64,000 bases of DNA, taken from assembly GCA_964648715.1 (NCBI GenBank), contig CAZYNM010000007.1, forward strand, positions 1,436 to 65,435. Direction: 5' to 3'. The position numbers and the translations under genes were made by a program. Numbering within the stretch: position 1 is the first letter of the stretch; each line of letters starts with the position of its first letter. Source of the stretch: an uncultured Pseudomonadales bacterium. Lineage in GTDB: Bacteria; Patescibacteriota; Microgenomatia; UBA1400; PJMF01. The notes beneath the pieces were generated by a model. The model saw only the letters and a list, made by a program, of their open reading frames with translations, was not told where the DNA came from and ran no database searches. Below are positions 1 to 64,000 of this stretch, in pieces.

Positions 1-1359
1 CTCTGGGGGCATAAAACCACTAAAGCCATTATAGAGTGCTTTGCCATGGTGTAACTGATAGAGCATCCGATTGTCTTCAAGTCCTTCAAACGGTACCATA
101 TCCCACTGTGACAGTGGCAATTCTGCGAGCGTTTTTTCTGGTGCAGCGGCAACAGCTGCATAGATAGGTGGTATTGTGGTAGCAATGGGGATAAGGGGCA
201 CATAGGTGTACCGTAACCATAGCATGGCTGCCAGCCAGATGGTCCCCCCTGCTAGAAGTATGAAACGTGGTACTTGGCGTCTCGAAAGTACCTCTCCCAG
301 TGATAATGTAAGCCCAAAGTTAAGGAGTACACTCCAGCGTGTTACAGCTCGAAATGCTTGGATACCCGGAACAATGTAGTACAGAACAGCATATGGTAAT
401 GGAATGGCAAAACCAAGCGGTTTGAACGTAGTATCGCCAAGTTTAATCACCGGACCCAGCATGCACACTGCACCGGTGCCGGCCATGATTAGCCAAGTAG
501 TTAGGTCAGAATTGTTCTGCTTGCCCTGGACGTGCCACACACGCTCTAGCACTATAGTGAAGATAAGTAAGCCTAGTACGTCTGGCCACAAAAGACGAGT
601 AATGGAAAACGAAAAATGGGCAGTATCACGGATGCTGCGTGCAGCGTGATAGGTGGCAGCTGTCTCTACCCATGGCAGGTAGTACCAAGCACACACTCCC
701 AACGTTACACTCACAATACTGAGAAACATATTGTCGGTGAGGACCGCACGCACTTTCTGTTCTGAAACAACTAATACTAGCGCGGCGGCAGCACACACGT
801 AGCCAGTAAAGGGAGAGTTGAGTGCTTGGGCCACAAAAAAAACTGCCCACAAGAGTGCATAGAATGGGCTTTTTGAATAGAGATACCTCTGGAGAGCCCA
901 GATACTTAGAGGAAGTCCTGCTAGTAAGTACGTGTGTAGATGCACCATAAATTGGAGCTGCAAAAAAGATGTTGCAAACACCAGCGCGATACCAGCAGCC
1001 AGGGAAGATGACTTCCATAGCGAGCGCGCTAACACAAAAAAAGCCAGGAAATTGGTCATACTACCCAAGACAATAAAGGTGTTGTGTTGGGCTATGGGAT
1101 TACTGGTGAACTGCGCAATGATCACTGCTACTGCACCAGCAGTGATAAAAGGATCTGAGTAGGTAACGGTGTATGGATATGGATGAAAAAAAGGCCAATG
1201 GTACCAGCTACCTGTCCCCTGCCAAGCCGTACTGCTTTGCTGTATAAGCCAAATAATGAGTGGGCCATCATTGGGTGAAGTGGTATGTGTGGTCCAGTGT
1301 GTAAAAAGTGTGAAATGAAACAGAATAAGGAGCAGCAGTGCTGCCAGAGCTGCTTTCAT
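1..1359 (-). CDS. Polytopic membrane protein, partial (C-terminus lies beyond window start). Candidate GT-C-type glycosyltransferase-like protein.
   Basis: Manual translation of the minus strand from ATG 1359-1357 (ATGA overlap with the mnmA stop) is open for 453 codons down to position 1. Product is very hydrophobic (MKAALAALLLLILFHF..., many W/F/L/Y-rich helices). Absent from the ORF track because it has no in-window stop. The listed ORFs 626..1018, 404..649 and 932..1162 are out-of-frame overlaps. Confidence 0.6.
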   Translation of the reverse strand, partial: MKAALAALLLLILFHFTLFTHWTTHTTSPNDGPLIIWLIQQSSTAWQGTGSWYHWPFFHPYPYTVTYSDPFITAGAVAVIIAQFTSNPIAQHNTFIVLGSMTNFLAFFVLARSLWKSSSLAAGIALVFATSFLQLQFMVHLHTYLLAGLPLSIWALQRYLYSKSPFYALLWAVFFVAQALNSPFTGYVCAAAALVLVVSEQKVRAVLTDNMFLSIVSVTLGVCAWYYLPWVETAATYHAARSIRDTAHFSFSITRLLWPDVLGLLIFTIVLERVWHVQGKQNNSDLTTWLIMAGTGAVCMLGPVIKLGDTTFKPLGFAIPLPYAVLYYIVPGIQAFRAVTRWSVLLNFGLTLSLGEVLSRRQVPRFILLAGGTIWLAAMLWLRYTYVPLIPIATTIPPIYAAVAAAPEKTLAELPLSQWDMVPFEGLEDNRMLYQLHHGKALYNGFSGFMPPE

Positions 1360-2441
1360 GACATGAGTGCTCCGCCAAGACAGACCGTGCGTCCATCTCG
1401 CTCGGTATAGAACACTGCTGCCTGACCTTCTGCAATACCTTGGATTGGTTCACTAAGTGTCACGGTGCCCTGCCCGTTATCTTGATTTTCTTGCAGTAGT
1501 GTACAGGTTATTCGTTTGCCAAGATGTCTTATGCGCACAGTGAGTTGTTCGCTAGGAAGTGGTGTCTCGATCCAATGGAGTTCACGGATGTTAAAAGTGG
1601 CTGCGTAGGTCTCTGCGCCAAACCCCACAACCAATGTGTTTGTCTCTGGTAGCTTCCGTACGACATAGTAGGGAGGAAAATTATCTTTTTCAAAGCTGCT
1701 GCCATCTTGCAAAGTTACCACAGTTTTCTTGTCTATTGTAAAGCCGTGCCTTTGACCAATGGTGTAGAACCACAACCCACTATGTTGTCCAATTGTACGA
1801 CCTTGCACATCTACAACTGGTCCCGGATTTTCACCTAGTCTCTCCTTGAGAAAGGCGTGCACATTGATATCACCAATAAAACAAATTCCTACAGAATCTT
1901 TTTTGTGCGCCACGGCTAATCCTCGTTCTTCCGCTTGTCGGCGTACTTCTGTTTTTGTATAGCTTGCCAGAGGAAAAACACAGTGTTTAAGTTGTTTTTG
2001 TTGCAAAAGATACAAGAAATATGTCTGATCTTTGTGTGTATCTTTGGGTATGCAGAGTGAAGAATTGTGGATAGCAGCGTAATGTCCAGTTGCTATGGCA
2101 TCATAGCCATGCTCAAGTGCCCAGTCATAAAACAGACCAAACTTGATTTCTTTATTACACAGCACATCGGGATTGGGAGTGCGGCCAGCAGCGTACTCAG
2201 AAAAGAAATACTCCACTACACTGTCTCTATATTTTTGCTTAAAATCTAATACTTGAAACGGAATTCCTAGATCAAGCGCAACCTTGAGTGCATCCGCCCG
2301 GTCTTGTTCGGTTCTACAGCCCGGTGCACGCCAGCACTCTAAGTATACTCCGGTTACCGCGTACCCCGCTTCTGTGAGGAGATGTGCACACAGGGAAGAA
2401 TCTACTCCTCCGCTCATACCAAGTGCAATTTTTTTCTTCAT
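1356..2441 (-). CDS. mnmA: tRNA-specific 2-thiouridylase MnmA
   Basis: N-terminal PP-loop SGGVDSS, and ...GRTPNPDVLCNKEIKF..., typical of MnmA/TrmU. 361 aa. Confidence 0.9.
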   Translation of the reverse strand: MKKKIALGMSGGVDSSLCAHLLTEAGYAVTGVYLECWRAPGCRTEQDRADALKVALDLGIPFQVLDFKQKYRDSVVEYFFSEYAAGRTPNPDVLCNKEIKFGLFYDWALEHGYDAIATGHYAAIHNSSLCIPKDTHKDQTYFLYLLQQKQLKHCVFPLASYTKTEVRRQAEERGLAVAHKKDSVGICFIGDINVHAFLKERLGENPGPVVDVQGRTIGQHSGLWFYTIGQRHGFTIDKKTVVTLQDGSSFEKDNFPPYYVVRKLPETNTLVVGFGAETYAATFNIRELHWIETPLPSEQLTVRIRHLGKRITCTLLQENQDNGQGTVTLSEPIQGIAEGQAAVFYTERDGRTVCLGGALMS

Positions 2442-2478
2442 GAGAAGCGTATTATAACAAGTACATAACTAACTAGTC

Positions 2479-3252
2479 TCAGTAGGTAATTTCTCTAAAG
2501 GGAAGCTCTAAAGTTGTGTACTGCTGTACCTCCGTCCGTGGTAATTGTTCCCCACCAGATACACGATAAATGCCAGGCCCTGTTTGTGAAAGACCATAAA
2601 AGTATACAAAGCCTTCTGGACTAAGCGGCACTGAGTCGTGTTGTTCCGTACCAGCACTAACCTGTGGTTGATAGCCAAAACGAAGTTTATATTCTAAATT
2701 CCCCACGGTATTAATGACGCCAAAAGCATTCCTACTCCGGCCTGCGGAGATCGCTGTACAGGCTTGTTCTTTGGACCATTCTAAAAAGGCATAGTCAAGC
2801 AATGCACCTACCGATGATCTGCCACCTGCAGGCAGCTCGATACGATCATTGGCACGAAATGCAATGCTAGAACGGTGCGTGTGGGGAGCAAAGGTGAATA
2901 CCAGTGTGGCAACGACTTGAGCTTCCTGAGAGATACTAATGAGGTAGACATCTTTTTCTTCTTCACACTTATGCACATACCACTGTGGTGTGGCGAGAAG
3001 CTCGTAACCTTGTTCATTCATCTTTGCAGTGTAGTAAGGTAACCAAGCCTCAAATGCAGCAGCGTCAAGCTTCTTACACTCTTGTGTGAGATGTGCTTGT
3101 GTCATGACATCGCCACGCTTCCTGAGGAATCCGCGCAGCGACTTGCTCTTAACGGCAGAAAGTATGTCTGGAGCATGAATGGGGAAAAACCAACTCACTT
3201 TTTCTGGTCTCTGAACGGCATGCGGGGTGAGGTCAAATAAGTTGTGTTGCAT
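2479..3252 (-). CDS. Hypothetical protein, paralog B of a tandem pair. Possible GNAT-fold FemAB/CelD-like (PF13480-like) aminoacyl/peptidyl transferase.
   Basis: Clearly paralogous to the 3233..4021 product. Both start MQH... and share ...LASPQWY..., GRSxNAFG...LE[FY]K. Start placed at the internal Met (MQHNLFDL) by analogy with the paralog; the ORF upstream of that Met overlaps the neighbouring gene. The C-terminal G-R...FGA block loosely resembles the DfgrG..YK..FGA region of CelD/FemAB-like GNATs. Confidence 0.5.
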   Translation of the reverse strand: MQHNLFDLTPHAVQRPEKVSWFFPIHAPDILSAVKSKSLRGFLRKRGDVMTQAHLTQECKKLDAAAFEAWLPYYTAKMNEQGYELLATPQWYVHKCEEEKDVYLISISQEAQVVATLVFTFAPHTHRSSIAFRANDRIELPAGGRSSVGALLDYAFLEWSKEQACTAISAGRSRNAFGVINTVGNLEYKLRFGYQPQVSAGTEQHDSVPLSPEGFVYFYGLSQTGPGIYRVSGGEQLPRTEVQQYTTLELPFREITY

Positions 3253-4021
3253 AGGGGTGGAGTAACCTTTCGATTCCTGGCGTTCCGTACTGTTTTTCAA
3301 GTTGTTCGGTGGACAGGGTGTCACTTGCCACAAAGAGACGTAATGTAGCTGTAGTGGGGCCGGAAAGTACGTACGCTGCGACACCTGGTTGACCTGCAGT
3401 TGCTGCAGGAATGGTGGTGAGAAGTTCTTCTCCGGGAATATATACTGGTTCATAAAAGTTGGTTTTGAACTCTAAATACCCCAACGTTGTCTGGGCGCCA
3501 AATGCATTATAGGAGCGGCCACCAGAAATAGTGGCTACTTGTTCTTGACAGCATGCACGAATAAAGAAGTAATCGATGAGAGAGCCAAGTGAACTATTTG
3601 ATTGTGAGGAAAGTGACAAAAGCTCACTGGCCTTAAACGCAAGAGTCGCAAGCTCTGTGCCTTTTTGTGAGACAATACCTGTACCCACCAGTAAGTTTTG
3701 TTTGTAGAAAAACAGACCACGGATAATCTTGCCTTCAGCAATTTTTTCATCATACCATTGTGGAGATGCCAATAAGTCATGGTTTCTTGCATTCATTCTT
3801 GTCTTATAAAAAGGCAACCAGTCAAGATAGTTTTGTCGTGTGAGCTGTTCGTACTGCCAGCGAATACCATTGGCAGCAAGGTTTTCTTCTGCCCGTAACA
3901 CAAACTTTCGCAAAGACTTACTACGTATCCCTGCAAAACATTGATCTCTATCACCGTGATAATACCAACGAATCCGCTGTGGTCTAACGAAGCCGAGAGG
4001 TCTGATGTCAATGTGTTGCAT
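3233..4021 (-). CDS. Hypothetical protein, paralog A of a tandem pair. Possible GNAT-fold FemAB/CelD-like transferase.
   Basis: Paralog of 2479..3252 (MQHIDIRPLG..., DLLASPQWY, ISGGRSYNAFGAQTTLGYLEFK). A start at MQH gives a 14-nt overlap with the upstream gene end (4008). Confidence 0.5.
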   Translation of the reverse strand: MQHIDIRPLGFVRPQRIRWYYHGDRDQCFAGIRSKSLRKFVLRAEENLAANGIRWQYEQLTRQNYLDWLPFYKTRMNARNHDLLASPQWYDEKIAEGKIIRGLFFYKQNLLVGTGIVSQKGTELATLAFKASELLSLSSQSNSSLGSLIDYFFIRACCQEQVATISGGRSYNAFGAQTTLGYLEFKTNFYEPVYIPGEELLTTIPAATAGQPGVAAYVLSGPTTATLRLFVASDTLSTEQLEKQYGTPGIERLLHPYATQLI

Positions 4022-5699
4022 CTGCTTCCACTGGATTGAATAAACTACGGTAAGAAACCATGGTAGCGCGTTCAAGTACGGCATGCCAAGGGCTCTGCGG
4101 ATCCGTGACTTTCTCAAACGGAATTTTACCAATCATAAAGTAGTCAAGCAGATCGAGGATAGCATCACGACCAAGTTCTTCTAAATAATCATGGAGTTTT
4201 TCGGTATGCGCAGGATCTTGATCTACCTGTGAGCCCAAAAAAGTCCGAGCTATCGCCTTACCAATTTTAGTGATGTACTGCACGTTGAAATCTCTGGTTG
4301 CTTCAATATGTGGGTGTGTTCTGTCATTATTTTCTAATGGCAGCATGCGCTTGAAGAAGTCAAAAAGTGCCATTTGACCCTCAAAATAAATGGTGTCTTT
4401 GGGGAAGGTTTCTGCAACCAACAGGGTATGTGCTGTGCCAGCTTGGCTGATTGTAACAGGAACTGCTTGGTGATTGAGGGTGGTCCCTCGCTGAATACGC
4501 CACAGAATATCTCCCGCATCTTGTTCGGGAATACCGTACTCTCTCAATTGAGTGTAGATATCTTGTAGCGAGTGTTTGGCTTTCACTGTTCCATCTACAT
4601 CAGCTGCTGTCTTGAGACAGAGTGCAATTGCATAGTAGCGTGCAGCCATCTTTGCTTGTCGCTCATGACCAAACAACTCACCAGCCAAAAGCTCTGCTAG
4701 GACCGCAAGACCTTCGTCGGTTGTCTCGTATCCTTCTGTTCCCTCTTGGAGCAATGTCACTGATTGCCGGGATCCATTCTCGCCACGTATGATATGAACA
4801 AACTCATGCGACACAAATAACTCAATTTCTGTGGGGTCATATGTTTCACTTTCAGGTATACGAATCACTTTTGCTTTGGCATTGACTGTTGTTGCCACTG
4901 AGGCATCAATAATAACGTTCCAACTATCTGCAATACCCAACCTTTTTAAGAAGACGGTATATAAGTGTTTAGTTTCTTGTGGTTGAAGTGGTTCATCAGA
5001 ACTCAGCCGTTCCAATGACAAAGGGGCCAGTTCAGCATCAGTCAAACGAAAATAATTTTGAAATGAATCTGTCTTGTGTATATCTTCTTTTTGAGTTGCT
5101 TGGGACAGCTCAAGTACCGTGCGGGCTGCATCCTCATACTGGAGTGTCACCTCACCACGTTGTTGGGTTTTCTCCAGATCAAGGAGAACAGATAAACGCG
5201 GTGAGCCGGCTGCATTGGTAAATTCTGGAGTTCCTATGACTTGCCCTGTCTCACAAAACTGCAACCAAGCAGTTGCCTTCTCTGCATACGCCTCTTTGAC
5301 TGCTGCGGGGATCTGCGCACCTTCAAGCATGTGTAAAAAGGCGTTGAGCTTGTGGTGATATGCAGCAAGTTGTTGGGGCATATGAAGGGCGATGACCTCT
5401 TGAACACTTGCTGGAGCAGTGGCACTATCTTGGTGAATGGTATATAAAGGGGCTGCGGGTTGAAACTCGGTTATCTTTTGTTGATAGTTTTGTTCGAGCG
5501 TTTTTTTGAACATGGTGCGATAGGCGGCGGGAACCCCCACAGCATCCAAAATCCCAAAATTATTTTTAGGAAGCAATTCCTCCCATTGCTGTACGACTTC
5601 GGCGATACACTCTGCTTCGCCCTGGTCTTTGACAACTTCTTGTTGAAGCGTTGTGCCACCATCAAGAAAAGCTAGTAATTCGGCAGTCTCTTTGTTCAT
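4008..5699 (-). CDS. DUF1704 family protein (flavohemoglobin expression-modulating QEGLA-motif / MATCAP-like predicted zinc metallopeptidase)
   Basis: 563 aa. Contains HExxH (SHEFVHIIRGENG) followed by LLQEGTEGYETTDEGLAVLAELL, resembling the QEGLA signature of TIGR02421/PF08014. ATGA overlap with the upstream ATP-grasp gene. Confidence 0.65.
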   Translation of the reverse strand: MNKETAELLAFLDGGTTLQQEVVKDQGEAECIAEVVQQWEELLPKNNFGILDAVGVPAAYRTMFKKTLEQNYQQKITEFQPAAPLYTIHQDSATAPASVQEVIALHMPQQLAAYHHKLNAFLHMLEGAQIPAAVKEAYAEKATAWLQFCETGQVIGTPEFTNAAGSPRLSVLLDLEKTQQRGEVTLQYEDAARTVLELSQATQKEDIHKTDSFQNYFRLTDAELAPLSLERLSSDEPLQPQETKHLYTVFLKRLGIADSWNVIIDASVATTVNAKAKVIRIPESETYDPTEIELFVSHEFVHIIRGENGSRQSVTLLQEGTEGYETTDEGLAVLAELLAGELFGHERQAKMAARYYAIALCLKTAADVDGTVKAKHSLQDIYTQLREYGIPEQDAGDILWRIQRGTTLNHQAVPVTISQAGTAHTLLVAETFPKDTIYFEGQMALFDFFKRMLPLENNDRTHPHIEATRDFNVQYITKIGKAIARTFLGSQVDQDPAHTEKLHDYLEELGRDAILDLLDYFMIGKIPFEKVTDPQSPWHAVLERATMVSYRSLFNPVEADATH

Positions 5700-6748
5700 A
5701 CAACCTTTGCACTCAATTCTGGGAACATGACAAGGACAAACTCACGGTCAGTGTATCGTTTTTGTCCTTCATATGGAAACTCATGAATACACAATCCAGG
5801 TGAGCTGTTAATCTCAACAATGATGTATGTGTCAGGTGTTTGTGGCTGTGTAATGTCTTGAGACATGAAGTCCACCCCGGCAAAGTGGAGACCTGGAATA
5901 GCACGCACTGCCTGTACTGCAATCTCTTTAACAGAAGGATGCACACGGTCAGTCATATCAATACTGTCTCCCCCTTGCATTACATTGGAGACAGAACGTA
6001 AAAATACTTTTTGACCAGCAACAGGAATGCTTTGAAGTGTTAGGTTTTGGCGAGTAAGGTTGGCCATCATGTCGTCATTTTTTTCAATAATGAAAAGTGC
6101 ATAATCAAGTGTGCGGCCACGACGTGGGTCAGCATTTTTACGATCAACTAATGTCTCAACAGTACTTATGCCGTCCCCCACTACATTGGCTGGTTCTCGA
6201 TGAATGATACCTACTACTTTTTCTCGAGTAGTAAGTACTCGATATTCCTTACCAGAAAATTGTTCTTCAACTAGTGCCCCAGCGTCTTCATCGCTGGTAA
6301 ACGATAGCGCTTTTTTGAGTGCAACCCGATACGCATCTAAGTCTTGAATATTCATACTAATGGCCTGTCCTTGCAAACCATGTGTAGGCTTCACAACCAC
6401 GGGTTTATGTAGTGCTTCAAAGACACGTGTGGTGTAGGCATCAGTATCAGTAGCGTCAACTTTGTATCCGTTCGCTACCTGTATACCGGCGTTTCTGAGC
6501 AATGTATTGGTGGTGTTCTTATCTAGACATGAAGAAAAACCAATGTCTGTCGTATCAGCTGACACTTGGTAGCGGAAATACTTCGTTGTGCCATGATACG
6601 TAAGCTCAAGGATTCGTGTTCCAGGAATGGGTCTCCATTCTACTCCAAGTGCCTCAGCTTGTTCCAAAATGAGTTTAGTGCTGAGAGGAATAGGAATCTC
6701 GCGAAATCCGTCTATTGTGCGGATGGTGTGAACATATGTTGTGCTCAT
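5696..6748 (-). CDS. ATP-grasp ligase, cyanophycin-synthetase (CphA) N-terminal-like, standalone (no Mur-ligase domain)
   Basis: 350 aa. ...VVGDGISTVETLVDRKNADPRRG..., ...MQGGDSIDMTDRVHPS..., ...EINSSPGL... match the CphA ATP-grasp half (GDGxxT...DPRRG, DVTD.HP, EVNAxPGL). ATGA overlaps on both sides. Confidence 0.7.
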   Translation of the reverse strand: MSTTYVHTIRTIDGFREIPIPLSTKLILEQAEALGVEWRPIPGTRILELTYHGTTKYFRYQVSADTTDIGFSSCLDKNTTNTLLRNAGIQVANGYKVDATDTDAYTTRVFEALHKPVVVKPTHGLQGQAISMNIQDLDAYRVALKKALSFTSDEDAGALVEEQFSGKEYRVLTTREKVVGIIHREPANVVGDGISTVETLVDRKNADPRRGRTLDYALFIIEKNDDMMANLTRQNLTLQSIPVAGQKVFLRSVSNVMQGGDSIDMTDRVHPSVKEIAVQAVRAIPGLHFAGVDFMSQDITQPQTPDTYIIVEINSSPGLCIHEFPYEGQKRYTDREFVLVMFPELSAKVV

Positions 6749-7701
6749 AGGTGCTCCTGTACGTACTTGAGTATACTCCCTGCTACATTTCGAGGACTAC
6801 CTTGTAATGGGTAGTGATGCATTCGTAGCCCCGGTGAGGCATTGACTTCAATGACTCCTGCGTTCTTTTGCATTGTAATGGGCGTGGTGAGAGATGTGCA
6901 CATGATATCTATACCAATCACGTTGAGATCACAGACACGTGCAATCTGTTCAAATACTGCTGCATTTTCTGGACAAACAGTATCTGTAACATCCCATGCT
7001 TCACCACCGGTGGATAAATTGGCAGTTTTGCGCAAGTGCACTTCTGTGCCTTGCAGCGGCACCGCATCAAGTGCAGAGCCTTGTTCGTTCAAGTATTCGG
7101 TAACTAGTTCATCCACGGTAATGAGACTTAAATTATTTTGATGACCTTCACCTCTCCAAGGATGTTTATTCTTTTCAGTGATCAGTTGTTGTACGGTGTG
7201 TACTCCATCACCAATCACATGAGCTGGCTTACGAAATGCGGCTGCGACAAACTGGTAACCCACACAAACAATACGATACTCTGTGCCAGACAGCATCTCT
7301 TCAAAAAGAACTATACCTTTTTGTGCACTAAAGTGGCGCTGTGCTTCTTCCATGGTCTTGATACCGACAATTACACCTTTGCCGTGACGTTCATCTACTG
7401 GTTTCATCACTAGTGGAAACGTAAGTGTTTTCAACTGATCTAATTCTGTTTCTGTTTTGACGACACAGCCACGTGCAGTGGGTAGTGAAAAGTGTGTCAA
7501 AATTTTTTTGGTGAGTGGTTTGTAGTCTGCAATTGTTTTTCCCACAGAAGATTGCAGGCTTGTTCGCGAACCTCTGGTATACCACTGCTTCTCATCTTTC
7601 TCCATGAAAATAGTTTCATTGTCATCAAAGAGTGTACATTTTATTCCTTGTTTCAGTGCACTCTCGTGCATGATGCGTGAGCTTGCATTTAATGTGAGCA
7701 T
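6745..7701 (-). CDS. ATP-grasp ligase, cyanophycin-synthetase N-terminal-like, standalone. Tandem paralog of 5696..6748.
   Basis: 318 aa. HVIGDGVHTVQQLITEKNKHPWRG, LRKTANLSTGGEAWDVTDTVCPEN, IEVNASPGLRMHHYPLQGSPRNVAGSIL are near-canonical CphA ATP-grasp motifs. The start may be the internal MHESALKQG (7671). Confidence 0.75.
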   Translation of the reverse strand: MLTLNASSRIMHESALKQGIKCTLFDDNETIFMEKDEKQWYTRGSRTSLQSSVGKTIADYKPLTKKILTHFSLPTARGCVVKTETELDQLKTLTFPLVMKPVDERHGKGVIVGIKTMEEAQRHFSAQKGIVLFEEMLSGTEYRIVCVGYQFVAAAFRKPAHVIGDGVHTVQQLITEKNKHPWRGEGHQNNLSLITVDELVTEYLNEQGSALDAVPLQGTEVHLRKTANLSTGGEAWDVTDTVCPENAAVFEQIARVCDLNVIGIDIMCTSLTTPITMQKNAGVIEVNASPGLRMHHYPLQGSPRNVAGSILKYVQEHL

Positions 7702-8651
7702 ACTTCCTTTACTACATCATCAAAATAATTTTGACTGCCTATTGTAGATATGTGATTGAGATACTGATCAAGTTCAAGAAAAAAGGTAGGAAGTGAAAGT
7801 TGTTCACTGGTAACTGTAGTAGAGAAGTTCCGTAATTCTTCTAGAGAAAGCCGACCCCAATACAGCTGGTGCGGATTACTTTTTTGATGAATGAGCCAGT
7901 CATAGACTTGAATACTTCCTTCCAAGTAGCACATCTCACGGCTAAAGAGTCCTGGCTGACTTGTGTCTGTCAAACCACGCTTTACTTTCACGGCGGTGTT
8001 CCAACTGGTCTGTTTTGATCGACCCAACCGTACTAATGTGTCAAATACTTCCGCAAAGGAAGCTTTTTGAGCTGTATATGCTGCGACATAGGAGAAAAAA
8101 GATTTATAAAATCGCTTATCTTGCCTAAGAAGATGGGTGTGCAAGTTGGCAATGCCCTCTTCTGTTCTACGAATCTCATGTTCTGGGCTTTCATAGGTGG
8201 ACCATGCTTGTGCTGCGTGGTTGCGGTAGCGTAAGACGTGTGTCTCAAGTTCGTGGCGAAGTAGGTCACCAAGCTGCTCTTTTGAGTACACTAACGGCAA
8301 TTGAAAATACAGTGCCGTAGGCGTGACCTTACAACGAGACACGAGATTACTATCAAAGTGAACTTCAAGCGGTGTATGAAGAGGGAACCGCTGATTAAAT
8401 GCGGCAACTTGGCTCACAATATCTTCTTGTGAAACGCGATCTGAGATTGCTGTGCTGCCAGGTGCAGGGAACCGCTGCAACATGTCATAGGCATATTCAT
8501 AGAGTCCTTGATGAGGCACGCCCCATTGGGTTAATAGTTCTGGTGCAGGTATGTCTGCATAGGTGAACTGTGGATTATAGGATACGTCGGCAAAGAATTT
8601 CTCTCTTTCCTCCAAAAGATTCGTCGGTTTAACTGCCATAAGCAAGTTCAT
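7689..8651 (-). CDS. DUF1704/QEGLA-like HExxH protein, second copy (predicted metallopeptidase)
   Basis: 320 aa. HExxH in ...LRHELETHVLRY..., then TEEGIANLHTHLL resembling the QEGLA region. Shorter, divergent relative of 4008..5699. 1-nt overlap with the upstream gene. Confidence 0.5.
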   Translation of the reverse strand: MNLLMAVKPTNLLEEREKFFADVSYNPQFTYADIPAPELLTQWGVPHQGLYEYAYDMLQRFPAPGSTAISDRVSQEDIVSQVAAFNQRFPLHTPLEVHFDSNLVSRCKVTPTALYFQLPLVYSKEQLGDLLRHELETHVLRYRNHAAQAWSTYESPEHEIRRTEEGIANLHTHLLRQDKRFYKSFFSYVAAYTAQKASFAEVFDTLVRLGRSKQTSWNTAVKVKRGLTDTSQPGLFSREMCYLEGSIQVYDWLIHQKSNPHQLYWGRLSLEELRNFSTTVTSEQLSLPTFFLELDQYLNHISTIGSQNYFDDVVKEVCSH

Positions 8652-9940
8652 TATTCGTTCTCCCCCACCAGAAATCCACTCAGATCATTACGTCCTACTT
8701 CAATCTTGTACACAGATTTATCAAGTCGTCTGAGTACCACCATTGCAGTTTTTATTTTACGTTCCTTAAGGCGGAAGCTCACTTCTATCACTGGTGCTTT
8801 GGTTTCATCTTTCTCTGTTTGAAACCATAATAAATCGTCTGTACTTAACAGAGACAAGTCCTCAGCAAGCTGGCGTGAGATCGCACTGCGAAACCGGCCT
8901 GTGTTGAGTAATGCCTCGACCGTGTGTTTTGCCTTGGATTCATTCCCAGCATAGACAGCAATTGACGTGCGTGGTGGCGCAATAAGGAGACCATCTTCAG
9001 CTTTAATTTTATCCGCAAAATTTGCAGCAAATAATGCTTGACCAATTTTCACGCCATGTTCTGCGCTTAACACTTGGAGATCACTCACCCGTTCCAATCG
9101 TCTTCTCAAACCAGCACGATTAGCAAGTTGTATAGAAAGTCCTGGATTGGCATTGAGTTCCACAACAAGAGGTCCACTTGTTTCGCTAATGAATAGGTCA
9201 ACACCACAAAACATCAAACCTGCAGCGCTTGCTGCTTCAACAGCAGTTTGCAACGCTTTGCGCCAAACGGGGATTTTAATGCCATTGAGTTTCTTTTTGC
9301 CATCTGCCATGGTAAGTATAGGTTGACCAGTTCCTGTAATGCCATACGTGGTAATACCGGTCGCAATATCAATCCCTACCCCAATAGCACCCTGGTGCAA
9401 ATTTGCCCTTCCTTCGGACTCGGGGGTGGGTAATCGCAGCATAGCCATAACAGGGACTTGATTAAAAACAATGATACGCACGTCTGGCGTTCCTTTATAG
9501 GCATATTTTTGGAACATGGGATGAATGGGGATGCGTTCTTCAATAATAACATTGTGATTTGATCCGTAGGTACTGTACTGTCCATCAAGAATGTCAAAGC
9601 AATGGAGCTTGACCTCATTGAGTGTCCATACTGTGCCAGTAGAATCATGCCAAGCAAGCTCTTTTTCTACTTTACTGCGGAAGATTGCCACGCCTTTACC
9701 AGCATTGCCATCTGTGGGTTTAATCACAAAGTTACTTTCGAGTGTATCCCAAGGAAATTCATTAACATCTTCAATTGAAGTTAAGATGCCATGAACACGT
9801 GCTGTGCCAATATTGCTATTTTGCAGTAAGATCTTGGTAGCATATTTTGAGCTACAAAAACTTTTCGCTTTGGCTGAGTTGAGCGAACAATACTGCTGCT
9901 GACGAGCATTCATGCCGAGAATATCAGAAGATTTCACCAT
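8651..9940 (-). CDS. RimK-like ATP-grasp (alpha-L-glutamate ligase-related, TIGR02291-like) with ~110-aa C-terminal extension of unknown function
   Basis: 429 aa. ...VIKPTDGNAGKGVAIF..., ...MLRLPTPESEGRANLHQGAIGVGIDI..., ...VELNANPGL... are typical of RimK-related ligases usually found next to DUF1704 and 7TM proteins. The C-terminal ~110 aa has no recognisable motif. Confidence 0.7.
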   Translation of the reverse strand: MVKSSDILGMNARQQQYCSLNSAKAKSFCSSKYATKILLQNSNIGTARVHGILTSIEDVNEFPWDTLESNFVIKPTDGNAGKGVAIFRSKVEKELAWHDSTGTVWTLNEVKLHCFDILDGQYSTYGSNHNVIIEERIPIHPMFQKYAYKGTPDVRIIVFNQVPVMAMLRLPTPESEGRANLHQGAIGVGIDIATGITTYGITGTGQPILTMADGKKKLNGIKIPVWRKALQTAVEAASAAGLMFCGVDLFISETSGPLVVELNANPGLSIQLANRAGLRRRLERVSDLQVLSAEHGVKIGQALFAANFADKIKAEDGLLIAPPRTSIAVYAGNESKAKHTVEALLNTGRFRSAISRQLAEDLSLLSTDDLLWFQTEKDETKAPVIEVSFRLKERKIKTAMVVLRRLDKSVYKIEVGRNDLSGFLVGENE

Positions 9941-9946
9941 AGGTTG

Positions 9947-10870
9947 TTATGACTCGATAATAGTGCGGAAACGCAGATACTCCAATAAGCGGAGCCCTTG
10001 GTACTTACCAGCAAGAATATTGCCCAATGCCACAAAGATAATTGTAAGTTCTGGATTAATGAGAACGGTCTGTTGCAGCCCTTCCCAGCCAATCAATAAA
10101 GAACAAACCACTGCAATAAATAGTGTTTCTAGGGTAAGTTGTACTGCTTGCGATTTGGTACTAGAAAGCTGAGTCTCCATGAAGTTTTCCATGAGTAGAA
10201 TCATGATGAGGAGTGGAAAAATGTTAATTCCAATGATCGCATTGAAACCAGTGACTGTGGCTGCGATGAGCATAATCAAGATGACGAGTGACACACCCGA
10301 AATAAGAAGCGCGGTACGCGGAAGGTACTGCAACTTGAGTCGTTGTGTGAGCGGCCTTAACACGACAGTTGCTAACAAAACAACGGCAAACAGTAGCACC
10401 CCTGTGCTAATGCCTGTTGATACAAAAGCCACAGACAACACAGCAGGTATATAGATACCAAAGCCTTGCAGCCCAATCAAGTGCCTTGAAGCAGAGATGA
10501 TTGCTGTGATAGCAGGAAACAAAATGATAAGAACGACGATATTTGCAGGTAGGCCTTTATCTATGGCTCTACGAATGCCATGCTGAAGAAGATTGTGCCA
10601 GCTAAGTGGCTCAATAGGATGTTCATCAAGGTACGCAGCAAGTTTACTTTTTTGTTTGCCTGTTGTTTCAGTGATATCACGATCGCGTTTTTCTTGGATT
10701 TTTTCTTCAACCAGTGCCGAAGCAGATGCCTGTGCACTGGGAGTAGCTGGCTCAACAAGAACAAGCGGAACCTCCGTTGCCTGTGCTTTAACAGCAGTCT
10801 GTGCGGCAACCTGTGTATGGGTGATGCCAAGAAGGAACACCAAGACGCAGGCAGATGCCAGCAGTTTCAT
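9947..10870 (-). CDS. 7TM membrane protein (7TM module of the ATP-grasp/DUF1704-associated family, without fused transglutaminase domain)
   Basis: Start at MKLLASACVLVFLLG (signal-like). N-terminal low-complexity ectodomain, then about seven hydrophobic helices, ending ...LLEYLRFRTIIES. Sits 6 nt upstream of the RimK-like gene, as in described 7TM/ATP-grasp/QEGLA neighbourhoods. The longer listed ORF start (11047) is probably a spurious upstream extension. Confidence 0.6.
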   Translation of the reverse strand: MKLLASACVLVFLLGITHTQVAAQTAVKAQATEVPLVLVEPATPSAQASASALVEEKIQEKRDRDITETTGKQKSKLAAYLDEHPIEPLSWHNLLQHGIRRAIDKGLPANIVVLIILFPAITAIISASRHLIGLQGFGIYIPAVLSVAFVSTGISTGVLLFAVVLLATVVLRPLTQRLKLQYLPRTALLISGVSLVILIMLIAATVTGFNAIIGINIFPLLIMILLMENFMETQLSSTKSQAVQLTLETLFIAVVCSLLIGWEGLQQTVLINPELTIIFVALGNILAGKYQGLRLLEYLRFRTIIES

Positions 10871-10896
10871 ACGGATATTATACCGCACTCTGAGTT

Positions 10897-11259
10897 TTAA
10901 ATGAAGATTTTGACTAATGGCTGAAAAAAGCCGATCAGTAGAGAGATAATCATGATAGAAAAAAACTGATTGACATGGACTCCAAAAATGAGCATAGCGC
11001 TGATAGAGAATCCGGGAACCAAATAGAGTGCCAAGTACAGTAAGCATGTGTTGAGCACTGTAGAAAAAAGGCCAAGGGTAATGATATTAATAGGTAGAAA
11101 GAAAATTTTGAGTACCGGGCGAATAACGCCATACAGTATTGTTAATACAACACTGGCAATGAGAAGTGTAAGCCAGTTACTAAAGTTAACTGTTGGCAGT
11201 ACCCAAGCCAAGACGAACAACGTAATTGCGGTGCGAATAATAGGTCGTAACATAGCCAA
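10897..11259 (-). CDS. Small 4-TM membrane protein (PF04020 / phage-holin-4-like family)
   Basis: 120 aa, four hydrophobic segments; the pattern resembles the DUF360/Phage_holin_4_2 family. No lysis genes nearby, so a holin role is not implied. Confidence 0.45.
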   Translation of the reverse strand: MAMLRPIIRTAITLFVLAWVLPTVNFSNWLTLLIASVVLTILYGVIRPVLKIFFLPINIITLGLFSTVLNTCLLYLALYLVPGFSISAMLIFGVHVNQFFSIMIISLLIGFFQPLVKIFI

Positions 11260-11271
11260 AGTATACCGTAT

Positions 11272-12594
11272 TTATTCTTGTTCTACCATGGCACGTGTTG
11301 CTCTCCGGTGATGTTGTTTTTTGGAAAAACGATGTGCTTCGTCTCTGAGTTTTTGCACGATCATCAATGCTGGATTTTGTGGAGGCAGTAGCAGCTCTTT
11401 ATACTGCCAGGCATGACTCTTTTCTGAGTGTTGTTTGTGCAACCACAGCTGCAACGGGAAGATCAGCCGATCAGGGTCTTTGGCAATACTTATCACCGGT
11501 GCGTGTCCGTTCCAGGTAAGTAGTGCAGCACGAAGCTGTCCTTTGCCTCCATCAATTACCAGAAGATCAGGGGTACCCCACTCGGGATGGTTCTGGCGAC
11601 GTGTGAGTGCTTCTTTCAGCATGTAATAGTCATTGGGCGTGGTGAGGGAACGTATATTAAACAAGCGATATTCACTGGGTTCTGGCTCTCCATCAATGCT
11701 CACCACTTGTGCCACAGCAGCGTTGGTTCCTTGGGTATTACTGACGTCATAACACTCTATTCGTTTTAGTGGATAGGTTTGTGGAGTCCCACAGTACTCA
11801 TGAAGATAGTGGGTCAGTTGGATGATCCCATTCTCGGTGGTGCTGGTGGCAAGATGGGCCTGAAGTAACAGGTCTGGTTTGAGTTTGTACTGTGGACTAG
11901 TTACTTCTGTAATGAGGCGGGCTTGATCACGAAATACAGCAGCTTTCTCAAATTCTTTTGTGGCTGCTGCCTCTTTCATCTTGTGGGTGAGATCTTTTTT
12001 TACTTCAGATGTTTTGCCGCGCAAAAAAAGCACAAGGTCATGCATGCTGTCTTTGTATTGTTCTGCATCAACAGTGTGGGCACATACTCCAGGGCATAAG
12101 TGAAGGTGATAATAAAAGCAAGGTCGAGTGTTCGCGTTTACGCGTTGAGCATTGCACCAAGGGAAAATAGGGCGAACAATACGTAAGACTTCTTTTACTT
12201 TGTATGCACTTTGAAAGGGTCCAAGTATAGTTCCTTTAGGTTTTTTCTTATCAAGTTCTTGTTTACGCATGGTGAGCACTCGAGGAAAGGCTTCCTCCGT
12301 AATATGAATGTACAGAGGGCTTTTATCATCTTTAAGCAAGATGTTGAAAGGAGGAAGATAGGTGTGAATGAGCTCTGCCTCGGTGAGCAATGCTTCTAAT
12401 TCGCTCTCAAGAACCAGATGCTTCAGTGCGACAGCAGTGTGGACTAATTGTTTTGTTTTGGGTTGCAGGCGAGTAACGTAGGTATACGATGAGACCCGTT
12501 TTTTAAGGTCTTTGGCCTTGCCAACATACAATACGCTACCGTTTTCGTTTAAAAACCAGTAGACCCCAGGCAGAGATGGCAACGATGAGACCAC
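11272..12594 (-). CDS. uvrC: Excinuclease ABC subunit C, short form lacking C-terminal (HhH)2 domain
   Basis: GIY-YIG (PGVYWFLNENGSVLYVGKAKDLKKRVSSY) and Endo-V-like region (LVIDGGKGQL ... KLRDEAHRF); ends right after, so the HhH2 domain is missing. No ATG between the upstream gene's stop and the GIY motif. GTG at 12594 is proposed as start, giving a 59-nt overlap with the upstream gene. Confidence 0.75.
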   Translation of the reverse strand: MVSSLPSLPGVYWFLNENGSVLYVGKAKDLKKRVSSYTYVTRLQPKTKQLVHTAVALKHLVLESELEALLTEAELIHTYLPPFNILLKDDKSPLYIHITEEAFPRVLTMRKQELDKKKPKGTILGPFQSAYKVKEVLRIVRPIFPWCNAQRVNANTRPCFYYHLHLCPGVCAHTVDAEQYKDSMHDLVLFLRGKTSEVKKDLTHKMKEAAATKEFEKAAVFRDQARLITEVTSPQYKLKPDLLLQAHLATSTTENGIIQLTHYLHEYCGTPQTYPLKRIECYDVSNTQGTNAAVAQVVSIDGEPEPSEYRLFNIRSLTTPNDYYMLKEALTRRQNHPEWGTPDLLVIDGGKGQLRAALLTWNGHAPVISIAKDPDRLIFPLQLWLHKQHSEKSHAWQYKELLLPPQNPALMIVQKLRDEAHRFSKKQHHRRATRAMVEQE

Positions 12595-14392
12595 CTGCGA
12601 CCACAGTAAGGACTTGGGTTTGGTCTGAGATTGTGCGGAGAACTTTGGGTCCGGCTGTGAGAGTGGCGGTATGCGTTGTGACATAATTTTCATTGGAAAG
12701 TGCGGCAGATACTGTCACATTTCCTGTTTGTATACTGTACCCGTTGCTTGGAGCACTGTGAACTACAATTTCTTTAGTTTGAAACGGAAGTAGCGTATCA
12801 ATAGTGTAGCGACCGGGATCTATCAGTGCCCCATTGGAACCAACCAGTTGTACATCTACATTATACCAGGCTACTCCAGTCTTGTTAGTTACTGCAAGAG
12901 TGTGCAATCCGGGTATTTTGAGACCCAGGAGCGACTTGGGCATGAACATAATGGCGAGATCAGGTTGGGTATCTGGGAAGGTAGTAGCTAAATCAACAGA
13001 GATATCTTGAGTTGAAACATGATCAGCTTTATAAGAGCCAGCTGGATACGGTGTGGTGCTTGATATGCCGTTTATTGCAAAGGTGATGTGGTTGAGGTCA
13101 AATTGATGAAAGTAGTCAACTCCACCTGTCGTATTTTGCCAAGTTGGATCAACTTGTTTCCAGTGTTGTGTTGCTTCATCAAAATATTCTGGCCAAGCAT
13201 GTAATACATCGGCAGCATAACTAAGCGGTTTAAGTGCTTTATTTTGTGTGTAGGCATATCCGGTGAGGCGTCGAGCAGCCACTCCTTGTGCCCGCGCCAA
13301 TGCCACAAAGAGATCAGTGAACTCTTGGCATACTGCTTGAGTGGGTGCTGCAAGCGCGGCACGAGCTCCTTTGCGAGGGAGTATCTCTCCTTTATCAACA
13401 CTCTCATATGAATAGGTCAAACTCTTCACGACATAGGTGTACAAGCTCTCTACTCCTGCATGTGAAGCAGCAAGCTCTTTGATCTTTGCATCAGTACTTT
13501 CCCAATACTTTTGGTCAGCAAAGTGATCTGGAGTGGGATGCTGGGTGGTCACGATAGTAGAAGGCTCAAGCGTCACTTTTACATTGGCTGTAAGGTACAC
13601 AGGTTGTTGGGTATTGGGAGGAATGTGATAGGTAGCTATCCAGTTGCCGTCCGCATCAACCGAGATGTCATTGGTAGGTGGCTCAAGTGAGAGATACTGT
13701 ACCCGCTGGTATGCGGTATCTGGTGGCAGCGCAACTTGCATAAAACCAGGGTTACTACTGGCATTTTGGAGGTTATATCGCAAGGTGAGCGTGAAGAATT
13801 GTTCAGTCCCAAATACAGCCACAATTGGTTGCTGATTCACATCAGCGAAGCGCGTTGTAATGAAAGCACCATCAAGTTGTGAGACGCCCGTTTGTGGAGA
13901 AATTCGCACTGGGTTTCCAAAAGAAAATGGAGTGCGTAAAATGATGCTGTGTTCTTTATAGTTTTCATCTGTACTAAACGGGGGGATCTGCACTTCTAGA
14001 ACTTTACCTGCTCTTTGTGCAAGCTCAGTGCTCTCATATCGTACGGTGAACGTGTGGCTTTTGCCCTCTCCCACTACATCGTCTGGAAATGTGATGAGAA
14101 TACTAGTGGCTGTACCAGAAGTAGTGATGGTTGGTTCAAGATTTTTGCCATTGTACTCTACCGTTACATTACTCAAATTGGTAGCGTAAAGCGATAAGGA
14201 GTACTGTTTGAGAAAAACGGTGGGGAGCAAATTCTTAATGGTAAATTGATGTGTGATAACAGTGTTGCCAGATTCGGAAACTGTATATGTAGTAGTGAGG
14301 CGGTTCTCAAATGACTGCTCCGCTTTGACTGGCGAGACACCCCACGCCATGAGTGTTACACATATAAAAAAAACTACTAGTGCACCACGCAT
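12536..14392 (-). CDS. Secreted transglutaminase-like (papain-fold Cys-His-Asp) protein with C-terminal TM anchor
   Basis: 618 aa. Signal peptide (MRGALVVFFICVTLMAWGVSPVKA). Transglutaminase core AVCQEFTDLF ... LHAWPEYF ... WKQVDPTW (Cys/His/Asp intact). C-terminal hydrophobic anchor plus KRKR. Confidence 0.75.
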   Translation of the reverse strand: MRGALVVFFICVTLMAWGVSPVKAEQSFENRLTTTYTVSESGNTVITHQFTIKNLLPTVFLKQYSLSLYATNLSNVTVEYNGKNLEPTITTSGTATSILITFPDDVVGEGKSHTFTVRYESTELAQRAGKVLEVQIPPFSTDENYKEHSIILRTPFSFGNPVRISPQTGVSQLDGAFITTRFADVNQQPIVAVFGTEQFFTLTLRYNLQNASSNPGFMQVALPPDTAYQRVQYLSLEPPTNDISVDADGNWIATYHIPPNTQQPVYLTANVKVTLEPSTIVTTQHPTPDHFADQKYWESTDAKIKELAASHAGVESLYTYVVKSLTYSYESVDKGEILPRKGARAALAAPTQAVCQEFTDLFVALARAQGVAARRLTGYAYTQNKALKPLSYAADVLHAWPEYFDEATQHWKQVDPTWQNTTGGVDYFHQFDLNHITFAINGISSTTPYPAGSYKADHVSTQDISVDLATTFPDTQPDLAIMFMPKSLLGLKIPGLHTLAVTNKTGVAWYNVDVQLVGSNGALIDPGRYTIDTLLPFQTKEIVVHSAPSNGYSIQTGNVTVSAALSNENYVTTHTATLTAGPKVLRTISDQTQVLTVVAGGLIVAISAWGLLVFKRKR

Positions 14393-14425
14393 ATGGCCTC
14401 ATTGTAGAAGAAAAAGATCTCTTTG

Positions 14426-17389
14426 TCAGGATGCGCTCTCGAACTCTTCTTTAAGGAAGACCCCCGTATGTGATTCTGGGTTTTGAGCCACCTCCCTGGG
14501 CGTGCCTGTCGCAATCACTTCACCACCGTGTGCTCCGCCTTCTGGCCCCAGATCAATGACCCAGTCAGTGTTTTTAATAATATCCAAGTTGTGCTCAATG
14601 ACAATGACAGTATTGTCTTGTTTGACTAGCTGGTTAAGAACATCGAGTAATTTTTGAACATCAGCGAAATGGAGTCCAGTCGTTGGCTCATCAAGAAGGT
14701 AGATAGTGTGTTCATAACTTCGTGTAGAAAGCTCTTTAGCCAGCTTAACGCGTTGTGCTTCGCCTCCGCTCAATGTAGGAGCTGGCTGCCCAAGATGAAT
14801 GTAGCCCAATCCAACTGCTTGCAGTGTCTCCAACTTGCGAGCAATGGTCCCGGTATCTTTGAAGAACACCGCTGCCTCATCAACCGTAAGTTCAAGTACT
14901 TCTGTGATGTTTTTGCCCTTATAGAGCACTTCAAGTGTTTCTTGGTTATAGCGCTTACCATGGCACACATCGCACGTTACATAGACGTCTGGCAAAAACT
15001 GCATCTCAATTTTGAGTTGTCCATCACCCTGGCACGCCTCACAGCGACCACCTTTGACGTTGAAGCTAAATCTTCCTGATTGATAGCCACGAATGCGCGC
15101 GTCTTGTGTTTGGGTAAATAGCTGGCGGATGTAATCAAATATTTTGGTGTAGGTTGCTGGATTTGAGCGAGGTGTTTTACCAATAGGACTTTGGTCAATC
15201 AGTGAGACTCTTTTGACAGTATCTGGGACACTGATGCGCTCTATCTCTCCTCCAATCCCTTCAGTTTGCTTGTTGAGATGTTTACACAAATGATAGTACA
15301 ACGTCTCATACAGGAGCGTTGACTTGCCTGATCCAGAAACGCCCGAAATACAGACTAGTTTACCCAACGGAAATTCCACATCAACGTGCTTAAGATTATG
15401 GTGGTGTGCCCCAAATATTCTTAAGTATGGTGATGCGGATTGTACGTCTGGATCAGTGTACGAACGCTCTGTGGTATGCTCACGAGCCAGTGACACATCT
15501 TTTTTGCGGCTAAGGTACTTGCCCGTGAGTGAAGTACTCTGCTTCATGAGCTGTTCTGGCGTTCCAGCTGCCACAATGGTCCCGCCGTGTTGTCCTGCAC
15601 CCGGCCCAAAATCAACAATGTGATCTGCAGCTAACATGACATCTCGGTCATGTTCTACTACTACCACAGTATTCCCTTTTTCTTGCAAATTCTTGAGTGT
15701 TTCAATAAGACGCCTATTATCTCGTTGATGTAATCCAATAGTTGGTTCGTCCAAGATGTACAAAACACCCGTCAAACCAGTACCAATTTGTGAAGCAAGT
15801 CTGATGCGCTGTGCCTCTCCACCCGCAAGAGTGGCAGCTTCACGGTGAAGTGTGAGGTATTCTAAGCCTACAGCAGTTAGGAACTCCAATCTACTGATTA
15901 TTTCTTTAAGGATTGAAACAGCTATTTTTTTATCTTTATCAGAAATGCTTTCACTTTGATTGAGTAAAGTCATAAAATAGAGACATGCATCTATGGGCAT
16001 CTTGACTACCTCAGCAATAGATTTTTCTGCAATTTTTACATTGAGTGGCTCTGGTTTCAAGCGATCTCCCAAACAACTGGGACATACCTGCCTATTCATA
16101 AATGCTTCGATTTCAGAACGAATAAATTGTGAATCGGTCTCGCTGTAGCGACGCTCTAGGTTGGTCACAAAACCTTCAAACTTTTCTTGAATAGCAGTTT
16201 CTTTACCAAATCTGTTCTCACCACTCACAGTGTATATTTTGTCTGAACCGTACAATAACAATTGTTGTGTGGGAACTGGAATCTCTTCAAAGGGTGTTTT
16301 CCTAAAATCAATACCCGCCTCCTCTGTTACTGTTCTTACTAGCCTTGACCACCAGCTATCGCTGCTGAGTACACGAGCAAAGGGAATAATTGCACCCTCG
16401 CTGAGGGAAAGTGCTGGAGCCAGCATCTTGTGTGTGTCAATTTTGAGCAAGGTTCCTAATCCGTGGCAAGTCTCGCAAGCTCCTTGTGGCGAGTTGAAAG
16501 AAAAGGCTCTGGGCTCTAGTTCGGGAAATGAGGTCCCACAGGTGTTGCAGGCACGTTTTTCGCTATAGGTAGTATCACTATATTTTTGTGGATGATCCGG
16601 AAAAGTAAGACTTTCATCAAGAATACAGCTAGCAACTACCGTACCATCAGACAATTTGAGTGCTTCTTCTACTGTTTGAGTAATTCTACTTCGCAGAGTT
16701 TTATATGATGCTTCATTCTTCAGTTCCTGTGATGAGATGACCACACGATCAACAATCACTTCTATAGTGTGTTTATTGTTTTTAAGCAAGCTAAATTGTT
16801 CAGCAAAACTAAAAACACTACCATCAATTCTCACACGGTTGTATCCTTTTTTTTGGAGATTCTCAAATAAGCCCTGGAACTCTCCTTTGCGATCTTGGAC
16901 AACAGGTGACAAAATGAAAAAACGTGCAGGTTGTAAAACTGAATGGTCTCTCATCTGTACAAAGATTTTCTCAACTATCTCATCAACTGTCTGTGTAGAT
17001 ATCGGCGTAGAACAAGTGGGACAGTACTGCACACCAATGCGTGCAAATAATAGACGCAAATAGTCATAAATTTCGGTAATGGTACCTACTGTGGAGCGGG
17101 GGTTGTGTGATGTGGTTTTCTGATCAATGGAAATAGCAGGCGACAAACCTTCAATATGATCAACATCTGGTTTGTGCATGACTCCCAGAAATTGACGTGC
17201 GTACGAAGAAAGACTTTCTACATAGCGTCGTTGTCCTTCTGCATAGAGAGTGTCAAATGCTAATGAGCTCTTTCCACTACCGGACAATCCAGTGAAAACC
17301 ACTAGCTTGTTTTTGGGAATGGTAAGCGAAACATTTTTGAGGTTATGTTCGCGTGCACCAGTGACTGTAATCGTATCGTGTGTACTCAT
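14426..17389 (-). CDS. uvrA: Excinuclease ABC subunit A
   Basis: N-terminus VTGAREHNLKNVSLTIPKNKLVVFTGLSGSGKSSLAFDTLYAEGQRRYVESLSSYARQF; two ABC ATPase halves; zinc-finger Cys clusters. Start taken at MSTHD. Confidence 0.95.
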   Translation of the reverse strand: MSTHDTITVTGAREHNLKNVSLTIPKNKLVVFTGLSGSGKSSLAFDTLYAEGQRRYVESLSSYARQFLGVMHKPDVDHIEGLSPAISIDQKTTSHNPRSTVGTITEIYDYLRLLFARIGVQYCPTCSTPISTQTVDEIVEKIFVQMRDHSVLQPARFFILSPVVQDRKGEFQGLFENLQKKGYNRVRIDGSVFSFAEQFSLLKNNKHTIEVIVDRVVISSQELKNEASYKTLRSRITQTVEEALKLSDGTVVASCILDESLTFPDHPQKYSDTTYSEKRACNTCGTSFPELEPRAFSFNSPQGACETCHGLGTLLKIDTHKMLAPALSLSEGAIIPFARVLSSDSWWSRLVRTVTEEAGIDFRKTPFEEIPVPTQQLLLYGSDKIYTVSGENRFGKETAIQEKFEGFVTNLERRYSETDSQFIRSEIEAFMNRQVCPSCLGDRLKPEPLNVKIAEKSIAEVVKMPIDACLYFMTLLNQSESISDKDKKIAVSILKEIISRLEFLTAVGLEYLTLHREAATLAGGEAQRIRLASQIGTGLTGVLYILDEPTIGLHQRDNRRLIETLKNLQEKGNTVVVVEHDRDVMLAADHIVDFGPGAGQHGGTIVAAGTPEQLMKQSTSLTGKYLSRKKDVSLAREHTTERSYTDPDVQSASPYLRIFGAHHHNLKHVDVEFPLGKLVCISGVSGSGKSTLLYETLYYHLCKHLNKQTEGIGGEIERISVPDTVKRVSLIDQSPIGKTPRSNPATYTKIFDYIRQLFTQTQDARIRGYQSGRFSFNVKGGRCEACQGDGQLKIEMQFLPDVYVTCDVCHGKRYNQETLEVLYKGKNITEVLELTVDEAAVFFKDTGTIARKLETLQAVGLGYIHLGQPAPTLSGGEAQRVKLAKELSTRSYEHTIYLLDEPTTGLHFADVQKLLDVLNQLVKQDNTVIVIEHNLDIIKNTDWVIDLGPEGGAHGGEVIATGTPREVAQNPESHTGVFLKEEFESAS

Positions 17390-17424
17390 ATTAAACGAGA
17401 GCATCCAGTATATCGTATGTTCGT

Positions 17425-19689
17425 CTATTTTTCGAGTGTGAGTATGGTGTCTCTAAGGATAGCAGCGAGCTCATAATCCAGGTCTTTTGCTGCCTCATTC
17501 ATTTTGCGCTTCAACTTTTGTGCCATTCTTTTTTTATCACTAGGAGTCATATCCTCGGGGTTGAGTGTCGCAAGATCAATAGCTTCACCTTTACTGAGTT
17601 TAATTTCTGAACGCAGTGGCAGCTGTCCAATAGTGCCAGAAGTGTCATCTTCAGTTTCTTTAATCATGCGTTCGCGGATGGGTTTAGCAATACCTTGTGG
17701 CGTAATCCCATGCGTCTTGTTGTGAGCAAGTTGAATGGTTCTTCTACGCTGACTTTCAGTAATAGCAGCTTTCATTGAGCCTGTCAGTCTGTCCGCATAT
17801 AAAATAACTTGACCTGTCTCATGTCTAGCAGCTCTCCCCATTGTCTGAATCAGTGAAGTGCGTGAACGCAAAAATCCTTCTTTATCTGCATCAAGGATAG
17901 CGACCAGTGATACCTCTGGTAGATCTAGACCTTCTCGTAATAAGTTGATCCCAAATAGGACATCGTAGACTCCTTTACGAAGGTCTGTCAAAATATCTGA
18001 TCGTTCCAGTGTCTCTATGTCAGAATGCAAATATGCCACTTTGGGAAACTGAAGTGTTGCAACTGTAGGCAATGGAGTCATATGCTGTGATCCATGCATG
18101 AGGTGAGCTGGTATAGGGCCTATCTCCATGCTTTCAATAGGAAGTAAGCCATCAACTAAACGAATAGACTCACTGGTATCTTCTTTTTCAGCTTGCTGTA
18201 CTTTTTGTGTACGATTATGTAGTAAAGAGCGGACTTTATGCTCATCGTTGAGGTATTCAGTGAGTGCTTCTGCCATACGTTTGGTGAGAGTGGTCACCAG
18301 CGTTCGTTGCCCTATCTGTTTACGATTGAGAACCTCTATAACAAGGTCCTCAATCTGACCAGTAATGGGTCTAATCCAAATGGGTGGATCAACAAGTCCT
18401 GTTGGACGAATCAGTTGCTCGACTGCTTTACTACCACTTAATGATAACTCAAGCTCTTCGGGCGTCGCAGAAACGTGTACACATTGTGGCAATTTTCCCA
18501 AAAACTCGGTAAAACGAAGTGGCCTATTATCCAGCGCACTTGGTAAGCGAAAACCATATTCAATAAGTGTTTGTTTACGAGATTGATCACCATGGTACAT
18601 ACCTCTCACTTGAGGAAGCGTCATGTGGCTTTCATCAACAAAAGTAAGGAATTTTCCGTTCGTGAACTTGCGAGCACACGCAGAAAAGTAATCAATGAGT
18701 GTAAATGGTGGATCACCAGGCTTTCTCCCATCAAAATATCGTGAGTAGTTCTCTACTCCATTGACGTAACCCAGCTCTCTCAGCATATCTAGGTCATGAC
18801 TTACTTTTTGCTGGAGTCGATATGCTTCTATAACCTTGCCTTGAACTTTGAGTTCAGCAACACGCTGCTGCAAATCATGCTCAATATGCTGGAATGCGTC
18901 ATGCTGACTTTGTTGATTAAGTAGGTAGTGCTTGGCAGGATACAAAGTGATTTTCTTACTCTTCCCTTCTTGGGATGAGTGATCGGCAGTACGAATGAGA
19001 GAGCCCGTAACGCCATCAATAGTATGAATAGCAACAATATGGTCAGTAAGTGTCTCAACAGAAAGAGCAGTATCCAGGTATGCTGGCCATATTTGAATAG
19101 TGTCTCCTCGAAGCCGATAACTTCCTCGTTTTAGCTCTACATCTGATCGTTCATATTGCAAGTTAGCTAGTTGCAGTACTAACGTCTCGCGAGAGATAAC
19201 CTCACCCTCCATAAGCTCAAGGGTGTGCTCTCCATACTCAACAGGAGAACCAAGATTATAAATGCATGACACTGAGGCAATCACAATACTGTCTTTTCTT
19301 GTGAGCAAGTTGGTAGTAGCAGCGAGTCGCAATTTATCTATCTCATCATTGATAGTCGCTTCTTTTTCAATATATGTATCCGATGCAGGAATATAAGCTT
19401 CTGGTTGGTAGTAATCGTAGTACGACACGAAATAACTTACTGCGTTTTCTGGAAAGAAGTCGCGAAATTCCTGGTACAGTTGAGCTGCTAGGGTTTTATT
19501 ATGAGCAATAATGAGTGTAGGTAGTTGCGTGTTTTGAATGACATTGGCCATAGTGAAGGTTTTGCCCGATCCAGTGACACCAAGGAGCACTTGATGCGCG
19601 TCACCACGCAACACACCTTGACTCAGCGTGGCGATGGCTTGGGGCTGGTCTCCAGTAGGGCTAAAGGGTTGTGAGAGTTTAAACTGCAT
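17425..19689 (-). CDS. uvrB: Excinuclease ABC subunit B
   Basis: Walker A GVTGSGKTFTMANVIQ, helicase motifs, C-terminal UVR domain (DYELAAILRD). Start at MQFKL (19689), not the longer ORF start. Confidence 0.93.
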   Translation of the reverse strand: MQFKLSQPFSPTGDQPQAIATLSQGVLRGDAHQVLLGVTGSGKTFTMANVIQNTQLPTLIIAHNKTLAAQLYQEFRDFFPENAVSYFVSYYDYYQPEAYIPASDTYIEKEATINDEIDKLRLAATTNLLTRKDSIVIASVSCIYNLGSPVEYGEHTLELMEGEVISRETLVLQLANLQYERSDVELKRGSYRLRGDTIQIWPAYLDTALSVETLTDHIVAIHTIDGVTGSLIRTADHSSQEGKSKKITLYPAKHYLLNQQSQHDAFQHIEHDLQQRVAELKVQGKVIEAYRLQQKVSHDLDMLRELGYVNGVENYSRYFDGRKPGDPPFTLIDYFSACARKFTNGKFLTFVDESHMTLPQVRGMYHGDQSRKQTLIEYGFRLPSALDNRPLRFTEFLGKLPQCVHVSATPEELELSLSGSKAVEQLIRPTGLVDPPIWIRPITGQIEDLVIEVLNRKQIGQRTLVTTLTKRMAEALTEYLNDEHKVRSLLHNRTQKVQQAEKEDTSESIRLVDGLLPIESMEIGPIPAHLMHGSQHMTPLPTVATLQFPKVAYLHSDIETLERSDILTDLRKGVYDVLFGINLLREGLDLPEVSLVAILDADKEGFLRSRTSLIQTMGRAARHETGQVILYADRLTGSMKAAITESQRRRTIQLAHNKTHGITPQGIAKPIRERMIKETEDDTSGTIGQLPLRSEIKLSKGEAIDLATLNPEDMTPSDKKRMAQKLKRKMNEAAKDLDYELAAILRDTILTLEK

Positions 19690-19723
19690 TGAGTCAACCA
19701 TTATACTGTATACTACCTGTACA

Positions 19724-20473
19724 ATGAAAGTCACACCAATCAAAACACCTATCGTTCATGCTCATGATTCACTCATTGCGCTCCTCGCAGACGCACTGCC
19801 TGACTCTCTGCCAGAGAGGTGCATTCTTGCAGTAACTTCAAAAATTATTGCACTGTGTGAAGGTTCAGTTGTTCCCAAAGAAGCAAACACAAAAGATGAA
19901 AAGTATGCTCTTGTTATGCGAGAAGCAGAAAGATACGTCCCTCCCAGCAATTCAAAATATGGTGTACTGCTTACCATCAAAGATCAAGTGCTTGCCGTCA
20001 ACGCTGGCATAGATGAATCAAACGGTGATGGTATGTATGTGCTGTGGCCTCATGACTCGTATGGAGCCGCGCAAGCAGTGTGGGAGTGGTTGCGTGAGAC
20101 TTACTCACTCAAGCAGTGTGGCGTTATCGTAACGGACAGTCGTACCATTCCACTCAAGTGGGGTACTATTGGGACTTGTCTTGCCCACTGTGGGTTTAAG
20201 GCGCTTAATAATAAAATTGGCGAAAAAGATTTGTTTGGCCATGAGATGCAAATGACTCAAGTTAACGTAGCAGAAGCCCTTGCTATTAGTGCAGTTTTTG
20301 AGATGGGTGAGGTGGCAGAAGCTACTCCATTAGCTGTGATAGAGGATGCATCAACAGTGGTATTCACCACAACACCACCTACCGAGGAAGAAAAACGGAG
20401 TCTAGTCATTGCGCCTGAAGATGATGTATATGCACCAGTGCTCATGTCTGCACCTTGGACTACGCAAAAATAG
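19724..20473 (+). CDS. F420-0:gamma-glutamyl ligase (CofE)-like protein
   Basis: Start at MKVTPIK. AVTSKIIALCEGS, GIDESN, VIVTDSRTIPLKWGTIGTCLAHCGF, AEALAISAVFEMGE match the CofE family pattern. Confidence 0.65.
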   Translation: MKVTPIKTPIVHAHDSLIALLADALPDSLPERCILAVTSKIIALCEGSVVPKEANTKDEKYALVMREAERYVPPSNSKYGVLLTIKDQVLAVNAGIDESNGDGMYVLWPHDSYGAAQAVWEWLRETYSLKQCGVIVTDSRTIPLKWGTIGTCLAHCGFKALNNKIGEKDLFGHEMQMTQVNVAEALAISAVFEMGEVAEATPLAVIEDASTVVFTTTPPTEEEKRSLVIAPEDDVYAPVLMSAPWTTQK

Positions 20474-20492
20474 CGGTATACTAGCACCATCC

Positions 20493-20954
20493 ATGTTTGA
20501 ACCATCACCAGAAAAAAGAACTGTACTTCGAGAGGTGCGGTATATTTTGCAGCATCGTACTACTGAACTAGAAGATGCAGTCCCCGAAGATATTATAGAG
20601 TTTACGCCAGAGGGAACTACCCCAGTACAACAAGAGACCAAGCTGTTTATGGATGATGCGCGCATGGATGAGCGTGCACTGACTGAAAAACAGATCACTC
20701 AGGAGCCATATATCATCCAGGCAGTACTGGAACTTACCAACGGGTTTGTTGATGAGCAGCTGGCACGATATAAGCGAATACTGGTGGGGTATAAAAAACG
20801 AGCGGAGTCATGTGGTTGTCGCAAATGCTGGGCCGATTACGAGCATCTACGTGACGAATATGTTACACACTTTGGTGTCCCGGATGCAGAGCAAGATGTA
20901 GCTCCTAGAGAAGTAGCGCAGTTTATTGAAAAATATGTCCCAAAGCTTGATTAG
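20493..20954 (+). CDS. Hypothetical protein
   Basis: ORF starting MFEPSPEKR; no recognisable motifs. The listed longer ORF start overlaps cofE. Confidence 0.45.
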   Translation: MFEPSPEKRTVLREVRYILQHRTTELEDAVPEDIIEFTPEGTTPVQQETKLFMDDARMDERALTEKQITQEPYIIQAVLELTNGFVDEQLARYKRILVGYKKRAESCGCRKCWADYEHLRDEYVTHFGVPDAEQDVAPREVAQFIEKYVPKLD

Positions 20955-21937
20955 GTGCGAATAATGTCGTAATCGTATACAGGTTGTGCCACAGCTCCAA
21001 AACGGAACTTGTACTCTTCACTCCCTCGCAAGAAGTCATATACCTTTTTACCCTGAAGTAGTGCGTCTTTGATGGTGTATGCAGTGAGAACTGTTCCCAC
21101 ACTCAGTTGACGATACTCGGGGTCAAACCCTGAATTGTACAAGTAGTAGCCCATATCATCGGTAAAAACTAACATGGTAGCCACTGCTTTTTTTTCAACA
21201 TGCATAAAAAACAAGCGTACTCTTCCATCTCGAGCTAGTGCGGGAAGCGCTGTGTCAAAGAATGCTCTATGTTCATCGGTCCAAAATGACTGTTTCTCTT
21301 TTGATGATAGTTCGTGCAGTTTCACAAACATAGGTAACGCGCGCTTCACATCTACTTCGCTTGTATAGACGGTGTATTCAATACCATGCTGCTCACTGTT
21401 TCGTACTTTGCGTCGTAGCTCATGACGTTCTTTGCGTCCTAAACTGGCTAAGTATGATTCCCAATCTTGTGGCAGCTTAATTAGGGGACAAACATCTTGT
21501 TGGGTTTGTAATGCATGCGGATACTGTTTCATAAGCCAAGTGCGAGTGGATGAGGTTTCTGGCAAACTGCATAGATATAGTCGATTCCACTGTATATCTC
21601 CTTGGAGCCTAGTGGCAAATTCTTGGTAGACCTCTGTTTCGTAGCTGGGATCTACTAGCACATCAAGGTAGTCTGATACAGCGACACAGCCAATAAAGCT
21701 AATGACAGTGTCTCCATTTTCTGTTGTTGTCTTCATGCAGGGTGCCAAGCCACGCAGCACGCCATCTTCAGAGCGTACAGTGATACACCACAATTCTCCA
21801 GAACCCAGTGTGTCCCACCAGGACAGGAGGAATGCTGGTCGCTGGAAGATATGGGTGCCAGTTCGTTCTTGCAGACTATTCCACTCCGCGATAAGTGAAG
21901 TAAGCTCAGAGACGTTAGTGAGAACTGCTGTGTTCAT
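20951..21937 (-). CDS. GNAT-fold protein, CelD/FemAB-like (Acetyltransf_6 / PF13480-like)
   Basis: C-terminal ...VYDFLRGSEEYKFRFGAV... matches the DfgrG..YK..FGA signature of the PF13480 family. Start at MNTAVLT. Confidence 0.6.
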   Translation of the reverse strand: MNTAVLTNVSELTSLIAEWNSLQERTGTHIFQRPAFLLSWWDTLGSGELWCITVRSEDGVLRGLAPCMKTTTENGDTVISFIGCVAVSDYLDVLVDPSYETEVYQEFATRLQGDIQWNRLYLCSLPETSSTRTWLMKQYPHALQTQQDVCPLIKLPQDWESYLASLGRKERHELRRKVRNSEQHGIEYTVYTSEVDVKRALPMFVKLHELSSKEKQSFWTDEHRAFFDTALPALARDGRVRLFFMHVEKKAVATMLVFTDDMGYYLYNSGFDPEYRQLSVGTVLTAYTIKDALLQGKKVYDFLRGSEEYKFRFGAVAQPVYDYDIIRT

Positions 21938-21980
21938 ACTGCTGGTGTAGTATACTCTGCCTACTGGAGGACACGCTAGT

Positions 21981-22553
21981 ATGCCAAAATCTACTGGGCG
22001 CACAAAAAAACTACTGCTTATTTCTACCAAAACCGGTGATGCCGGTGAAACTGGCTTGGCCAACGGTGAGCGCCTCAGTAAAGCTTCTCCTTTATTTGAA
22101 ATTATTGGCACTCTTGATGAACTTAACTCTTGGTTAGGGCTTGTAGCGGTGGATATTCATGAGAAAAACCCACAGCGTGCAGTGGTGTATGCCATTCAAA
22201 ATACTCTTTTTGTGGTAGGTGCAGAGCTTGCTAAGTCGCCAAAGGCGCAACTCAAACAGGCTGAGTTGGACCGGATAGAACAACAGGCAGAAGAGCTGCA
22301 GCGTGCTATGGCAGACAACTGGCATACGAAGTTTTTGTTACCAGGCGGGACCAAGAATGGTGCTCACTGCGATATTGCGCGTACTGTCAGCAGAAGACTT
22401 GAACGTGTGTTGGTCTCGTTCCACCACATATATCCGGTACGGTCCCTGATCTTGCAGTACATTAATCGACTCTCCGACTACCTCTACGTGTTACGCTGCT
22501 ATCTCAATGAGCAAGAGGGGTACCAGGAACAAGAGTTCAAGGTGCACAAATGA
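21981..22553 (+). CDS. ATP:cob(I)alamin adenosyltransferase, PduO-type (MMAB family)
   Basis: LISTKTGDAGETGL motif (TKTGDxGET); ~190 aa helical-bundle family. Confidence 0.75.
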   Translation: MPKSTGRTKKLLLISTKTGDAGETGLANGERLSKASPLFEIIGTLDELNSWLGLVAVDIHEKNPQRAVVYAIQNTLFVVGAELAKSPKAQLKQAELDRIEQQAEELQRAMADNWHTKFLLPGGTKNGAHCDIARTVSRRLERVLVSFHHIYPVRSLILQYINRLSDYLYVLRCYLNEQEGYQEQEFKVHK

Positions 22554-23164
22554 CACAAATATATGTGGTACGCCATGCTGAGAGTGAAGGAAATGTGCAC
22601 CATATTCTCCAAGGGCAAGCAGATTATCCTCTCAGTGAAACGGGGAAGCAGCAAGCACGCTTACGGGCGCGTGAATTGGCCACTATTCCTTTCGCGGCAG
22701 TTTTCTCTTCAGATTTGCTGCGTGCCCACCACACTGCTGAAATTCTAGCTACCGAACACGTGTTGATTACTATCACAAAGAAAGCTTTACGTGAACGGAA
22801 CTTTGGTGCCTTCAATGGTTCGGCTACAGGCCAATTCAATGCTGCTCTTAAAGACCTTTTGGCTTACCGAGAAACACTCTCAGATCAAGAGCGCTTTTCC
22901 CACAAATTAGCACCAGATATAGAAAGTGATGAAGAGCTCATGCTTCGTTGTACTACATTTTTGAGAGAAGTTGCACTGGCGTATCCCAGTCAACCAGTCC
23001 TTGTGGTGACGCACAGCACGGTTATTAAAACGCTGCTTATTCATCTTGGTCGTTTCACCTATGCGCAATCACCACAAGTATATATTCGCAATACTGGGTA
23101 TTGTATTGTTGAGTGTGATGGTGTGGAGCTGAACGTGACCGAGCTGCATGATATTAGTATTTAA
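22550..23164 (+). CDS. Histidine phosphatase family protein (phosphoglycerate-mutase-like)
   Basis: IYVVRHAESEGN (RHG-type catalytic motif), ...LLRAHHTAEIL...; 204 aa. ATGA overlap with the upstream gene. Confidence 0.75.
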   Translation: MTQIYVVRHAESEGNVHHILQGQADYPLSETGKQQARLRARELATIPFAAVFSSDLLRAHHTAEILATEHVLITITKKALRERNFGAFNGSATGQFNAALKDLLAYRETLSDQERFSHKLAPDIESDEELMLRCTTFLREVALAYPSQPVLVVTHSTVIKTLLIHLGRFTYAQSPQVYIRNTGYCIVECDGVELNVTELHDISI

Positions 23165-23781
23165 AATTGGTATTTACGAATCAAGCCACATACTCTTCCT
23201 TGGATCTGCACGTGTGTTGCATAAATGGGACTCATGCTTGAGTTAGCAGGCTCTAAGCGAACACGGGTGAGTTCACGATAAAAACGCTTAAGCGTGGCAA
23301 GTCCGTTATCAAGCAACGCAACCACGATATCTCCATCACTCACATCCTGCGTTTCTTCAATGACCACATAATCTCCATCCTGAATATGGTCTTCGATCAT
23401 TGACTCACCTTTAACTTGGAGAACGTATGAACGTCGCTTACCACTGATCATTTCTGGAGATACTTTGAAGGTAGCATTGGGGTCATGATGAGGTTCGATT
23501 GGCGAACCGGCGGCAATAAAACCAAGCAGTGGCAAGTCAATTGAATCAGAAACCTTGAGAAAGGTACGATCAATGAGCTCAATACCTCTCACCGATCCCT
23601 CATGTTTACGGATCACCTTTTTGCGCTGGAGGGCTTGTAAGTGTTCATGGACAGTGGCTAAGGAAGAAACGCCAATAGAATCCCCTATTTCCCGCAGGGT
23701 CGGAGAATACCCATTTCTTTGTAAGTACTGTGCTACAAAATCGACGATTTGACGCTGGCGTTTGTACAGTGTAACTGGCAT
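23161..23781 (-). CDS. lexA: LexA repressor
   Basis: N-terminal wHTH (LTKRQRQIVDFV...GYSPTLREIG) and S24 peptidase domain with GESM...IEDHI.DGD.VVI and the Ser/Lys dyad region. Confidence 0.9.
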   Translation of the reverse strand: MPVTLYKRQRQIVDFVAQYLQRNGYSPTLREIGDSIGVSSLATVHEHLQALQRKKVIRKHEGSVRGIELIDRTFLKVSDSIDLPLLGFIAAGSPIEPHHDPNATFKVSPEMISGKRRSYVLQVKGESMIEDHIQDGDYVVIEETQDVSDGDIVVALLDNGLATLKRFYRELTRVRLEPANSSMSPIYATHVQIQGRVCGLIRKYQF

Positions 23782-23955
23782 ATGAGCTATTCCCCTTAAG
23801 TTATTGTTTCGGGCGTATGATTACCGAAGTACACACAGAATAACCAAAAAGACCACGAACATACAATAACATCTTTGTTGATCAAACTATATCAATTTAA
23901 TCTTAACTCGAGAGGAACGCATGGGACTCATGTTTTCGGATCAAAAAAAATCATA

Positions 23956-25812
23956 CTACACAAGTGCTCGACCTGTCATTGAGCTTGGCTTTTCTATACC
24001 CATAACTTTCAGTATGGTCGGCGCAACGTCTGCAAGGATGCCAGAGGGCAGCATGCGTGGCTGATTGAATTCTTTACCAATAATAAAAAGTGGGACGGGA
24101 TAAATAGAGTGCTCAGTATCCTTGGCGCCAGTTTGATTATTGATCATCTCTTCTACATTCCCGTGGTCAGCAGTGATAAACACTACTCCATTCATAAGTA
24201 GCACCGTGCTTACTATTTTTCCCACGACATCGTCAACGACCTCACATGCTTGCACAGCAGCATCTAAATTACCTGTGTGTCCTACCATATCTCCATTGCA
24301 AATATTAGCAATGACGACGTCAATGGTATTGGTCCGTAGGCGTTTTATCATTTCATCACAAATTTCATACGCACTCATTGCAGGTGCTTGATCGTAAGAC
24401 TTGACACCTTTGGAGGGAATAATGACCCGAAGTTCACCAGGGAAAACATCCTCACGTTGTCCATTCATATAGTACGTAACAAACCGCTCTTTTTCTGTTT
24501 CGGTAATTCTTAGCTGCCTCAAGCCCATGTCTGCAAAAACTTTCCCGATGGGGTTTTTAATATTCTGCGGAGGAAATGCAATGTCTACTGGCAATCCATC
24601 TTCGTAGTTTGTCATGGTAACAAAGTACAAGTTAGTGATAATTTTTTGACGTTGGAAGGTCAGGATGTGTTTCTGCTCCTGAATATTTGTGTTTTCATAC
24701 TTCTCCGTGTAAGGGTCAAAAGCCATGTGGTGAATGCCTCCTTCAAAGTTGGGCATTACAAACGCTCGGGTTAACTCACGAGGGCGGTCTATGCGGTAGT
24801 TAAAAAAGATGGCAGCATCGTTGTCATTAATAACACGGTGGCTACCATCTTCATTGCATACACAGATAGGTTCGATAAACTCGTCTGTGGTTCCTGCATC
24901 ATATTGTTGTTGCACCGCTGCAATAAGATCGGTGGTACAGGCACCCACAGCTAAAGTCATTGCATTATAGGCTTTTTCAATTCTGTCCCACTTGGTGTCA
25001 CGATCCATTGCGTAGTAGCGGCCCATGATGGTAGCTATTTTGCCTACCCCTACTCGCTGACAGTGATCTTGTAGTTGCTGCAGATATGTAATCCCAGAAG
25101 TAGGTGGTGAGTCTCTGCCGTCAGTGAAGGCGTGGATATACACATTGGTGAAGTTTTGCTGCTGGCATAAGTTGAGCAGTGCATACAAGTGTTCAATATT
25201 GGAGTGGACCCCACCGGCTCCCACAAGCCCCATTATATGGAGTGCAGAATTCTGGTTGCGAGCATGTGTAATAGCATTGAGAAATGCAGATGTGGTGGCA
25301 AAACTACCATCGGCAATAGCCATGTTAATACGTGGAAGGTCCTGGTACACAATATGTCCCGCTCCTATATTAAGGTGTCCAGTTTCAGTGTTACCATCTT
25401 CGCCTTGTGGCAAGCCCACTGCCTGTCCGGATGCCTCCAACTGGGTATGTAGATAGGAGAGCCAGTACTTATCAATATTGGGTGTTTTGGCACGCTTAAT
25501 GGCGTTGCCTGGGTTGTCAGGACCTATCCCCCAGCCATCAAGGACAAGCAGCACGACTGGACGCACGCCCTTATACCTGTTCTGAGGTACCATCTTGTCA
25601 AATGGTTTATCGGTGATGAGATAAGTAGGATTCACAGCTCCATCACTTTGAGCTGTTTCAGTCGGCGCTGGTTGTGCAGTATCTTGTGTATTTGCCTCGA
25701 GCGGCGGAGTGGTTTGGGGTACAACGACTGTTGACCTCATAAATGACGGCAAAAAATCAGGCTGAGCAGCAGGTTGAGCCGGCTTCTCTTGAGGTTTTTG
25801 TACGTTGATCAT
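23956..25812 (-). CDS. gpmI: 2,3-bisphosphoglycerate-independent phosphoglycerate mutase, possibly with low-complexity N-terminal extension
   Basis: VVLLVLDGWGIGPDNPGNAI...TPNIDKY...GLPQGEDGNTETGHLNIGAG are canonical iPGM motifs. Start chosen at MINVQK (7 nt after the eno stop); a start at MVPQNRY (25593) would remove the ~75-aa Q/P/A/T-rich extension. Confidence 0.85.
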   Translation of the reverse strand: MINVQKPQEKPAQPAAQPDFLPSFMRSTVVVPQTTPPLEANTQDTAQPAPTETAQSDGAVNPTYLITDKPFDKMVPQNRYKGVRPVVLLVLDGWGIGPDNPGNAIKRAKTPNIDKYWLSYLHTQLEASGQAVGLPQGEDGNTETGHLNIGAGHIVYQDLPRINMAIADGSFATTSAFLNAITHARNQNSALHIMGLVGAGGVHSNIEHLYALLNLCQQQNFTNVYIHAFTDGRDSPPTSGITYLQQLQDHCQRVGVGKIATIMGRYYAMDRDTKWDRIEKAYNAMTLAVGACTTDLIAAVQQQYDAGTTDEFIEPICVCNEDGSHRVINDNDAAIFFNYRIDRPRELTRAFVMPNFEGGIHHMAFDPYTEKYENTNIQEQKHILTFQRQKIITNLYFVTMTNYEDGLPVDIAFPPQNIKNPIGKVFADMGLRQLRITETEKERFVTYYMNGQREDVFPGELRVIIPSKGVKSYDQAPAMSAYEICDEMIKRLRTNTIDVVIANICNGDMVGHTGNLDAAVQACEVVDDVVGKIVSTVLLMNGVVFITADHGNVEEMINNQTGAKDTEHSIYPVPLFIIGKEFNQPRMLPSGILADVAPTILKVMGIEKPSSMTGRALV

Positions 25813-25819
25813 TGCTTTA

Positions 25820-27127
25820 CTATACTGCTTCTTTTGGCGATTGGGCAGTGGAAGATGAGGTGTCTGCCAGATTACGCTGGAGCATCTCAAAATTAATTTG
25901 AAGCAGTCGATTATATTTTGCTGTTCGTTCACCACGGTTGGGTGGTCCAAACTTGGCATATTCGGCGCCCGTGCCTACGGCAAAATCAGCAATGAAATCA
26001 TCATTGGTTTCCCCACTGCGGTGAGACATTACACAGGTCCAGCCTGCTTTTCGAGCAATTTGCATCACTTCAATAGACTCACTGAGCGTGCCAATCTGGT
26101 TGGGTTTGACCAGCAAGGTATTGCATGATTTCTGGGCAATAGCGGTTTCGATTTTTGCTTTGTTGGTAGCCAGGAAGCTGTCACCCACAATTTTGGTAGT
26201 TTCACCAATCTCTGTGGTCACTCCTTGCCAGGAGGAGAGATCATCTTCTTGGAAAGGATCTTCCAGGTAAAACACGTTGTACATATCGCGGATCTTTTTG
26301 TAGTACTCCAAGAGTTCGGGACCAGTGTAGGGCTGTGCTCTATCTTTAAGTGAATAGCGTCCATTGCTAAAGAGTTGTTCTGCCGCTACGTCTACACCAA
26401 AGAAGAGGTCTTGGGTAAAGGTATACGGCGTTGCTTTGATTGTTTCCACCAAGATCTCAAATACGTCACTATTGCTGTATAAATTGGGGGTAAATCCGCC
26501 AACTAAGCCGACCGAGTGGATTGCTCCTTTAATAACCAATACTTCTTCAAGTTTTTGAAAAATGGTAACACCCATATCAAGCGATTCCTCAAAGGTGAGA
26601 TGACTGGCAGGGATGACTTGAAACTCTTGGATATCAAGGTTGTTGGCGCCGTGCTCTCCGCCATTGATGACAGAGTAAATGCAGGTAGGTATCGCCATTT
26701 GGGGTGATAGCTTGTATTTTTCATGCATATAATAATACAAAGGCAAATTTTCAGAAAGAGCGCCAGCTTTCATAACTGCTTGAGAAACTGCCAGCACAGA
26801 ATTGGCCCCAAGTTTGCTCTTATTGGGAGTCCCGTCCAGGTTTATAAGTAATTGATCAATCTCAGTTTGGGCGGTAGGATCTTTACCTACTATTTGTGGA
26901 GCTATAACTGTGTTGACAATATTAACTGCTTTGAGCACACCTTTACCCAGCATTCTACTGGGATCTTTGTCTCTTAACTCAAGCGCTTCGTACTTCCCTA
27001 TAGATGTGCCACTGGGAACGCTGGTTGCCACAATTCCGCCAGTATCCAACCACAATGTACATTCGATGGTGGGAATACCACGCGAATCAAGGATCTCTCG
27101 AGCGTAAATGCCTTGTATGACCGCCAT
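25820..27127 (-). CDS. eno: Enolase
   Basis: MAVIQGIYAREILDSRGIPTIE..., ...SHRSGETED-like SHRSGETND; 435 aa. Confidence 0.95.
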   Translation of the reverse strand: MAVIQGIYAREILDSRGIPTIECTLWLDTGGIVATSVPSGTSIGKYEALELRDKDPSRMLGKGVLKAVNIVNTVIAPQIVGKDPTAQTEIDQLLINLDGTPNKSKLGANSVLAVSQAVMKAGALSENLPLYYYMHEKYKLSPQMAIPTCIYSVINGGEHGANNLDIQEFQVIPASHLTFEESLDMGVTIFQKLEEVLVIKGAIHSVGLVGGFTPNLYSNSDVFEILVETIKATPYTFTQDLFFGVDVAAEQLFSNGRYSLKDRAQPYTGPELLEYYKKIRDMYNVFYLEDPFQEDDLSSWQGVTTEIGETTKIVGDSFLATNKAKIETAIAQKSCNTLLVKPNQIGTLSESIEVMQIARKAGWTCVMSHRSGETNDDFIADFAVGTGAEYAKFGPPNRGERTAKYNRLLQINFEMLQRNLADTSSSTAQSPKEAV

Positions 27128-27130
27128 AGA

Positions 27131-28984
27131 TTATTTCACGACTCGTAGTCGTTCTGCTTCGTAGACTGTCTCTCGAGCAATCTGTACCGCTTGCGACTTT
27201 ACTACAATACCATGATAGCCAAGTTTGACTGCTGTTACCACTAGTTCTTGATTGAATGACTCAAGATGAAGATTGAGTTTAAGGGGCGCATGCACTCGCA
27301 GTGTATTAAGCCGCTGTACTGAAGCGCTGAGTCTTGATAAGAGCGATTCAAGTGCTGTAGTATCACTTTGATAGTGTTCTGCGGTGCTCGGATTGTCTGG
27401 ATCACTGCCAGTAAGTAGCGCTTGTAATGAGGTCACGTTCACCGATATGCCTGCTAGTTTATGAGTAGGATAGGCCTCAATATTTAAGATGTTTTCGGGG
27501 GTATTGGCCTGAAGCCATACTGAAACATGCGTATGTGCTAGAAGACCTGATCGTTCAATTTTGAGCATCAGTGCGGACAGTTCCTGAGGGTGGCGGACAA
27601 ACGGTAGGAGGTACCCAAGGGCTGCTTGTGATCGAGTGGCAACGGTAGCAAGTGCCATGAGTTCACACTGCAAAAGTGCGTCATCAGCAAGCAAGCGTAA
27701 CCCACCACGCAATCCAAGGTACGGATTTTCTTCTTCGTTCTCAAAGGTGTTCGCGTACTTCAAGCGAGTCAGTTCGGCTGATGTGCAGTTGAGTGATCGA
27801 AATAACACAGGTTTAAAGGGCACCATTTCTTGGTATTGCGTAATAGTGTGGGTAAGCGCGTGAACCACTGCCGCTTCCTTGCCCGCCCGTACTAAATGTA
27901 GAGGGTGCACCCCAAAAGTAAAGTACGTGTATTCGCTACGTAAGACACCTATGCCATCAAAGCCACTACCCTGGAAAGGGCGTTTCTGCGGATTACCTGC
28001 AGAAATATAGACTTGTGTGATGGTTTTTTTGTGACTGGGCACTAGTGTGTGATCATCTTCATCTTCAATAACTTCTGTAACCCATAATCCTTGTGAACCC
28101 AATTCCCACTGAATTTTGTGGTGAAAGAGATTTTTTTGCTTTATGCTCTGCCCTACTTGTGCAATTGCCACAGCTTGTTCATCACTGAGACAGGGGTAGC
28201 TTTCATATTTATTGGGTACGGCAGTACGCAACAATTTCTCTGCTGTGCGCTCGTAACGGTGTTTTTTTTGAACTGCCGCTTTGTGAACTACTTGCCAGGT
28301 GCGCACATCAACCTGGTAGGTATCAGCTGCTGTTTCAAACAGTGTGGGGTCTGGGCTGCCCCAGATAGCTGTGAGTGTGATAGCTGGTGCTGCTGCACTG
28401 GTGTGTGATGTGCGGATAAAACCAGATACAACAGGCTGCATCTGCTCCTCAACAATCAGAGGGACTTGTGTAATAGTTGCTAATGATGGTCGATCAGCGT
28501 GATGAATAAGTGCTTGAGCTACGGTGCCCCAAGCTTTTTTAAATGACTCAATGCAATTACTGTCTCCTTGAATCTCGCTAAATTGAGTGCCAGCATATCC
28601 CGGTACATGTTCGCCTGGTACAATTCGGCAAAAGCCTGCAGTAAATAAATGGGCATATGCACGATGAATTTCTACGGTAAACCATTCAGGGAGCATACAG
28701 TATTCAAGTGATTGCTGAATATGTGTGAGAATAGTTGCTCGCTCTGCTGCATGTGCTTGCTGAAGTGCAGCGAGGAGCTTGCCAAGTGAATGCTCAAGAT
28801 GCGATTCTCGAACAATGCGAGCCAGTGTCTCGCGAGGTATTGCGAATTGTTCAGGGAGAGGTACTCCCAGTGCGCTTAAGCGTGTCCGCTCCAGTGCACG
28901 AGACCCAATACTTGATCGAGCATGTTGAGAAAACGCTGACAAAGGAACAAGAACCGGGCAGGCCATACAATAATCATACCGCAC
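27131..28984 (-). CDS. PEP-utilizing enzyme family protein (PEP synthase / pyruvate phosphate dikinase-like)
   Basis: N-terminal PPDK_N-like ATP-grasp region (LSALGVPLPEQFAIP) and C-terminal PEP-utilizer TIM-barrel motifs (GIGVLRSEYTYF, ENPYLGLRGG). At 617 aa it is shorter than PpsA/PPDK; a central phosphohistidine domain was not recognised. Confidence 0.55.
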   Translation of the reverse strand: MRYDYCMACPVLVPLSAFSQHARSSIGSRALERTRLSALGVPLPEQFAIPRETLARIVRESHLEHSLGKLLAALQQAHAAERATILTHIQQSLEYCMLPEWFTVEIHRAYAHLFTAGFCRIVPGEHVPGYAGTQFSEIQGDSNCIESFKKAWGTVAQALIHHADRPSLATITQVPLIVEEQMQPVVSGFIRTSHTSAAAPAITLTAIWGSPDPTLFETAADTYQVDVRTWQVVHKAAVQKKHRYERTAEKLLRTAVPNKYESYPCLSDEQAVAIAQVGQSIKQKNLFHHKIQWELGSQGLWVTEVIEDEDDHTLVPSHKKTITQVYISAGNPQKRPFQGSGFDGIGVLRSEYTYFTFGVHPLHLVRAGKEAAVVHALTHTITQYQEMVPFKPVLFRSLNCTSAELTRLKYANTFENEEENPYLGLRGGLRLLADDALLQCELMALATVATRSQAALGYLLPFVRHPQELSALMLKIERSGLLAHTHVSVWLQANTPENILNIEAYPTHKLAGISVNVTSLQALLTGSDPDNPSTAEHYQSDTTALESLLSRLSASVQRLNTLRVHAPLKLNLHLESFNQELVVTAVKLGYHGIVVKSQAVQIARETVYEAERLRVVK

Positions 28985-29088
28985 TCTGTGTCACGAGACT
29001 AGCGTGAGGTACTAATTGTCATCATCAATACCAGCATTTATTTCTGACACAAAGTGTGGCCCTTTGGAGTAAAATGCTTACTCTCTCG

Positions 29089-30171
29089 TTACTTTGCTTT
29101 CTTGAGCTCATTCTTGAACCAATCCACCCATGGGATGGGGGCTGGGTCAATGTTGTGGAGCATAGACAAATAAAACGAGACGTATGCTCCAAAAGTAAGC
29201 ATCTCAAATGCTTGCTCAAGCTTGCTTGCCGTTTTGAGCTCAAGTGTGCGGAACTCTATGTTGTTTTTTTCCAGAACTTGTTCTGTTAGTGAGACACGCA
29301 GTTTGTTGTTGGCACCATACAAGTCTGAGTGCACCATAAAGAACAGTAGCGCATCATCTGTTTGCTCGGGGAAACGTAACCCTTCCATCAGGTGATGATT
29401 AATCTCAGGTATGACGCGGTACTCTGAATATGTCTTGGAGTTTTCATTGAGCTGATTGGCAAAGACGTGCCCCACTCCTTCTAGGTGCTGTGCCACGGTG
29501 ACCACAGGAATGCGAGTCGCAAACTCAAAAGCCAGTATTTTGGCTGGATTTGTTTCTGAATGTATGTTCATGCCGGACAGGAGGTGTGCTTGGGCAATTG
29601 CGTCAAGGACTTTGGTGTAAATGCCTTCATCAACCGTCAGCAGTCCACATTGCGCAAAAAGTGCGATCTGGCCAAAGATGGAGTAGCCCAAACCCATACG
29701 TGGTTGGTTTGAAGGGTTGTAGATAGGATCAAACGTCAAGACTGGGTACCCATGCGACTTCAGAAGCTCTGCCAGCTTACCGCCAGAAGTGATGCCAGTA
29801 ATCTTAGCACCCTTAGAAATGGCATCTTGAGTAGCAGCTAGGGTTTCTTCTGTAGATCCAGAATAGCTGGAGGCAATCACTAGCGTGTTGTTGTCCACAA
29901 ACTGTGGCATGTCATAATCGGGCACAATAGTCACCGGGACTTTGAGCTCTTCTTTAAAAACAGTTTGGATCACATGCGTGCCCAGTGCTGAACCGCCCAT
30001 CCCTGCTACCACTACGTTGGTTACCTCTTTATAAGAAGGATCAATGGTGAGCTTTTTTGCAGTTTCCCAAATTTGTTGCACTTGGCTACCGAGTTGCTCA
30101 ATGGAGAGCAATACTTGGCTTTTATCTAGCACGGCAATTTGCTCGCGTGAGTTAAGAATACTGTCTGACAT
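29089..30171 (-). CDS. Bifunctional phosphoglucose/phosphomannose isomerase (SIS-domain, archaeal-type PGI/PMI)
   Basis: VVVAGMGGSALGTHVIQ SIS motif; two SIS-like halves. Start at MSDSIL. Confidence 0.75.
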   Translation of the reverse strand: MSDSILNSREQIAVLDKSQVLLSIEQLGSQVQQIWETAKKLTIDPSYKEVTNVVVAGMGGSALGTHVIQTVFKEELKVPVTIVPDYDMPQFVDNNTLVIASSYSGSTEETLAATQDAISKGAKITGITSGGKLAELLKSHGYPVLTFDPIYNPSNQPRMGLGYSIFGQIALFAQCGLLTVDEGIYTKVLDAIAQAHLLSGMNIHSETNPAKILAFEFATRIPVVTVAQHLEGVGHVFANQLNENSKTYSEYRVIPEINHHLMEGLRFPEQTDDALLFFMVHSDLYGANNKLRVSLTEQVLEKNNIEFRTLELKTASKLEQAFEMLTFGAYVSFYLSMLHNIDPAPIPWVDWFKNELKKAK

Positions 30172-30190
30172 AGTTTCCTTTCTGCTCGCG

Positions 30191-31552
30191 TTATGCGAGA
30201 TCCTTCCGTATAAGTCCAAGCACCTCATCTCGCTTTTCTTCCATTTTTGCTTGTGTTGTTGCCTCGAGGTTTAAGCGCACCAATGGTTCAGTATTGGATG
30301 TTCGCACGTTGCAACTCCAGTCGGGGAAGATCACGGACACACCATCTACCTTCAGAATCTGTTGGGCTGTGGAGCCATAGGTTTCTTCTATACGTTGGAG
30401 GACAGTTTTACCATCAACACCTTTGGTATTTATTTCTCCAGAAATAAAGTAGACTCTGCCCAAGTCATCAAGGAGCTCATCAAGACGTTTGCTGCCTTTG
30501 GATAACATGTCCATAAGGTATAGCATAGGTGCAAGTCCCGAATCACACAGGAAAAAGTCCTTGAAGTAGTAGTGACCAGTCACTTCACCAGCAAACACCG
30601 CTCCTTCATCTGACATGCGTTTTTTGATAAATGCGTGACCTACTCTGTTGTACAGTGGTTTGCCACCTTTCTTGGTAATAAGGTCTGGGACAGCGCGTGA
30701 TGCGCGGATGTCATACACAATGGGAGACCCAGGATACTTGTCCAGGAAGTACTCTGACAAGAGCGCAGTCATGAAGTCACCAGAAACGAATCTGCCTTTA
30801 GCATCGATACAGAAGAAGCGGTCTCCATCGGGGTCACAGGCAAAGCCCAGATCTGCTTTTTCAGTCACCACTCGCTGCATAAGCTCTTTGCGATTTTCTT
30901 CAATAAGTGGATCTCCACCGTGGTTGGGGAAGGTGCCATCTGGTTCAAAGTACATTGGTATCATTGTAACTTGAGGAATGTGCTTGAATAATGCTGTAGC
31001 GGATGGTCCTACCATACCGTTGGCTGTATCAATGAGTACTTTCATAGGTTTAATAGAGGTGACATCAACGAGTGAAAGTATTTTTTCGATAAATCCATCC
31101 ATAATGCTCCACTGCTCTACCGTCCCTGGGATAGCAGCTTTGGCGGGGAACTCATCTTTTTCGATAACCATGCGAATGTCTTGAATGCCTTCGTCGCCTG
31201 ATAAGAGGTAGGGAATTTTTCTCACCATTTTGAAGCCGTTATACTCGGCAGGATTATGACTTGCAGTAATCATGATGCCTGGTAAACCTTTGAGCGCGCA
31301 TGCGTAGTAGTACATGTCAGTAGACACCATGCCAACATCAATGACGTTTACACCTGCATCAGTGAGCCCTTTGATGACATTCTCATGAAGTTGAGGGCTG
31401 GAGACACGTGCGTCTCGACCCACCACCACTGTACTTGGCTTCAAGACAGTACTAAAGCCTTGACCAACAACATAGGCGGTTTCATCAAAGAGATTTTTAC
31501 CATAGACACCACGTATGTCGTACGCCTTAAAGATGGAAGGATCAACGATCAT
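30191..31552 (-). CDS. Phosphoglucomutase/phosphomannomutase family protein
   Basis: YDIRGVYGKNL..., active-site TASHNPAEYNGFK, and GDPDGDR-like DPDGDR motif. Start at MIVDPS. Confidence 0.9.
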   Translation of the reverse strand: MIVDPSIFKAYDIRGVYGKNLFDETAYVVGQGFSTVLKPSTVVVGRDARVSSPQLHENVIKGLTDAGVNVIDVGMVSTDMYYYACALKGLPGIMITASHNPAEYNGFKMVRKIPYLLSGDEGIQDIRMVIEKDEFPAKAAIPGTVEQWSIMDGFIEKILSLVDVTSIKPMKVLIDTANGMVGPSATALFKHIPQVTMIPMYFEPDGTFPNHGGDPLIEENRKELMQRVVTEKADLGFACDPDGDRFFCIDAKGRFVSGDFMTALLSEYFLDKYPGSPIVYDIRASRAVPDLITKKGGKPLYNRVGHAFIKKRMSDEGAVFAGEVTGHYYFKDFFLCDSGLAPMLYLMDMLSKGSKRLDELLDDLGRVYFISGEINTKGVDGKTVLQRIEETYGSTAQQILKVDGVSVIFPDWSCNVRTSNTEPLVRLNLEATTQAKMEEKRDEVLGLIRKDLA

Positions 31553-31611
31553 AATTTCCTTTCTTAATAACTCTGTACAAAAGTATGACAAAGTATGATA
31601 GCGCCTTTACT

Positions 31612-32292
31612 CTACAGCGACAAGAAAAAAAGGTCAAGCTGTTGTTCAAGGGTCAGGGCTGATCGACTTTGCTTCTCTGCTAAATCTATCTCAAGAAGAC
31701 GAGCATGGAGTGCAGTTAATGTAGGGAGAGAAAAAAACTGTGCTTGTTTCTTGAGTTTGGCAATCATAAACGGTGCTCCCTTTAGTGTACCATCATCATG
31801 AGCAGCAATGAGCATGCGTATTTGCCGACACAGCATGGCAAAAAGGAAGTGAGCACCATCCTGGGCATACACTTGGTGGGCTGCAACAAGACACTCAGCT
31901 GGTGAGCAAAATGTCCCAAGCTTTTCCACAAACGCAAAGAGTTTCTTACTGAGAGGAAACGCAAACACCTGAGCTTTGGCGAAGGGCTTGAGCATGGTGG
32001 CGGTGAGCTCTCTTTTTTCCCATATGATGCAGTCTTTCTCGCTAGCTGCTATGCACTCAATGAGTGCAGTTTTTTGCTTTGAAGGTTGCAAACTATGCAG
32101 CTCCTCTATGACAATCACTTCTTGATCCTCAAACAGGGATGTACGCTGCAATAGCTCTTGGAGTGTGCTGAGCGTGAGTTCTTTGGCGTGAATAGTAACA
32201 CTCCGCACCCCTTTGGCAGTATAGGAGGTCTTAACTTCAACAAGTTTTTGCCGTGAGTGGGTAAGCTGTTCACCGTGTATGACTGTAAGCAT
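31612..32292 (-). CDS. holA: DNA polymerase III delta subunit (HolA)-like
   Basis: MLTVIHGEQ... start typical of delta subunits; ~226 aa helical. Low-similarity call. Confidence 0.5.
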   Translation of the reverse strand: MLTVIHGEQLTHSRQKLVEVKTSYTAKGVRSVTIHAKELTLSTLQELLQRTSLFEDQEVIVIEELHSLQPSKQKTALIECIAASEKDCIIWEKRELTATMLKPFAKAQVFAFPLSKKLFAFVEKLGTFCSPAECLVAAHQVYAQDGAHFLFAMLCRQIRMLIAAHDDGTLKGAPFMIAKLKKQAQFFSLPTLTALHARLLEIDLAEKQSRSALTLEQQLDLFFLSL

Positions 32293-32297
32293 GTGCC

Positions 32298-32969
32298 TTA
32301 GTATAGCGTACCGCCAAAGCGTTTGAACCACAGCCGGTGCATGAGATAGTCGGGACAGTACTGCTCTACCAAAGACCAGAAACGCGTTGAGTGGTTCATG
32401 TGGATCCTATGTGCAAGCTCGTGGATGACCACATAGTCTATATGGTCTGGTGATGCGTGGACGAGTCGCCAATTAAAGTTCAAGTTCCCCTGACTGCTAC
32501 AGCTGCCCCACCGTGTATCTTGTTCGCGCAGCGTGATTGTTCCATACGATACATGCATGACCTCAGCGTACTGTTTAACTCGATGCATGAGGTACACGCG
32601 AGCAGTTTTTTTGAGGAATGATGTTATTTTGTTGTCATATGCTTTTTGCCAAGTCTGATCATGTGTTGCCTCTGGCATATTACAGATAAGTGAGCTGCCC
32701 TGAATAAATACGCCTAAAGGTGCCTGAGAGTCATACTGAGCCTTTTTGTCATACTCTTTGCCAAATATGAGTACGCTCAATTGGTTGGGTGCACGCGCGG
32801 CACGACTTTGAAGTTGACCAGTGATCCATTCAGTGTGTTGTTCTACAAATCGTTTGACTATGAACGATGGTACCCAGGGAGGTGAAGTGACCACAACCTC
32901 GCCTATACGATTCACCTTTACGGTAAGACGCAGAGAGCGGGAACTAGTGACATGTTTGTACTCGATCAT
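32298..32969 (-). CDS. DUF45/YgjP-like (M48/SprT-like) HExxH metal hydrolase
   Basis: C-terminal DYVVIHELAHRIHMNHSTRFW (HExxH...H) is typical of YgjP/DUF45. Start at MIEYKHV; the longer listed ORF would run across tRNA-Leu. Confidence 0.7.
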   Translation of the reverse strand: MIEYKHVTSSRSLRLTVKVNRIGEVVVTSPPWVPSFIVKRFVEQHTEWITGQLQSRAARAPNQLSVLIFGKEYDKKAQYDSQAPLGVFIQGSSLICNMPEATHDQTWQKAYDNKITSFLKKTARVYLMHRVKQYAEVMHVSYGTITLREQDTRWGSCSSQGNLNFNWRLVHASPDHIDYVVIHELAHRIHMNHSTRFWSLVEQYCPDYLMHRLWFKRFGGTLY

Positions 32970-33004
32970 GTTGGTTCTTCTAGTGTACAATACGCTGGCT
33001 ACGT

Positions 33005-33091
33005 GCCGAGGTGCTGAAATTGGTAGACAGGCTGGACTTAGAATCCAGTGCCCCTCAACAAGGCGTGCAGGTTCGATTCCTGTCCTCGGCA
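33005..33091 (+). tRNA. tRNA-Leu(TAG)
   Basis: Acceptor GCCGAGG/CCTCGGC, anticodon stem CTGGA/TCCAG with loop CTTAGAA, long variable arm, T-loop TTCGATT, discriminator A. 87 nt, no CCA encoded. Confidence 0.85.
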
Positions 33092-33127
33092 CTCGGTAAG
33101 TAAAATAGATACAGGAAAGGTATCGAC

Positions 33128-33403
33128 ATGACTGAGTTAGCACGAAGTGTAGGTACAGATGCACAAGTATCACCAGAACTGACAAGAGTTGCTCAGGAGT
33201 TATTGGCCATACCAGGCCTATGGGATATGCTTGTTACCCTTATGGAACAGCCCACTGAAGAGAACGCTCTTATACACAGAAATGACACGACTGGAGAATT
33301 GCATGTGGAACCAGTCTCAGACCATCTCCTCGTGCCAGAAGCAGCACTGCATTTCATGAATTATCCATATAATGTGTCTGATCTAGAGGAAGTAGCTGAG
33401 TAA
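33128..33403 (+). CDS. Hypothetical small acidic protein (91 aa)
   Basis: ORF followed by a clear intrinsic terminator; no motif recognised. Confidence 0.4.
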   Translation: MTELARSVGTDAQVSPELTRVAQELLAIPGLWDMLVTLMEQPTEENALIHRNDTTGELHVEPVSDHLLVPEAALHFMNYPYNVSDLEEVAE

Positions 33404-33413
33404 GCACAAAAAA

Positions 33414-33442
33414 ATCCTGCCAGATGTGCAGGATTCTTTTGT
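33414..33442 (+). terminator. Rho-independent terminator hairpin
   Basis: ATCCTGCcagatgtGCAGGAT stem-loop followed by TCTTTTGTCTC, 10 nt after the 33128..33403 stop. Confidence 0.6.
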
Positions 33443-33548
33443 CTCAAGACGGCATTCCGGTGAGGAGATGTCCTCCTGAGGTATTGTTACTATATCAAAT
33501 TATTATAAGACTGTCAATAGTGAACAGAATATATCAGTATACAAACAA

Positions 33549-34235
33549 CTAGCGCTCAATAAATTCAAGTAGGTTAGCATCAGTCTTCTTTTCTTTTCCT
33601 AGCTTGCGATCATCATAGCGCATCTCCGCCATAAACTGGTTTACCGCAGAGGCCCAGCTTCCATCACGCTGTGCACTTGAGGGATTGTACTTGGACTCGA
33701 TGAGTTCAGTGGTCGTCAGGCCTTTATCAATGTAGTTCTCTTTAAGAATCTTAGCAGCAGCAGTAAAGTTGTCTCGGTATGTTTCAAATCCCCAAGTGCC
33801 ACGTTTATGTATGCCAAGACCCAAGCAGTTATGAGAACCCTCAGGCACAACTTTACACAAGTTGCTCTCTTGCATAGCTATGGCAGGCAGTAGGCGGAAA
33901 TCCATCTGATTTGTGTCAGCGAGTTCTACCAAAAACTGTGCAAATTGTGGATCCTCTTTCAAAATAGGTGAGTTGTATCTGGTAAGAAAGTTATGTACAA
34001 GAGGAACACGCGCATCTGCGCTTTCGAGTTGCATAGTTATTTCTTTGGGAAGGCTAGGTGCAGTGCTTCTCTTTTGTGTTAGGCGGTGAGCCGTCTGTGC
34101 ACCAAATGCTACTTGGGAAAGCGATTGCTGCGTGCTGAGCGCGTACCCATACAGGATAAACCAGAATGCCACGGCTCCGGTTAAGAAAAACCACAAACAC
34201 GCAAACTGGAGAAAGATTAGCTTCTTTTTGAACAC
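33549..34235 (-). CDS. Membrane-anchored protein with lytic-transglycosylase (SLT)-like motif
   Basis: N-terminal TM helix; LPAIAMQESNLCKVVPEGSHNCLGLGI resembles the SLT ES...GLMQ catalytic region. Low-similarity call. Confidence 0.35.
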   Translation of the reverse strand: MFKKKLIFLQFACLWFFLTGAVAFWFILYGYALSTQQSLSQVAFGAQTAHRLTQKRSTAPSLPKEITMQLESADARVPLVHNFLTRYNSPILKEDPQFAQFLVELADTNQMDFRLLPAIAMQESNLCKVVPEGSHNCLGLGIHKRGTWGFETYRDNFTAAAKILKENYIDKGLTTTELIESKYNPSSAQRDGSWASAVNQFMAEMRYDDRKLGKEKKTDANLLEFIER

Positions 34236-34306
34236 GCGTGCATCATTGTACCAGACGTCTTTTGACTGGACAAAACAGTCTTTCTTTGATATCCTATAAG
34301 TGTACG

Positions 34307-35296
34307 ATGAAATATATTTTTACTCTAATCATCGCGTTTTTGTTACTACTCATAGAGAGCGGGGAGCGTGTCATGGCCTCCGAGCCCACCAGCGTCATTG
34401 GTGTACACATATTGAATACAGGAGAGTTAGGAGAAGCAAAAGAACTTATTACTGTTGACCATGCTGACACATGGCAATATGTAACCATTCCTTTTACTTT
34501 GGCGGACATCGAAAAGAAAGATGAGTGGCAGACGTTTTTTGATTCAGCAAAAGTGCATAAAATTATCCCCCTTGTTCGCCTAGCTACTCGATTTGACGAT
34601 GGCTCCTGGTCTGTTCCTACCCGCAAAGATCTTGTGCATCTTATTACCGCACTCAATACGTTATCATGGCCCACTGATGCCCATCACATCATTATTTTTA
34701 ATGAAGTCAATCACGCCAAAGAATGGGGGGGGCGTATAGATCCTGCGCAATATGCTGATACATTGAGGTTCTCTATAGATTGGGCGAAAAGTGAAAATAG
34801 TAATTTTGTTGTGTTACCAGCGGCGCTTGATTTGGCAGCACCCAATGGCACACAAACACGAGAAGCATTTACATATCTTGAACAACTTCACGCAGCAGAC
34901 CCAGATGTTTTGGGTCGTATAGACGGATGGAACTCACACTCATACCCCAACCCAGGTTTCTCTGCTTCTCCACTTAAGACAGGAAAAAATTCTCTCCGTG
35001 GGTATCAATATGAATTAGCCTTTTTGGAGAAGCACGGTTATCCAGTAAAACCTGTCTATATCACCGAAACAGGCTGGGAAGAAAGTCGGTACACCCGTCA
35101 GGCATTGGTGGCATACTACGAATATGCGCTCAAATATATCTGGTCTGATCCACGCATCAAGGCAGTGACGCCATTTGTGCTACGGGGCGCGCCTGGCCCA
35201 TTTGCTGGTTTTAGTTTTGTTGATCAATCTGGTGCCCCGACTCGGCAGTATCAAGCTCTGCGTACCGCACTGAGTCGCCTGGGAAAATCATCCTAG
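34307..35296 (+). CDS. Secreted clan GH-A (TIM-barrel) glycoside hydrolase, cellulase/mannanase-like
   Basis: Signal peptide from MKYIFTLIIAFLLLL. IIIFNEVNH (NEP-type acid/base) and VYITETGWEE (nucleophile Glu) signatures. Confidence 0.65.
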   Translation: MKYIFTLIIAFLLLLIESGERVMASEPTSVIGVHILNTGELGEAKELITVDHADTWQYVTIPFTLADIEKKDEWQTFFDSAKVHKIIPLVRLATRFDDGSWSVPTRKDLVHLITALNTLSWPTDAHHIIIFNEVNHAKEWGGRIDPAQYADTLRFSIDWAKSENSNFVVLPAALDLAAPNGTQTREAFTYLEQLHAADPDVLGRIDGWNSHSYPNPGFSASPLKTGKNSLRGYQYELAFLEKHGYPVKPVYITETGWEESRYTRQALVAYYEYALKYIWSDPRIKAVTPFVLRGAPGPFAGFSFVDQSGAPTRQYQALRTALSRLGKSS

Positions 35297-35336
35297 AAAG
35301 CTCCACTTGTACCGATGAATACGTTTCCAGTATACT

Positions 35337-35963
35337 GTGCGGATTATGCACTTTGATTTACTTGAGTTACTCCGTTCTCTTGGACCACTGGCAACTGTTG
35401 CAACAATTGGCATTGTTTTTGCAGAGTCAGGTTTGTTCTTTGGTTTTTTTCTACCTGGAGACAGTTTATTGTTTACCGCTGGAGTACTTGCCAGTCAAGG
35501 CTTTATGAACATCTACCTGTTGACCATTGGGTGTTTCATTGCTGCTGTGTTGGGCGATTCGGTAGGGTACTGGTTTGGGCATCACTACGGTCGTAAACTC
35601 TTTACTCGCAATGATTCGTTCTTTTTCAACAAGGATCACCTGTTGAAAGCTGAGCAGTTTTATGAAAAACATGGTAAAAAAACCATCATTTTAGCTCGAT
35701 TTGTACCAGCTGTTCGTACGTTTGCCCCTATAGTAGCCGGCATGGCAAATATGCACTACGATACCTTCTTAAGTTATAACGTGGTTGGTGGATTTTTATG
35801 GACAGTAGGTATGACTGTAGGTGGTTACTTCTTGGGCAGTCTTATCCCTGCTAGCAAAGTAGATCACTATTTGTTGCCCATAGTTGGCACGATTATCGTT
35901 TTATCGCTTATCCCTGCTGTGTGGCATGTTGTTCAAGAAAAATACAGCTCAAACAATAAGTAA
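35337..35963 (+). CDS. DedA family membrane protein
   Basis: VFAESGLFFGFFLPGDSLLFTAGVLAS is the canonical DedA/SNARE-associated motif. Confidence 0.85.
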   Translation: MRIMHFDLLELLRSLGPLATVATIGIVFAESGLFFGFFLPGDSLLFTAGVLASQGFMNIYLLTIGCFIAAVLGDSVGYWFGHHYGRKLFTRNDSFFFNKDHLLKAEQFYEKHGKKTIILARFVPAVRTFAPIVAGMANMHYDTFLSYNVVGGFLWTVGMTVGGYFLGSLIPASKVDHYLLPIVGTIIVLSLIPAVWHVVQEKYSSNNK

Positions 35964-36068
35964 CGCATACGCATGTGATATACTTGCATCATAGTAGAAG
36001 GGACTATGATGCATTTGCTTATTATTTTTCTACTTACTATACTCTTGCTGTATCGCTATTTCACTACT

Positions 36069-37418
36069 ATGAAGAAACGTATATCAAGTGTTCCTGTGTT
36101 TGTATTAATTGCCTTAGTTGGCGTGGCTGGCATTGTATTTGCACAAGCCAGTACGTTACTTACCGGTTATTTTGATACTCGATCTCGTGCATCAGAAACT
36201 GCTCTAGGTGCATTGGCGACGGTGCCAGCACAAGTGCTTGACTTGACTTCTTGGAAACTCACGCTGCCTCAAAACACCAGTCTCAACGGTGATCCCGATG
36301 AAATTAAGTATGTAACAGACAGTAATCAGCCTTCTTTGAAGGACTTTACTAGCCAGTATTTTAAAGTAGGACCGCAAGGAAGTGGGGTTGTTTTTAGGGC
36401 GCATGCTGGTGGTGCAACAACAGGAGGATCAAATTATCCTCGTTCAGAACTGCGAGAAATGTGGCCGTATTATCAATCAGCTGCTTGGTCAAACACTTCA
36501 GGAACACATAGCCTATTTGTAGAACAAGCAGTTACTGCACTGAATCTGGATCGTAAACACGTGGTGGTAGGTCAAATTCACGATGCAGATAGCTATGAGG
36601 TGTTCTATAGGTTAGAAGACAACAGGCTCTATATTCAATCAAAGAATACCGATTTTGAACAACTCGGTTCTTTGCCGCGCACCAAAAAGCGTCTCATTGA
36701 TGGTAATTACACGCTGGGTAAACGCTTTACTATAGAGTTTGTGTCTGCCCAAGGCAAAACAGACATGTATTACAATGGCGCACTGGTTGCTACCATGGTT
36801 CAGAACATTACTGGAGCTTACTTTAAAGCTGGAGCATACTTACAAGCATCTTGTACATATGCAGCAGACGGATGGGCAAAAGAACGCAACTGTGACAACT
36901 ATGCTGAGGTACAGATTACCGCACTCCAAGTTTGTCATTCTGGCGTTTGTAAAGGCAGTCGCACTGCTGCTGCACCTGTGCCTACTATTGCACCCAGTCC
37001 CACAGCTTCTGTCTCTCCTACCCTGACCCCGGCACCAACTATTTTTCCAACTCCTACGGTGAAACCGACAACAAGTCCTACTCCTCGTCCTACAACAACC
37101 GCATCTCCTTCTCCACAACCAAGTCCTATGACCGGTGCACCGGTGCTTCAGAGTCTTGAATCACCCAAAGACAGCAGAATTACTGTTACTTGGATGGGCA
37201 TTGCAGGTGCAAAAGAGTATCGTGTATACCTATCAAAGCCAGACCAAAATAGCAACTTTTATGTAGAAAATACTGTTGATGCAAAACGAGATACTGCAGT
37301 CTATACTCGCACTTTAGAAAAAAAGAGTAATAAGCGCTATTATGTGTACGTTACCGCTGTAGACCAAAACGGAAAAGAGTCTGCAGCAAGTGCCACACTC
37401 TCTGTGCTGGTAAAGTAG
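36069..37418 (+). CDS. Secreted polysaccharide lyase family 7 (alginate lyase 2-like) with Pro/Thr-rich linker and C-terminal FN3-like domain
   Basis: PL7 signatures RSELREMW, VGQIHD, YFKAGAYLQ; then PTIAPSPTASVSPTLTPAPTIFPTPTVKPTTSPTPRPTTT linker and a ~90-aa beta-rich tail. Start at MKKRISS (signal). Confidence 0.7.
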   Translation: MKKRISSVPVFVLIALVGVAGIVFAQASTLLTGYFDTRSRASETALGALATVPAQVLDLTSWKLTLPQNTSLNGDPDEIKYVTDSNQPSLKDFTSQYFKVGPQGSGVVFRAHAGGATTGGSNYPRSELREMWPYYQSAAWSNTSGTHSLFVEQAVTALNLDRKHVVVGQIHDADSYEVFYRLEDNRLYIQSKNTDFEQLGSLPRTKKRLIDGNYTLGKRFTIEFVSAQGKTDMYYNGALVATMVQNITGAYFKAGAYLQASCTYAADGWAKERNCDNYAEVQITALQVCHSGVCKGSRTAAAPVPTIAPSPTASVSPTLTPAPTIFPTPTVKPTTSPTPRPTTTASPSPQPSPMTGAPVLQSLESPKDSRITVTWMGIAGAKEYRVYLSKPDQNSNFYVENTVDAKRDTAVYTRTLEKKSNKRYYVYVTAVDQNGKESAASATLSVLVK

Positions 37419-37421
37419 AAA

Positions 37422-37898
37422 ATGGCATCTTTCGCGCAAACCAACAAACATGTGCCCCTTACGTCAGAGGCGTATGCCGAGTTGACGACCAAGATTGCGC
37501 GTCTGCAAAAAGAGGTTCAAGAAGCACAAAAAAGAGTGAATGAAGCTCGTGAGCAAGGTGATTTATCTGAGAATGGCGCCTACAAATATGGCAAACTTGA
37601 ACTTGGTTCACTCCGTAGACAACTTTTTCAAGCTGAGCGATTGCTTGCCACTGCGTATGTGGCTCAACCAGAAACATCTCAAGAAATAATTGGATTTGGT
37701 AGTATAGTTACTATTCAATCACAAGGAATAGTTGCTACCTATACGTTGGTGAGTCATCATGAGTCAGATATTGCAGCCCGCAAGTTGTCACTACAAAGCC
37801 CGTTGGGCAAAGCATTGTGCAATAAAAAAGAGGGCGATGTGGTGTCTGTCTCTGCTCCCAAAGGCGTTCAAGAATGGCGCATCATGCATGTAGAATAG
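37422..37898 (+). CDS. greA: Transcription elongation factor GreA
   Basis: N-terminal coiled-coil with DLSENGAYKYGK; C-terminal FKBP-like domain. Confidence 0.85.
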   Translation: MASFAQTNKHVPLTSEAYAELTTKIARLQKEVQEAQKRVNEAREQGDLSENGAYKYGKLELGSLRRQLFQAERLLATAYVAQPETSQEIIGFGSIVTIQSQGIVATYTLVSHHESDIAARKLSLQSPLGKALCNKKEGDVVSVSAPKGVQEWRIMHVE

Positions 37899-37908
37899 CA
37901 CTACACAT

Positions 37909-38157
37909 TTGGTCTATACTGAAAACATGCTGCACGTTCTGCGTAAGCTTCTACACAAAAAGAAAGAACAAAATCCCACCCTCCTTTCTGTTGTGGCACT
38001 CGACCTCGCGGCCGTGATGGTGTGGCGTGGGGCATGGGGATTTATGGATTTGTATATTTTCCCTGATCACAAGGAAATGAGTTTTCTTACTTCACTTACC
38101 CTAGGCTTAGGACTATTTGCTGTATTGAAGTTGTGGAACAGTGGTGAGTCGGCGTAA
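37909..38157 (+). CDS. Small membrane protein (82 aa)
   Basis: Two hydrophobic helices; no motif. Confidence 0.35.
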   Translation: MVYTENMLHVLRKLLHKKKEQNPTLLSVVALDLAAVMVWRGAWGFMDLYIFPDHKEMSFLTSLTLGLGLFAVLKLWNSGESA

Positions 38158-38381
38158 AACCTGCTTGTGGATTCGCGTGCAGCAGTCTGTAAACAACGAT
38201 AAATCTTCATTGATTGAACAGCAATACTTAGAGCAAAAAAAAGTTCTCCAAGTTCTTGATTATGACCTACCATGAGCGGAATACATCTTTGCCGTCTTTC
38301 GCGATGTTACGAACAGTGTCTGAAAATGTTTTCATCACTGGAGTATTACAAATTATGACCCAATAAAGAATATTAATGAGA

Positions 38382-38786
38382 TTAATCTTGATTCGTTAAT
38401 GCATGTAATAAAGGCAAGCTTATCAATTCGCTGTAGATCTTAGATTCAAAAATTGCTGTGAAAAGATGCTCGCTTCCCTCCTGAACTGGGCGATTACTAA
38501 AAAAGATAAGTGGCAATTCTGGCCTGTGTGTATGGATACTTGAAGCAATTGTTTCTCCTTCAGTAAGTTCTTGAGACCATGCATGATTCCATAATCTACC
38601 GTTTATAATTGCACACACGAAACCTTGGGAAAGAATCGCTGGTATCTCTGCTACATCTGTAGGAGTACCTACTACCACATCAAGTTTGGGATTAAGGCGG
38701 AGGAGATATGCTTTCAGCAAATGAATTGAGATAGGATCATCTTCAAAAACAAGTACTTTTTTGTGTTCAGTTGTTGATGGCATCAC
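38382..38786 (-). CDS. Receiver (REC)-like single-domain protein, possibly pseudo-receiver
   Basis: KKVLVFEDDP... CheY-like N-terminus. At the expected phospho-acceptor position the sequence reads AIINGRL (Asn, not Asp). Confidence 0.45.
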   Translation of the reverse strand: MMPSTTEHKKVLVFEDDPISIHLLKAYLLRLNPKLDVVVGTPTDVAEIPAILSQGFVCAIINGRLWNHAWSQELTEGETIASSIHTHRPELPLIFFSNRPVQEGSEHLFTAIFESKIYSELISLPLLHALTNQD

Positions 38787-38818
38787 GCCCTTTCATGTGT
38801 GTATACTATCACATGTGT

Positions 38819-39220
38819 ATGAAAATCAAAAAAAAGACGATCTTAAACCTGGATTTTTTTACTATTACTGCTCTAACTGTTGCCGCAACCCGCATTTTTC
38901 TCGCTGTTATATGGGGTACCCCATTTATGGCAGCACAGCAAACTGATGCATGGCATCATTCTTATACAGGTCTGTTGATAGCTGTGTGTGCCTATTTTCT
39001 GCCTCAACGTTTTCGTCGTTTTGCTGCTGCCATTGGAGTAGGTCTTTTTATAGACGAAGCATATTTTTTGCATCAATTTATTGGAATAACAGAGTGCGCC
39101 GGTTATTGGTCTCTACAAGCATACGCAAACATTCTGGTATGGCTAATACTTACGTTTCTTTTTCTTTACTATGAGATTGCTGAAAAACTGACACAGCACT
39201 TACAAAAAAAGGGTGTGTAG
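38819..39220 (+). CDS. Hypothetical 4-TM membrane protein
   Basis: Start MKIKKKT; hydrophobic helices. Confidence 0.4.
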   Translation: MKIKKKTILNLDFFTITALTVAATRIFLAVIWGTPFMAAQQTDAWHHSYTGLLIAVCAYFLPQRFRRFAAAIGVGLFIDEAYFLHQFIGITECAGYWSLQAYANILVWLILTFLFLYYEIAEKLTQHLQKKGV

Positions 39221-39267
39221 TGTTTATTCATTGCAGTTCTAGTTTTTTTTCTTTACTATAAAATCAT

Positions 39268-41298
39268 ATGAGAAAAATCTTCAAGAGTCTTTTCATTGTA
39301 CTACCACTTTTGTTTTTGGTTGTATTGGCTGCACCGCTACGTGCTCTGGCAAGTGAAGAATGGCTTGGCTTGGGATTAGGTTGGAACAACTATACTACGC
39401 AAGATATTAAAGACCTTGGTGATCCCTGGGTATACAATTGGGGTGCAGGGGATACGGGAAATAGTAAACCAGTCAATGACAAAGACTACGCGTTCCATCA
39501 TCCAACTGATAGTGACTTCGCTGGCAAGTATGTTCCCACAATATTTACATGTACTAATGGTGCTGTTGACTCAGTATTTAATTGGATTACAGCAAATAAT
39601 TATGCTGGTCCAGTCATTGTGTTTAATGAACCAGATAATCCAGATCAAACAGCAGGTGTATGCAGCCCTGGGGGTGATGTTTCTCCTGCAGTTGATACAC
39701 TTGAATATGCGATTACCAAGCGAGATACCTATTATGCACAAACTAAGAATTACGTAGATCTTATTATTGGGGGAACTTACGCGAGTCCCAATGCTAACTG
39801 GAATTGGTGGCATGATCCAAATTCAAATGCTCCGTGGAAACATCCGTTTTGGATGGACCTCTTTTTAGCAGAGTGGCAAGAACAACACCCTGGACAACAA
39901 TGGCCAAATGTGGAAGGCGTGCACGTCCACTCCTACCATTTGTATAATGCCGGTGATCAGTCTGCCTGGTATATTCAAGCACTTGAAGGAAACTTCGCTG
40001 ATCAAAATGGCTGGAATGACTGGTTTGAGGCACACCCATATGCCCTAGGTACTAAGCAAGAGCTCTGGGTTACTGAGACAGGAATCTTAACGGGCAATGT
40101 ATCTGTGAACAACGTCAACACCATTATGAACGCTGTTTTACCTTTTTACAAAAACAACGTCCCAGAAATAAAACGTGTAGCTTGGTTCACGAATAGTACC
40201 AATAATTTTGCCAATGACATGAAAAATACTTCGTTGGTGGATAACACAAATGGTACAAAAACAGTGTTGTGGAACACCTTCAAAAACTTCTGTACTAACC
40301 AGGGGTATTGTGGTGATCCTTTGACTGATGTCAAAGATGCAACGGTGAGTGGCAATTTTATCACCAATACTAACAATGGTAACCCAGCCACAAGTTGTCC
40401 CGGAACGGGTGAGTGGTGCACGTGGAAGAACACTGCGACTTCACGATTCTTTGTGCAGAATAACGGTGACTTAGTGATTGCAGCTGATCCAGGCACTGGG
40501 TATGAGACCTGTTGGTTACAGTGGCTCAACACAGCTGCAGCGAATGGAGAAACATTTAGAGTAAAGGCCGATTTTAACAGCACCTTTGCCAGCGGAAAGT
40601 CATTTTTCCAGATTCAGACCTGGGATAAAACTAATTTCTTGCCATTCAACTCTACTTGGTCCACAACCGGAAAAACATCAATAGACCAGAATGTCACGGT
40701 CTATAGTTTATTTGGTGGTAGACTGGCACTCAAGTTTTGTGCCTATGGCACTGAAACGTTAACCTCAAGAAAGACTGCAACTTTACAGAATGTGTCTGTT
40801 ACACAAGTCTCTGGTGCAAACGTGAGCGTCAAAGACACAACTGTGACCAACAATCTTTTAACCAATACGGTGCAGTGGGATAATGCATGCGGTCATGGTC
40901 AATGGTGTAGATGGTATCGCGATGGAAATAGTACTACGAATACCAGTAATATTCTGTCCGGAAAGTTCAAGATCGGAACTCCTGGTACCTCGGGCAACTT
41001 TGGAATGTGCTGGATTCAATGGGTTAGTGGTGCAACAGCGAATGGTGCTACCTATCGTATGAAGGGTACCGCTGATACCAGTTTTGGCACCAACAAAACC
41101 TCGTTCCAAATTCAGACGCACTCAAATGAAGCATATAAAATCTTCTATGTGAATGGTGCGAATGCGTCTATTGATCAGACGTTTACGGTAACCGACAATG
41201 TTGATCCCAACTTTGTGGCAGCAAAGTTCTGCACCTGGGGTACCAATAGTGCAGCTGCTGAAGCTACTTTAAAGACTATATCTTTAGAGAAATTATAG
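39268..41298 (+). CDS. Secreted GH128-like (Glyco_hydro_cc-like) glycoside hydrolase with two tandem C-terminal beta-sandwich (CBM-like) repeats
   Basis: Signal peptide. VIVFNEPDNPDQ and QELWVTETG signatures. Two ~130-aa repeats (GEWCTWKN...CWLQWLNTAAANGETFRVKADFNSTF...FFQIQTW vs GQWCRWYR...CWIQWVSGATANGATYRMKGTADTSF...SFQIQTH). Confidence 0.6.
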   Translation: MRKIFKSLFIVLPLLFLVVLAAPLRALASEEWLGLGLGWNNYTTQDIKDLGDPWVYNWGAGDTGNSKPVNDKDYAFHHPTDSDFAGKYVPTIFTCTNGAVDSVFNWITANNYAGPVIVFNEPDNPDQTAGVCSPGGDVSPAVDTLEYAITKRDTYYAQTKNYVDLIIGGTYASPNANWNWWHDPNSNAPWKHPFWMDLFLAEWQEQHPGQQWPNVEGVHVHSYHLYNAGDQSAWYIQALEGNFADQNGWNDWFEAHPYALGTKQELWVTETGILTGNVSVNNVNTIMNAVLPFYKNNVPEIKRVAWFTNSTNNFANDMKNTSLVDNTNGTKTVLWNTFKNFCTNQGYCGDPLTDVKDATVSGNFITNTNNGNPATSCPGTGEWCTWKNTATSRFFVQNNGDLVIAADPGTGYETCWLQWLNTAAANGETFRVKADFNSTFASGKSFFQIQTWDKTNFLPFNSTWSTTGKTSIDQNVTVYSLFGGRLALKFCAYGTETLTSRKTATLQNVSVTQVSGANVSVKDTTVTNNLLTNTVQWDNACGHGQWCRWYRDGNSTTNTSNILSGKFKIGTPGTSGNFGMCWIQWVSGATANGATYRMKGTADTSFGTNKTSFQIQTHSNEAYKIFYVNGANASIDQTFTVTDNVDPNFVAAKFCTWGTNSAAAEATLKTISLEKL

Positions 41299-41320
41299 AA
41301 CAAAGTTCTGTGCATTACCC

Positions 41321-41992
41321 TCAACAAGCATGCTTGTTGGGGGTTTTCTGCGCAAGAACGGCATAGTAGTCACGACTATCTTTCCACTGTTTGATGGTGG
41401 TGAAGTTATGCATGTCTTCAGCTAGGAGTCTTTTGGTATAGATGAAGTGTGTTAGTCCCTGTTCATCGCCTAGTGTAGGGATGTAGGTGTGTGCTGCTAT
41501 TTTGCGGGCAGTTTTAATTAAGCAGTAGCGAACTTTTCTTTGTGAGTAGCGGCCACATACTGTTAAAAAGAGATACCCACCGGGTTTAATAATTCTGGCA
41601 CATTCAGCAAGTGCGTTCTGTATGTGCTCTCTGGTATTGTGTTGGAGGACTTGGATACTGATAACTGCATCAAAACTGGCAGTGTCATAAGGAAGAGGTT
41701 GATATATATCTCCCCGCGTTAAGATAAGAGTGTGATCCGCCTGGTGTGCTACTCTTCTGGCTTCTGCCAGGCCTTCTGCTGCACTGTCTATCCCAGAAAC
41801 GGCAAAACCTTGTGCTGCAAGAAATACTGCATTTCTCCCAGTCCCACAGCCCAAATCAAGAATGCTGTTTACGCTGTGGTGTTTAAAAAAGTCACTGATA
41901 CCCACCATATCTTCATGCGGTTCACGGAGATCATAGTAGGTATAGCTCTGAAGTTTCTTTTTGTAGATGGTGTTCCAGGAACTATCTGCCAT
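41321..41992 (-). CDS. Class I SAM-dependent methyltransferase
   Basis: Motif I ILDLGCGTGRNAVFLAAQGFAVSGIDSA; ...GGYLFLTV. Start at MADSSW. Confidence 0.8.
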   Translation of the reverse strand: MADSSWNTIYKKKLQSYTYYDLREPHEDMVGISDFFKHHSVNSILDLGCGTGRNAVFLAAQGFAVSGIDSAAEGLAEARRVAHQADHTLILTRGDIYQPLPYDTASFDAVISIQVLQHNTREHIQNALAECARIIKPGGYLFLTVCGRYSQRKVRYCLIKTARKIAAHTYIPTLGDEQGLTHFIYTKRLLAEDMHNFTTIKQWKDSRDYYAVLAQKTPNKHAC

Positions 41993-42090
41993 ACCGGTAT
42001 TATACCCCTCACCCTTGAACAAGCACAAAAAAACCGCAGGTTGTGCTGGTGCACTTCCTGCGGTTTGATCTATAAAGGCCTGAGATTTCG

Positions 42091-43245
42091 CTAACGCATG
42101 TGAGTCTTGAACTCACGTGCATTTTGGGCCATGCTTAATGGCCGGGCAAATTCTCGAGGTCCGCCCAAAGAGGTTTGTACATAGATGAGGGTCAGTTCCT
42201 GATATGCATGTGCCGAATGCAGCGCCTGAGATACACCGTCTGTGGTGTTTGCCATGTAGACGTTGTAACCCATGCGCGCTGCAGTCTCTGGAATGTGCGC
42301 AGAGCCAGACAACGATCTCTCCTCCGAACAGGAGCCGTAGGCTCCATTGTCCAGAATGATGTGAGTCATGTTGCTAGGTTGGTGGTGGCCGATGGTGACA
42401 AAGTTGCCAAAGTTAGTAAGGCAACTGGCGTCTCCTTCCACAACTACCACTCGTTTCTCTGGTCGCGAAACCGCAAAACCGAGTCCAATGGCGCTGGTAA
42501 GGCCGAAGCCACCAGCGTTATAGAACTGGTTTGGTGTGTGGTGACGCGCGAACAGTGAGCGGCTGATGAGTCCTGTTGACGAAACAAGTCCCACGTCGGG
42601 TGGCGTAGCACCATGAATTGCTGACAGGATGTCGTCGCGTAGAGCGCTTGCACCTGGCACGGTGTAGTCAAGGATGGTGCCATGGCCATGTGAGGCACTC
42701 ACAGGCGCGCATTTTAGCTGGTGGTGAACCCCTTTCTGTTGGGTCCAGCCACGCTTGACCAGAATGACTCCTGGTTTCTGTGTCTTCTGCATGCTTTGCA
42801 GGCATTCCTCGTACACAGTCCCCGCATTTTGCTCGGTCAAGCATGCATGCCACATGCCATAAGCGTTAAGTAGTGGTTCCGTTGCAGCCCCAGTGGCGAG
42901 GTGTTGAGTCGCATTCTCACCTGGAGCACCTCTGTAGGTGACCAGGAATGGGATCTCCATTTGACAGGGGATCAAGAGTGACCCAATGTCATTGGATGCG
43001 ACCAACATGCCACTGTTTTGCATGTACAGGAGCGGACGTTTGCCCGCTAGCCACATGCCTGCTGCGATACCAACTGCTTCTCGCTCATTGAGTCCAGGGA
43101 TGTGCACGGGCATCTGACCCAGTGCATGGATGAAGTGCCGAAGCACTCCACAGGGAACGCCTGATGATCCACTAACATTTGTGCCCCAACTCTTGATGAA
43201 GTGGCCGATGGGCCCTCCTTCAACGTTGATTGTTAGGTCGTTCAT
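42091..43245 (-). CDS. TPP-dependent decarboxylase, fused ComD/ComE-type (sulfopyruvate / phosphonopyruvate decarboxylase-like)
   Basis: ~385 aa. N-terminal Pyr-domain half and C-terminal PP-domain half with VVVVEGDASCLTNFGNFVTIG (GDG-like TPP/Mg motif ...N). The size and fused architecture match Ppd/ComDE. Start at MNDLTI. Confidence 0.65.
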   Translation of the reverse strand: MNDLTINVEGGPIGHFIKSWGTNVSGSSGVPCGVLRHFIHALGQMPVHIPGLNEREAVGIAAGMWLAGKRPLLYMQNSGMLVASNDIGSLLIPCQMEIPFLVTYRGAPGENATQHLATGAATEPLLNAYGMWHACLTEQNAGTVYEECLQSMQKTQKPGVILVKRGWTQQKGVHHQLKCAPVSASHGHGTILDYTVPGASALRDDILSAIHGATPPDVGLVSSTGLISRSLFARHHTPNQFYNAGGFGLTSAIGLGFAVSRPEKRVVVVEGDASCLTNFGNFVTIGHHQPSNMTHIILDNGAYGSCSEERSLSGSAHIPETAARMGYNVYMANTTDGVSQALHSAHAYQELTLIYVQTSLGGPREFARPLSMAQNAREFKTHMR

Positions 43246-43259
43246 ATGCCACCTCTTTC

Positions 43260-44333
43260 TTAGATTGGATTGTGAATGGACTGCCCTGCGTACTCGCTGT
43301 ACCACGGGCTGCGGTAGTTATCGTAACCCAATGGTCGTAGCGATGAAGCAAAAATGCCCTCTACGATCGTGCGGGCCTGCAAGTAGTAATCCAGCTCTTG
43401 TGCTGCTGGGTCACGCAGTGCTGCGTGATGCGGAAGATACACTTGTAAAAGATTCAGGAGTGGATGCCGGGTCAGTACGGGCAAAAAGCGAGGAAAGTGC
43501 TCTGCAATAGCCTCAAGGCAATCAAGCCCGAGGATGTAGAGCAGGTTTGTTTGCAACCCCCGCTCTTTAGCGTGACTCAGAATTTCCAAGTGCTTGTCCA
43601 GATGAACGCTAGATTTTTTGCGCTTCATCAGGTTGTCTCGCCGCTCGAAGCATTCGACTGTGTTGTAAAGTGCAAAGCGGCCTGCATTTGCCAACCGGTT
43701 GACTGCATCTAGCGTGTTAATCTGTGAGCCGATGTAGCGAATCTCTCCACTAAATCCGAGTCCGCCAAACACACGTTGGATCATCAGTAAGTGGTTGAGG
43801 CAGTCTGCATCGGTGCGGAAGCACCCGGTGACGACGCCGATACTTTCCATGTCTACGTAGCTTGGAACCAGGCCAGTGTCCAGAAAGCCTTGGGCCGCGG
43901 CGCGCATGTTCTGTTCTTCAAGTAAGTTGGAAAAATCCAGTGGTACCAAACTGCTGGTGCCACAGAACTTGCAGCCTCGGCAGGTGCTGCGGCTGTTGCT
44001 GTTGAGCGTCAAGGCTTTGCCACCCTTGCGGATATAGGTTTCTGCGCAGGTGTCGGGATGGACTGGGTCGGCTGGACCGATATACTCGCCAGCCAGCCAA
44101 ACATCTTTCCCATCGTGCAGGAAGGGAGATTCCTGGTCGATGGTCACCGCGAAAAAGTACGACCACCCACTGAGCTGAGGTGTGAGTTTGAACCGCCCTC
44201 GGTTGGTTACCGAGGTGTCAAAGCCAACCGTGCTAGTGCCCATCATATTCAACCCCATCATTAAGATGTCGATGAGGGGAACGTTATACTTATCTGCGAA
44301 CTGCTGTGCTTGTTGGATTGAACGGAAAAACAT
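43260..44333 (-). CDS. Fe-S / radical-SAM-like protein with non-canonical CX2CX2C motif
   Basis: NSRSTCRGCKFCGTS: the position of the usual first Cys of CX3CX2C is Thr, with an adjacent Cys instead. No other recognisable domain. The start is uncertain (MFFRS overlaps the upstream gene by 44 nt; MMGLNMMG is an alternative). Confidence 0.4.
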   Translation of the reverse strand: MFFRSIQQAQQFADKYNVPLIDILMMGLNMMGTSTVGFDTSVTNRGRFKLTPQLSGWSYFFAVTIDQESPFLHDGKDVWLAGEYIGPADPVHPDTCAETYIRKGGKALTLNSNSRSTCRGCKFCGTSSLVPLDFSNLLEEQNMRAAAQGFLDTGLVPSYVDMESIGVVTGCFRTDADCLNHLLMIQRVFGGLGFSGEIRYIGSQINTLDAVNRLANAGRFALYNTVECFERRDNLMKRKKSSVHLDKHLEILSHAKERGLQTNLLYILGLDCLEAIAEHFPRFLPVLTRHPLLNLLQVYLPHHAALRDPAAQELDYYLQARTIVEGIFASSLRPLGYDNYRSPWYSEYAGQSIHNPI

Positions 44334-44916
44334 AGTGTTGCTCCTTCCCTCTTTGAGGGATGAATGAAAATGCGCCCTGTTGGGCAAAAGTTGACAACAT
44401 TTCTTCCAACACTTTTTTGTATGGCTTGTCATAGTCAAAGCCATAGCTCAAAGCGCTGGTGAGCCAGAGAACGAGTTGTAGCTGTGTGACTGCTCCTTCT
44501 GACTTCTGAGTCTGCAGTATCTGCACCGCAAGGACAGTTTTGCCTGTCCTGTTAGCGCCCGCACTGCAGTGAATATAGGCAGTCCCTTCTAGTGAAACGA
44601 TGTGTTGAGCAGCAGTGATGAACGATGGCGCATCCTGTACAGTGAGTACGTGATGCTGCATGGTACTTGCCACTGCTTGACGAAGTGCTGCTACCCGCTG
44701 GCTCTCACCAGGGGCATCTGACTGTAGGGTTACTAGGTGGGTGACACCGTAGTGCGCTTGCAGTCTATTCAGTTGTTGAGGAGTTGGCCATCCTCCACGA
44801 TACATATGAGCTGACACTATCCCAAAGTTTTTGGGGACGTGTTGGTCATCCCAAGTCGCTCGAGGAGGAAGCATGATATGCAGTGAGTGATTGGCGATGT
44901 CGATTGTGAGTTGCAT
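44290..44916 (-). CDS. Protein tyrosine / dual-specificity phosphatase-like (CX5R)
   Basis: YIHCSAGANRTGK = HCxAGxxRTG P-loop of PTP-fold phosphatases. Start at MQLTIDI. Confidence 0.7.
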   Translation of the reverse strand: MQLTIDIANHSLHIMLPPRATWDDQHVPKNFGIVSAHMYRGGWPTPQQLNRLQAHYGVTHLVTLQSDAPGESQRVAALRQAVASTMQHHVLTVQDAPSFITAAQHIVSLEGTAYIHCSAGANRTGKTVLAVQILQTQKSEGAVTQLQLVLWLTSALSYGFDYDKPYKKVLEEMLSTFAQQGAFSFIPQRGKEQHYVFPFNPTSTAVRR

Positions 44917-45293
44917 ACGTACTTTCCTATTTGTCGGGAATAGCATAGGACGCTAGGAGTACTACAAGCAACAGAAGAATAAGGAACGGATCATGCATGG
45001 TGTTTTAACCTCTTTGGATGTTAATGATCTATACATATCAAATATGTATTAATGATATTATACATCAAGTCTTTCCGTATCTCAAATTATATATAAGGTT
45101 TCATGTATAAACTAAATTTGAGAGTTAAAATTCTTACTTTCTCTACGTTTTAAGCTAAGAGTAGGTTGAACATATAAAAAGTTTTTGCGTTATTTTTAAA
45201 TTATTCAACTACATGCAAAATAATTGCTGATGGGTGCTGTATGGGCATGCAGGATCTTATATCTAAAGATAGAGAAAATGACTAACAGTATCT

Positions 45294-46028
45294 TCACATG
45301 TTATTTTTCTTTTGTGCCAAAACCAACAGAGACGATCCTAGCGGGAGTGAAATAAAGCGAATACTATATGCTTCTAGTTTACACAAAAATAGGAAGATTA
45401 TTTCTAATAAAGGAGATATGGTGGGTATAACTGAGGCATGTCCTGTAGAGTGATGCAGTACTTTTCTTGTGAAAAAAACAAAGGGAAAAAGTGAAAAAAA
45501 TATATATGTTTTACGCAAGACAACAAAACCATGTTTTTCGAGAATTGTAGACATTTCTTCCAGAGTGAATCTTTGACGGGCGTGCATGACCGTGTCGTGG
45601 TGACTCCACAATTGTGGTAGTGCAGAATCTGTAATAATAATGTTTCCCTTTGGTTTAAGCACCCTTGAAAATTGTGCCACTATCTCGTCTATCTTGACTT
45701 TTTTATGATATAGCACATCAAAGCATGTTATGAGTGAAAAACTGTGCGGTGCAAATGGCAGTCTATTAGCATCTGCCTGTATGACTGCAAGGCCTCTTTT
45801 TTTTGCAACGGTACATGCAAACTGATTACGTTCAATTGCTTGTACAGTGCCAAATTTTTGCAAAAAAAGTGTAATGCCTCCTGTACCACAGCCAACATCT
45901 AATATTTTTTGTTTATTTGATGGGTCACGTAATAATTTCAAAAATGTCTCAATATACATTTTCTTTGCTTTGAACCACCAGTAGTTTTGATCAATTATAG
46001 CCAGTTTTTTATATTCATGATCTTCCAT
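45294..46028 (-). CDS. Class I SAM-dependent methyltransferase
   Basis: KILDVGCGTGGITLFLQKFG motif I; ...PKGNIIITD. An upstream ATG at 46061 is an alternative start. Confidence 0.75.
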   Translation of the reverse strand: MEDHEYKKLAIIDQNYWWFKAKKMYIETFLKLLRDPSNKQKILDVGCGTGGITLFLQKFGTVQAIERNQFACTVAKKRGLAVIQADANRLPFAPHSFSLITCFDVLYHKKVKIDEIVAQFSRVLKPKGNIIITDSALPQLWSHHDTVMHARQRFTLEEMSTILEKHGFVVLRKTYIFFSLFPFVFFTRKVLHHSTGHASVIPTISPLLEIIFLFLCKLEAYSIRFISLPLGSSLLVLAQKKNNM

Positions 46029-46066
46029 ATCTGTGCTATCCTCTATTCCATTACTACACATGTATC

Positions 46067-47602
46067 ATGCATAACAAATTATTAAAAGTATTGATTGTTA
46101 GTACCATAGCATTTTTAGTTATATTTGTTCAACATTTCCCCAATCTGTACGCATCTTGGTATACACCAGAAGGATATACGTATAATTACCAAGCCTCATG
46201 GTTTGACCCGTGGGATGTAAACGTGTATGTTACTGCTATTCGTAATGGTCAAGAAGGCAACATCTTGCTTAAAAACCATTACAATAGTATCCCACAATGG
46301 CGTCCTTCATTCATTTATCCCCTTTATACACTTGCTGGGCATTTAAGTCACGCCAACCCCTACCTTATTTTTCATACCTTGGCCATAATAGTTAGCTGTT
46401 TGACGACAGTTGTTGTCTTTACTTGTTATCAACATGTATTTGGCACATATAAATTAGCTGTGTTAGCTACGATTGTATGTTTGTTGGGCGGAGGTGTGGG
46501 TGCGCTACTTGGTAAAACAGATATCTCTGCTGCCTCACAAATAACAAGTTTTAATTTTCAAAGTGCTACCCAGCGAGCGCATGAAGGCATTGGGGTTACA
46601 ATTTATATTGTTGCTCTCATGACTACATTTTATTACTATGAGGGTAAGAAAACTAAACAAGCTGCTGCAGTTATTATTGGGTCACTATTGGTGGGTGTTG
46701 TTTTTTATCCATACAATATACTCAGCTATTTACTAATTACTTTTATCTACCTTTATCTTAAACTACGGGTCTTTAATGTACGCCCGTATGCTCTTTTATT
46801 TACTGTTGCTAGTATCGTGGGTACCGCAACACTTATTTATTATTTTCACTTACACAGTACTACATTCAGTGCCGCTGCATCTGAAAATCTGCCGAATGTG
46901 CCAATTACAAGCATGCTTATTGGATATGGTGGCTTCATCTCTTTTTTTGTACTACATACTTTTATTGAGAAAAGTACTTTTACAGCTGATCATAAAAAGA
47001 TGAGGTTATTCTTGATCCTGTGGGTTTCGATTTCTATAGTTCTTTCATACCTACCAGGACTGGGTTTCTCACGTTTTTATTTACGTGGTTTATTTTTTCC
47101 GCTCACAGGTCTGATGTTTTTATATTTGTTGTACACTAAGAATCACGTCATTAGATACTTTTTAACGACTTTTTCTATCATACTTTTATTGTCTTCAAGA
47201 CTGAACATTTTTATACTGAGAATGGAGGAAGTTAAAGGGACAAACCCATGGCTTTATACCCATAATGACGTAATTGACGCATTGGATTTTTTGAAGACTC
47301 GATCTGAAGATGGTGTTATAAGTCATAACTATCCAATTTCAAACTTTATACCAGCCTATACAGGAAAGCGCGTGTATGTGGGTCATATGCTTCAGACACC
47401 ACATGCTGCGGAAAGAATAGCATTACTTACTGATTTTTATTTGGGAAAGTTTTCTGAAGAAGAAGCTGCACTGTTTTTAAAATCTAATAATATTACGTTT
47501 GTTATTTACTCTGATCACTTTGCTGGTGACACAGTTCCAACGTACAGTTTCCTGAAAAACGTATTTAAAAATAGGACGGTTCAGATCTTTACTTCAAACT
47601 AA
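46067..47602 (+). CDS. Large polytopic membrane protein with C-terminal soluble domain (GT-C-like glycosyltransferase candidate)
   Basis: 511 aa, more than 10 predicted TM helices, then a ~120-aa soluble C-terminus. No catalytic motif confidently identified. Confidence 0.5.
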   Translation: MHNKLLKVLIVSTIAFLVIFVQHFPNLYASWYTPEGYTYNYQASWFDPWDVNVYVTAIRNGQEGNILLKNHYNSIPQWRPSFIYPLYTLAGHLSHANPYLIFHTLAIIVSCLTTVVVFTCYQHVFGTYKLAVLATIVCLLGGGVGALLGKTDISAASQITSFNFQSATQRAHEGIGVTIYIVALMTTFYYYEGKKTKQAAAVIIGSLLVGVVFYPYNILSYLLITFIYLYLKLRVFNVRPYALLFTVASIVGTATLIYYFHLHSTTFSAAASENLPNVPITSMLIGYGGFISFFVLHTFIEKSTFTADHKKMRLFLILWVSISIVLSYLPGLGFSRFYLRGLFFPLTGLMFLYLLYTKNHVIRYFLTTFSIILLLSSRLNIFILRMEEVKGTNPWLYTHNDVIDALDFLKTRSEDGVISHNYPISNFIPAYTGKRVYVGHMLQTPHAAERIALLTDFYLGKFSEEEAALFLKSNNITFVIYSDHFAGDTVPTYSFLKNVFKNRTVQIFTSN

Positions 47603-47704
47603 AAACATGGCATATACTCTACACTTGCAGCGGATCTTGTATAGATAGCACATGACTGATAAATCTGCTATCTTGAGTATATTGACACTGATGCGTGAAT
47701 TTGT

Positions 47705-48772
47705 ATGTCAGAGAGAAATAGTCCCAATTTGTCATATAGCAAAGCTGTAGATTCTACACCTCGAGAAACAGTTTTTTTATTCTTATCGAGACTGCAAGTA
47801 AAATTACGAGCAGTTTTTCAGGGTAGTGACGCTCATGATGCAACTAGTTTAGTGGCAGATTCCCAACTCCCGTTGGCAGATGTGCATGAACTAGAACGAG
47901 TACTAATCGATCCAGCTACTGGTCGAGTAAGAAGTGAGTTCAACTTTTCTGAAGATGCAAGAAAAATAGTTGAGCAGTTTCCAGGGGTTGAGTTCGTTGG
48001 AGCGGGAAATGAACATGTTGTTGTTCGCATGCATGAAACAAGACCTGATCAGATAATTAAGTATCAAAAAGAAAGGGCACGGTATTTTGAGACTTCACCT
48101 TTAGAAACAATAGAGGTCTATCATCTGCATAAATTACTTCACATGCTTCTCCCTGATAGCTTTCCCGATATCTATGCCACAAGATCAGGTTTAGACGTCA
48201 TTAAATCAAGATGGATGTATGTTGAAAAGGCGAAGCCAGAACAATTTAGCGAAGAAAAACGTCAACTCCAAGAGGATGTCCATTCAATTAGTTCCAGAAT
48301 TGATGAACAGATACAGGAACTAGGAATTCAGCTTGGGTTTTTTAACACCAATAGGGTTGCCTTTGATGCAAGTAAACGAGAAAATTTTATTGTAGATACG
48401 GAAGGTAAACTAAAATACATAGATAGACTGACAATTGGCCCTCAACCAATACGGCTTGATTTCTTACGACTTAACTCAGTGATCCATTCATTAAATAATC
48501 CTACGTTACAATTGAAAATTGTACGGCATCTACTGTCAATTATTGAACTAGAGGTTGTTAAGTATGCTTGGATTCATGCTATTTCACCTGATTCCAATGA
48601 ATTTGCTATGCTACGAGGAGATCTAGATAATAAATCTTGGAATTTGGTCCAGAAATATGCTCGTCGTGCGTTTTATGGTAACTTTAAACGTGATGATTTT
48701 TATTTTTGTAAAGAGAATGTGGTACAGAGACAACCATTTACACTTACAAGTGGCATAGCAATTCCCAACTAA
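47705..48772 (+). CDS. Hypothetical protein, possible atypical kinase-like fold
   Basis: 355 aa. ...AFDASKRENFIVDTEGKLKYIDRL... resembles a D..(K/R)..N catalytic loop plus DFG-like IDR of protein-kinase-like phosphotransferases; weak. Confidence 0.4.
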   Translation: MSERNSPNLSYSKAVDSTPRETVFLFLSRLQVKLRAVFQGSDAHDATSLVADSQLPLADVHELERVLIDPATGRVRSEFNFSEDARKIVEQFPGVEFVGAGNEHVVVRMHETRPDQIIKYQKERARYFETSPLETIEVYHLHKLLHMLLPDSFPDIYATRSGLDVIKSRWMYVEKAKPEQFSEEKRQLQEDVHSISSRIDEQIQELGIQLGFFNTNRVAFDASKRENFIVDTEGKLKYIDRLTIGPQPIRLDFLRLNSVIHSLNNPTLQLKIVRHLLSIIELEVVKYAWIHAISPDSNEFAMLRGDLDNKSWNLVQKYARRAFYGNFKRDDFYFCKENVVQRQPFTLTSGIAIPN

Positions 48773-48778
48773 ATTTGG

Positions 48779-48805
48779 TCAGCCACTTGGCCAGTGGTTG
48801 GAGCC
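48779..48805 (+). repeat. Degenerate tRNA 3'-end (T-arm + acceptor) remnant R1
   Basis: TCAGCCACTTGGCCAGTGGTTGGAGCC is similar to R2/R3 and to the 3' end of tRNA-Lys as read on the plus strand (TGAGCCAGCTGGGACTCGAACCCAGG). Confidence 0.5.
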
Positions 48806-48850
48806 TCTTTTGCTGAGTATCACAATCGTGATGTGATGAGAAATTCGATA

Positions 48851-49189
48851 TTATTCGATAATTGATTGAGGATATAAAGCACATGCTTGATTTTGAAGTG
48901 CCTTAATATTCGCTTTATTTAACTTAGGTTGATATTTGTAAATAATGGGTATAACTAGCTTATTTACTCCTGAGTTCTCTACAGTTTCCATACATCTAAT
49001 AGATTTACTGAAGATTGTTTTGCCTATATTACAACTTATTTCTATTGAGGGCATGGTTCCGTTCCTTAGCTGTTCCCTCATTCCATCTTGCGCATCCAGG
49101 TAGCAATGACTTAGAGAAGCTTCAGTAGTTTTATAGGTAATACCTAACCCAACTAGCAAAATGATAGTTATTACAAAAAGTATTTTCAT
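48851..49189 (-). CDS. Small secreted Cys-containing protein (112 aa)
   Basis: Signal peptide MKILFVITIILLVGLGITY...; 4 Cys; lies between remnants R1 and R2. Confidence 0.45.
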   Translation of the reverse strand: MKILFVITIILLVGLGITYKTTEASLSHCYLDAQDGMREQLRNGTMPSIEISCNIGKTIFSKSIRCMETVENSGVNKLVIPIIYKYQPKLNKANIKALQNQACALYPQSIIE

Positions 49190-49277
49190 ATAAATAATAC
49201 TATATGCTTTTTGATTTGATGTACATGGGTTGGATTAGTATATGCTGCATTTAAATATAAATTAGCTCTAAAATCAG

Positions 49278-49306
49278 TGAGCCACTTGGTCGGTGGGTGG
49301 AACACC
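49278..49306 (+). repeat. Degenerate tRNA 3'-end remnant R2
   Basis: TGAGCCACTTGGTCGGTGGGTGGAACACC: pseudo T-arm (GGTG-GGTGGAA-CACC) plus acceptor-like GAGCCA. Confidence 0.5.
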
Positions 49307-49519
49307 TGTTGAATAGTGTGGTTGAACTTCATTTAAAACTCATAGATCTAGAAGGAAAACATTGACGAGTATTGTAGAAGCACTCGGCACAGGTATCAAG
49401 CTGAGGTTAGTCTAGCAACTATGTAAAAGAAATAGTCTTTTACATAGAAGAATAGTTATCTGTGTAATGATTACTGCCATCAACAAATTGAGAATAAGAT
49501 TGACAATCTGTCAGATACA

Positions 49520-50173
49520 TTAAAACGCAATATTCTTTACCTCAGTAATCATTCTTGATTTAATTACGTCCCAATTTACATCTTTGATCATTCTAGGCAT
49601 CGGTTGAACTTCAGCATCTTCAAAATAAACGAGCGATTTTAAGATATGTGCTTGATTGTAGTCCACAGCCGAATACTTAGTCTTTGCTTTCTCAAGTAAC
49701 TCTGGCAATGAATATATCTCAAATAAAAAGTACAAATCTACAAAATCTTTTTTACTGCCGCGCATACTGACGGTTTGTAGCTTAGTGCAGGCAATATCAA
49801 GAATTGAACTGAGTTGCGTACCATGCCAGATATTCAAAGGTTCTAGCAAAGGATATCGATACTCCAGAAACTGAAGTTTGACACCATCAACATAGGTATT
49901 TACTGTTCCTGTAGCAAGTTCGGTGTTGCTGAGTTGTCCAAGTAACGCAATGTCCTTTTCTAATTGCAAGGTGTTGAAAGCTTCAGAATTAAAAAAGTCT
50001 AAATCTTCTGACTCACGATGCCCTATTTGTAGTGAAAGTCCAGTTCCACCAGATAAATAAAAAGACTTTAGAAATTCTGGCTGTGATTGATTAATTTTCT
50101 CGACAAGTTGTGCTGTTTTGGCAGGAAGTGTATTGGGGTAAAATGTGGCGTTCATGATAAATAAATCCGCCAA
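49520..50173 (-). CDS. AbiEii/AbiGii-family nucleotidyltransferase toxin (type IV TA)
   Basis: LSGGTGLSLQIGHRESEDLDFF matches the GGTAL...R.S.D.D signature of PF08843. Confidence 0.65.
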   Translation of the reverse strand: MADLFIMNATFYPNTLPAKTAQLVEKINQSQPEFLKSFYLSGGTGLSLQIGHRESEDLDFFNSEAFNTLQLEKDIALLGQLSNTELATGTVNTYVDGVKLQFLEYRYPLLEPLNIWHGTQLSSILDIACTKLQTVSMRGSKKDFVDLYFLFEIYSLPELLEKAKTKYSAVDYNQAHILKSLVYFEDAEVQPMPRMIKDVNWDVIKSRMITEVKNIAF

Positions 50174-50385
50174 AAATTACTTGATTTGGGTTGTAATTTT
50201 AATTGTGGAAGTAAGTTCTGAAGTTCGACTCTACTTGTCTGCTTAAAAAGCCATTTGAGTGCTTCAGTATTGCCTTTTTCAAGTAAAGTTTGGATGATGT
50301 ATTTTTTGTGTTGAGACCAATCTAATTCATTTAGACTATCACCCCAAAAATAGGTTTGCAATTGTGTCGGAATTTGTACCTTCAT
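50152..50385 (-). CDS. Small upstream partner of the AbiEii-like toxin (putative antitoxin)
   Basis: 77-aa ORF overlapping the toxin start by 22 nt in the operon position of abiEi; no HTH recognised. Confidence 0.35.
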   Translation of the reverse strand: MKVQIPTQLQTYFWGDSLNELDWSQHKKYIIQTLLEKGNTEALKWLFKQTSRVELQNLLPQLKLQPKSSNFWRIYLS

Positions 50386-50502
50386 TGACTCGTATTATAC
50401 CAAATTTGGTTGGTATTTTCTTGTTTAAAAAGTGTTTTCTTAACTACAGCCATCTGGTTCTGGAACACAGTCCAGGCTGAAAACTGAATAAAATGGGAAC
50501 TG

Positions 50503-50571
50503 CGAGAAAGAATATAAAATCTCCAGAGGAAACCAAAATTTGTGAGCCACTTGGTCGGTGTGTGGAACACC
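50503..50571 (+). repeat. 47-bp direct repeat copy A (att-like) fused to tRNA 3'-end remnant R3
   Basis: CGAGAAAGAATATAAAATCTCCAGAGGAAACCAAAATTTGTGAGCCA matches 55671..55717 with 3 mismatches in 47. It continues into the pseudo T-arm CTTGGTCGGTGTGTGGAACACC. Confidence 0.65.
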
Positions 50572-50659
50572 TTTTCGATAGTATAATCAAATTATATAGT
50601 AAACTTGTGGTTACGAATTTATAAATCAACAGTAGGTGGTGAAAGAAGTTCACATACAA

Positions 50660-52237
50660 CTACTGGGAAGCCAGTGCACGTGTAACAGAATGTGCCGTAG
50701 ATTTACTCTGTCCAATACCTGGCAGATCTTCGCTACATAGTTGAACTGTGTGAACAGAATCAATACTTTCTGCAATCAAATCGAATTGTTCTAAAAATGT
50801 CATATCCTCCTCAGTGAGGATACCCAAAAGTATATATTCTTGCACACTACTATTTTCACTAAAATGCTTTTTGAGATTTACAAGCTGTTGGATTTGTACA
50901 TCTACAACAATATCTGGTTGAAAAGTAGCAATAGCTTGTTGTGCATCCATGTTCAGAACAACTCCGTCAGTGTCAGACGATTCAAGATTACTCTCTGCAG
51001 CAATATATACGCACGGTACTCGACGAGCTTTGAGCTCATCGCTTATAAACCGAGAAAATTTACCATGACCGGCAGTAACTTCAAGAATGATAATTTCTTC
51101 ATGACCTGGTCGGACTAGTTCTCCTACTCTCTTCTCAATATAATCCGCCATTGCTGTCACCAGTTCCTGACTTATTACTTCATGAACATCATATAGTTTG
51201 CATATCAGATCCCACTCAGCTACTGCTAATTGATATTTACTGTCACTGAGTTGCGTCCCAATCCTGTGTTCTTTTCTCCACAATTCAAAATAGGACTTAA
51301 TTTCTGCAAGCGAAGGCAGCACATCAATTCTGCACAGGGGATTTAAGCTATCATGTAATTCATATCGACGTTGAAACTCAGAGTTGGCTAATGGAGAACT
51401 CTGCATAGAGACATCTGCATAGTATTCGGATTGGTGTCTATCGCATTGGGCAACAATAGCTGACCCGTCTTCCTGATCAGCTAGCCAATGTTCCAGTTCA
51501 TCCCAATCATTAATGCCAGTTATCGATGCTAATCTATCGTAATCAATATCAAGCTCCGGAGCAGTGAGGTGCTGTGAAAAATCGATGTTCGACTCAGCAA
51601 ATGTTTCAAGTCCAAGTTCATCGATAAAGTACTGCAGAACTTGCTCATACTCAGCTGGAGCTGCGACTTCTTCAATATTTCCCTTAATATACATTGCAAC
51701 CTCACTGGCTGAAAAGAAAAACATTTGTTCCATCCACTCAGTCGCAAAACAATTTTTGATAGTTTTTCTCCAGCAATCTTTTGTTTGGGCTCCGACAGCG
51801 AGTTTGTATCTCAGAACTCTTTTAACACCATAAATAATGTCTGCAACTGTAATGGGTTTTTCAAGATCAAGTAAAAACAATGTATCTGGTCGCGACTCAA
51901 AACCTGATGGTTTGATAACCTCACCTTGAGACGATAAAAAATAGGCTTCAAGATTATACTTTGGTTCCTGAAAAAGATATGCATTGTAATTTGCAACATC
52001 AGTTTCCACCCACTGAACTGGTTTGTCACTGTCAATTTGCGGAAAGGTTACGCCCAAAGGAACTACAACATCAAGGTCTTGTGCAGTCGCGGTGTGATAT
52101 ATCGTATCAAGTACCGTTGAACCTGCTATGTAGTATAAGCCTGGGGGCTCACTGTACTGCAATGTTTTAGTATCAATTTTCGCGCCCTCTTTAGAGAAAG
52201 TTTCGGTTTCACGGCCAAGCTCTAGTTGTTGTGTCAT
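50660..52237 (-). CDS. Hypothetical 525-aa protein, possible C-terminal Rossmann/methyltransferase-like domain
   Basis: Divergent from the MoxR gene. C-terminal IIILEVTAGHGKFS ... YIAAE ... DIVVDV loosely resembles class-I MTase motifs I/II/IV; the N-terminal ~380 aa are unknown. Confidence 0.45.
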   Translation of the reverse strand: MTQQLELGRETETFSKEGAKIDTKTLQYSEPPGLYYIAGSTVLDTIYHTATAQDLDVVVPLGVTFPQIDSDKPVQWVETDVANYNAYLFQEPKYNLEAYFLSSQGEVIKPSGFESRPDTLFLLDLEKPITVADIIYGVKRVLRYKLAVGAQTKDCWRKTIKNCFATEWMEQMFFFSASEVAMYIKGNIEEVAAPAEYEQVLQYFIDELGLETFAESNIDFSQHLTAPELDIDYDRLASITGINDWDELEHWLADQEDGSAIVAQCDRHQSEYYADVSMQSSPLANSEFQRRYELHDSLNPLCRIDVLPSLAEIKSYFELWRKEHRIGTQLSDSKYQLAVAEWDLICKLYDVHEVISQELVTAMADYIEKRVGELVRPGHEEIIILEVTAGHGKFSRFISDELKARRVPCVYIAAESNLESSDTDGVVLNMDAQQAIATFQPDIVVDVQIQQLVNLKKHFSENSSVQEYILLGILTEEDMTFLEQFDLIAESIDSVHTVQLCSEDLPGIGQSKSTAHSVTRALASQ

Positions 52238-52456
52238 ACTATTTTAGTTTACAATCTTAAAAAGATACACGATACATTCAAAAGTTATAAATATTTTTTA
52301 TGAGCGAAGAATCTGAAAAGAAAAAAATTATCTGGAATAAGGCTGGTAGCGATGAACAAAAACAGGCGATCAGAACTACCTTTGAGCGATATTTTGTTGC
52401 ACTTGCTCAAGCTCGACTTCGCCTACTACAAATAGCTCAAAAGAAGAACAACAAAG

Positions 52457-53917
52457 ATGCATGAACCAAAGTCTGAGGGATCACATGAATTCAATGTAGC
52501 TGACCTACTTGTTGGGATGACAACAGAGGCAAGGAAGCAATTAGCAGACCTGCTTATTTTGATCCAAGAACAAAAAGAAACCAACAGAGATGATTCCGCC
52601 ACATTAGCCCAGATAGAAGGTATTAAATCTGATATTGAGCATGCTACTGCTGAACTTCCAATTAGACTTGAACGAGACCAGGAACCATATTTAGCTGATC
52701 CCGAACTTGCGGAATTGTTGGATGACTGTTATGCACTTGGAAAACCTGTAATGCTTATTGGAGAGCCAGGTACCGGTAAAACTGCCGCTGCATACGCATA
52801 TGCAGCAGAACATGGGATGCAAGTTATCGATCTACAATGTAGAGAATCTGTGGATGCCAGTGAAGCTTTATATTCTATTAGATATCTGGACAAGTGGTCA
52901 GATGCACAATCGGGTACTGCTCAAGCTGGTTATGATAACTACATACAGTTAGGCCCTATAGGTCAAGCATTCATGTCTGATGAACCAGTTGTGTTATTGA
53001 TTGATGAAGCAGATAAGTTGGCTGAGGGTGGTCCTGATGCTTGGCTAAGAGCGTTTGAAGATTTTGCGTTTGTAATAAATGAAGGCAGACCTACATCTGG
53101 AGTTACTGAAAAAGTATCTGCAGAACAACGAATAGTTAAAGCAAAGCACAAGCCATTAATTATTATTACCTCTAACGGTATGCGTGACTTTTCTTCTGCA
53201 TTTCTTCGACGATGTGGGAGGTATTCAATACCATTCCCAGATTCTGAAAAACTTAAAGATATTGTGAAGTTGCATATACCGGATATGGAGACGCAACTAC
53301 TTGATAACATCATCTCAGAATTTATGCGCATCCGTGAAACTGAGGGATTAAAACACAAGCCATCGCCAGCAGAGTTGCTTGATTGGATTCGAGTTTTGCG
53401 TCGGAGAGGTGTTAGTGATGTCTCTCAGGGAAATTTAGAAGCACTCCACTTCTTGATCAAAGAAGAATCAGATATGCAACTGTTTGACATGAGTAAAGTT
53501 TCGCCTGAAGTATTGCATAAATCAGGTATGCCAATTGAAGTTGTGCATGCTATCAATGGCAGACATTTGGTGCAACTCAACAGTGCGCAACCAAAGGATT
53601 TACTACTGCAGTTATATAGAAAAAAAATAAAGTTCTCTGGTACCGCCACATATAGTGACCCATTGTTTATCCAGGAACCAGGTTGTCATACCGTTATAGG
53701 TAGCAACGATATGCGGTGGTATATCGTTACACCAGCAGTTCTCACTGTTTTGAACGAATGTAACGCGGTCGGTATGACTATGCGTTCGATTAATGAAGAC
53801 GAATTACCAGAAGTTACTGACTTTGTAAAAGCAAATAAGTACTTTCAACTCGTGAAGTTGGTAGATGGAAATTCGGCATACATCCGTAATGGAAAAGCCG
53901 TAATTATTCCTAGGTAA
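52457..53917 (+). CDS. MoxR-family AAA+ ATPase with ~90-aa N-terminal and ~170-aa C-terminal extensions
   Basis: Walker A LIGEPGTGKTAAA, MoxR-type VIDLQCRESVDASEALYSIRY, Walker B VVLLIDEADK, sensor/Arg AFLRRCGRY. 486 aa, longer than the typical ~300-aa MoxR. Confidence 0.75.
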   Translation: MHEPKSEGSHEFNVADLLVGMTTEARKQLADLLILIQEQKETNRDDSATLAQIEGIKSDIEHATAELPIRLERDQEPYLADPELAELLDDCYALGKPVMLIGEPGTGKTAAAYAYAAEHGMQVIDLQCRESVDASEALYSIRYLDKWSDAQSGTAQAGYDNYIQLGPIGQAFMSDEPVVLLIDEADKLAEGGPDAWLRAFEDFAFVINEGRPTSGVTEKVSAEQRIVKAKHKPLIIITSNGMRDFSSAFLRRCGRYSIPFPDSEKLKDIVKLHIPDMETQLLDNIISEFMRIRETEGLKHKPSPAELLDWIRVLRRRGVSDVSQGNLEALHFLIKEESDMQLFDMSKVSPEVLHKSGMPIEVVHAINGRHLVQLNSAQPKDLLLQLYRKKIKFSGTATYSDPLFIQEPGCHTVIGSNDMRWYIVTPAVLTVLNECNAVGMTMRSINEDELPEVTDFVKANKYFQLVKLVDGNSAYIRNGKAVIIPR

Positions 53918-53923
53918 TGTACT

Positions 53924-55597
53924 ATGTTTGAACATCTGTCTCCAGTAGGTTCTCAATTAAACAAGGGTAAACCTCAATTAATTGAGCTAGCTGCAGTATT
54001 AGGTGAAGTCCTACCCAAACAAGAAACTGAATTTGATCGTCTTCAAGACTTTTTTGAATGTTTACGAGCAAGCGGCATTCCCGTGAGTATGGCAGAATGG
54101 CTTGATGTTCAGAGACTACTTACAATGGGAAGAATAACTACACTGACTGAAATGCATTTCAAATGTCGAGCTTTTTTGGTCAAGGATGCCCGCTATGATG
54201 CGCTCTATGACCAAGTTTTTAAGAAAGTATTTCTACAGGAAGTTATAGATCATAGAAAAAGTGAGGAAATGTACTTTGATCAAGAATCTGTGAGTGAAGA
54301 AGAAAGACAGGCTGCAGAGCTTGAACAAATGCTTGATCAAAACAGGCCAGCAAGTGTAAGTGAGTTATCAGCGTTACAAACCAAAATAAATGAAATTACT
54401 CGGAAAATGGAGAAAATTAAAAGTTTGTATGTAACTCCAACGAATGACTTGAATGAGGTTGTTCAGTATCGGCGTGGTCAAATTTTGCCAACAAGTGAAG
54501 GTATGGGACGAAGATATCAAAGAGTAGAAAAATTCATGCATGGGCGTTGGTGGGAATCGCACCCAGAAGTTGATTCTGATTCTAGCTACACTGTTTCGCA
54601 TGTAGATTTTCAAGAAATGCAGCCTGCTGATTATGAGCAAATGCGAATGTTTGATTCATTATCAAAAAAACTAAATAAGAGAGCTGAACAAATAAAATCG
54701 GCACTCTCTCCCCTCTCAAAATTACAGCAACAGGTGAAACAAGTAATGAATGGTGATACTCCAATGCCATCACACCAAGAGGGCGGAAATGGTAATCCTG
54801 CAGATGGTTCTGTGCAGATGGATCGTTCCGCACAAATTAATTTAGATCTAGGACAGTTTAGTGGTGCGTTCGGTACAAGCCATGAGGAAATGGTTCAAAT
54901 CCTAGATAGGATTGAAGAAGGCACTTGGCTGGACAGTGAGACAGATAGAGTTTTAACCCCCGATCAAGTTAAGAAAGCATTAGAGAAATTAAAGAAAAAA
55001 TTTACAAATTATAGCCGAATTAAAACTTCTCGACTTGATATAAAAAAATCAGTTCTACGATCTTCAAAGAAACCTGGGCTTCCTGAGCTCGTTTACAAAT
55101 CTGAAGTACTTAAAGAGAAGCCCAACATTATACTTTTGGCAGATGTCAGTGGCAGTGTCCACCAGTTGATTCCACTCATGCGTTCTGTCGTTGAAGGTTT
55201 AAGTTCAGTGACCAATATGGTTGGTACTTTTTATTTTTTTGATAAAGTTGAGCAAGATGTCTACAGTGATGAAGGATTGAGTAGTAAACAAGATATTATT
55301 ACGGTCCTTCAAGAAAATAAGCAATCGTTAGTTTTGATCTATGGCGATACTTTATTCAAATCACAAGGTGATGATGATGAAGCATTTAAACTTCTTGGAA
55401 AAATTAAATCGAATTCTAAATCAGTAGTGTGGCTACAACCAAATATTGAAATATTTAACGCCAATAATTCTGGTGCTATAGACTATGATGATCCTGGTTA
55501 TGCGATGACATATGGCTTCGTTAGAAAGATAATTGATATCTTTCCACTCACATTTAATGGCTTACTTGATGCTGCTGAGCGGCTTCTGCGAAAATAA
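53924..55597 (+). CDS. VWA-domain protein (CoxE-like) partner of the MoxR ATPase
   Basis: C-terminal VWA with MIDAS ILLADVSGSVHQ (DxSxS); long N-terminal region. 6 nt downstream of the MoxR gene. Confidence 0.7.
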   Translation: MFEHLSPVGSQLNKGKPQLIELAAVLGEVLPKQETEFDRLQDFFECLRASGIPVSMAEWLDVQRLLTMGRITTLTEMHFKCRAFLVKDARYDALYDQVFKKVFLQEVIDHRKSEEMYFDQESVSEEERQAAELEQMLDQNRPASVSELSALQTKINEITRKMEKIKSLYVTPTNDLNEVVQYRRGQILPTSEGMGRRYQRVEKFMHGRWWESHPEVDSDSSYTVSHVDFQEMQPADYEQMRMFDSLSKKLNKRAEQIKSALSPLSKLQQQVKQVMNGDTPMPSHQEGGNGNPADGSVQMDRSAQINLDLGQFSGAFGTSHEEMVQILDRIEEGTWLDSETDRVLTPDQVKKALEKLKKKFTNYSRIKTSRLDIKKSVLRSSKKPGLPELVYKSEVLKEKPNIILLADVSGSVHQLIPLMRSVVEGLSSVTNMVGTFYFFDKVEQDVYSDEGLSSKQDIITVLQENKQSLVLIYGDTLFKSQGDDDEAFKLLGKIKSNSKSVVWLQPNIEIFNANNSGAIDYDDPGYAMTYGFVRKIIDIFPLTFNGLLDAAERLLRK

Positions 55598-55670
55598 AGA
55601 ATGTTGATATAACAGTAAATAATACAACATACTGTTTAGTACTTTGTAGCATGTGATCAAATGTAAACTA

Positions 55671-55717
55671 CGAGAAAGAATATAGAATCTCCAGAGGAAA
55701 TCAAAATATGTGAGCCA
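55671..55717 (+). repeat. 47-bp direct repeat copy B (spans 3' flank and last 7 nt of tRNA-Lys)
   Basis: CGAGAAAGAATATAGAATCTCCAGAGGAAATCAAAATATGTGAGCCA; see copy A. Confidence 0.65.
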
Positions 55718-55784
55718 GCTGGGACTCGAACCCAGGACACTTTGCTTAAGAGGCAAATGCTCTAACCAACTGAGCTACTGGCCC
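55711..55784 (-). tRNA. tRNA-Lys(CTT)
   Basis: Minus strand: GGGCCAG-TA-GCTC-AGTTGGTTA-GAGC-A-TTTGC-CTCTTAA-GCAAA-GTGTC-CTGGG-TTCGAGT-CCCAG-CTGGCTC-A. 74 nt, no CCA. Confidence 0.85.
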
Positions 55785-55878
55785 TCACACGAACTAGTAT
55801 TATACCTCAAGATTACATTGAGAGCGAACACTTATTTCACTTTCTTGCAGTCTAGTCAAGATTGAGTAATACTGAAGT

Positions 55879-57063
55879 ATGTCAGCTGTACATGAAGTAG
55901 CTCAACAGACACATGAACACGTACCCTCTCCTCTGGCTTTCAGTTACCCCATAGATGCATTTTTGCACCAGACCATACAGAACCTGGGAAAACAATTGGA
56001 AATAAACCCAGATGCGTTGGGTTGTCAAAACGTCTCATTTTGTCGTGGGGCTGTAAACTACATCCTCAAAGAAATCAAACAGGGCCCTGAGTTTTTTGAA
56101 GTGACTGCAGAACTGGAAAGTTTGGCAGGCGAGCTGGGAAACACGCCAGCAGCTCTTCGTTTTTTCTATTCTTTAGAATTGTATATTTACTATCAGCACG
56201 AGGTGGTGCGACATACAGAAAATAGAATATGTGAATTTTTACAAGTACTTACCTTTGCTGAGTTGAGCTTACTGGGTCCACTTTTGAGTGAGTTCCTGAC
56301 AGATGTCCCAACTCAAGAGGCAGATAAAAGATATTCTTTTTTACGGGATTTTTTTGCCAATGACTCTGCAGATTTCACAGCAACACTTGATGGGCTACAG
56401 ATGAAAAAGAATGAATACATTTTCCTACTTAATACACCACTCTTCACTGCGTTTCTTAAACCGCTTACTCGTCTACAGCCTGCCTTTGCGTATGAACTTG
56501 CACAGATTGTAAATGGATGTCAGGACGTTCACCTGAGAGAAGAAACTGAAAAAGCACTTATGCCAGTTGAGACACATTGGCGGATAAAACTCACACCTTC
56601 ACATGATGACTGGTATTTGTGTGAGCGGAGCGAAGAAAAGTTGGTAGATACACTCTCAGAACAAGGATGTCTAGCGCTGCTAGATGCAGCACAACGACCA
56701 CTTATTGTGGTTAAATTTAAAGGTAAACCATCTGGACTGGTACTACAAACATGTAAAACTGCTGATGGAACTGTGTTACCTGCAGGTACCTGGATTTCTC
56801 CTGTCAGTGCTCAAACTCGAGAACGTTTATACAAGGCATTTGACACAAACTATCAAAAAGTGAGTACACCAGTTTTCCATGGCACTTGGGCGTATATGCG
56901 TAGTGTAGTCCCAGACCGTCTGGAACAGAATGGAGCGCTCCTTACACTTACTAATATAGCGACTCAGCTACAGAGAAGAAGTGCCTATATTGGCCAGCAC
57001 CCTCGTTTCTCTCCAGACAGACAAGCATACCGTCTCAGATATAAAGAAGAAATGGGTGCTTAA
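55879..57063 (+). CDS. Hypothetical protein (394 aa)
   Basis: Long ORF between tRNA-Lys and tRNA-Arg; no recognisable motif. Confidence 0.45.
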   Translation: MSAVHEVAQQTHEHVPSPLAFSYPIDAFLHQTIQNLGKQLEINPDALGCQNVSFCRGAVNYILKEIKQGPEFFEVTAELESLAGELGNTPAALRFFYSLELYIYYQHEVVRHTENRICEFLQVLTFAELSLLGPLLSEFLTDVPTQEADKRYSFLRDFFANDSADFTATLDGLQMKKNEYIFLLNTPLFTAFLKPLTRLQPAFAYELAQIVNGCQDVHLREETEKALMPVETHWRIKLTPSHDDWYLCERSEEKLVDTLSEQGCLALLDAAQRPLIVVKFKGKPSGLVLQTCKTADGTVLPAGTWISPVSAQTRERLYKAFDTNYQKVSTPVFHGTWAYMRSVVPDRLEQNGALLTLTNIATQLQRRSAYIGQHPRFSPDRQAYRLRYKEEMGA

Positions 57064-57073
57064 GGTGACTCGG

Positions 57074-57147
57074 TGCACCCAGAGGGAATTGAACCCCCAA
57101 CCTTCTGTTCCGAAGACAGACGCTCTATCCAATTGAGCTATGGGTGC
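57074..57147 (-). tRNA. tRNA-Arg(TCG)
   Basis: Minus strand: GCACCCA-TA-GCTC-AATTGGATA-GAGC-G-TCTGT-CTTCGGA-ACAGA-AGGTT-GGGGG-TTCAATT-CCCTC-TGGGTGC-A. 74 nt. Confidence 0.8.
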
Positions 57148-57214
57148 GCACCGCTATTATACCTCAAAAAGTCCTCTTTTATTCCCTTCATCCAGTGCTA
57201 CAATACTTGAGAAG

Positions 57215-57901
57215 ATGGCAGCACGATATTACGATTTGGTTAATAAAGCATTACACTGGGGAACATTGCGCGAGTATTTACGAGAAAAGTTTGGTCTCAC
57301 TGAAGATTCTTTTATTAGTCCGTTTATCACTGTGGCCCGTGAGCCAGGAAGTGGTGGCGCCCCCATTGCACAAGCAGTTGCTCAAAAATTAGGCTTTGAG
57401 TATGTTGATGAACAAATTGTGGATGAAATTGCACGCTCCACCAAGCGTCGCAGAGCAATCATACAAGAAATAGATGAAAAAAGTCGATCACGTATTGAAG
57501 ATATTGTGCATTCTTTGGTTAATCTCGAGTATATTGATGAAGAGACATATATTTCTGAGCTAGTCAAAGTTATCCTGAGTTATGCACATAAAGGGAAGTG
57601 TGTTATTTTAGGCAGGGGTGCCAACTTTATCACTCCTTTCGCCAAAGGGTTGCATGTAAGTATCACTGCTCCATATGAGATTCGTGTGCAGAGAGCTATG
57701 CACTACGAGGGTTTATCTGAATCCCAAGCCAAGGAAGTCATCGCGAAGGTTGAAGAAGAACGTGACGAGTTTGCTCGTCAATACTTTAGAAGAAGCTTGA
57801 AGCATCGCAATGTCTTTGATATGACAATAAACACTACGTACTTTAATGTTCCTCAGTCAAGTCAAATTATTTGTGAAGCGTTTAAACAGAAGTTCCCATA
57901 A
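57215..57901 (+). CDS. Cytidylate-kinase-like family protein (PF13189-like P-loop protein)
   Basis: ITVAREPGSGGAPIAQAVAQKLGFEYVD is a CMPK-like P-loop. Start at MAARYY; the longer listed ORF overlaps tRNA-Arg. Confidence 0.65.
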   Translation: MAARYYDLVNKALHWGTLREYLREKFGLTEDSFISPFITVAREPGSGGAPIAQAVAQKLGFEYVDEQIVDEIARSTKRRRAIIQEIDEKSRSRIEDIVHSLVNLEYIDEETYISELVKVILSYAHKGKCVILGRGANFITPFAKGLHVSITAPYEIRVQRAMHYEGLSESQAKEVIAKVEEERDEFARQYFRRSLKHRNVFDMTINTTYFNVPQSSQIICEAFKQKFP

Positions 57902-57920
57902 TCTTTCCGTATAATTTTCA

Positions 57921-57939
57921 TTTTTTTTGCGGTACAATA
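57921..57939 (+). promoter_or_regulatory. Candidate tRNA promoter: T-tract + GCGG + TACAAT (-10-like)
   Basis: TTTTTTTTGCGGTACAATA, 12 nt upstream of tRNA-Leu(CAG). Near-identical to the motif at 58057. Confidence 0.45.
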
Positions 57940-57950
57940 CCCCCTGTGTT

Positions 57951-58037
57951 GCCGAAGTGGCGAAACTGGTAGACGCGCACGCTTCAGGAGCGTGTGGGTT
58001 CACCCCCATGGAGGTTCGAGTCCTCTCTTCGGCACCA
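57951..58037 (+). tRNA. tRNA-Leu(CAG)
   Basis: GCCGAAG...CACGC-TTCAGGA-GCGTG, long variable arm, GGAGG-TTCGAGT-CCTCT, CTTCGGC-A-CCA (CCA encoded). 87 nt. Confidence 0.85.
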
Positions 58038-58056
58038 GAGATCTTTGAAACAACTC

Positions 58057-58075
58057 TTTTTTTTGCGGTATAATA
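58057..58075 (+). promoter_or_regulatory. Candidate tRNA promoter: T-tract + GCGG + TATAAT
   Basis: TTTTTTTTGCGGTATAATA, 14 nt upstream of tRNA-Leu(GAG). Confidence 0.5.
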
Positions 58076-58088
58076 AGCATGAAAATAT

Positions 58089-58169
58089 GCCCGGGTGGTG
58101 AAATGGTATACACGTACGCTTGAGGTGCGTATGCCGAAAGGTGTGGAGGTTCAAGTCCTCTCCCGGGCA
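58089..58169 (+). tRNA. tRNA-Leu(GAG)
   Basis: GCCCGGG...TACGC-TTGAGGT-GCGTA, variable arm TGCCGAAAGGTGT, GGAGG-TTCAAGT-CCTCT, CCCGGGC-A. 81 nt. Confidence 0.8.
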
Positions 58170-58193
58170 CTTAAATACTCTGTATGGCTATGC

Positions 58194-58267
58194 GGACGCT
58201 TAGCTCAGTTGGTTAGAGCACTGCGTTTACATCGCAGGTGTCGGGGGTTCGAGTCCCTCAGCGTCCA
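58194..58267 (+). tRNA. tRNA-Val(TAC)
   Basis: GGACGCT-TA-GCTC-AGTTGGTTA-GAGC-A-CTGCG-TTTACAT-CGCAG-GTGTC-GGGGG-TTCGAGT-CCCTC-AGCGTCC-A. 74 nt. Confidence 0.85.
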
Positions 58268-58282
58268 CTTCTTGGGCTAGCA

Positions 58283-59593
58283 ATGAAACAGTTTGTCTTT
58301 TGTATAGCACTATTTTTTTTGGGGAGCTTCTTCTTTCATTACATAGTCACTGGACAAGCCGTCTATGGCGACGGAGTTGGATACTACGCCTATCTCCACA
58401 GTTGGTACTTTGACCATGACTGGGATTCCACCAACGAATACAAACACATCTATACTCCAGAAAATAATAACGCGCTACAGCCGCACTCTGCAGCTGAAGT
58501 GCAGATTGTCCATACGACCCAGAGTGGCCGAGCACTAAACCATTTTAGTCCAGGGACAGCAGTGTTGCTTTTACCTTGGTACGTACTCGCCGACGTTATA
58601 GTACAGCTGCTGCCAGATAGTCTGCAGGTGGCACGATCTGGTTATGGTGATATCTACCAGATAAGCGTTGGGGTGGGAGCAGTGGTTTTTTTGGGTATGT
58701 CGGTGTGGTTGGTGATGCGTGTTCTTAAGCTCATTAGCGTACCACCATTCCTTTCATATTTGACTGTGCTTTTTATGTACCTGTGTACCCCACTGGTCTA
58801 TTATGGTGGGTTTGACGTTATCAATTCGCATGCTATCTCGGCATTATGTGCAGCTACTACGTTATATATATATACCGCTCTGCCACATACTCTCAAAAAA
58901 GTCTTGGTACTGGGATTGGTGGTAGGCTATGCAGCGAGTGTGCGAATTCAAGATGTATTCCTCGGTATCTTCGTTATTGCTGAAATCTATACTGCTGCGC
59001 CAAAATGGCAACGCACACTAGTCCTGTATGTGACTGCCATGGGTGCACTACTTGTTGGCATGCTTCCGCTCCTTCTCCAGCTAACTGTGGGTATTTCATT
59101 GGTGGAACATACCTACACACAGGAGCTGGTTCGCTGGTTTGCGGCTCCTACTCTGGCAGGTTTTTGGGGAAGTCTCTTGAATAGCGATACGGGTTTATTA
59201 GCAAGAACACCAGCCCTAGTTCCCTTTTGTATATTCCTGGTCGTTGCATTCAAAACAAAAAAAATTCCTTCTCGCTGGTATCCTTCTCTCATGTTTGCTG
59301 TTGCCCAATATGTGATTATCAGCATGCAAGGCGGCTGGGTTGCTGCTGCCTTTGGTGGGCGAATGTACATCTCTAGTTTGATTGTGCTTACCCCTCTTGC
59401 TGCAGAGTTTGTCTCTATGGTGCGCACACGTTTTGGAATACAAGCAGTGACTGCCTTTGTGACGGTGTGTATTGTGGGTACTCTTGCGTCAGTGGGACAG
59501 TTTGTGCTGGTACGTAAAGCAACTGAGAATGGCACTATGGGAACTGAAGCCCGGACAGTTCAGCGCCTACAAAACTTCCTTAGGAAACAATAA
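58283..59593 (+). CDS. Polytopic membrane protein (GT-C-like / unknown), 436 aa
   Basis: Start MKQFVFCIALFFLG; more than 10 hydrophobic helices. The listed ORF start overlaps tRNA-Val. Confidence 0.5.
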   Translation: MKQFVFCIALFFLGSFFFHYIVTGQAVYGDGVGYYAYLHSWYFDHDWDSTNEYKHIYTPENNNALQPHSAAEVQIVHTTQSGRALNHFSPGTAVLLLPWYVLADVIVQLLPDSLQVARSGYGDIYQISVGVGAVVFLGMSVWLVMRVLKLISVPPFLSYLTVLFMYLCTPLVYYGGFDVINSHAISALCAATTLYIYTALPHTLKKVLVLGLVVGYAASVRIQDVFLGIFVIAEIYTAAPKWQRTLVLYVTAMGALLVGMLPLLLQLTVGISLVEHTYTQELVRWFAAPTLAGFWGSLLNSDTGLLARTPALVPFCIFLVVAFKTKKIPSRWYPSLMFAVAQYVIISMQGGWVAAAFGGRMYISSLIVLTPLAAEFVSMVRTRFGIQAVTAFVTVCIVGTLASVGQFVLVRKATENGTMGTEARTVQRLQNFLRKQ

Positions 59594-59667
59594 TCTGGCT
59601 ACATTCCCCACTGGGAAGTGAAAGAGAAGATGATATAATTTGGGGGTTAGTAATGGTCTGTGCACTT

Positions 59668-59740
59668 GCCAAGCTAGCCAAGGTGGTCACGGCGCGTGTC
59701 TGAAAAACACGAGATTGAGGTTCGACTCCTCAGCTTGGCA
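59668..59740 (+). tRNA. tRNA-Phe(GAA)
   Basis: GCCAAGC-TA-GCC...-CGTGT-CTGAAAA-ACACG-AGAT-TGAGG-TTCGACT-CCTCA-GCTTGGC-A. 73 nt. Confidence 0.8.
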
Positions 59741-59786
59741 CAATCGTAGTACAATATGGACTGCAGCTCCTTAACCCAGGAGAAGT

Positions 59787-59859
59787 GCGGAAATAGCTCA
59801 GTTGGTAGAGCGTCTCCTTGCCAAGGAGAAGGTCGCGGGTCCGAGTCCCGTTTTCCGCT
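59787..59859 (+). tRNA. tRNA-Gly(GCC)
   Basis: GCGGAAA-TA-GCTC-AGTTGGTA-GAGC-G-TCTCC-TTGCCAA-GGAGA-AGGTC-GCGGG-TCCGAGT-CCCGT-TTTCCGC-T. 73 nt. Confidence 0.85.
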
Positions 59860-59884
59860 CATTTTTTCTACTCTGTTTGAGATC

Positions 59885-60214
59885 TCAAAGATATAAGCTT
59901 TCACTGGGTAATGCAACTTTGTCTGCAGCACATTCTTCGTTGTGTGTTTGGATAAGGAGTGTCACTTTATTTTGAATACCCAATGGTGCATACATCATGC
60001 CTGCTATAAATCCCTGTTTCTGTACGGTAACTATACAGCTGCGGAGTTCCAGATAAATATCTTTTTTAGTTTTGCATGATTCTTCAAGAGAAAGTGCTTT
60101 TGCTGCCTCTGCAGTAGCTAAACAGTAGGTGTAGTTGTCTTTAGCTCTGCCTACTGTAGTGCTGTACAACACAAAGGCGCCAATACAAATACATGCAAGT
60201 AAGATCATTTTCAT
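59885..60214 (-). CDS. Small secreted protein (109 aa)
   Basis: Signal peptide MKMILLACICIGAFVLYSTTVGRA; several Cys. Confidence 0.4.
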   Translation of the reverse strand: MKMILLACICIGAFVLYSTTVGRAKDNYTYCLATAEAAKALSLEESCKTKKDIYLELRSCIVTVQKQGFIAGMMYAPLGIQNKVTLLIQTHNEECAADKVALPSESLYL

Positions 60215-60235
60215 GTATACTCACTATACCACACG

Positions 60236-60622
60236 ATGTTACACGATTTTTTTAGAAAGTTTGCCACTGGCGTTTCAATCCTTTTAGGATCACCTATTGC
60301 CTTTGTTTCTGCAACAGTTGTCCTAGGTGCTTGGTTATGTGCAGGGCCTTTTTTTAACTTTTCAGATACGTGGCAACTTGCCATCAATACAGTAACCACA
60401 ATTATTACTTTCCTGATGGTTTTCCTGATTCAAAATACACAAAATAGAGATACCAAGGCTATCCATCTTAAATTAGATGAATTGCTGCGGTCTGGGAAAG
60501 ATGCTCGCAATTCTTTGATAGAAGTAGAGTCACTTTCTGATAAAGAGCTTGAACTACTGCATGCGGAGTTTGAGGCGCTCCATGATAAAGCCGAAAAAGA
60601 GCTACACAAGCGTCGCCTGTGA
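60236..60622 (+). CDS. Low-affinity iron permease-like (PF04120-like) small membrane protein
   Basis: ...FSDTWQLAINTVTTIITFLMVFLIQNTQNRDTKAIHLKLDELLR... fits the bacterial Fet4-like ~130-aa family pattern. Confidence 0.55.
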   Translation: MLHDFFRKFATGVSILLGSPIAFVSATVVLGAWLCAGPFFNFSDTWQLAINTVTTIITFLMVFLIQNTQNRDTKAIHLKLDELLRSGKDARNSLIEVESLSDKELELLHAEFEALHDKAEKELHKRRL

Positions 60623-61183
60623 GTAATCATGTAGCCAAGAAATAAGTGTTTTTTTGGTGAGTAACGTTATTGCATGTTTCCGCAGTGAAGCACGCAGTGA
60701 CACTGGAGTGTCATGAAGGATTGCTATCCAAACATTCGTAGCGCCCAGTTCTCGAGCTGACTTAACGAGGCTTTGGGGTATTACATCCAACTGTGCAGAA
60801 TCATCAATAATAAAACGAAAGAGCGTTTTTCTATCTTGTACTCGTGCCTCAATATCGATGTAATGTGGAGTTACAAGTTGCACACACACCTGAGAAAATT
60901 GGTGAGCGCAGACCTTCATTAGATAGCGGGCTTGTGCAGGTGCTGGTAATAGTTGTAATTCAGTATATGTGTATGAGCGTCGCTGTAGATTTTTTTGAAC
61001 AATATACAGGATTGCGCAACAGGTGAGTGCCCCACAAATTTCAAGTAGCACCTGCCCACGTTCAGTGCGCGTAGTGACTGGAGTTACCTCTAGAAGTGGA
61101 ACAAGAAAACTGATGCCTACCATGCTACACACAACACACAGAAATGGTGTGAATTGAGATGCGCTAAAATGACGCACTGTCAT
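60602..61183 (-). CDS. Hypothetical membrane-anchored protein (193 aa)
   Basis: N-terminal TM; starts immediately 3' of tRNA-Gln on the same strand. Confidence 0.4.
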   Translation of the reverse strand: MTVRHFSASQFTPFLCVVCSMVGISFLVPLLEVTPVTTRTERGQVLLEICGALTCCAILYIVQKNLQRRSYTYTELQLLPAPAQARYLMKVCAHQFSQVCVQLVTPHYIDIEARVQDRKTLFRFIIDDSAQLDVIPQSLVKSARELGATNVWIAILHDTPVSLRASLRKHAITLLTKKTLISWLHDYSQATLV

Positions 61184-61184
61184 G

Positions 61185-61255
61185 ATGCCCCGTTTGGATT
61201 CGAACCAAAATAAACAGCTTCAAAGGCTGCTGTCCTGCCATTAGACCACGGGGCA
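61185..61255 (-). tRNA. tRNA-Gln(TTG)
   Basis: Minus strand: TGCCCCG-TG-GTCT-AATGGCA-GGAC-A-GCAGC-CTTTGAA-GCTGT-TTAT-TTTGG-TTCGAAT-CCAAA-CGGGGCA-T. U1-A72 pair as in many bacterial tRNA-Gln. 71 nt. Confidence 0.7.
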
Positions 61256-61340
61256 GCGTAGAGTGTGTGTGTTAAATAACGCCTAATTGTAACAAAAAAC
61301 CACCTTTCTCTCTAGTAGAAAATCGTGATACGATAAAAAG

Positions 61341-61856
61341 ATGTCAAGAAAATATACCGCTAAGCTTATGAAAGCTGCAGTTTTAGGTGCAAATGACGGG
61401 ATTATCACTACATTTGCAGTGGTAGCTGGAGTGGTTGGAGCCGGTTTGAGTGTGCAAACAATTATTATTTTGGGAATTGCCAACATGGTCGCAGATGGCA
61501 TTAGTATGTCAGTAGGAGATTTTTTAGGTGAACGTTCGGCAGCACGTATTGAACATGGAAAGGTCCCCAGTGAAATTTGGCATACAAGTCTGATAACATT
61601 CATAGCTTTTGTATTGGCTGGTGGCTTACCTCTTTTACCGTATGTGCTTGAGTTGGTGATTACTGTTCCTGGGAGCTTACCCCAATTTGAACTTTCGGTA
61701 GCGAGTACCTTGATATCGCTGTTTATAGTGGGTAGTTTACGTTCTCTGGTTGATGGTGGTAACTGGTTCCGCAATGGACTCGAAATGTTAGGTATTGGCT
61801 CAATTGCAGCCGCAGTTGCATACGGCTTGGGTGCATTTATAGAGCGGCTTGTCTGA
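61341..61856 (+). CDS. VIT1/CCC1-family (vacuolar iron transporter-like) membrane protein, short form
   Basis: VLGANDGIITTFAVVAGVVGAG is the canonical VIT-family motif. Confidence 0.7.
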   Translation: MSRKYTAKLMKAAVLGANDGIITTFAVVAGVVGAGLSVQTIIILGIANMVADGISMSVGDFLGERSAARIEHGKVPSEIWHTSLITFIAFVLAGGLPLLPYVLELVITVPGSLPQFELSVASTLISLFIVGSLRSLVDGGNWFRNGLEMLGIGSIAAAVAYGLGAFIERLV

Positions 61857-63378
61857 GCTTTATTTGAGCAAGTATCCGGTTAATATGGCCAATTTGTTGT
61901 GGACCTTCATAAATCATGCCAGTAATCATCTGAATAAGATCTGCCCCAGCCGCAAGCTTAGCTTGTGCATCTTCGGGGGAAAAAACGCCGCCAGTACCAA
62001 CTATCACAAATCGATCTTTAAAGTGTGTGCGAGTTAACTTAATTCCCCGTAGTGAACTAGCTGCAGTGGGTTTCCCACTCACATTCCCCTTTCTTGTTTT
62101 CCAGATAGCTCTGTCATCTGAATGCACAGCGGGATTTTCTTTATTTTTGGTAAGGTTGCCAAAAATAACACCTGCTACTGTGTGCACATCACAGACTGTA
62201 AGTAACTGCAGTGTTTCTTCATCCGATTGATCAATAGGCATTTTTACAAAAACTGGACGTGATACCTCAAGCTTATCCAGAGCCCGCAATAAAATTTCTA
62301 GCCGTTGTGGTGTAGTAAATGGCTCACCACCAAAAGTGTTTGGACAACTAATATTAAGTTCATAGTACGAGTGCGAAAGTGGCCCAGATTCAAAGAGTTT
62401 AAAACATGCAAGGATATCCATGATTTGAGCTTTTGTGTTTGCAAAATGCGTATTGGTACTGGCAATGCTAATGCCAACGGGTTGTAGGAACCGTACACCC
62501 TTGAGGCGTGTTATGATTGTTTCGGCACCGGCAGACTTGAGTCCTTTATTTACTAATAGTGCATGAGACCGTGAAAAACGGTCAAGACGTGGTGGTGTAT
62601 TTCCTGCATAGCATTGGCGAGTCACTGTACCAATGGTGTGCCAGCCAAAACCAAGAGCATGTGTAGCATGCGGAAGATGACCATCATAATCAAATCCAGC
62701 AGCAAGCCCAATGGGATTGTCAAAATGTATACCTGCTTTGAATATGTGCAGAGATGGGTGCTCGTATCTCCAAACAAACTGTAAGAACCACCGACCAACA
62801 CCGGACTCCCCTATCTTTTCCCCAAAAAGCGTAAACCAGTTGTGCACTGTCTCTGCAGAAAATAAGAACAATAGTGGTTTTAACAACCGTGTATAGAGAA
62901 AATGAGTAATGCTATGGGTGAATGCCTTCCATACACCATTGGACTCCGGTACGTACCTGTGTATGTAGAGTTGGGTGATCACACATAAGAGACTGGAGGT
63001 GCTAGCTGATATAAGACAGTACACACACCATGCTTGCAACAGGATCGCCATAATGAAAACAAGGTAGAGAGAAAAGCCAAATCCACCGATGGTAACAATA
63101 GTGAGAAAAGTGATTGCCTTGTAACGAAGTGCTTTTTGTTCAAGTTGCAGAACATGCCAAATCGCTAAGGAACATACCAGAAGATAGTACAGCAGCCCGA
63201 ACACTGAAAGTGGTATACCAAACAGTGACGCATAGGGACTGGAAAGTACTGCTTCACATTGAAACCCTGACGTACACGGAGGGATAATTCCCGTATATTT
63301 TTCATATGTGAGATATCCGGCGTCGGCAATACCAACCAATGACAGTACAACGAGACACAATGAAAGCATCAGCTGCAT
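61837..63378 (-). CDS. pyrD: Fusion protein: N-terminal VKOR (vitamin K epoxide reductase-like) membrane domain + class-2-type dihydroorotate dehydrogenase
   Basis: VKOR loop Cys pair PPCTSGFQCEAV and TM CXXC AWCVYCLIS in the first ~150 aa. Then a class-2 DHODH N-terminal extension (YTRLLKPLLFLFSAETVHN ~ E. coli YPFVRKALFQLDPERAHE) and core motifs NPIGLAAGFDYDG, GTVT, PRL, NISCPNT, VIVGTGGV. Confidence 0.75.
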   Translation of the reverse strand: MQLMLSLCLVVLSLVGIADAGYLTYEKYTGIIPPCTSGFQCEAVLSSPYASLFGIPLSVFGLLYYLLVCSLAIWHVLQLEQKALRYKAITFLTIVTIGGFGFSLYLVFIMAILLQAWCVYCLISASTSSLLCVITQLYIHRYVPESNGVWKAFTHSITHFLYTRLLKPLLFLFSAETVHNWFTLFGEKIGESGVGRWFLQFVWRYEHPSLHIFKAGIHFDNPIGLAAGFDYDGHLPHATHALGFGWHTIGTVTRQCYAGNTPPRLDRFSRSHALLVNKGLKSAGAETIITRLKGVRFLQPVGISIASTNTHFANTKAQIMDILACFKLFESGPLSHSYYELNISCPNTFGGEPFTTPQRLEILLRALDKLEVSRPVFVKMPIDQSDEETLQLLTVCDVHTVAGVIFGNLTKNKENPAVHSDDRAIWKTRKGNVSGKPTAASSLRGIKLTRTHFKDRFVIVGTGGVFSPEDAQAKLAAGADLIQMITGMIYEGPQQIGHINRILAQIKLRQAAL

Positions 63379-63390
63379 AGTGATAGTATC

Positions 63391-64000
63391 CTAACCCTGT
63401 TGTGGGGTTAGAACAAGATAGAGGTTGGCGTCACTATTTTTACCATCAGCAGTAAAGCTTTGATGTACTTCCCAGCCAGTTTGTTGAGCAAGATCTAGTG
63501 CTTCTTGATTTGTAAAACTATGACAGTATCGAGGGTATGTTGTTATTCCTTTCCAGCCCAAAAGGGTATCTCCTGGTTCAAGCTCACCGGGATCGATCCC
63601 GTGATCCTCAAGCTTGGCGAGTGGCGTGCGCTCGCTGAGGTGCTTGCCAAACTGCCAAAAGCTCAGGATGACTAGAGTGGTATGTGTTGCATGGGCGCGC
63701 AAGCTGCTCAGGAGTGCTTTCCTTAAGTTTTGAGAGGGAATGTGATGCATAAGCCCAAATGCTGCTACTACCGCAAAAGCACGATGCAATTCTTGAGGTA
63801 AGTCTTGACTGGTTATAAGTGAGTCCAGGATATCAAGCTGCATAAACTGTGGATTGATATGCTGATAGCTCTGTTTTTTTGCTTGAAGTAAAAGGCTTGT
63901 GGAACTATCAATACCAAGGTAGTCTGGTGCAAATGGAGCAGGAGTAGAAAGCTGATCGAGAAAAACAGCAAAACGTCCATTTCCACAGCCAATATCAAGA
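63391..64000 (-). CDS. Class I SAM-dependent methyltransferase, partial (N-terminus beyond window end)
   Basis: Reading in frame upstream of the listed MQLDILD ORF gives ...LDIGCGNGRFAVFLDQLSTPAPFAPDYLGIDSS... (motif I) with no stop before the window end. Confidence 0.65.
   Translation of the reverse strand, partial: LDIGCGNGRFAVFLDQLSTPAPFAPDYLGIDSSTSLLLQAKKQSYQHINPQFMQLDILDSLITSQDLPQELHRAFAVVAAFGLMHHIPSQNLRKALLSSLRAHATHTTLVILSFWQFGKHLSERTPLAKLEDHGIDPGELEPGDTLLGWKGITTYPRYCHSFTNQEALDLAQQTGWEVHQSFTADGKNSDANLYLVLTPQQG

Follow-up and report, generated by a model that had tools for sequence, protein, structure and literature searches.

The window, the whole stretch of 64,000 nucleotides analysed here, carries a tightly packed operon of eight overlapping, co-directional genes on the minus strand (2479-10870), in which we see, with moderate confidence, a CPR (Patescibacteria) variant of the rloBC/QEGLA systems for making a short acidic peptide, varying and trimming it, and linking it to the membrane. 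The operon combines a 7TM membrane protein with ATP-grasp ligases, MATCAP-like metallopeptidases and a pair of Fem-like proteins, and since its gene order recurs in 19 related loci, the arrangement is far beyond chance, although adjacency is weaker evidence than usual because CPR genomes are compact and syntenic.

Organization of the operon

All eight open reading frames that an earlier note on this sequence had listed are present, and their extents and most telling assignments are as follows, together with the gene upstream of the operon.

10897-11259, minus strand: PF04020 small membrane protein ('Phage_holin_4_2' family) with about four TM helices (PF04020 HMM)
9947-10870, minus strand: 7TM membrane protein, 307 aa (PF14402, hydropathy)
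8651-9940, minus strand: RloC/RimK-like ATP-grasp with C-terminal retropepsin-fold domain (HMM, AF2/Foldseek)
7689-8651, minus strand: M1, predicted MATCAP/DUF1704-type metallo-carboxypeptidase, 320 aa (PF08014)
6745-7701, minus strand: G1, stand-alone cyanophycin-synthetase G-domain-like ATP-grasp ligase, 318 aa (TIGR02068, partial)
5696-6748, minus strand: G2, divergent CphA-G/GshF-like ATP-grasp ligase, 350 aa (TIGR02068 and GshAB, partial)
4008-5699, minus strand: M2, large divergent MATCAP/DUF1704-like metallopeptidase, 563 aa (PF08014)
3233-4021, minus strand: S1, member of a Fem-like GNAT-fold family without a name, 262 aa (paralogy to S2)
2479-3252, minus strand: S2, second member of the S1 family, 257 aa (AF2 model)

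The 7TM and RloC-like genes are separated by a gap of 6 nt, the RloC-like gene overlaps M1 by 1 nt (TAATG at 8651, as the earlier note had it), M1 and G1 overlap by 13 nt, and the ATGA junctions previously reported between G1 and G2 (6745/6748) and between G2 and M2 (5696/5699) are both present. A further ATGA claimed at 4008 was misread: the sequence is ATTGA, and the in-frame ATG of S1 lies at 4021, which gives an overlap of 14 nt with M2. S2 overlaps S1 by 20 nt and starts at the ATG at 3252, in agreement with the NCBI protein call of 257 aa. The small tandem genes are indeed paralogs, as had been supposed (S1/S2, 30% identity, E=1e-38), as are G1 and G2 (30% identity, E=2e-36), and the pair M1/M2 is weakly related (E=8e-5). 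Scans for promoters and terminators gave no signal above the level expected from shuffling, and none of the candidate terminators inside the operon was convincing. The RloC-like ligase, M1, G1, G2, M2, S1 and S2 are without TM segments or signal peptides and are therefore predicted to be cytoplasmic.

A conserved core and a variable cassette

The comparison covered 19 related loci, all distinct and drawn from genomes and metagenomes independent of one another; the names that relatives carry agree with a CPR origin. The pair of 7TM and RloC-like genes occurs in 19/19 of them and is followed by a MATCAP-like gene, M1, in 18/19; where both flanks are visible, the locus lies between uvrC/PF04020 and mnmA, and the stretch from uvrB to mnmA is all co-directional. 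Behind this core, 0-3 G ligases, 0-2 Fem-like genes and 0-1 extra MATCAP form a variable cassette, of which the window's operon holds the largest version among the sampled loci; M2 is found among them in L001/L002 only, and two cassettes include a GT2 glycosyltransferase. In some relatives, the spot between M1/G1 and mnmA also contains HAD, TruB and GT2 fragments and small ORFs, and in the sample anchored on RloC, S was present in 1/6 loci and M2 in 0/6. The architecture is thus that of a conserved core with a variable cassette, and the gene order on which the earlier note had staked its reading is conserved.

The 7TM membrane protein

The first gene product begins with a signal peptide and an external, Ala/Thr/Glu-rich linker of about 85 aa, followed by seven TM helices as judged by hydropathy and a short cytoplasmic tail ending in ...RFRTIIES, so that the N-terminus is outside and the C-terminus inside. 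It matches PF14402 7TM_transglut with 84.7 bits (cut-off 25), which bears out its earlier designation as a 7TM protein, while the NCBIfam model RloB (NF052267) gives 72.6 bits (cut-off 900) and is matched at model positions 315-506 only, its 7TM part. The inactive transglutaminase domain of RloB is absent, as had been proposed, and the low-complexity linker stands in the N-terminal region. A start at 10870 agrees with the position of the PF04020 gene, which occupies 10897-11259; its product scores 72.5 bits for PF04020, and in most related loci this gene is the immediate upstream neighbour of the 7TM gene, while it may or may not be a functional part of the operon.

A RimK-type ligase fused to a retropepsin-fold domain

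The RloC-like protein consists of an ATP-grasp domain (aa 1-~300) and a second domain at aa ~318-429. It matches PF14397 ATPgrasp_ST with 190.4 bits (cut-off 31.4), TIGR02291 with 241.6 bits, under the equivalog cut-off of 314.2, and PF08443 with 46 bits, in line with the RimK-like, glutamate-ligase-related ATP-grasp that had been suggested. Among PDB structures searched with Foldseek, its AF2 model (pLDDT 80.8) is closest to RimK, CphA1 and ArgX/LysX, with RimK entries on top (5zct, 7qys, 7qyr; E ~4e-10) and the RimK-RpsF complex among the best matches; by the fold of the model, the ATP-grasp is RimK-type.

The C-terminal extension, which the earlier note had singled out for structural comparison, matched single-domain aspartic proteases and retropepsins in short Foldseek alignments (98-158 columns), the best being a phage acid protease (E=2.7e-7, TMt 0.70), followed by matches at E=6e-5 and, for a RimB-family 'ATP-dependent zinc protease', 5e-4; HTLV and EIAV proteases were matched as well. 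PF13975 is weakly matched by this domain in 17/23 members, and two sequence-only comparisons, hhalign against HIV protease and a profile search of the PDB, were negative. The retropepsin motif of the family reads ALxNTGRFRS, with NTG at the position of the catalytic DTG, and of 38 sequences, 32 have Asn at the catalytic position, 5 have His and 1 has Asp. Because Asn replaces the catalytic Asp, the domain is probably a pseudo-protease; in RimB, the conservative change D31E already inactivates the enzyme (PMC11957791).

The MATCAP-like peptidases M1 and M2

Both proteins described earlier as DUF1704-like with HExxH belong to PF08014 (M1 74.8, M2 77.4 bits; cut-off 27), with TIGR02421 QEGLA scores (70.6 and 64.2 bits) under the equivalog cut-off of 338.65. 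M1 aligns end to end with the crystal construct of human MATCAP (KIAA0895L; E=1.9e-28, residues 3-312 vs 3-326), and its motifs HELETH (HExxxH) and TEEGIA fall on HEIGTH and TEEGLA of the human enzyme. M2 has a variant HEFVH (HExxH) and TDEGLA; its PF08014 match covers aa 233-410, after an unassigned N-terminal region of about 230 aa, and no sequence match was found for it in the PDB.

The CphA-G-like ligases G1 and G2

The two tandem ligases, previously called cyanophycin-synthetase-like, correspond to the G domain of CphA only. TIGR02068 (cut-off 850) gives 313.7 bits for G1, confined to CphA residues 159-470, and 259.4 bits for G2, a partial match within residues ~159-475, with a partial GshAB match of 216 bits in addition; full cyanophycin synthetase, which has an N-G-M architecture, was considered for both and rejected. 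G1 aligns with TeCphA1 at E=1.1e-56 and in 12/12 orthologs keeps the ten catalytic and aspartate-binding residues of the CphA1 G domain that were compared (K220, K261, H267, R309, R323, N394, S396, E450, G456 and R458), along with the G-omega loop RKTANLSTGG, while the contact to the primer Arg, E215, is Thr, Ser or Val. From these residues, the predicted reaction of G1 is the ligation of L-aspartate to the C-terminal carboxylate of a peptide. G2 keeps K220, K261, R309, R323, N394 and E450 and varies at H267, S396 and G456; S396 is replaced by Met and R458 by Cys, position 458 being C, G, A, S or D and never R in 10 orthologs, and the P-loop differs. Judged by these substitutions, the G2 pocket for the incoming substrate is altered. 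By HMMs and synteny, the HExxH proteins of the operon thus stay within PF08014, its ATP-grasps outside unrelated housekeeping families and its gene order intact among relatives.

The Fem-like proteins S1 and S2

S1 and S2 belong to a family that had neither a name nor a Pfam model, and searches of Pfam and NCBIfam returned nothing for either, with no match to PF13480, PF04339 or PF02388 at E<=0.1. Distant members do match PF13480 (12/76, best 2.4e-6), PF04339 (7/76, best 8.2e-7) and also ATE_C, and some are fused to ATP-grasp domains. The family is rare, with 327 representatives among 1.84 billion proteins, and 23 homologs of S2 were found among 5.8 billion clusters. The AF2 model of S2 (pLDDT 93.9, pTM 0.90) has FemX, MprF, Sbb17, FemA and Ate1 as best structural matches, with a small Z margin over tandem-GNAT acetyltransferases (13.3 vs 11.0 for MshD); sequence similarity of S to a solved structure was not detected. 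The model thus assigns a Fem-type GNAT fold to S2 and so to the family of S1 and S2, so that of the FemAB/CelD-like, GNAT-like identity put forward in the earlier note the fold held up, while the Pfam match did not appear for the two proteins themselves.

Across 76 diverse members, K189 and G178 are invariant, the Lys standing in a ...YK..FG... motif close to the C-terminal end of the GNAT core; S1 has the family motif GGRSYNAFG...GYLEFK and groups in a separate subclade with L005 and L024. Another subclade occurs outside the operon context (L008, L009, L016, L023), and the S proteins linked to the operon fall into other clades than the solo ones. On the basis of the fold ranking and the invariant Lys189, S1 and S2 are candidate aminoacyl-tRNA-dependent transferases, while the conserved N/R-S-S-L-G-A loop could bind CoA instead.

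A possible pathway for an acidic peptide

In the preferred reading, a short Glu/Asp-rich peptide would be made in the cytoplasm at the dedicated 7TM protein. The RloC-like ATP-grasp, by analogy with the RimK family, would activate a C-terminal carboxylate as acyl-phosphate and add L-Glu, and its retropepsin-fold domain, which with Asn in place of Asp would be unable to cut, most likely either retains the acidic chain or acts as a stimulator of the ligase, in the way RimB stimulates RimK. G1, given its full set of conserved CphA1 G-domain residues, would add L-Asp to the growing C-terminus, and G2, because its pocket is altered, is proposed to add a different residue or an amine. S1 and S2 would transfer more amino acids, probably from aminoacyl-tRNA, to an amino group of the product or of its acceptor. 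The putative zinc carboxypeptidases M1 and M2, like MATCAP, may take off C-terminal residues for length control, editing or turnover, and the 7TM protein may receive, anchor or export the product to the envelope, an export role being a guess from the membrane partner.

The family and fold assignments, the predicted cytoplasmic location of the soluble proteins, the CphA1 residues kept by G1, the NTG of the retropepsin-fold domain, the genetics of rloB and rloC in P. aeruginosa, the conserved core with its variable cassette and the fusions of S to ATP-grasp domains in distant relatives speak for such peptide building; the S subclade away from the operon, the small Z margin over tandem-GNAT acetyltransferases, the loop of S that could bind CoA and the compactness of CPR genomes speak against it. 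Orthology to the proteobacterial systems is likewise not established, with TIGR02291, TIGR02421 and RloB all below the NCBIfam cut-offs. The add/remove cycle for a peptide tag or surface poly-amino-acid proposed in the earlier note is compatible with all findings.

Alternative readings

A reversible protein 'tail code', in which ligases and MATCAP-like peptidases write and erase C-terminal amino acids of a specific protein and no free peptide is made, is the likeliest of the alternatives but still unlikely. Cycles of this kind act on ribosomal protein S6 (RimK/RimB) and on alpha-tubulin (TTL/MATCAP), and the full-length alignment of M1 with human MATCAP, the RimK structures, including the RimK-RpsF complex, at the top of the matches of the RloC-like protein and the tightness of the operon, which leaves a precursor-peptide gene no space, all fit it. 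The target might be the 7TM protein's own tail, which is cytoplasmic and in roughly two of every three orthologs sampled has E, EE, EQ, ES or EEE as its last residues; about one third, however, is basic or neutral at the end (IISK, KLAK, ILKR, NKKYD, EKNHG) with the ligases still in those loci, and up to five ligases of three kinds seem too many for a single regulatory tag. Tailoring of peptidoglycan or another envelope precursor appears improbable. Here, ATP-grasp and Fem-like enzymes would equip lipid II or another precursor with the amino acids of a side chain or cross-bridge, and how many ligases a strain has would determine its specific bridge. This accords with the structural proximity of S to the bridge builders FemX and FemA and the lipid modifier MprF, and with the ATP-grasp ligases by which enterococci and lactococci attach D-Asp to the stem peptide. 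Yet G1 keeps the geometry of CphA1, which suits the joining of Asp to a backbone alpha-carboxylate and not the acylation of a Lys epsilon-amine, mur, fts and lipid II genes were not found nearby, and we know of no role of cytoplasmic MATCAP-type carboxypeptidases in peptidoglycan synthesis. Variable cassettes, two of them with a GT2 glycosyltransferase, are typical of surface structures, and the phenotypes of rlo mutants concern cell shape, beta-lactam sensitivity and hypo-osmotic lysis (PMC11957051), but the combination of PF14402 and TIGR02291 also occurs in Gram-negatives without bridges.

More improbable still is a polymer for storage or osmoprotection, either cyanophycin-like or poly-acidic, for which RloC and the G ligases would make poly-Glu/poly-Asp that the MATCAP-like enzymes depolymerise. 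G1 is nearest to the CphA1 G domain, RimK makes free poly-alpha-Glu under stimulation by RimB (PMC11957791), and roles of poly-alpha-Glu and osmolytes have been discussed for the Rlo system (PMC11957051); true cyanophycin is excluded by the missing N domain and Mur-ligase-like M domain and the loss of E215, and a storage polymer leaves the dedicated 7TM protein, the Fem-like transferases and the strain-to-strain variation of the cassette unexplained. The least probable reading is that the synteny is partly coincidental, only 7TM-RloC-M1, perhaps with G1, forming one system, and S1/S2, M2 and perhaps G2 being genes without relation to it that have collected upstream of mnmA, at a site where compact CPR genomes tolerate insertions. 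The HAD, TruB and GT2 fragments and small ORFs found there in some relatives, the S subclade that lives elsewhere and the scarcity of S and M2 in the RloC-anchored sample would suit it, whereas the recurrent cassette genes are all from amide-bond-forming or -cleaving families and not a random set, the start/stop codon overlaps run through to S2, operon-linked S clades are distinct from solo S, and independent fusions of S to ATP-grasp exist.

Relation to known systems

The operon shares features with several known systems. FemXAB, MprF, Ate1 and Sbb17 are the best structural relatives of S2, and distant S members match PF13480, PF04339 and ATE_C, whereas S proteins have only ~255 aa and about 1.5 GNAT units instead of two full ones. 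G1 resembles CphA1 in every residue for catalysis and aspartate recognition and in the G-omega loop, but it is without the N domain and the Arg-adding M domain and has lost the primer-Arg contact; as a stand-alone protein of ~320 aa, it would be unable to make cyanophycin. The tubulin tyrosination cycle likewise pairs an ATP-grasp ligase (TTL) with a MATCAP-fold HExxxH metallo-carboxypeptidase, but the ligases here belong to RimK and CphA clades and not to the TTL clade, a tubulin-like target is absent, and the eukaryotic pairing is functional, not genomic.

Iyer and colleagues reportedly described in 2009, by computation, the proteobacterial neighbourhood of 7TM-transglutaminase, TIGR02291 and QEGLA (TIGR02421). 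Its operons are of a like kind and draw on these same three Pfam families, while all three proteins here are under the equivalog cut-offs, M1, despite its full-length match to human MATCAP, reaching 70.6 of 338.65 bits for TIGR02421, and accessory ligases are extra.

RimK, RimB and RimBK also couple an ATP-grasp Glu ligase physically to a retropepsin-like module, and RimB both trims Glu tails and stimulates poly-Glu synthesis by RimK (PMC11957791). In RimBK, however, an active protease domain (DTG) stands at the N-terminus, whereas the domain here is C-terminal with NTG, and the Rim system has no membrane partner, MATCAP or further ligases. The rloABC system of Pseudomonas aeruginosa likewise joins a PF14402 7TM protein (RloB) and a cytoplasmic RimK-related ATP-grasp (RloC) to a peptidase that removes acidic residues (Lormand et al., 2025, PMC11957051). 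The 7TM protein of the window differs from RloB in having no fused inactive transglutaminase domain; the retropepsin, secreted and active in rloABC, is here part of the ligase, as a fused cytoplasmic domain with the Asn substitution, MATCAP-like metalloenzymes stand in for the peptidase, and up to five genes are added (CphA-G-like ligases, Fem-like genes and a second MATCAP). The description of the 7TM and ATP-grasp pair as experimentally uncharacterised in the earlier note is dated, as genetics of rloB and rloC exist: when the Glu-cleaving RloA proteases are lost, deletion of either gene acts as a suppressor (PMC11957051), which argues that in P. aeruginosa the ligase together with the 7TM protein produces something that the peptidase must remove.

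Operon structure and membrane components

The eight open reading frames in 2479-10870 lie on the minus strand and are transcribed in the order 7TM membrane protein, RloC-like ligase, M1, G1, G2, M2, S1 and S2.

Genes of the operon in order of transcription
9947-10870 (-), 7TM protein, PF14402
8651-9940 (-), RloC-like ATP-grasp ligase, PF14397/TIGR02291
7689-8651 (-), M1, MATCAP-like peptidase, PF08014
6745-7701 (-), G1 ligase, cyanophycin synthetase model, G domain
5696-6748 (-), G2 ligase, cyanophycin synthetase model, G domain
4008-5699 (-), M2, MATCAP-like peptidase, PF08014
3233-4021 (-), S1, paralog of S2, no Pfam/NCBIfam match
2479-3252 (-), S2, paralog of S1, no Pfam/NCBIfam match

A 6-nt gap separates the 7TM and RloC-like genes, followed by overlaps of 1 nt (RloC/M1, TAATG at 8651), 13 nt (M1/G1), ATGA type (G1/G2 at 6745/6748 and G2/M2 at 5696/5699), 14 nt (M2/S1) and 20 nt (S1/S2). 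Both ATGA junctions and the 1-nt overlap, as listed in the earlier note, are present in the sequence, but where it placed an ATGA, at 4008, the sequence is ATTGA, and S1 has its in-frame ATG at 4021. The start of S2 at 3252 gives a 257-aa protein, the same as in the NCBI record. Paralogy was confirmed for S1/S2 (E=1e-38), G1/G2 (E=2e-36) and M1/M2 (E=8e-5). The start codons of S1 and S2 both lie within the 3' end of the preceding gene, and the two genes have in common the Met-Gln-His start ATGCAACACA (4012-4021 and 3243-3252, minus strand), which suggests that the tandem duplication carried the start region along, though the proteins are now only 30% identical. Genes run in one direction all the way from uvrB to mnmA; for consensus promoters and terminators, scans of the locus did no better than scans of shuffled sequence.

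The 7TM protein (PF14402, 84.7 bits in the Pfam/NCBIfam scan) begins with a signal peptide and a low-complexity external linker of approximately 85 aa, followed by seven helices and a C-terminal tail in the cytoplasm. As the NCBIfam RloB model matches the 7TM part alone, the proposal that the usual fused transglutaminase domain has been lost is correct. A gene between uvrA and uvrC (12536-14392, minus strand), in a position conserved in every related locus with a recovered upstream flank, encodes an extracytoplasmic protein of 618 aa that has a signal/TM segment at its N-terminus, a TM anchor at its C-terminus and a PF01841 transglutaminase core (50.6 bits) with seemingly intact Cys, His and Asp (AVCQEF...LHAWPEY...QVDPTW). 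Although nothing in it specifically resembles the RloB model, the presence of a separate, possibly active transglutaminase two genes upstream is suggestive, since the 7TM protein lacks the fused inactive domain of RloB. A small PF04020 ('Phage_holin_4_2') protein with about four TM helices is encoded 26 nt upstream of the 7TM gene (10897-11259, minus strand), outside the span originally described; kept in most relatives, its gene may be the first of the operon. This protein and the 7TM protein are the only predicted membrane components of the system; for all ligases, peptidases and S proteins, the predicted location is the cytoplasm.

The RloC-like ligase and its C-terminal domain

The RloC-like ligase scores 190 bits with PF14397 and 241.6 bits with TIGR02291, under the cut-off of 314. 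Its architecture of about 427 aa is abundant in CPR bacteria; the 120 best matches listed are 411-433 aa long and the few that carry names are labelled Woesebacteria, Pacebacteria or 'Patescibacteria group'. In the AF2 model (pLDDT 80.8), the ATP-grasp domain is followed by a disordered linker and a beta-rich domain. Foldseek against the PDB places RimK, CphA1 and ArgX/LysX on top, with ATP-grasp matches swamping the list, and retropepsin matches surfaced only in the viral structure library, which contains few ATP-grasps. There the C-terminal domain gives short matches of 98-158 columns to single-domain aspartic proteases, namely a phage 'acid protease' (E=2.7e-7, TM 0.70 on target), a second aspartic protease (E=6e-5), an 'ATP-dependent zinc protease' of the RimB family (E=5e-4) and DDI1-type, HTLV, STLV and EIAV proteases. 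Weak PF13975 matches occur in 17 of 23 RloC-like members. The motif A-L-x-N-T-G-R is the counterpart of hydrophobic-hydrophobic-D-T-G-A, the catalytic-Asp position being occupied in 38 RloC-like sequences by Asn (32), His (5) or Asp (1). An active aspartic protease is ruled out by the NTG motif. The assignment to the retropepsins is based on fold and motif, because sequence-only tests were negative: a profile of the domain against PDB sequences gave only noise and hhalign against HIV-1 protease a probability of 0.5%. As a query on its own, the domain returned four fragments from a set of 5.8 billion proteins.

We conclude from the modelled fold and the motif that the CPR RloC-like ligase carries what would be a catalytically dead retropepsin module, which probably keeps binding or activating functions. 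For RimB, the substitution D31E abolishes proteolysis, the protein binds RimK and stimulates its poly-Glu synthesis, and a RimBK hybrid with an active N-terminal RimB domain is known (PMC11957791).

The G1 and G2 ligases

The cyanophycin synthetase models recognize G1 with 313.7 and G2 with 259.4 bits, covering CphA residues ~159-475 only, the G domain. G1 was aligned to Trichodesmium CphA1 and mapped onto the residues found essential by cryo-EM and mutagenesis, which serve in binding of ATP (Lys220, Lys261), the P-loop (His267), Mg (Glu450), the acceptor C-terminal carboxylate (Arg309), the aspartate alpha-carboxylate (Arg458) and the aspartate side chain and pocket (Arg323, Asn394, Ser396), while Glu215 contacts the Arg side chain of the cyanophycin primer (PMC9427784). 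G1 keeps Lys220, Lys261, His267, Arg309, Arg323, Asn394, Ser396, Glu450, Gly456 and Arg458, all ten invariant in 12 of 12 orthologs, with the loop RKTANLSTGG versus RATANLSTGG in CphA1. With these residues conserved, Glu215 replaced by Thr, Ser or Val and the M and N domains absent, G1 is predicted to add L-Asp to a non-cyanophycin peptide C-terminus. G2 orthologs keep the acyl-phosphate machinery, but position 458 is C, G, A, S or D and never Arg, position 396 often carries Met and the P-loop is variable, so that the incoming substrate would be a different one and probably differs between the subclades of the G2 tree. With the M and N domains missing and E215 lost, true cyanophycin synthesis is ruled out. 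Assignment to D-Ala-D-Ala ligase or to a different housekeeping ATP-grasp family is ruled out as well, Ddl models scoring 16-54 bits versus 260-314 for CphA.

The M1 and M2 peptidases

PF08014 (MATCAP) matches M1 with 74.8 and M2 with 77.4 bits. M1 aligns end-to-end with the human MATCAP crystal construct (phmmer, E=1.9e-28, 102.8 bits), HELETH with HEIGTH and TEEGIA with TEEGLA, and reaches 70.6 of the 338.65 bits needed for the proteobacterial QEGLA model TIGR02421. Although a phmmer score and a TIGR02421 score cannot be compared strictly, the two values hint at a CPR M1 clade that is unusually close to eukaryotic MATCAP; a very close bacterial relative of this kind beside ATP-grasp ligases bears on the origin of the eukaryotic tyrosination/glutamylation machinery. 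M2 is divergent, with HEFVH and TDEGLA and an extra N-terminal region of about 230 aa without assigned affinity.

The S family

S1 and S2 match nothing in Pfam and NCBIfam, and sequence searches against solved structures gave no match, whether run with the single sequence or the A1 profile. The AF2 model of S2 is confident (pLDDT 93.9, pTM 0.90) and structurally most similar to FemX, MprF, Sbb17, FemA and Ate1. Two residues never vary in an alignment of 76 members, Lys189 (...GYLEYKLRFGY) and Gly178. Some distant members match PF13480 (12/76, best 2.4e-6), PF04339 (7/76, best 8.2e-7) and ATE_C, so that the earlier reading of both proteins as Fem/CelD-like GNAT proteins holds at the level of fold and transitive homology; we infer tRNA dependence. 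Members of the family are scarce: 23 clusters were recovered from 5.8 billion proteins and 327 representatives from 1.84 billion. In three proteins of 554-795 aa (P0103, P0105, P0122), distant S domains are fused C-terminally to an ATP-grasp domain. Two proteins of ~1700 aa (P0148, P0152) have an S-family domain near the N-terminus and no Pfam domain.

A separate subclade occurs without the operon, on a Saccharibacteria contig (L008) and in unrelated contexts (L009, L016, L023); the gene contexts of these solo S genes have no common theme. The Saccharibacteria gene (9998-10765) directly follows secY-adk-(amino-acid-kinase-family gene)-map, and since it adjoins the methionine aminopeptidase gene map, a role of the solo subclade as N-terminal protein aminoacyl-transferase would fit. 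Tied to ATP-grasp ligases by neighbourhood and fusion, this small unannotated Fem-like family would lengthen the list of tRNA-dependent non-ribosomal amide-forming enzymes.

Conservation of the core and variability of the cassette

Nineteen distinct related loci were recovered, a small and mostly S-anchored sample. In every locus with both flanks visible, the genes run (uvrB)-uvrA-[transglutaminase-core protein]-uvrC-[PF04020]-7TM-RloC-M1-[cassette]-mnmA.

Cassettes of the related loci
L027: none (HAD and TruB instead)
L031: G1
L026: G1 + true RimK-family ligase
L028: G1 G2
L029: G1 G2 G2
L006: G1 S
L020: G1 S S
L012: G1 S ... S (with GT2 fragments)
L003, L007, L022, L014: G1 G2 S
L011: G1 G2 G2 S
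L005: G1 G2 S S
L001: G1 G2 M2 S
Window: G1 G2 M2 S1 S2
L013: S S GT2
L004: S + inverted G2
L024: S, without M1

7TM-RloC is present in 19/19 loci, with M1 after it in 18/19. Six of the loci, found by way of RloC, carry no bias towards S, and here G1 occurs in 5/6, G2 in 2/6, S in 1/6 and M2 in 0/6. Therefore, 7TM-RloC is the conserved core, G1 a near-constant companion and the rest a variable ligase/peptidase cassette, fullest in the window among the 19 loci.

MnmA is the tRNA 2-thiouridylase acting on tRNA-Glu, tRNA-Gln and tRNA-Lys. Its gene (1356-2441, minus strand) directly follows the cassette in nearly every locus, the inverted G2 intervening in L004. A functional tie to a tRNA-dependent S enzyme is possible; the adjacency may be plain synteny, as mnmA also follows the 7TM-RloC-MATCAP block in L027, with HAD and TruB between. 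Downstream of mnmA, six relatives (L003, L012, L026, L029, L030, L031) encode a PKD-domain surface protein, followed by a sortase in all but L031; on the corresponding side, at positions below 1356, the window contains short unassigned ORFs only. Elsewhere in the window, GC content is 53% at 42001-44000 and 36-38% at 46001-52000 against a background of ~45%, and 55710-61255 harbours eight tRNA genes on both strands. The records of L006 (DASPLQ010000012.1, 1.41 Mb) and L003/L010 (CAZNOF010000009.1), labelled 'Vitreimonas sp.' and 'uncultured Pseudomonadales', display a synteny block of the same CPR type, in which the proteins are 43-75% identical to those of the window, and the taxonomic labels of these records look wrong.

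Proposed function and alternatives

RimK- and CphA-type ATP-grasp enzymes activate a C-terminal carboxylate and attach an amino acid, MATCAP takes the C-terminal residue off an acidic tail and Fem-type enzymes acylate an amine. By analogy, RloC would add Glu, G1 would add Asp, G2 and S1/S2 might attach further residues and M1 and M2 would trim the product, while the dead retropepsin module could hold the chain or activate the ligase and the 7TM protein could receive or export the product. This overall picture of ligases that build, peptidases that trim and a 7TM protein that receives or exports, in which we infer every step, has in our estimation roughly an even chance of being right. Pseudomonas aeruginosa lacking the Glu-cleaving RloA proteases dies in hypo-osmotic medium, a defect that deletion of rloB or rloC suppresses (PMC11957051), which implies that the ligase and the 7TM protein make a product that needs trimming.

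Foremost among the competing readings is a protein tail code, which might be written on the 7TM tail itself. About two thirds of the 7TM orthologs have a tail ending in E, EE, EQ, ES or EEE, but the remaining third do not, so that the evidence is only partly consistent with the tail as acceptor. In its most novel form, which we consider improbable, a prokaryotic C-terminal tail code would have writers of three chemically distinct classes, namely the RimK-like Glu ligase, the CphA-G-like Asp/other ligases and a new tRNA-dependent Fem-like family, MATCAP-type erasers and a pseudo-retropepsin reader, with the 7TM cytoplasmic tail or a lipid- or protein-anchored acceptor there as target and strain-specific cassettes writing different tails. 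If true, it would be the bacterial counterpart, possibly the evolutionary source, of the eukaryotic tubulin TTL/MATCAP cycle and would show what rloBC makes in Pseudomonas. Further rivals to the build-and-trim picture are tailoring of peptidoglycan or envelope precursors, a poly-acidic storage polymer and partly coincidental synteny. The operon leaves no intergenic room for a precursor gene, which rules out a cis-encoded RiPP or scaffold-peptide cluster.

Genomes of ~1 Mb keep 7TM-RloC in all sampled relatives and MATCAP in 18/19 while the cassette diversifies. This pattern implies a function that is important, under diversifying pressure and probably related to the envelope.

Comparison with known systems

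The rloBC pair of 7TM protein and RimK-like ligase in P. aeruginosa has effects on cell shape, biofilm formation, sensitivity to beta-lactams and osmotic survival (PMC11957051). The CPR version sharpens chemical hypotheses for the rloBC product: the fully conserved aspartate pocket, cytoplasmic trimming enzymes of the MATCAP type and the inactivated retropepsin together predict an acidic Glu/Asp chain, which is directly searchable. The locus appears to work like the rloBC, QEGLA and RimK/RimB systems and is an equivalog of none, as for rloBC and QEGLA the RloB, TIGR02291 and TIGR02421 scores are all below the cut-offs. Unlike cyanophycin synthetase, its ligases consist of the G domain only, and unlike an active retropepsin, the C-terminal domain of RloC would not cleave. 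No literature was found on the CPR form, on G-domain-only ligases in such a context or on the S family. New here is the CPR form of a known system type, with one new protein family, S.

Follow-up and report, generated by a model that had tools for sequence, protein, structure and literature searches.

Among characterised ATP-grasp enzymes, GshF and the NAGGN synthetase Ngg perform single additions. Every known cyanophycin synthetase, CphA2 included, keeps an N domain that is needed for tethering or stability. CphA1 forms its isopeptide bond with the M domain, whereas the bond formed by the G-type module is an alpha-peptide bond at a C-terminal carboxylate (PMC9427784). Loss of the Rlo proteases causes defects in Pseudomonas that are suppressed when rloB or rloC is lost, and RloB has been reported to be 96% proteobacterial (PMC12239564).

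The window analysed here, a stretch of 64,000 nucleotides, contains an operon in the order 7TM protein, RloC-like ligase, MCa, G2, G1, MCb and then two proteins of predicted Fem/DUF2156 fold (U1 and U2). From the RloC-like gene to U2, consecutive start and stop codons overlap by 1–20 nt. G1 and G2, the two ligases singled out by the sequence-only reading, both lie within 5696-7701 on the minus strand, and their ORFs overlap by 4 nt. The same reading had described the context as neighbouring peptidases; these are present, but the context is far richer: the operon is Rlo-like and also encodes a third ATP-grasp ligase, a 7TM protein and the two Fem/DUF2156-like proteins. We found no publication on this gene cluster in the literature. 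It is a conserved, unstudied cluster of candidate-phyla-radiation bacteria, and its product is most likely a small peptide or peptide tail that is built and trimmed. The features are:

10897..11259, minus strand: small 4-TM membrane protein (PF04020)
9947..10870, minus strand: RloB-like 7TM protein (PF14402)
8651..9940, minus strand: RloC-like ATP-grasp ligase, ATPgrasp_ST / TIGR02291 family, RimK-related, 429 aa
8651..9070, minus strand: retropepsin-like C-terminal domain of the RloC-like protein, catalytic motif degenerate
7689..8651, minus strand: MCa, MATCAP/DUF1704-family metallocarboxypeptidase-like protein, 320 aa
6745..7701, minus strand: G2, stand-alone CphA G-domain-type ATP-grasp ligase, 318 aa
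5696..6748, minus strand: G1, paralogous stand-alone ATP-grasp ligase, 350 aa
4008..5699, minus strand: MCb, second, divergent MATCAP-family protein, 563 aa
3233..4021, minus strand: U1, Pfam-less, 262 aa from MQH..., paralogue of U2
2479..3252, minus strand: U2, Pfam-less, 257 aa

Domain content and active sites of G1 and G2

G1 and G2 had been read as stand-alone CphA-type ATP-grasp ligases that lack the Mur-ligase half, and the family searches bear this out. Against the 862-position NCBIfam model of cyanophycin synthetase (TIGR02068), G2 scored 313.7 bits (E 2.3e-93; model positions 159-470) and G1 scored 259.4 bits (E 6e-77; model positions 160-475). Both scores are a long way short of the 850 bits set for a full-length match, and both alignments are confined to the G (ATP-grasp) domain, beginning at residue 6 in G2 and at residue 22-23 in G1. 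Neither protein had a Pfam match to the Cyanophycin_syn N domain (PF18921; CphA1 residues 1 to ~160) or to Mur_ligase, and both ORFs end directly after the ATP-grasp domain, where the next gene overlaps by 4 nt. Their Pfam matches were to ATP-grasp families alone, with the RimK and Dala_Dala_lig_C domains above cut-off. Homologues of similar length rule out an assembly artefact as the origin of these short proteins: among the 120 best homologues listed for each, most were ~310-360 aa, with a few fragments or longer chains, and each has >200 orthologues of like length.

CphA1 was the closest solved structure for both proteins (7wac; G2, E 1.1e-56; G1, E 3.1e-46), and CphA2 (E 9e-44 for G2) and GshAB ranked next. 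GshF and Ngg gave the second and third best family matches, with scores below both cut-offs; the GshF model NF002688 was matched over positions 431-755 only (215.8 and 206.8 bits for the two ligases, cut-off 425). An AF2 model of G1 (pLDDT 94.9) superposed on the TeCphA1 G domain with a TM score of 0.82-0.83 and an rmsd of 2.6 Å, equalled by its fit to the GshF module (3ln6, TM 0.83); against the Ddl and RimK folds the TM score was ~0.5. Membership of the RimK or D-Ala-D-Ala ligase families was rejected on these fold scores and on sub-cut-off model scores (TIGR00768 for RimK, 49 and 37 bits for the two ligases, cut-off 143; Ddl models, <=54 bits, cut-off 243). The sequence-only reading had named placement with Ddl or glutathione synthetases as the result that would speak against it. 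G2 did not fall there, and G1 comes near such a placement only in leaning to the module of GshF type, itself one of the CphA-like ATP-grasps. The best explanation is that G1 and G2 are functional single-domain carboxylate-amine ligases of the CphA-G/GshF/Ngg branch of the ATP-grasp superfamily.

The pair had also been described as a tandem duplication with near-canonical NLSTGG and EVNAxPGLRMH motifs in both members. The motifs are canonical in G2 (TANLSTGGEAWDVTD, EVNASPGLRMHH) but not in G1 (VSNVMQGGDSIDMTD, EINSSPGLCIHEF), and the two proteins share 30% identity. In an unrooted neighbour-joining tree G2 fell on the side of CphA and G1 on that of GshF and multi-domain proteins, with 61% support at this split and hence a weakly supported deep branching order. 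The G2 clade (83%), the G1 core clade (90%) and the GshF clade (94%) were recovered, with the G1 clade apart from GshF. On these sequence comparisons, G1 and G2 belong to separate orthologous families and are not recent tandem duplicates.

Residue roles were assigned from the TeCphA1 structures (PMC9427784), and positions are given in TeCphA1 numbering. The ATP/Mg-binding and acyl-phosphate residues K220, K261, R309, E450 and N452 are invariant in both the G1 and G2 families. G2 retains these together with H267, R323, N394, S396, G456 and R458, and these six are kept in 27-30 of 30 sampled G2-family members. Position 215, where an acidic residue of CphA1 contacts the Arg of the primer (PMC9427784), is D/E in 41 of 52 CphA1-length proteins, Thr in G2 (T/S in 30/30 of its relatives) and Ser in G1. 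With its catalytic core intact, G1 carries the substitutions H267 to Gln, S396 to Met and R458 to Cys; in its relatives position 458 is C, S, D, H, A or G and never R, and in GshF it is M or Y. The motifs GGDSIDMTD and HEFPYEG-like (HxFPYxG) are common to G1 and GshF. The nucleophile site of G1 thus resembles that of GshF at the sequence level. Contacts to the incoming Asp of CphA1 are made by R323, N394 and S396, and all three are conserved in GshF too, whose ATP-grasp module adds glycine; the residues that would point to Asp in G2 are limited to R458 and the overall identity of its motifs. The differences between the two substrate sites fit the different specificities that had been proposed for the pair.

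Neighbouring proteins and recurrence of the cluster

The neighbouring peptidases noted earlier are both members of the MATCAP/DUF1704 family; their HExxH and EG(I/L)A motifs are intact, and carboxypeptidase activity is predicted for them. MCa carries HELETH and TEEGIANL, and MCb HEFVH and TDEGLAVL; PF08014 matched the two proteins with 74.8 and 77.4 bits (cut-off 27), both above cut-off. The catalytic domain of human MATCAP (7z5g) aligned end to end with MCa (E 1.9e-28). The N-terminal ~230 aa of MCb had no family assignment, and among the sampled loci MCb was found only in this window.

In the RloC-like protein the ATP-grasp part spans residues 1 to ~293 (PF14397, 190.4 bits, cut-off 31.4), and the retropepsin-like domain reads NTGR where relatives have DTGA. 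Its gene adjoins that of the 7TM protein (PF14402, 84.7 bits, cut-off 25), which has a signal-peptide-like start at MKLLASACVLVFLLG, the mechanical ORF extending to 11047. The RloB model NF052267 matched the 7TM protein over positions 315-506 only (72.6 bits against 900). A small 4-TM gene (PF04020) lies directly upstream of the 7TM gene in all related loci; its product is a possible member of the system.

Neither U1 nor U2 had a Pfam match. An AF2 model of U2 (pLDDT 93.9) returned Sbb17/Sba18, the MprF C-terminal domain/aaPGS and FemX as its top 25 Foldseek hits, with a top E of 2.7e-7 and a TM score of only ~0.5, and L/F-transferase and ATE1 at ranks 36-48. The modelled fold of U2 may be that of aminoacyl-tRNA-dependent transferases, with tRNA use by U1 and U2 a prediction, and the U2 model suggests a Fem/DUF2156-like tandem-GNAT fold for U1.

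The core of the cluster (7TM protein, RloC-like protein and a G2/G-type ligase) recurs in 20 species-representative genomes, most of them named or inferred as Patescibacteria, and the 7TM/RloC-like gene pair is conserved in all 20 loci. A MATCAP-like peptidase lies directly beside the ligases in 17 of the 20. Copy numbers vary from 0 to 3 per locus for G1 and from 0 to 2 for the U genes, which are missing from many loci that retain G2. The 7TM proteins end in ...IIE, ...IIES or ...IISE in ~11 of 20 loci, and the RloC-like proteins end in ...GENE. One variant locus has, at the position of G2, a G+Mur-ligase protein whose GTNGKT P-loop is intact. In the variant locus L074 a GNAT acetyltransferase follows the ligase. 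Single chains that join two to three of these ATP-grasp domains, in some cases along with a DUF2156-type domain, occur elsewhere in the database and support multi-step assembly.

Proposed function and its alternatives

The conserved residues predict ATP-dependent ligase chemistry for G1 and G2, which most likely extend a peptide intermediate at its carboxyl end, each with a different amino acid. With ATP, the enzymes would phosphorylate the C-terminal alpha-carboxylate of a peptide or N-blocked amino acid, and the alpha-amine of an incoming amino acid would attack the acyl-phosphate to give one ordinary peptide bond. G2, with its CphA-type site for the incoming substrate, would most likely add aspartate or an Asp derivative, to an acceptor that would lack the arginine side chain of cyanophycin. 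G1, with its GshF-like site, would add another, possibly small, amino acid, and the RloC/RimK-like ligase is the probable glutamate-adding enzyme of the same cytoplasmic pathway. U1 and U2 would probably extend an amino group using aminoacyl-tRNA, and the MATCAP-type carboxypeptidases would trim or recycle C-terminal residues. The product may be handed to, or act on, the RloB-like 7TM protein, which is tied to the pathway by gene order only. Pseudomonas RloABC suggests, by analogy, a probable cell-envelope role, and the suppressor effect of rloB or rloC loss there fits a ligase product that needs processing. The substrates, the order of the steps and the product are what we infer, and we give the proposal as a whole, from ligase chemistry and G1/G2 roles to pathway context, about an even chance of being right.

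The sequence-only reading had envisaged poly-amino-acid or isopeptide synthesis. An isopeptide is unlikely, as the M domain that makes it in CphA1 is missing (PMC9427784). Iterative polymerisation by G1 and G2 is possible beside single addition because the G domain of CphA2 alone can polymerise. Such a scheme would make G2, either by itself or together with G1 and the RloC-like ligase, a stripped-down cyanophycin-like synthetase producing, for example, poly-alpha-aspartate or a mixed Asp/Glu chain. CphA1 and CphA2 are the nearest relatives of G2, a CphA-like G+M enzyme takes the same operon position in a variant locus, and RimK relatives make poly-Glu; however, G1 and G2 lack the N domain and the acidic residue that binds the Arg of the primer, no cyanophycinase-like gene was seen in the cluster, and the other characterised relatives, GshF and Ngg, add single residues. 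We consider this polymerase unlikely. That the ligases and MATCAP-like peptidases write and erase C-terminal residues of proteins, with the cytoplasmic tail of the 7TM protein as candidate target, seems distinctly improbable. The juxtaposition of peptidase and ligases in most loci, the full-length alignment to human MATCAP, the RimK relationship and RimB-like retropepsin domain of the RloC-like ligase, and the Glu-containing ends of the 7TM and RloC-like proteins would all suit it, but none of the characterised enzymes in the CphA-G/GshF/Ngg branch is known to use folded proteins as substrates, conservation of the 7TM C-terminus is partial, and Fem-like proteins misfit pure C-terminal tailing. 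In a fuller form, three ligases (RimK-like for Glu, CphA-like probably for Asp, GshF-like for a third residue) and MATCAP erasers would act on cytoplasmic C-terminal protein tails, most obviously that of the co-encoded 7TM protein, which often ends in Glu. We regard this as quite unlikely; if true, the tubulin tyrosination/glutamylation cycle would have a counterpart in prokaryotes, from which it may even have evolved, and the enigmatic Rlo system would gain a biochemical function.

Two further products can be weighed against single additions to a peptide. A small soluble molecule, such as a glutathione-like thiol peptide or an N-acyl dipeptide osmolyte like NAGGN, would agree with the ranking of GshF and Ngg among the family matches, the GshF-like nucleophile site of G1, the acetyltransferase of L074 and the osmotic-stress phenotypes of the Pseudomonas Rlo system (PMC12239564). 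Yet Pfam and NCBIfam searches found neither a gamma-glutamylcysteine ligase domain nor an AsnO-type amidotransferase in the cluster, the NCBIfam scores fall under the GshF and Ngg cut-offs, and peptidases and a 7TM protein are foreign to those pathways, so that we think this very unlikely. Decoration of a peptidoglycan precursor, at the stem peptide or cross-bridge, by Fem-type tRNA-dependent and ATP-grasp additions has a precedent in the ATP-grasp D-Asp ligases of the enterococcal cross-bridge, and the FemX-like predicted fold of U1 and U2 would suit it, as would the cell-shape, ampicillin and hypo-osmotic phenotypes of Pseudomonas Rlo mutants (PMC12239564). We judge it highly improbable: no result relates G1 or G2 to the D-Asp ligase family, many G2-bearing loci lack U genes, and no mur or fem neighbours were seen.

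Comparison with characterised systems

CphA1 (TeCphA1, 7wac/7wae; SuCphA1, 7lg5) is the best match in both sequence and fold, with a shared core, lid and omega architecture. G2 keeps all of its catalytic and incoming-Asp-contacting residues, whereas G1 does so only partly (Q267, M396, C458). Unlike CphA1, G1 and G2 have no N or M domain, a non-acidic position 215 and an entirely different gene context; the missing M domain implies that no Arg side chain would be ligated. CphA2 (7ta5, 8fxh), a strong sequence match to G2, is a precedent for G-only catalysis, but it retains an N domain, a truncated M domain and the Arg-binding acidic residue D212, none of which is present in G1 or G2. The C-terminal ATP-grasp module of GshF/GshAB (3ln6, 3ln7) is like G1 in lacking Arg458 and in its motifs; in contrast to GshF, G1 and G2 have no N-terminal gamma-glutamylcysteine ligase domain.

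The possible pairing of an ATP-grasp C-terminal ligase with a peptidase that removes the added residues has parallels in RimK/RimB, acting on ribosomal protein S6, and in the TTL/MATCAP tubulin cycle, although G1 and G2 lie outside both ligase families. Pseudomonas RloABC likewise combines a retropepsin-type domain with a 7TM_transglut protein that adjoins a ligase of the ATPgrasp_ST (TIGR02291) type (PMC12239564). In the present cluster the 7TM protein lacks the inactive transglutaminase domain, and the retropepsin is fused to the ligase, cytoplasmic and degenerate (NTGR), whereas RloA is secreted. Beyond the Rlo-like pair, this operon encodes MATCAP-like peptidases as well as CphA-type ligases and Fem-like proteins.

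Stand-alone ligases of the CphA G-domain type

Two adjacent minus-strand open reading frames, which share 4 nt, encode ATP-grasp ligases that match a single domain of cyanophycin synthetase.

6745-7701, minus strand: G2 ligase, 318 aa
5696-6748, minus strand: G1 ligase, 350 aa

Against the NCBIfam cyanophycin synthetase model (TIGR02068, 862 positions, full-length cut-off 850 bits), G2 aligned to model positions 159-470 (313.7 bits, E 2.3e-93) and G1 to positions 160-475 (259.4 bits, E 6e-77). In both cases the match is confined to the ATP-grasp 'G' domain, and neither score comes near the cut-off. Pfam found only ATP-grasp families, with neither the Cyanophycin_syn N domain nor a Mur-ligase domain in G1 or G2, so the sequence-only reading of 5696-7701 as two stand-alone CphA-like ATP-grasp proteins without the Mur-ligase half was borne out. 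Its claim that both proteins carry the NLSTGG and EVNAxPGLRMH motifs held for G2, where they are canonical, but not for G1, which has VSNVMQGGDSIDMTD and EINSSPGLCIHEF.

The top solved structure for both proteins was CphA1 (7wac; E 1.1e-56 for G2 and 3.1e-46 for G1), followed by CphA2 and the GshAB ATP-grasp module, with D-Ala-D-Ala ligases reaching E ~1e-4 at best. An AlphaFold model of G1, made from an alignment of 32 family members (pLDDT 94.9), superposed on the TeCphA1 G domain with a TM of 0.82-0.83 (rmsd 2.6 Å) and on GshF (3ln6) with a TM of 0.83, compared to only ~0.5 for Ddl, RimK and LysX. The proposed kinship with CphA therefore survives comparison of both sequence and fold, in which Ddl and RimK are far weaker matches. 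By the defining features tested, G1 and G2 are neither cyanophycin synthetases, GshF, RimK nor Ddl.

The best 120 homologues listed for each protein were mostly ~310-360 aa long, and the short length of G1 and G2, as judged from their homologues, is genuine and not a truncation artefact. A pseudogene or an assembly truncation was rejected: orthologues of the same length number in the hundreds, the catalytic residues are invariant, and the downstream genes overlap. We also rejected a recent tandem duplication, since G1 and G2 are only 30% identical and each belongs to a distinct orthologous family.

Neighbour-joining trees (200 bootstraps) recovered a G2 clade (83%), a G1 core clade (90%) and a GshF clade apart from G1 (94%). 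The split between G1, GshF and multi-domain proteins on one side and G2 and CphA on the other had a bootstrap of 61%. Rooting with the ATP-grasp region of the window's RloC-like ligase gave no supported root (bootstraps ≤20%), and the deeper branch order was likewise poorly supported. We therefore claim no direction, either for loss of the N and M domains by the G2 family or for their gain by CphA.

In an exhaustive search of representatives, fusions of two or three CphA-G-like ATP-grasp domains turned up in many proteins (database proteins P0247, P0251, P0253, P0259, P0296 and others, all uncharacterised, one from Magnetococcales). An acylphosphatase domain is often terminal in these proteins, and some also contain DUF2156 (LPG_synthase_C), PGA_cap or Mur-ligase domains. 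In their domain content they look like ATP-grasp 'assembly lines', and their abundance makes the tandem use of CphA-G-like modules a recurrent design.

Active-site residues and predicted chemistry

Functionally assigned residues of TeCphA1 were mapped onto alignments of the G1 and G2 families, and TeCphA1 numbering is used throughout. In TeCphA1, E215 binds the primer's Arg side chain, K220 and K261 bind the ATP phosphates, H267 and R309 contact the primer C-terminal carboxylate and the acyl-phosphate, R323 and N394 the beta-carboxyl of the incoming Asp and R458 its alpha-carboxyl, S396 belongs to the Asp pocket, E450 serves Mg, and G456 the oxyanion (PMC9427784). All of these residues bar 215 were kept in 27-30 of the 30 sampled G2 family members. 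Position 215 was Thr or Ser in all 30, compared to Asp or Glu in 41 of 52 CphA1-length proteins.

The G1 family retains K220, K261, R309, R323, N394, E450 and N452. Its position 267 is mostly His or Gln, and its position 458 is Cys, Ser, Asp, His, Ala or Gly, but never Arg. The window's G1 has Met at 396, and G1-type paralogues differ among loci at positions 396, 397 and 458. GshF, with residues reconstructed from PDB alignments, has K220, K261, R309, R323, N394, S396, E450 and N452, together with Met or Tyr at 458, Tyr or Phe at 267 and the loop NSNISTGGDSIDMTD. By this comparison, G1 resembles GshF at the nucleophile site. The GshF comparison also shows that three of the four Asp-contacting residues kept by G2 are not specific to Asp-adding enzymes, and the sole pointers to Asp as its substrate are R458 and the overall identity of the TANLSTGG and PGLRMH motifs.

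Residue conservation indicates that the ATP-grasp active site is complete in both G1 and G2, down to the residues for binding a carboxylate beside the gamma-phosphate and stabilising an acyl-phosphate, and the two proteins would be expected to share the mechanism of the CphA and GshF G module. Ngg phosphorylates a carboxylate, which is then attacked by an alpha-amine. The same chemistry is described for GshF and for the G domain of CphA, where a peptide or an N-blocked amino acid is first phosphorylated on its C-terminal alpha-carboxylate, and the alpha-amine of the incoming amino acid attacks in a second step (PMC9427784). G2 would add Asp, or a derivative of Asp, to an acceptor without the Arg decoration of cyanophycin, and G1 would add another residue, possibly a small one.

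It is possible that G1 and G2 polymerise rather than add one residue, as the G domain of CphA2 is able to polymerise alone, and to this extent the earlier proposal of poly-amino-acid synthesis has a precedent. However, even the N domain is missing from G1 and G2, and GshF and Ngg each make a single addition. Isopeptide synthesis, offered alongside it, is unlikely because the isopeptide bond is made by the M domain, which is missing here.

The operon and its conservation

The minus-strand gene set that includes G2 and G1 is, from its layout, a compact operon with the gene order 7TM, RloC-like, MCa, G2, G1, MCb, U1, U2.

9947-10870, minus strand: 7TM protein, RloB-like (PF14402), aligning only with the 7TM part of Pseudomonas RloB
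8651-9940, minus strand: RloC-like ligase (ATPgrasp_ST / TIGR02291), RimK-related
8651-9070, minus strand: retropepsin-like C-terminal domain of this ligase, its last ~130 residues
7689-8651, minus strand: MCa, MATCAP/DUF1704 protein
4008-5699, minus strand: MCb, second MATCAP-family protein, 563 aa, motifs HEFVH and DEGLA
3233-4021, minus strand: U1, paralogue of U2 (30% identity), no Pfam family
2479-3252, minus strand: U2, paralogue of U1, no Pfam family

The 7TM and RloC-like genes lie only 6 nt apart, and from the RloC-like gene through U2 neighbouring genes overlap by 1-20 nt. Inspection of the sequences found no signal-peptide-like N-terminus among the operon's cytoplasmic enzymes, and a promoter and terminator scan of window positions 1000-14500 gave the counts expected from shuffled sequence.

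Family-model alignment to RloB showed that the inactive transglutaminase domain is missing from the window's 7TM protein. Its C-terminal tail is ...LEYLRFRTIIES; the 7TM proteins of related loci often end in ...IIE, ...IIES, ...IISE or ...IIEE (~11 of 20), and their RloC-like proteins mostly in ...GENE or ...GEXE. Such acidic C-termini would be compatible with RimK-type tailing.

MCa aligned along its full length with the human MATCAP catalytic domain (7z5g; E 1.9e-28), with its HExxH and downstream Glu motif conserved. MCb is only 18% identical to MCa, has no detectable family in its N-terminal ~230 residues, and was not found in other sampled loci, including the closest (L005 and L019); its gene was apparently inserted between G1 and U1 in this lineage specifically.

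Pfam gave no usable match for U1, U2 and 14 family members (best Acetyltransf_6, E 0.05, in one member), and BLASTP of U2 against the DUF2156-containing P0247 returned nothing. Only 23 relatives were recovered from 5.8 billion proteins, all ~255 aa. An AlphaFold model of U2 from a 23-sequence alignment (pLDDT 93.9) best matched the peptide synthases Sbb17/Sba18 (E 2.7e-7), with other matches to the MprF/aaPGS DUF2156 domain, FemX, L/F-transferase and ATE1, all including Sbb17/Sba18 at a TM of ~0.5. As sequence searches matched nothing usable, the assignment of U1 and U2 as aminoacyl-tRNA-dependent-transferase-like, the closest fold, rests on this predicted structure.

Species-representative genomes were scanned, and related loci were mapped by phmmer with the window's proteins. 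The order 7TM, RloC-like, G-type ligase occurred at 20 loci, with MCa too in 17 of them. Most lie at the same site (uvrA, transglutaminase-core protein, uvrC, small 4-TM protein, cluster, mnmA), and the arrangement recurs on independent metagenome contigs. The cluster core is 7TM, RloC-like, MATCAP and G2; G1-type paralogues number 0 to 3 per locus and U genes 0 to 2. Close homologues have the source names Candidatus Woesebacteria and Patescibacteria group. The titles of many related MAGs ('uncultured Pseudomonadales', 'Vitreimonas' or 'Limisphaerales') clash with these names and with the shared synteny and were set aside.

For the retropepsin-like domain of the RloC-like ligase, Gag-asp_proteas matched 14 of 18 aligned relatives. 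Two Paceibacterota relatives (L061:6061-6480 and L071:4792-5211) keep the retropepsin motif DTGA, match PF05618 (E 1.6e-13) and have no MATCAP gene, whereas the motif is degenerate wherever MATCAP is present, a pattern that suggests replacement of one peptidase by the other. In the window's lineage the motif is NTGR, and the domain is probably inactive.

One related locus has a variant cluster.

L074:6663-13013 (= L024): 7TM, ATPgrasp_ST, MATCAP (377 aa), 843-aa protein, GNAT acetyltransferase

Its 843-aa protein, in the G2 position, combines ATP-grasp, Mur_ligase_M and Mur_ligase_C, with an intact GTNGKT P-loop, Thr at residue 215 and a short N-terminal region, and thus ties the cluster in evolution to two-domain CphA-like enzymes. 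In L004, titled deltaproteobacterial, a G2-like ligase is encoded as a stand-alone protein close to RimK and to a MATCAP protein of 656 aa. More distant genome matches (35-40% identity), titled Acidobacteriota or Bacillota, were ordinary full-length CphA1 proteins, most of ~880-980 aa, and the cluster was absent from these genomes.

A further gene lies between uvrA and uvrC, in the window and in almost all cluster-bearing related loci.

12536-14392, minus strand: membrane-anchored transglutaminase-core protein, 618 aa, triad VCQEF, HAWPE and DPTW

Its Cys-His-Asp triad is apparently intact. By analogy, this separate protein and the 7TM protein without a transglutaminase domain may be a split version of an Rlo-type system. 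The remainder of the window holds ordinary chromosomal genes (uvrB, iPGM, enolase and a PPDK-like gene). Eight of its nine tRNA genes fall within 55711-61255, on both strands, with the ninth at 33005-33091. The 42-44 kb region, which encodes a TPP-enzyme-like protein, is relatively GC-rich (0.53 vs ~0.44).

Proposed function and comparison with Rlo systems

Beyond the additions proposed for G2 and G1, the RloC-like ligase, by its analogy to RimK, would add Glu, U1 and U2 would extend an amino group from aminoacyl-tRNA, and the MATCAP-like enzymes would trim C-terminal residues. The 7TM protein could be the product's exporter, its anchor, or itself the target.

Candidate-phyla-radiation (CPR) bacteria have very small genomes. 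Retention there of a cluster of 5-9 genes with ATP-consuming peptide ligases, in the same chromosomal place in most loci, suggests an important function, which is probably related to the cell envelope. The enzymology of G1 and G2 is predictable in outline; as a minimal, G-domain-only version of the cyanophycin-synthetase / GshF ligase module, they may be of use in enzymology and peptide-ligase engineering. No publication describing the operon was found in the literature searched, and a prior in silico mention is possible.

The cluster physically joins homologues of RloB/RloC, of MATCAP (in humans a tubulin carboxypeptidase) and, by predicted fold, of Fem-like transferases. In Pseudomonas, RloB and RloC are important genetically but biochemically unexplained: a protease-less mutant no longer shows its hypo-osmotic lethality once rloB or rloC is deleted (PMC12239564), which would agree with a ligase product that needs processing. 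The cluster thus offers a tractable way to learn what Rlo-type products are and what bacterial MATCAP homologues do, and it merits experimental work for its pairing of ligases with MATCAP, its Rlo link and its strict retention in minimal CPR genomes. Overall, the operon resembles Pseudomonas RloABC, but its RloB is domain-reduced, its retropepsin is fused and degenerate, and it has MATCAP-family peptidases and additional ligases of two mechanistic classes.

Follow-up and report, generated by a model that had tools for sequence, protein, structure and literature searches.

On balance, the 6.9 kb downstream of the tRNA-Lys(CTT) gene of this Patescibacteria bacterium probably constitute a tandem array of integrase-less, CIME-like remnants left by successive site-specific integrations. 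[quoted passage not shown] An initial annotation had proposed serial integration at this gene, and this part of it still holds; its view of the remnants as progressively decayed tRNA 3' halves has to be given up. All positions below refer to the window, i.e., the whole 64-kb stretch of DNA that was analysed.

The tRNA-Lys(CTT) gene is intact, as annotated, and is located on the minus strand at 55710-55784 (called by ARAGORN; Rfam tRNA, 71.8 bits). A 27-nt pattern of this tRNA was recovered without differences in the only close relative (L001) and at 21 other Patescibacteria loci. The annotated 47-bp direct repeat (50503-50549 and 55671-55717) was likewise confirmed with exactly 3 mismatches and forms part of a longer match, in which 55656-55722 and 50488-50554 are 87% identical over 67 nt. 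Its tRNA-proximal copy (55656-55722, minus strand) consists of a core O (~55698-55722), whose tRNA part is the last 13 nt of the tRNA-Lys (55710-55722), and a trailer F (55656-55709), such that 54 of the 67 nt fall in the trailer and the remainder in the tRNA. The other copy belongs to a hybrid site, c3 (50488-50605, minus strand), composed of arm X3 (50555-50605), core O (~50530-50554) and trailer F' (50488-50540). Its arm resembles copies c2 and c1, and its trailer resembles that of the tRNA (repeat families D1, D2 and D3). Copy c2 (49266-49340, minus strand; families D1 and D3) contains arm X2 and core O without an F-like trailer. The most diverged copy, c1 (48767-48820, minus strand; family D1), contains arm X1 and core O (GTCAGCCA) and overlaps the stop codon of a convergent 355-aa ORF. 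The direct repeat family formed by these three copies, starting at 48767, 49266 and 50531, extends over 54 nt with 69-72% identity to the reference copy. Every copy is direct and lies on the tRNA strand, with the series beginning at the tRNA 3' end.

Single-sequence nhmmer searches against the whole 64-kb window linked c3 to the tRNA flank (E=1.2e-9), to c2 (E=2.3e-8) and to c1 (E=3.3e-4), and c2 to c1 (E=2.4e-3). The next-best matches in the window had E>1, and the similarities among the copies are thus far above chance. Both the repeat comparison and nhmmer showed that the likeness of the copies drops with distance from the tRNA. The initial annotation had suggested looking for additional repeat copies; none were found beyond the four sites in the rest of the window, including behind other genes, and neither further copies nor related att copies were present in the viral and metagenome collections searched.

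The repeats are mosaics. The sole part common to all four sites is the ~25-bp core, made up of the last 13 nt of the tRNA-Lys and ~12 nt of trailer, with 64-84% identity in every pair (20 of 25 positions between c1 and c3). The arm X beside the core (~31-50 bp) is 61-81% identical among c1-c3 and 32-35% identical to the tRNA body, which corresponds to background; in its part nearest the core, c3 agrees with c2 at 25 of 31 positions and with c1 at 19 of 31. Trailer F (48 bp) is conserved between the tRNA and c3 only (38/48, 79%), compared to 23-31% elsewhere, and the c2 trailer matches it at a background level of 12-14 of 48 positions. In total, c3 and the tRNA locus have 11 of the 13 nt of the tRNA 3' end and 54 nt of trailer in common. 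Only 8-9 tRNA-derived nt are found in c2 and c1, and because this part is so short, both are connected to the tRNA only transitively, via c3. Such a pattern of identities is predicted by tandem site-specific integration of related elements, for which the arrangement tRNA-O-P'(A)...P(A)-O-P'(B)...P(B)-O-P'(C)...P(C)-O-B' would be expected. Judging from the sequences, arm X is best read as a putative element-borne att (attP) arm and trailer F as the other arm.

The initial annotation described three copies of a tRNA 3' end, each comprising a pseudo T-arm and a GAGCCA acceptor. Direct copies do occur at these places, but only 8-13 nt of each match the tRNA; GAGCCA is present at 49279 and 50544, whereas 48780 reads CAGCCA. 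The pseudo T-arm did not withstand comparison, as the flank is 32-35% identical to the T-arm region of the tRNA (10-11 of 31 positions), i.e., background, and no Rfam tRNA match was obtained at E<=10; a tRNA pseudogene or fragment was therefore rejected. Copies c2 and c3 do contain GGTG-TTCCAC(A/C)-CACC, which is loosely T-arm-like and is followed by GTGGCTCAC(A), a match to the 3' strand of the tRNA-Lys acceptor. However, 7 or 8 extra bases separate this hairpin from the acceptor-like segment, the Rfam covariance model remained silent throughout 48600-50700, and ARAGORN called no pseudo-tRNA at the copies. It is thus very improbable that the copies represent actual decayed tRNA genes or 3' halves, whether of the tRNA-Lys or of other tRNAs. 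Derivation from distinct functional tRNAs, which the initial annotation had named as a case that would speak against its proposal, was not observed either, as a better match was not given by any of the nine tRNAs in the window. The copies are 61-81% alike and yet resemble the tRNA-Lys body only at background level, a combination that tRNA halves decaying independently could not yield.

The three modules between the repeats are compositional outliers, with a GC content of 0.33-0.39 versus 0.44-0.45 in the backbone and tetranucleotide distances of 0.24-0.33 versus 0.11-0.14. Module A (50555-55709, 5.2 kb, GC 0.389) encodes a 525-aa two-domain protein (50660-52237, minus strand) whose C-terminal part is methyltransferase-like and which has relatives at the domain level only, an AAA ATPase (52457-53917, plus strand; Pfam) and a VWA_CoxE protein (53924-55597, plus strand; Pfam) without any homologue above 28% identity among 5.8e9 proteins. 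Weak NCBIfam matches in this module were MadB-like and MadC-like. Module B (49290-50487, ~1.2 kb, GC 0.357) encodes an AbiEii-like nucleotidyltransferase toxin (49520-50173, minus strand; PF08843, E=1.6e-14; PADLOC AbiEii) and a small DUF6922 protein (50152-50385, minus strand; Pfam PF21956, E=1.7e-10). The AbiE pair assigned earlier is accordingly correct for the toxin, but its partner is the DUF6922 protein rather than AbiEi. Together, the two genes form a toxin-antitoxin-like pair, a passenger type typical of mobile elements. Module C (48791-49265, 0.5 kb, GC 0.326) contains a single listed ORF (48851-49189, minus strand) for an exported-looking 112-aa protein with a hydrophobic N-terminal segment and no match in Pfam, PADLOC or PHROG. 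It had been annotated as a secreted Cys-rich protein; however, it has only 4 cysteines. Most module genes are orphans, and three proteins located in or beside the array, two of them cargo, have zero or one homologue among the 5.8e9 proteins: the VWA protein, the 355-aa protein (p355) and a 394-aa neighbour across the tRNA (p394), which has no family match and an unusable AlphaFold model (pLDDT 44). The modules are also unusually tidy for random decay, with intact genes and no pseudogene debris.

We infer that the repeats arose by recombination and that the three small modules A, B and C were acquired horizontally, by related elements integrating at the extreme tRNA 3' end. In each integration, the attP of the element (arm X, the ~25-bp core O and arm F) would have recombined with the core at the tRNA 3' end, so that the newcomer landed beside the tRNA and older modules were displaced outward. 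On this model, c1-c3 would be attR-type junctions (arm X plus core) and not decayed tRNA halves, since each newcomer inserts next to the tRNA. The 67-bp repeat would then be the junction pair of the youngest module, A, with its tRNA-proximal copy at 55656-55722 as the attL-type junction (tRNA-O-P' of module A), c3 as P(A)-O-P'(B), c2 as P(B)-O-P'(C) and c1 as the outermost junction. The proposed order of arrival is consistent with L001, which is 76% identical at the DNA level over 4.1 kb and whose contig stops 43 nt past the tRNA. F and F' differ at 4 sites; at 3 of these the F-like trailer of L001 has the base of F', and at none that of F, which is consistent with F' as the older copy and with A as the latest insertion.

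The long trailer common to the tRNA and c3 alone, together with the 8-9 nt over which c2 and c1 match the tRNA, would also agree with a single event, in which only module A was truly inserted, by one integration or by homologous recombination. The copies c2 and c1 would then be local duplicates of a short intergenic sequence, e.g., a weak terminator or regulatory element ending minus-strand units. Indeed, each copy follows closely on the final gene of a minus-strand unit, c1 is scored as a hairpin resembling a terminator of the convergent 355-aa ORF, and low-GC DNA devoid of repeats is found beyond c1. We nevertheless regard a single event as unlikely. The folds of all copies, on both strands, are no better than those of shuffled sequences (z -1.5 to +0.9), the minus strand lacks a T-run straight after a stable stem, and no copies occur behind other genes in the 64 kb. 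Furthermore, arm X and the tRNA trailer meet in c3 exactly at the tRNA-derived core, a hybrid structure that is not expected from simple terminator duplication.

The modules contain no transfer genes and, according to Pfam, PHROGs, PADLOC and NCBIfam, no recombinase or integrase genes, and no recombinase domain was present in any ORF tested across the 64-kb window, where ORFs of at least 180 aa were taken outside the island. This agrees with the initial annotation, which had found no integrase or recombinase gene. No IntI-like or tyrosine recombinase was found in the 64 kb, including beside the tRNA, and in ten other Patescibacteria the ten ORFs examined next to this tRNA were likewise free of integrase domains. 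Pattern and protein scans of viral and metagenome collections for a cognate ICE or IME, as well as DNA searches against phages and plasmids, were empty or returned chance matches. As no module keeps a recombinase, the modules would now be immobile remnants, or could at most still be moved in a CIME-like manner by an integrase provided in trans.

The absence of both a resident integrase and pseudogene debris is, on the other hand, also what a still-active gene-capture platform would show, in which a recombinase from another locus would insert cassette-like modules ending in X-O sites at the tRNA-Lys 3' end. Such a platform would resemble an integron or Xer-dependent module array, and the tRNA end would act as attI. 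The modules are indeed intact, compact and tiny (0.5 and 1.2 kb), a single conserved site is found at the same end of each, and one of them is toxin-antitoxin-like, as is common in sedentary cassette arrays. However, the sites have no attC-like hairpin or significant single-strand fold, no recombinase of the IntI or any other type was found in the window, and related sites were not found in the viral and metagenome collections searched or at the 21 tRNA-Lys loci recovered. The progressive divergence of the sites (61-81%) is expected for decay rather than for maintained function. We therefore consider such a platform improbable. Slimmer still is the chance that the X-O sequences are live, non-hairpin sites of ~55-75 bp, forming an integron-like capture platform on a tRNA gene that is served in trans by a recombinase in a reduced-genome Patescibacteria bacterium. 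An integron array or CALIN in the strict sense was rejected, given the fold z-scores, the lack of IntI and the lack of a GTTRRRY/RYYYAAC pair on inspection by eye.

Atypical composition extends beyond the last repeat, over ~3.8 kb of low and ~3 kb of high GC. The low-GC block (44951-48772, GC 0.359; tetranucleotide distance 0.30-0.33 versus 0.11-0.14 in the backbone) encodes a methyltransferase (45294-46061, minus strand), a 511-aa membrane protein (46067-47602, plus strand) and p355 (47705-48772, plus strand), whose sole match among the 5.8e9 proteins is itself. No att-like repeat bounding 44951-48772 was found. Since foreign-looking DNA runs past c1, the repeats do not bound the whole variable region. 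At the 21 other Patescibacteria loci that the tRNA-Lys pattern retrieved, there was no synteny on the array side of the tRNA and no tRNA-end duplicate. Neither these loci nor L001, whose contig covers 43 nt past the tRNA, revealed an empty site or alternative occupancy. We counted against serial integration the absent integrase, the very short tRNA part, the lack of an observed empty site, the foreign DNA past c1 and the tidiness of the modules, and also the lack of tRNA-end duplicates or integrases at other Patescibacteria loci and of related att copies.

The locus would be a fairly ordinary genomic-island scar. Foreign-looking gene blocks that each end in a copy of one short junction sequence are the customary trace of mobile DNA entering a single tRNA gene again and again, and tandem islands and CIME-like remnants at tDNAs are already well known. 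The ssrA islands of Dehalococcoides form tandem series of low-G+C islands behind a single tRNA-like gene. Short direct repeats of the target 3' end delimit each island, and next to every repeat is a conserved motif that derives from the element and not from the target. Many of these islands have no integration module, and cis-mobilization has been proposed for them (McMurdie et al. 2011, PMC3146451). The present array shares the tandem arrangement, the short 3'-end repeat, the conserved non-target motif, the low G+C content and the missing integration module. In contrast, the Dehalococcoides target is a tmRNA with insertion in the T-loop, whereas here it is the extreme 3' end and trailer of tRNA-Lys(CTT); many Dehalococcoides islands retain a serine-recombinase module, which none does here; and their variability is proven by multiple genomes, while the present array is known from one locus. 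CIMEs of the ICESt1/ICESt3 family in Streptococcus have lost integration and transfer genes and kept attL and attR. Their tandem arrangement at the target gene's 3' end results from newcomers using, as their own insertion site, the att site in which the gene ends (PMC5704250). The modules described here are similarly bounded by core O copies (attL/attR-type) and devoid of recombinase and transfer genes. However, the definition of a CIME refers to a known cognate ICE or IME with an integrase active on the CIME att sites, and no such cognate element was found here. Moreover, the host here belongs to the Patescibacteria, a group without established conjugative elements.

The tDNA islands identified by Islander have an intact tDNA at one boundary and a displaced direct 3'-end repeat at the other, and they can occur in tandem; Islander requires an integrase gene per island, and arrays of at least three are rare (4 of 3919 islands; PMC4383910). 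Here, the intact tRNA at the boundary, the tandem arrangement and the atypical composition are present, c3 is a candidate for the displaced repeat, to which c2 and c1 would be tied through c3, no integrase was found in the island, and the repeat is mostly trailer. The position of the identity block at the acceptor-stem 3' end resembles the asymmetric 3'-end sublocation of Williams 2002, in the form summarised in bioRxiv 10.1101/2020.11.02.365908. In the tycheposon islands of Prochlorococcus, repeated integration at the island tRNA displaces older elements outward, with degenerate elements and extra partial tRNAs scattered within (bioRxiv 10.1101/2020.12.28.424599). Repeated integration at one tRNA with outward displacement would be common to both systems, but tycheposons have their own tyrosine recombinases, replication modules and clear partial-tRNA repeats, which the present locus lacks.

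Little is known about mobile elements and accessory-gene gain in Patescibacteria. Serial integration, if true, would imply that a sparsely sampled lineage of this group has repeatedly gained accessory genes in a site-specific manner at a single tRNA gene, namely a toxin-antitoxin-like pair, a trio of AAA, VWA and two-domain proteins, and a small exported-looking protein. Because the repeat consists of a putative element att arm and a core lying mostly in the tRNA trailer, tools that seek only tRNA fragments and an integrase would miss this array.

The intact tRNA-Lys(CTT) gene was called by ARAGORN and Rfam at 55710-55784 on the minus strand, so that lower coordinates lie downstream of it. It forms the edge of a 55.7-61.3 kb stretch that contains eight of the nine tRNAs in the window. 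On the downstream side, a repeat finder identified a three-copy family in direct orientation on the tRNA strand, with starts at 48767 (c1), 49266 (c2) and 50531 (c3, the copy closest to the tRNA). The family is 54 nt long at 69-72% identity to its reference copy, and c2 and c3 are 76% identical over 71 nt. The same method paired 50488-50554 with 55656-55722 as a 67-nt repeat of 87% identity. The initial annotation had reported three copies here, and this observation proved real, with coordinates accurate almost to the base; its 47-bp repeat with 3 mismatches is the central part of the 67-nt repeat. The GAGCCA motif that it had read in each copy is CAGCCA in c1. Single-sequence nhmmer queries against both strands of the complete 64-kb window linked c3 to the tRNA flank (E=1.2e-9), to c2 (E=2.3e-8) and to c1 (E=3.3e-4), and c2 to c1 (E=2.4e-3), with all other matches in the window at E>1. 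These values rule out chance as the origin of the similarity. Profiles made from the copies revealed no further family member in the 64 kb.

The four sites (c1-c3 and the tRNA locus) were aligned with the acceptor-strand motif as anchor, and identities were scored segment by segment. A core of ~25 nt (O), consisting of the last 13 nt of the tRNA and ~12 nt of A/T-rich trailer, is common to all sites, at 16-21/25 identities in every pair. The 31 nt that adjoin the core on the tRNA-body side (arm X) are shared by the three copies (25/31 for c3-c2, 19/31 for both c3-c1 and c2-c1), and match the real tRNA in only 10-11/31 positions, which is background. On the opposite side of the core, a 48-nt trailer (F) is shared by the tRNA locus and c3 only (38/48), the remaining pairs reaching 11-15/48. 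The four-site pattern is a clean mosaic. The c3 site is a hybrid: one flank of its core is the arm also present in c2 and c1, and the opposite flank is the tRNA trailer.

Serial integration of related elements at the tRNA-Lys end, leaving behind three modules (A next to the tRNA, then B, then C outermost), is the reading that we favor, at slightly better than even confidence. A chromosomal attB of the form tRNA-O-B' would recombine with an element attP of the form P-O-P', giving a proximal junction tRNA-O-P' and a distal junction P-O-B', where P and P' are the element arms and B' is the chromosomal flank. Related elements would then enter the regenerated tRNA end one after another, and the resulting array would read tRNA-O-P'(A)...P(A)-O-P'(B)...P(B)-O-P'(C)...P(C)-O-B'. 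From such a model one would expect a single core at four sites and an arm X (= P) that is foreign to the tRNA in the three distal sites, both as seen. It also predicts that trailer F (= P') occurs both at the tRNA site and at c3, provided that A and B are close relatives, and that similarity drops with age and distance, as seen. Judging by the common identity, the crossover would lie in or beside TGTGAGCCA, which is the acceptor stem's 3' strand. We infer the integration steps; neither a recombinase nor an excision product nor an empty site was seen.

The copies had been described as decayed tRNA halves that retain a T-arm. In local alignments to the nine window tRNAs, c2 and c3 reached at best a 13-nt match to the 3' end of tRNA-Lys, and c1 aligned best elsewhere than this end. 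The T-arm-like hairpin reads GGTG-TTCCAC(A/C)-CACC and is followed by 7-8 surplus bases before the acceptor-like GTGGCTCAC. ARAGORN called no pseudo-tRNA, and the Rfam tRNA covariance model was empty in 48600-50700 at E<=10 with permissive filters; the only Rfam matches in that search were two weak, irrelevant ones. Most tellingly, the copies are 61-81% identical to each other and at background relative to the presumed parent tRNA, a pattern that independent decay of T-arms could not yield. That c1-c3 are literal tRNA pseudogenes is therefore very improbable. Together with the segment identities, these results describe each repeat as a short core joined to an element arm. The proposal of serial integration at tRNA-Lys with no integrase present stands in outline, although unproven, and loses its T-arm detail.

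As DNA on either strand, no copy folded more stably than its dinucleotide shuffles (z -1.5 to +0.9), so that a structured RNA was rejected, and the result argues against integron attC sites as well. It also bears on a second explanation, in which module A would be the only insertion, c2 and c1 having arisen by local duplication of an intergenic element. The very few bases over which c2 and c1 match the tRNA, and the terminator-like look of c1, would suit such an origin. However, the copies do not fold, other genes are not followed by a copy, and the hybrid structure of c3 is precise; we regard this explanation as unlikely.

Under serial integration, the modules would be the inserted remnants. 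Module A (50555-55709) encodes a 525-aa protein on the minus strand, an AAA ATPase and a VWA_CoxE protein. The 525-aa protein combines an N-terminal domain of ~200 aa, found also in short proteins, with a methyltransferase-like C-terminal domain. The nearest named relatives of the ATPase and the VWA protein are the NCBIfam MadB (E=1e-31) and MadC (weak match) families, respectively, both far under the curated cut-offs; nothing relevant was found in the literature to explain these names. By eye, the N-terminal domain of the 525-aa protein has a nucleotidyltransferase-like GS...DLDVVV motif, and the module (50660-55597) resembles a three-gene system. Module B (about 49290-50487) encodes a DUF6922 protein (Pfam E=1.7e-10) and an AbiEii-like nucleotidyltransferase toxin (Pfam E=1.6e-14; PADLOC AbiEii), and module C (48791-49265) a single protein of 112 aa, which has four cysteines and begins with a hydrophobic segment. 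GC content was 0.326 in C, 0.357 in B and 0.389 in A, compared to 0.44-0.45 in the backbone, and the tetranucleotide distance to the backbone was 0.24-0.33, compared to 0.11-0.14 in ordinary 5-kb windows.

A third explanation is that the array is an active platform for gene capture, similar to an integron, on which a recombinase would act in trans. The striking smallness and tidiness of the modules, their cassette-like form and the toxin-antitoxin-like pair in one of them speak for it. Yet the sites are divergent and lack attC-type structure, and no recombinase was detected, which makes such a platform quite improbable. It would be the sole route to something more novel; otherwise, the locus is a further example of a well-known kind in an under-studied phylum.

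The search for a recombinase covered nearly all window ORFs of >=180 aa and selected smaller ones, using Pfam throughout and PHROGs, PADLOC or NCBIfam in addition for proteins without a Pfam match. No recombinase of any kind was found among these ORFs, in agreement with the earlier report that an integrase is missing, and the array contains no noncoding gap big enough for an integrase pseudogene. For p394, the 394-aa protein beside tRNA-Lys, there was no family match and the AlphaFold2 model was unusable (pLDDT 44). Lacking an integrase of their own, the modules would either be fixed in place as remnants or, like CIMEs, depend on an integrase supplied in trans.

To place the array among relatives, we note that the host is bacterial, since the window encodes UvrABC, enolase and LexA, and that the tRNA-Lys sequence and gene order put it among the Patescibacteria. 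The host lineage is very poorly sampled. Among 5.8e9 proteins, p394 had one homologue, and the VWA protein and p355 (a 355-aa ORF beyond c1) had none besides themselves; p394 had no match in contigs of species-representative genomes. Exact look-ups for the contexts of these three proteins returned only a 2.8-kb contig (L025) identical to the window. A contig with such identity is present in Logan run SRR14271365. The sole close relative is L001, a 4.1-kb contig from Logan SRR31212439 with 76% DNA identity to 55691-59814. Its genes and tRNAs are arranged in the same order, and it ends 43 nt past tRNA-Lys. These 43 nt are homologous to the trailer, matching F in 23/43 positions and F', the F-like trailer of c3, in 26/43, with F and F' themselves identical in 39/43. 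F and F' differ at four positions; L001 has the F' base at three of these and the F base at none. These three sites would fit, weakly, a scenario in which F' is the older sequence at tRNA-Lys and module A the latest arrival, bringing its own near-copy.

Upstream of tRNA-Lys, ~28 nt are identical between 55785-55812 and L001 119-146, in a region that is 76% identical overall. On the tRNA strand they read CTTGAGGTATAATACTAGTTCGTGTGAG, with a TATAAT box within, and probably represent the tRNA promoter. The p394 gene (55879-57063) is fast-evolving: its product is 61% identical to the L001 orthologue (352-1290), compared to 96% for the adjacent cytidylate-kinase-like protein. Scanning with a 27-nt tRNA-Lys pattern yielded 21 loci in Patescibacteria in which the 3' half of tRNA-Lys is the same. 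Linkage of tRNA-Lys to the cytidylate-kinase-like gene was often kept, and the trailers were unrelated to F. None of the 21 loci had an F-like trailer, a copy of X, a duplicate of the tRNA end or island-side synteny, and no integrase domain was found in the ten ORFs adjoining tRNA-Lys at ten of them. In one Patescibacteria relative (L020, oriented copy), 21 nt of the tRNA-Lys trailer are found again at 3399-3419 and 3459-3479, 60 nt apart and ~2.7 kb downstream of the tRNA, at 95% identity.

A search of viral and metagenome contigs for a source element yielded none. Neither a 22-nt X-core pattern nor an F-core pattern matched any viral contig, and these contigs encoded no relative of the AbiEii or AAA protein. 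DNA similarity of the region to phage or plasmid records was confined to the tRNA. The X-core pattern had two matches in metagenome contigs, both at the centre of the same unrelated 42-nt palindrome, CGCGTATTTTCAAGCCACTTGGTCGGTGGTTGGAAATACGCG (L002 3131-3172; L003 ~417-458, minus strand). Neither contig resembles the host lineage. Given that, by a rough estimate, ~1 chance match is expected at this database size, we rejected both, and they are probably coincidental. In L003, the palindrome lies near an ORF pair that looks transposase-like by eye.

The closest documented architecture is that of the Dehalococcoides ssrA islands, which stand in tandem with a 20-bp repeat of the target 3' end and, next to each repeat, a conserved 15-bp motif that is foreign to the target; 15 of these islands lack integration modules and were proposed to be cis-mobilizable (PMC3146451). 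CIMEs have lost their integration and transfer genes, keep attL and attR, and accrete in tandem at the 3' end of the target (PMC5704250). The array fits them in form, although their definition also ties them to a cognate integrase. By the Islander criteria (PMC4383910), the array lacks the required integrase and its tDNA fragment is marginal; by the membership criteria for integrons and CALINs, it is neither. Tycheposon-shaped islands of Prochlorococcus share the same outward-pushing logic. The inferred place of crossover corresponds to the asymmetric 3'-end sublocation known from earlier work on tDNA-targeting integrases (Williams 2002, as summarised in bioRxiv 10.1101/2020.11.02.365908).

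Anomalous composition runs on past c1. A low-GC block (44951-48772, GC 0.359) encodes a methyltransferase (PADLOC mad2, E=8e-13), a 511-aa multi-pass membrane protein and the orphan p355, in which a kinase-like ENFIVD...YID motif was seen by eye. It is abutted by a high-GC block (42001-44950, GC 0.524) with a TPP-enzyme-like protein, a 394-aa protein distinct in location from p394 and a PTP-like phosphatase, at a GC3 of 0.47-0.60 compared to 0.36-0.44 in backbone genes. No core copy above chance was found at the outer edges of either block. Considering that no att-like boundary of the low-GC block was found, the variable region exceeds the repeat array. The low-GC and high-GC blocks thus adjoin each other, both foreign-looking and of opposite composition. 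The 394-aa protein of the high-GC block has, by eye, a radical-SAM-like CxxCxxC motif.
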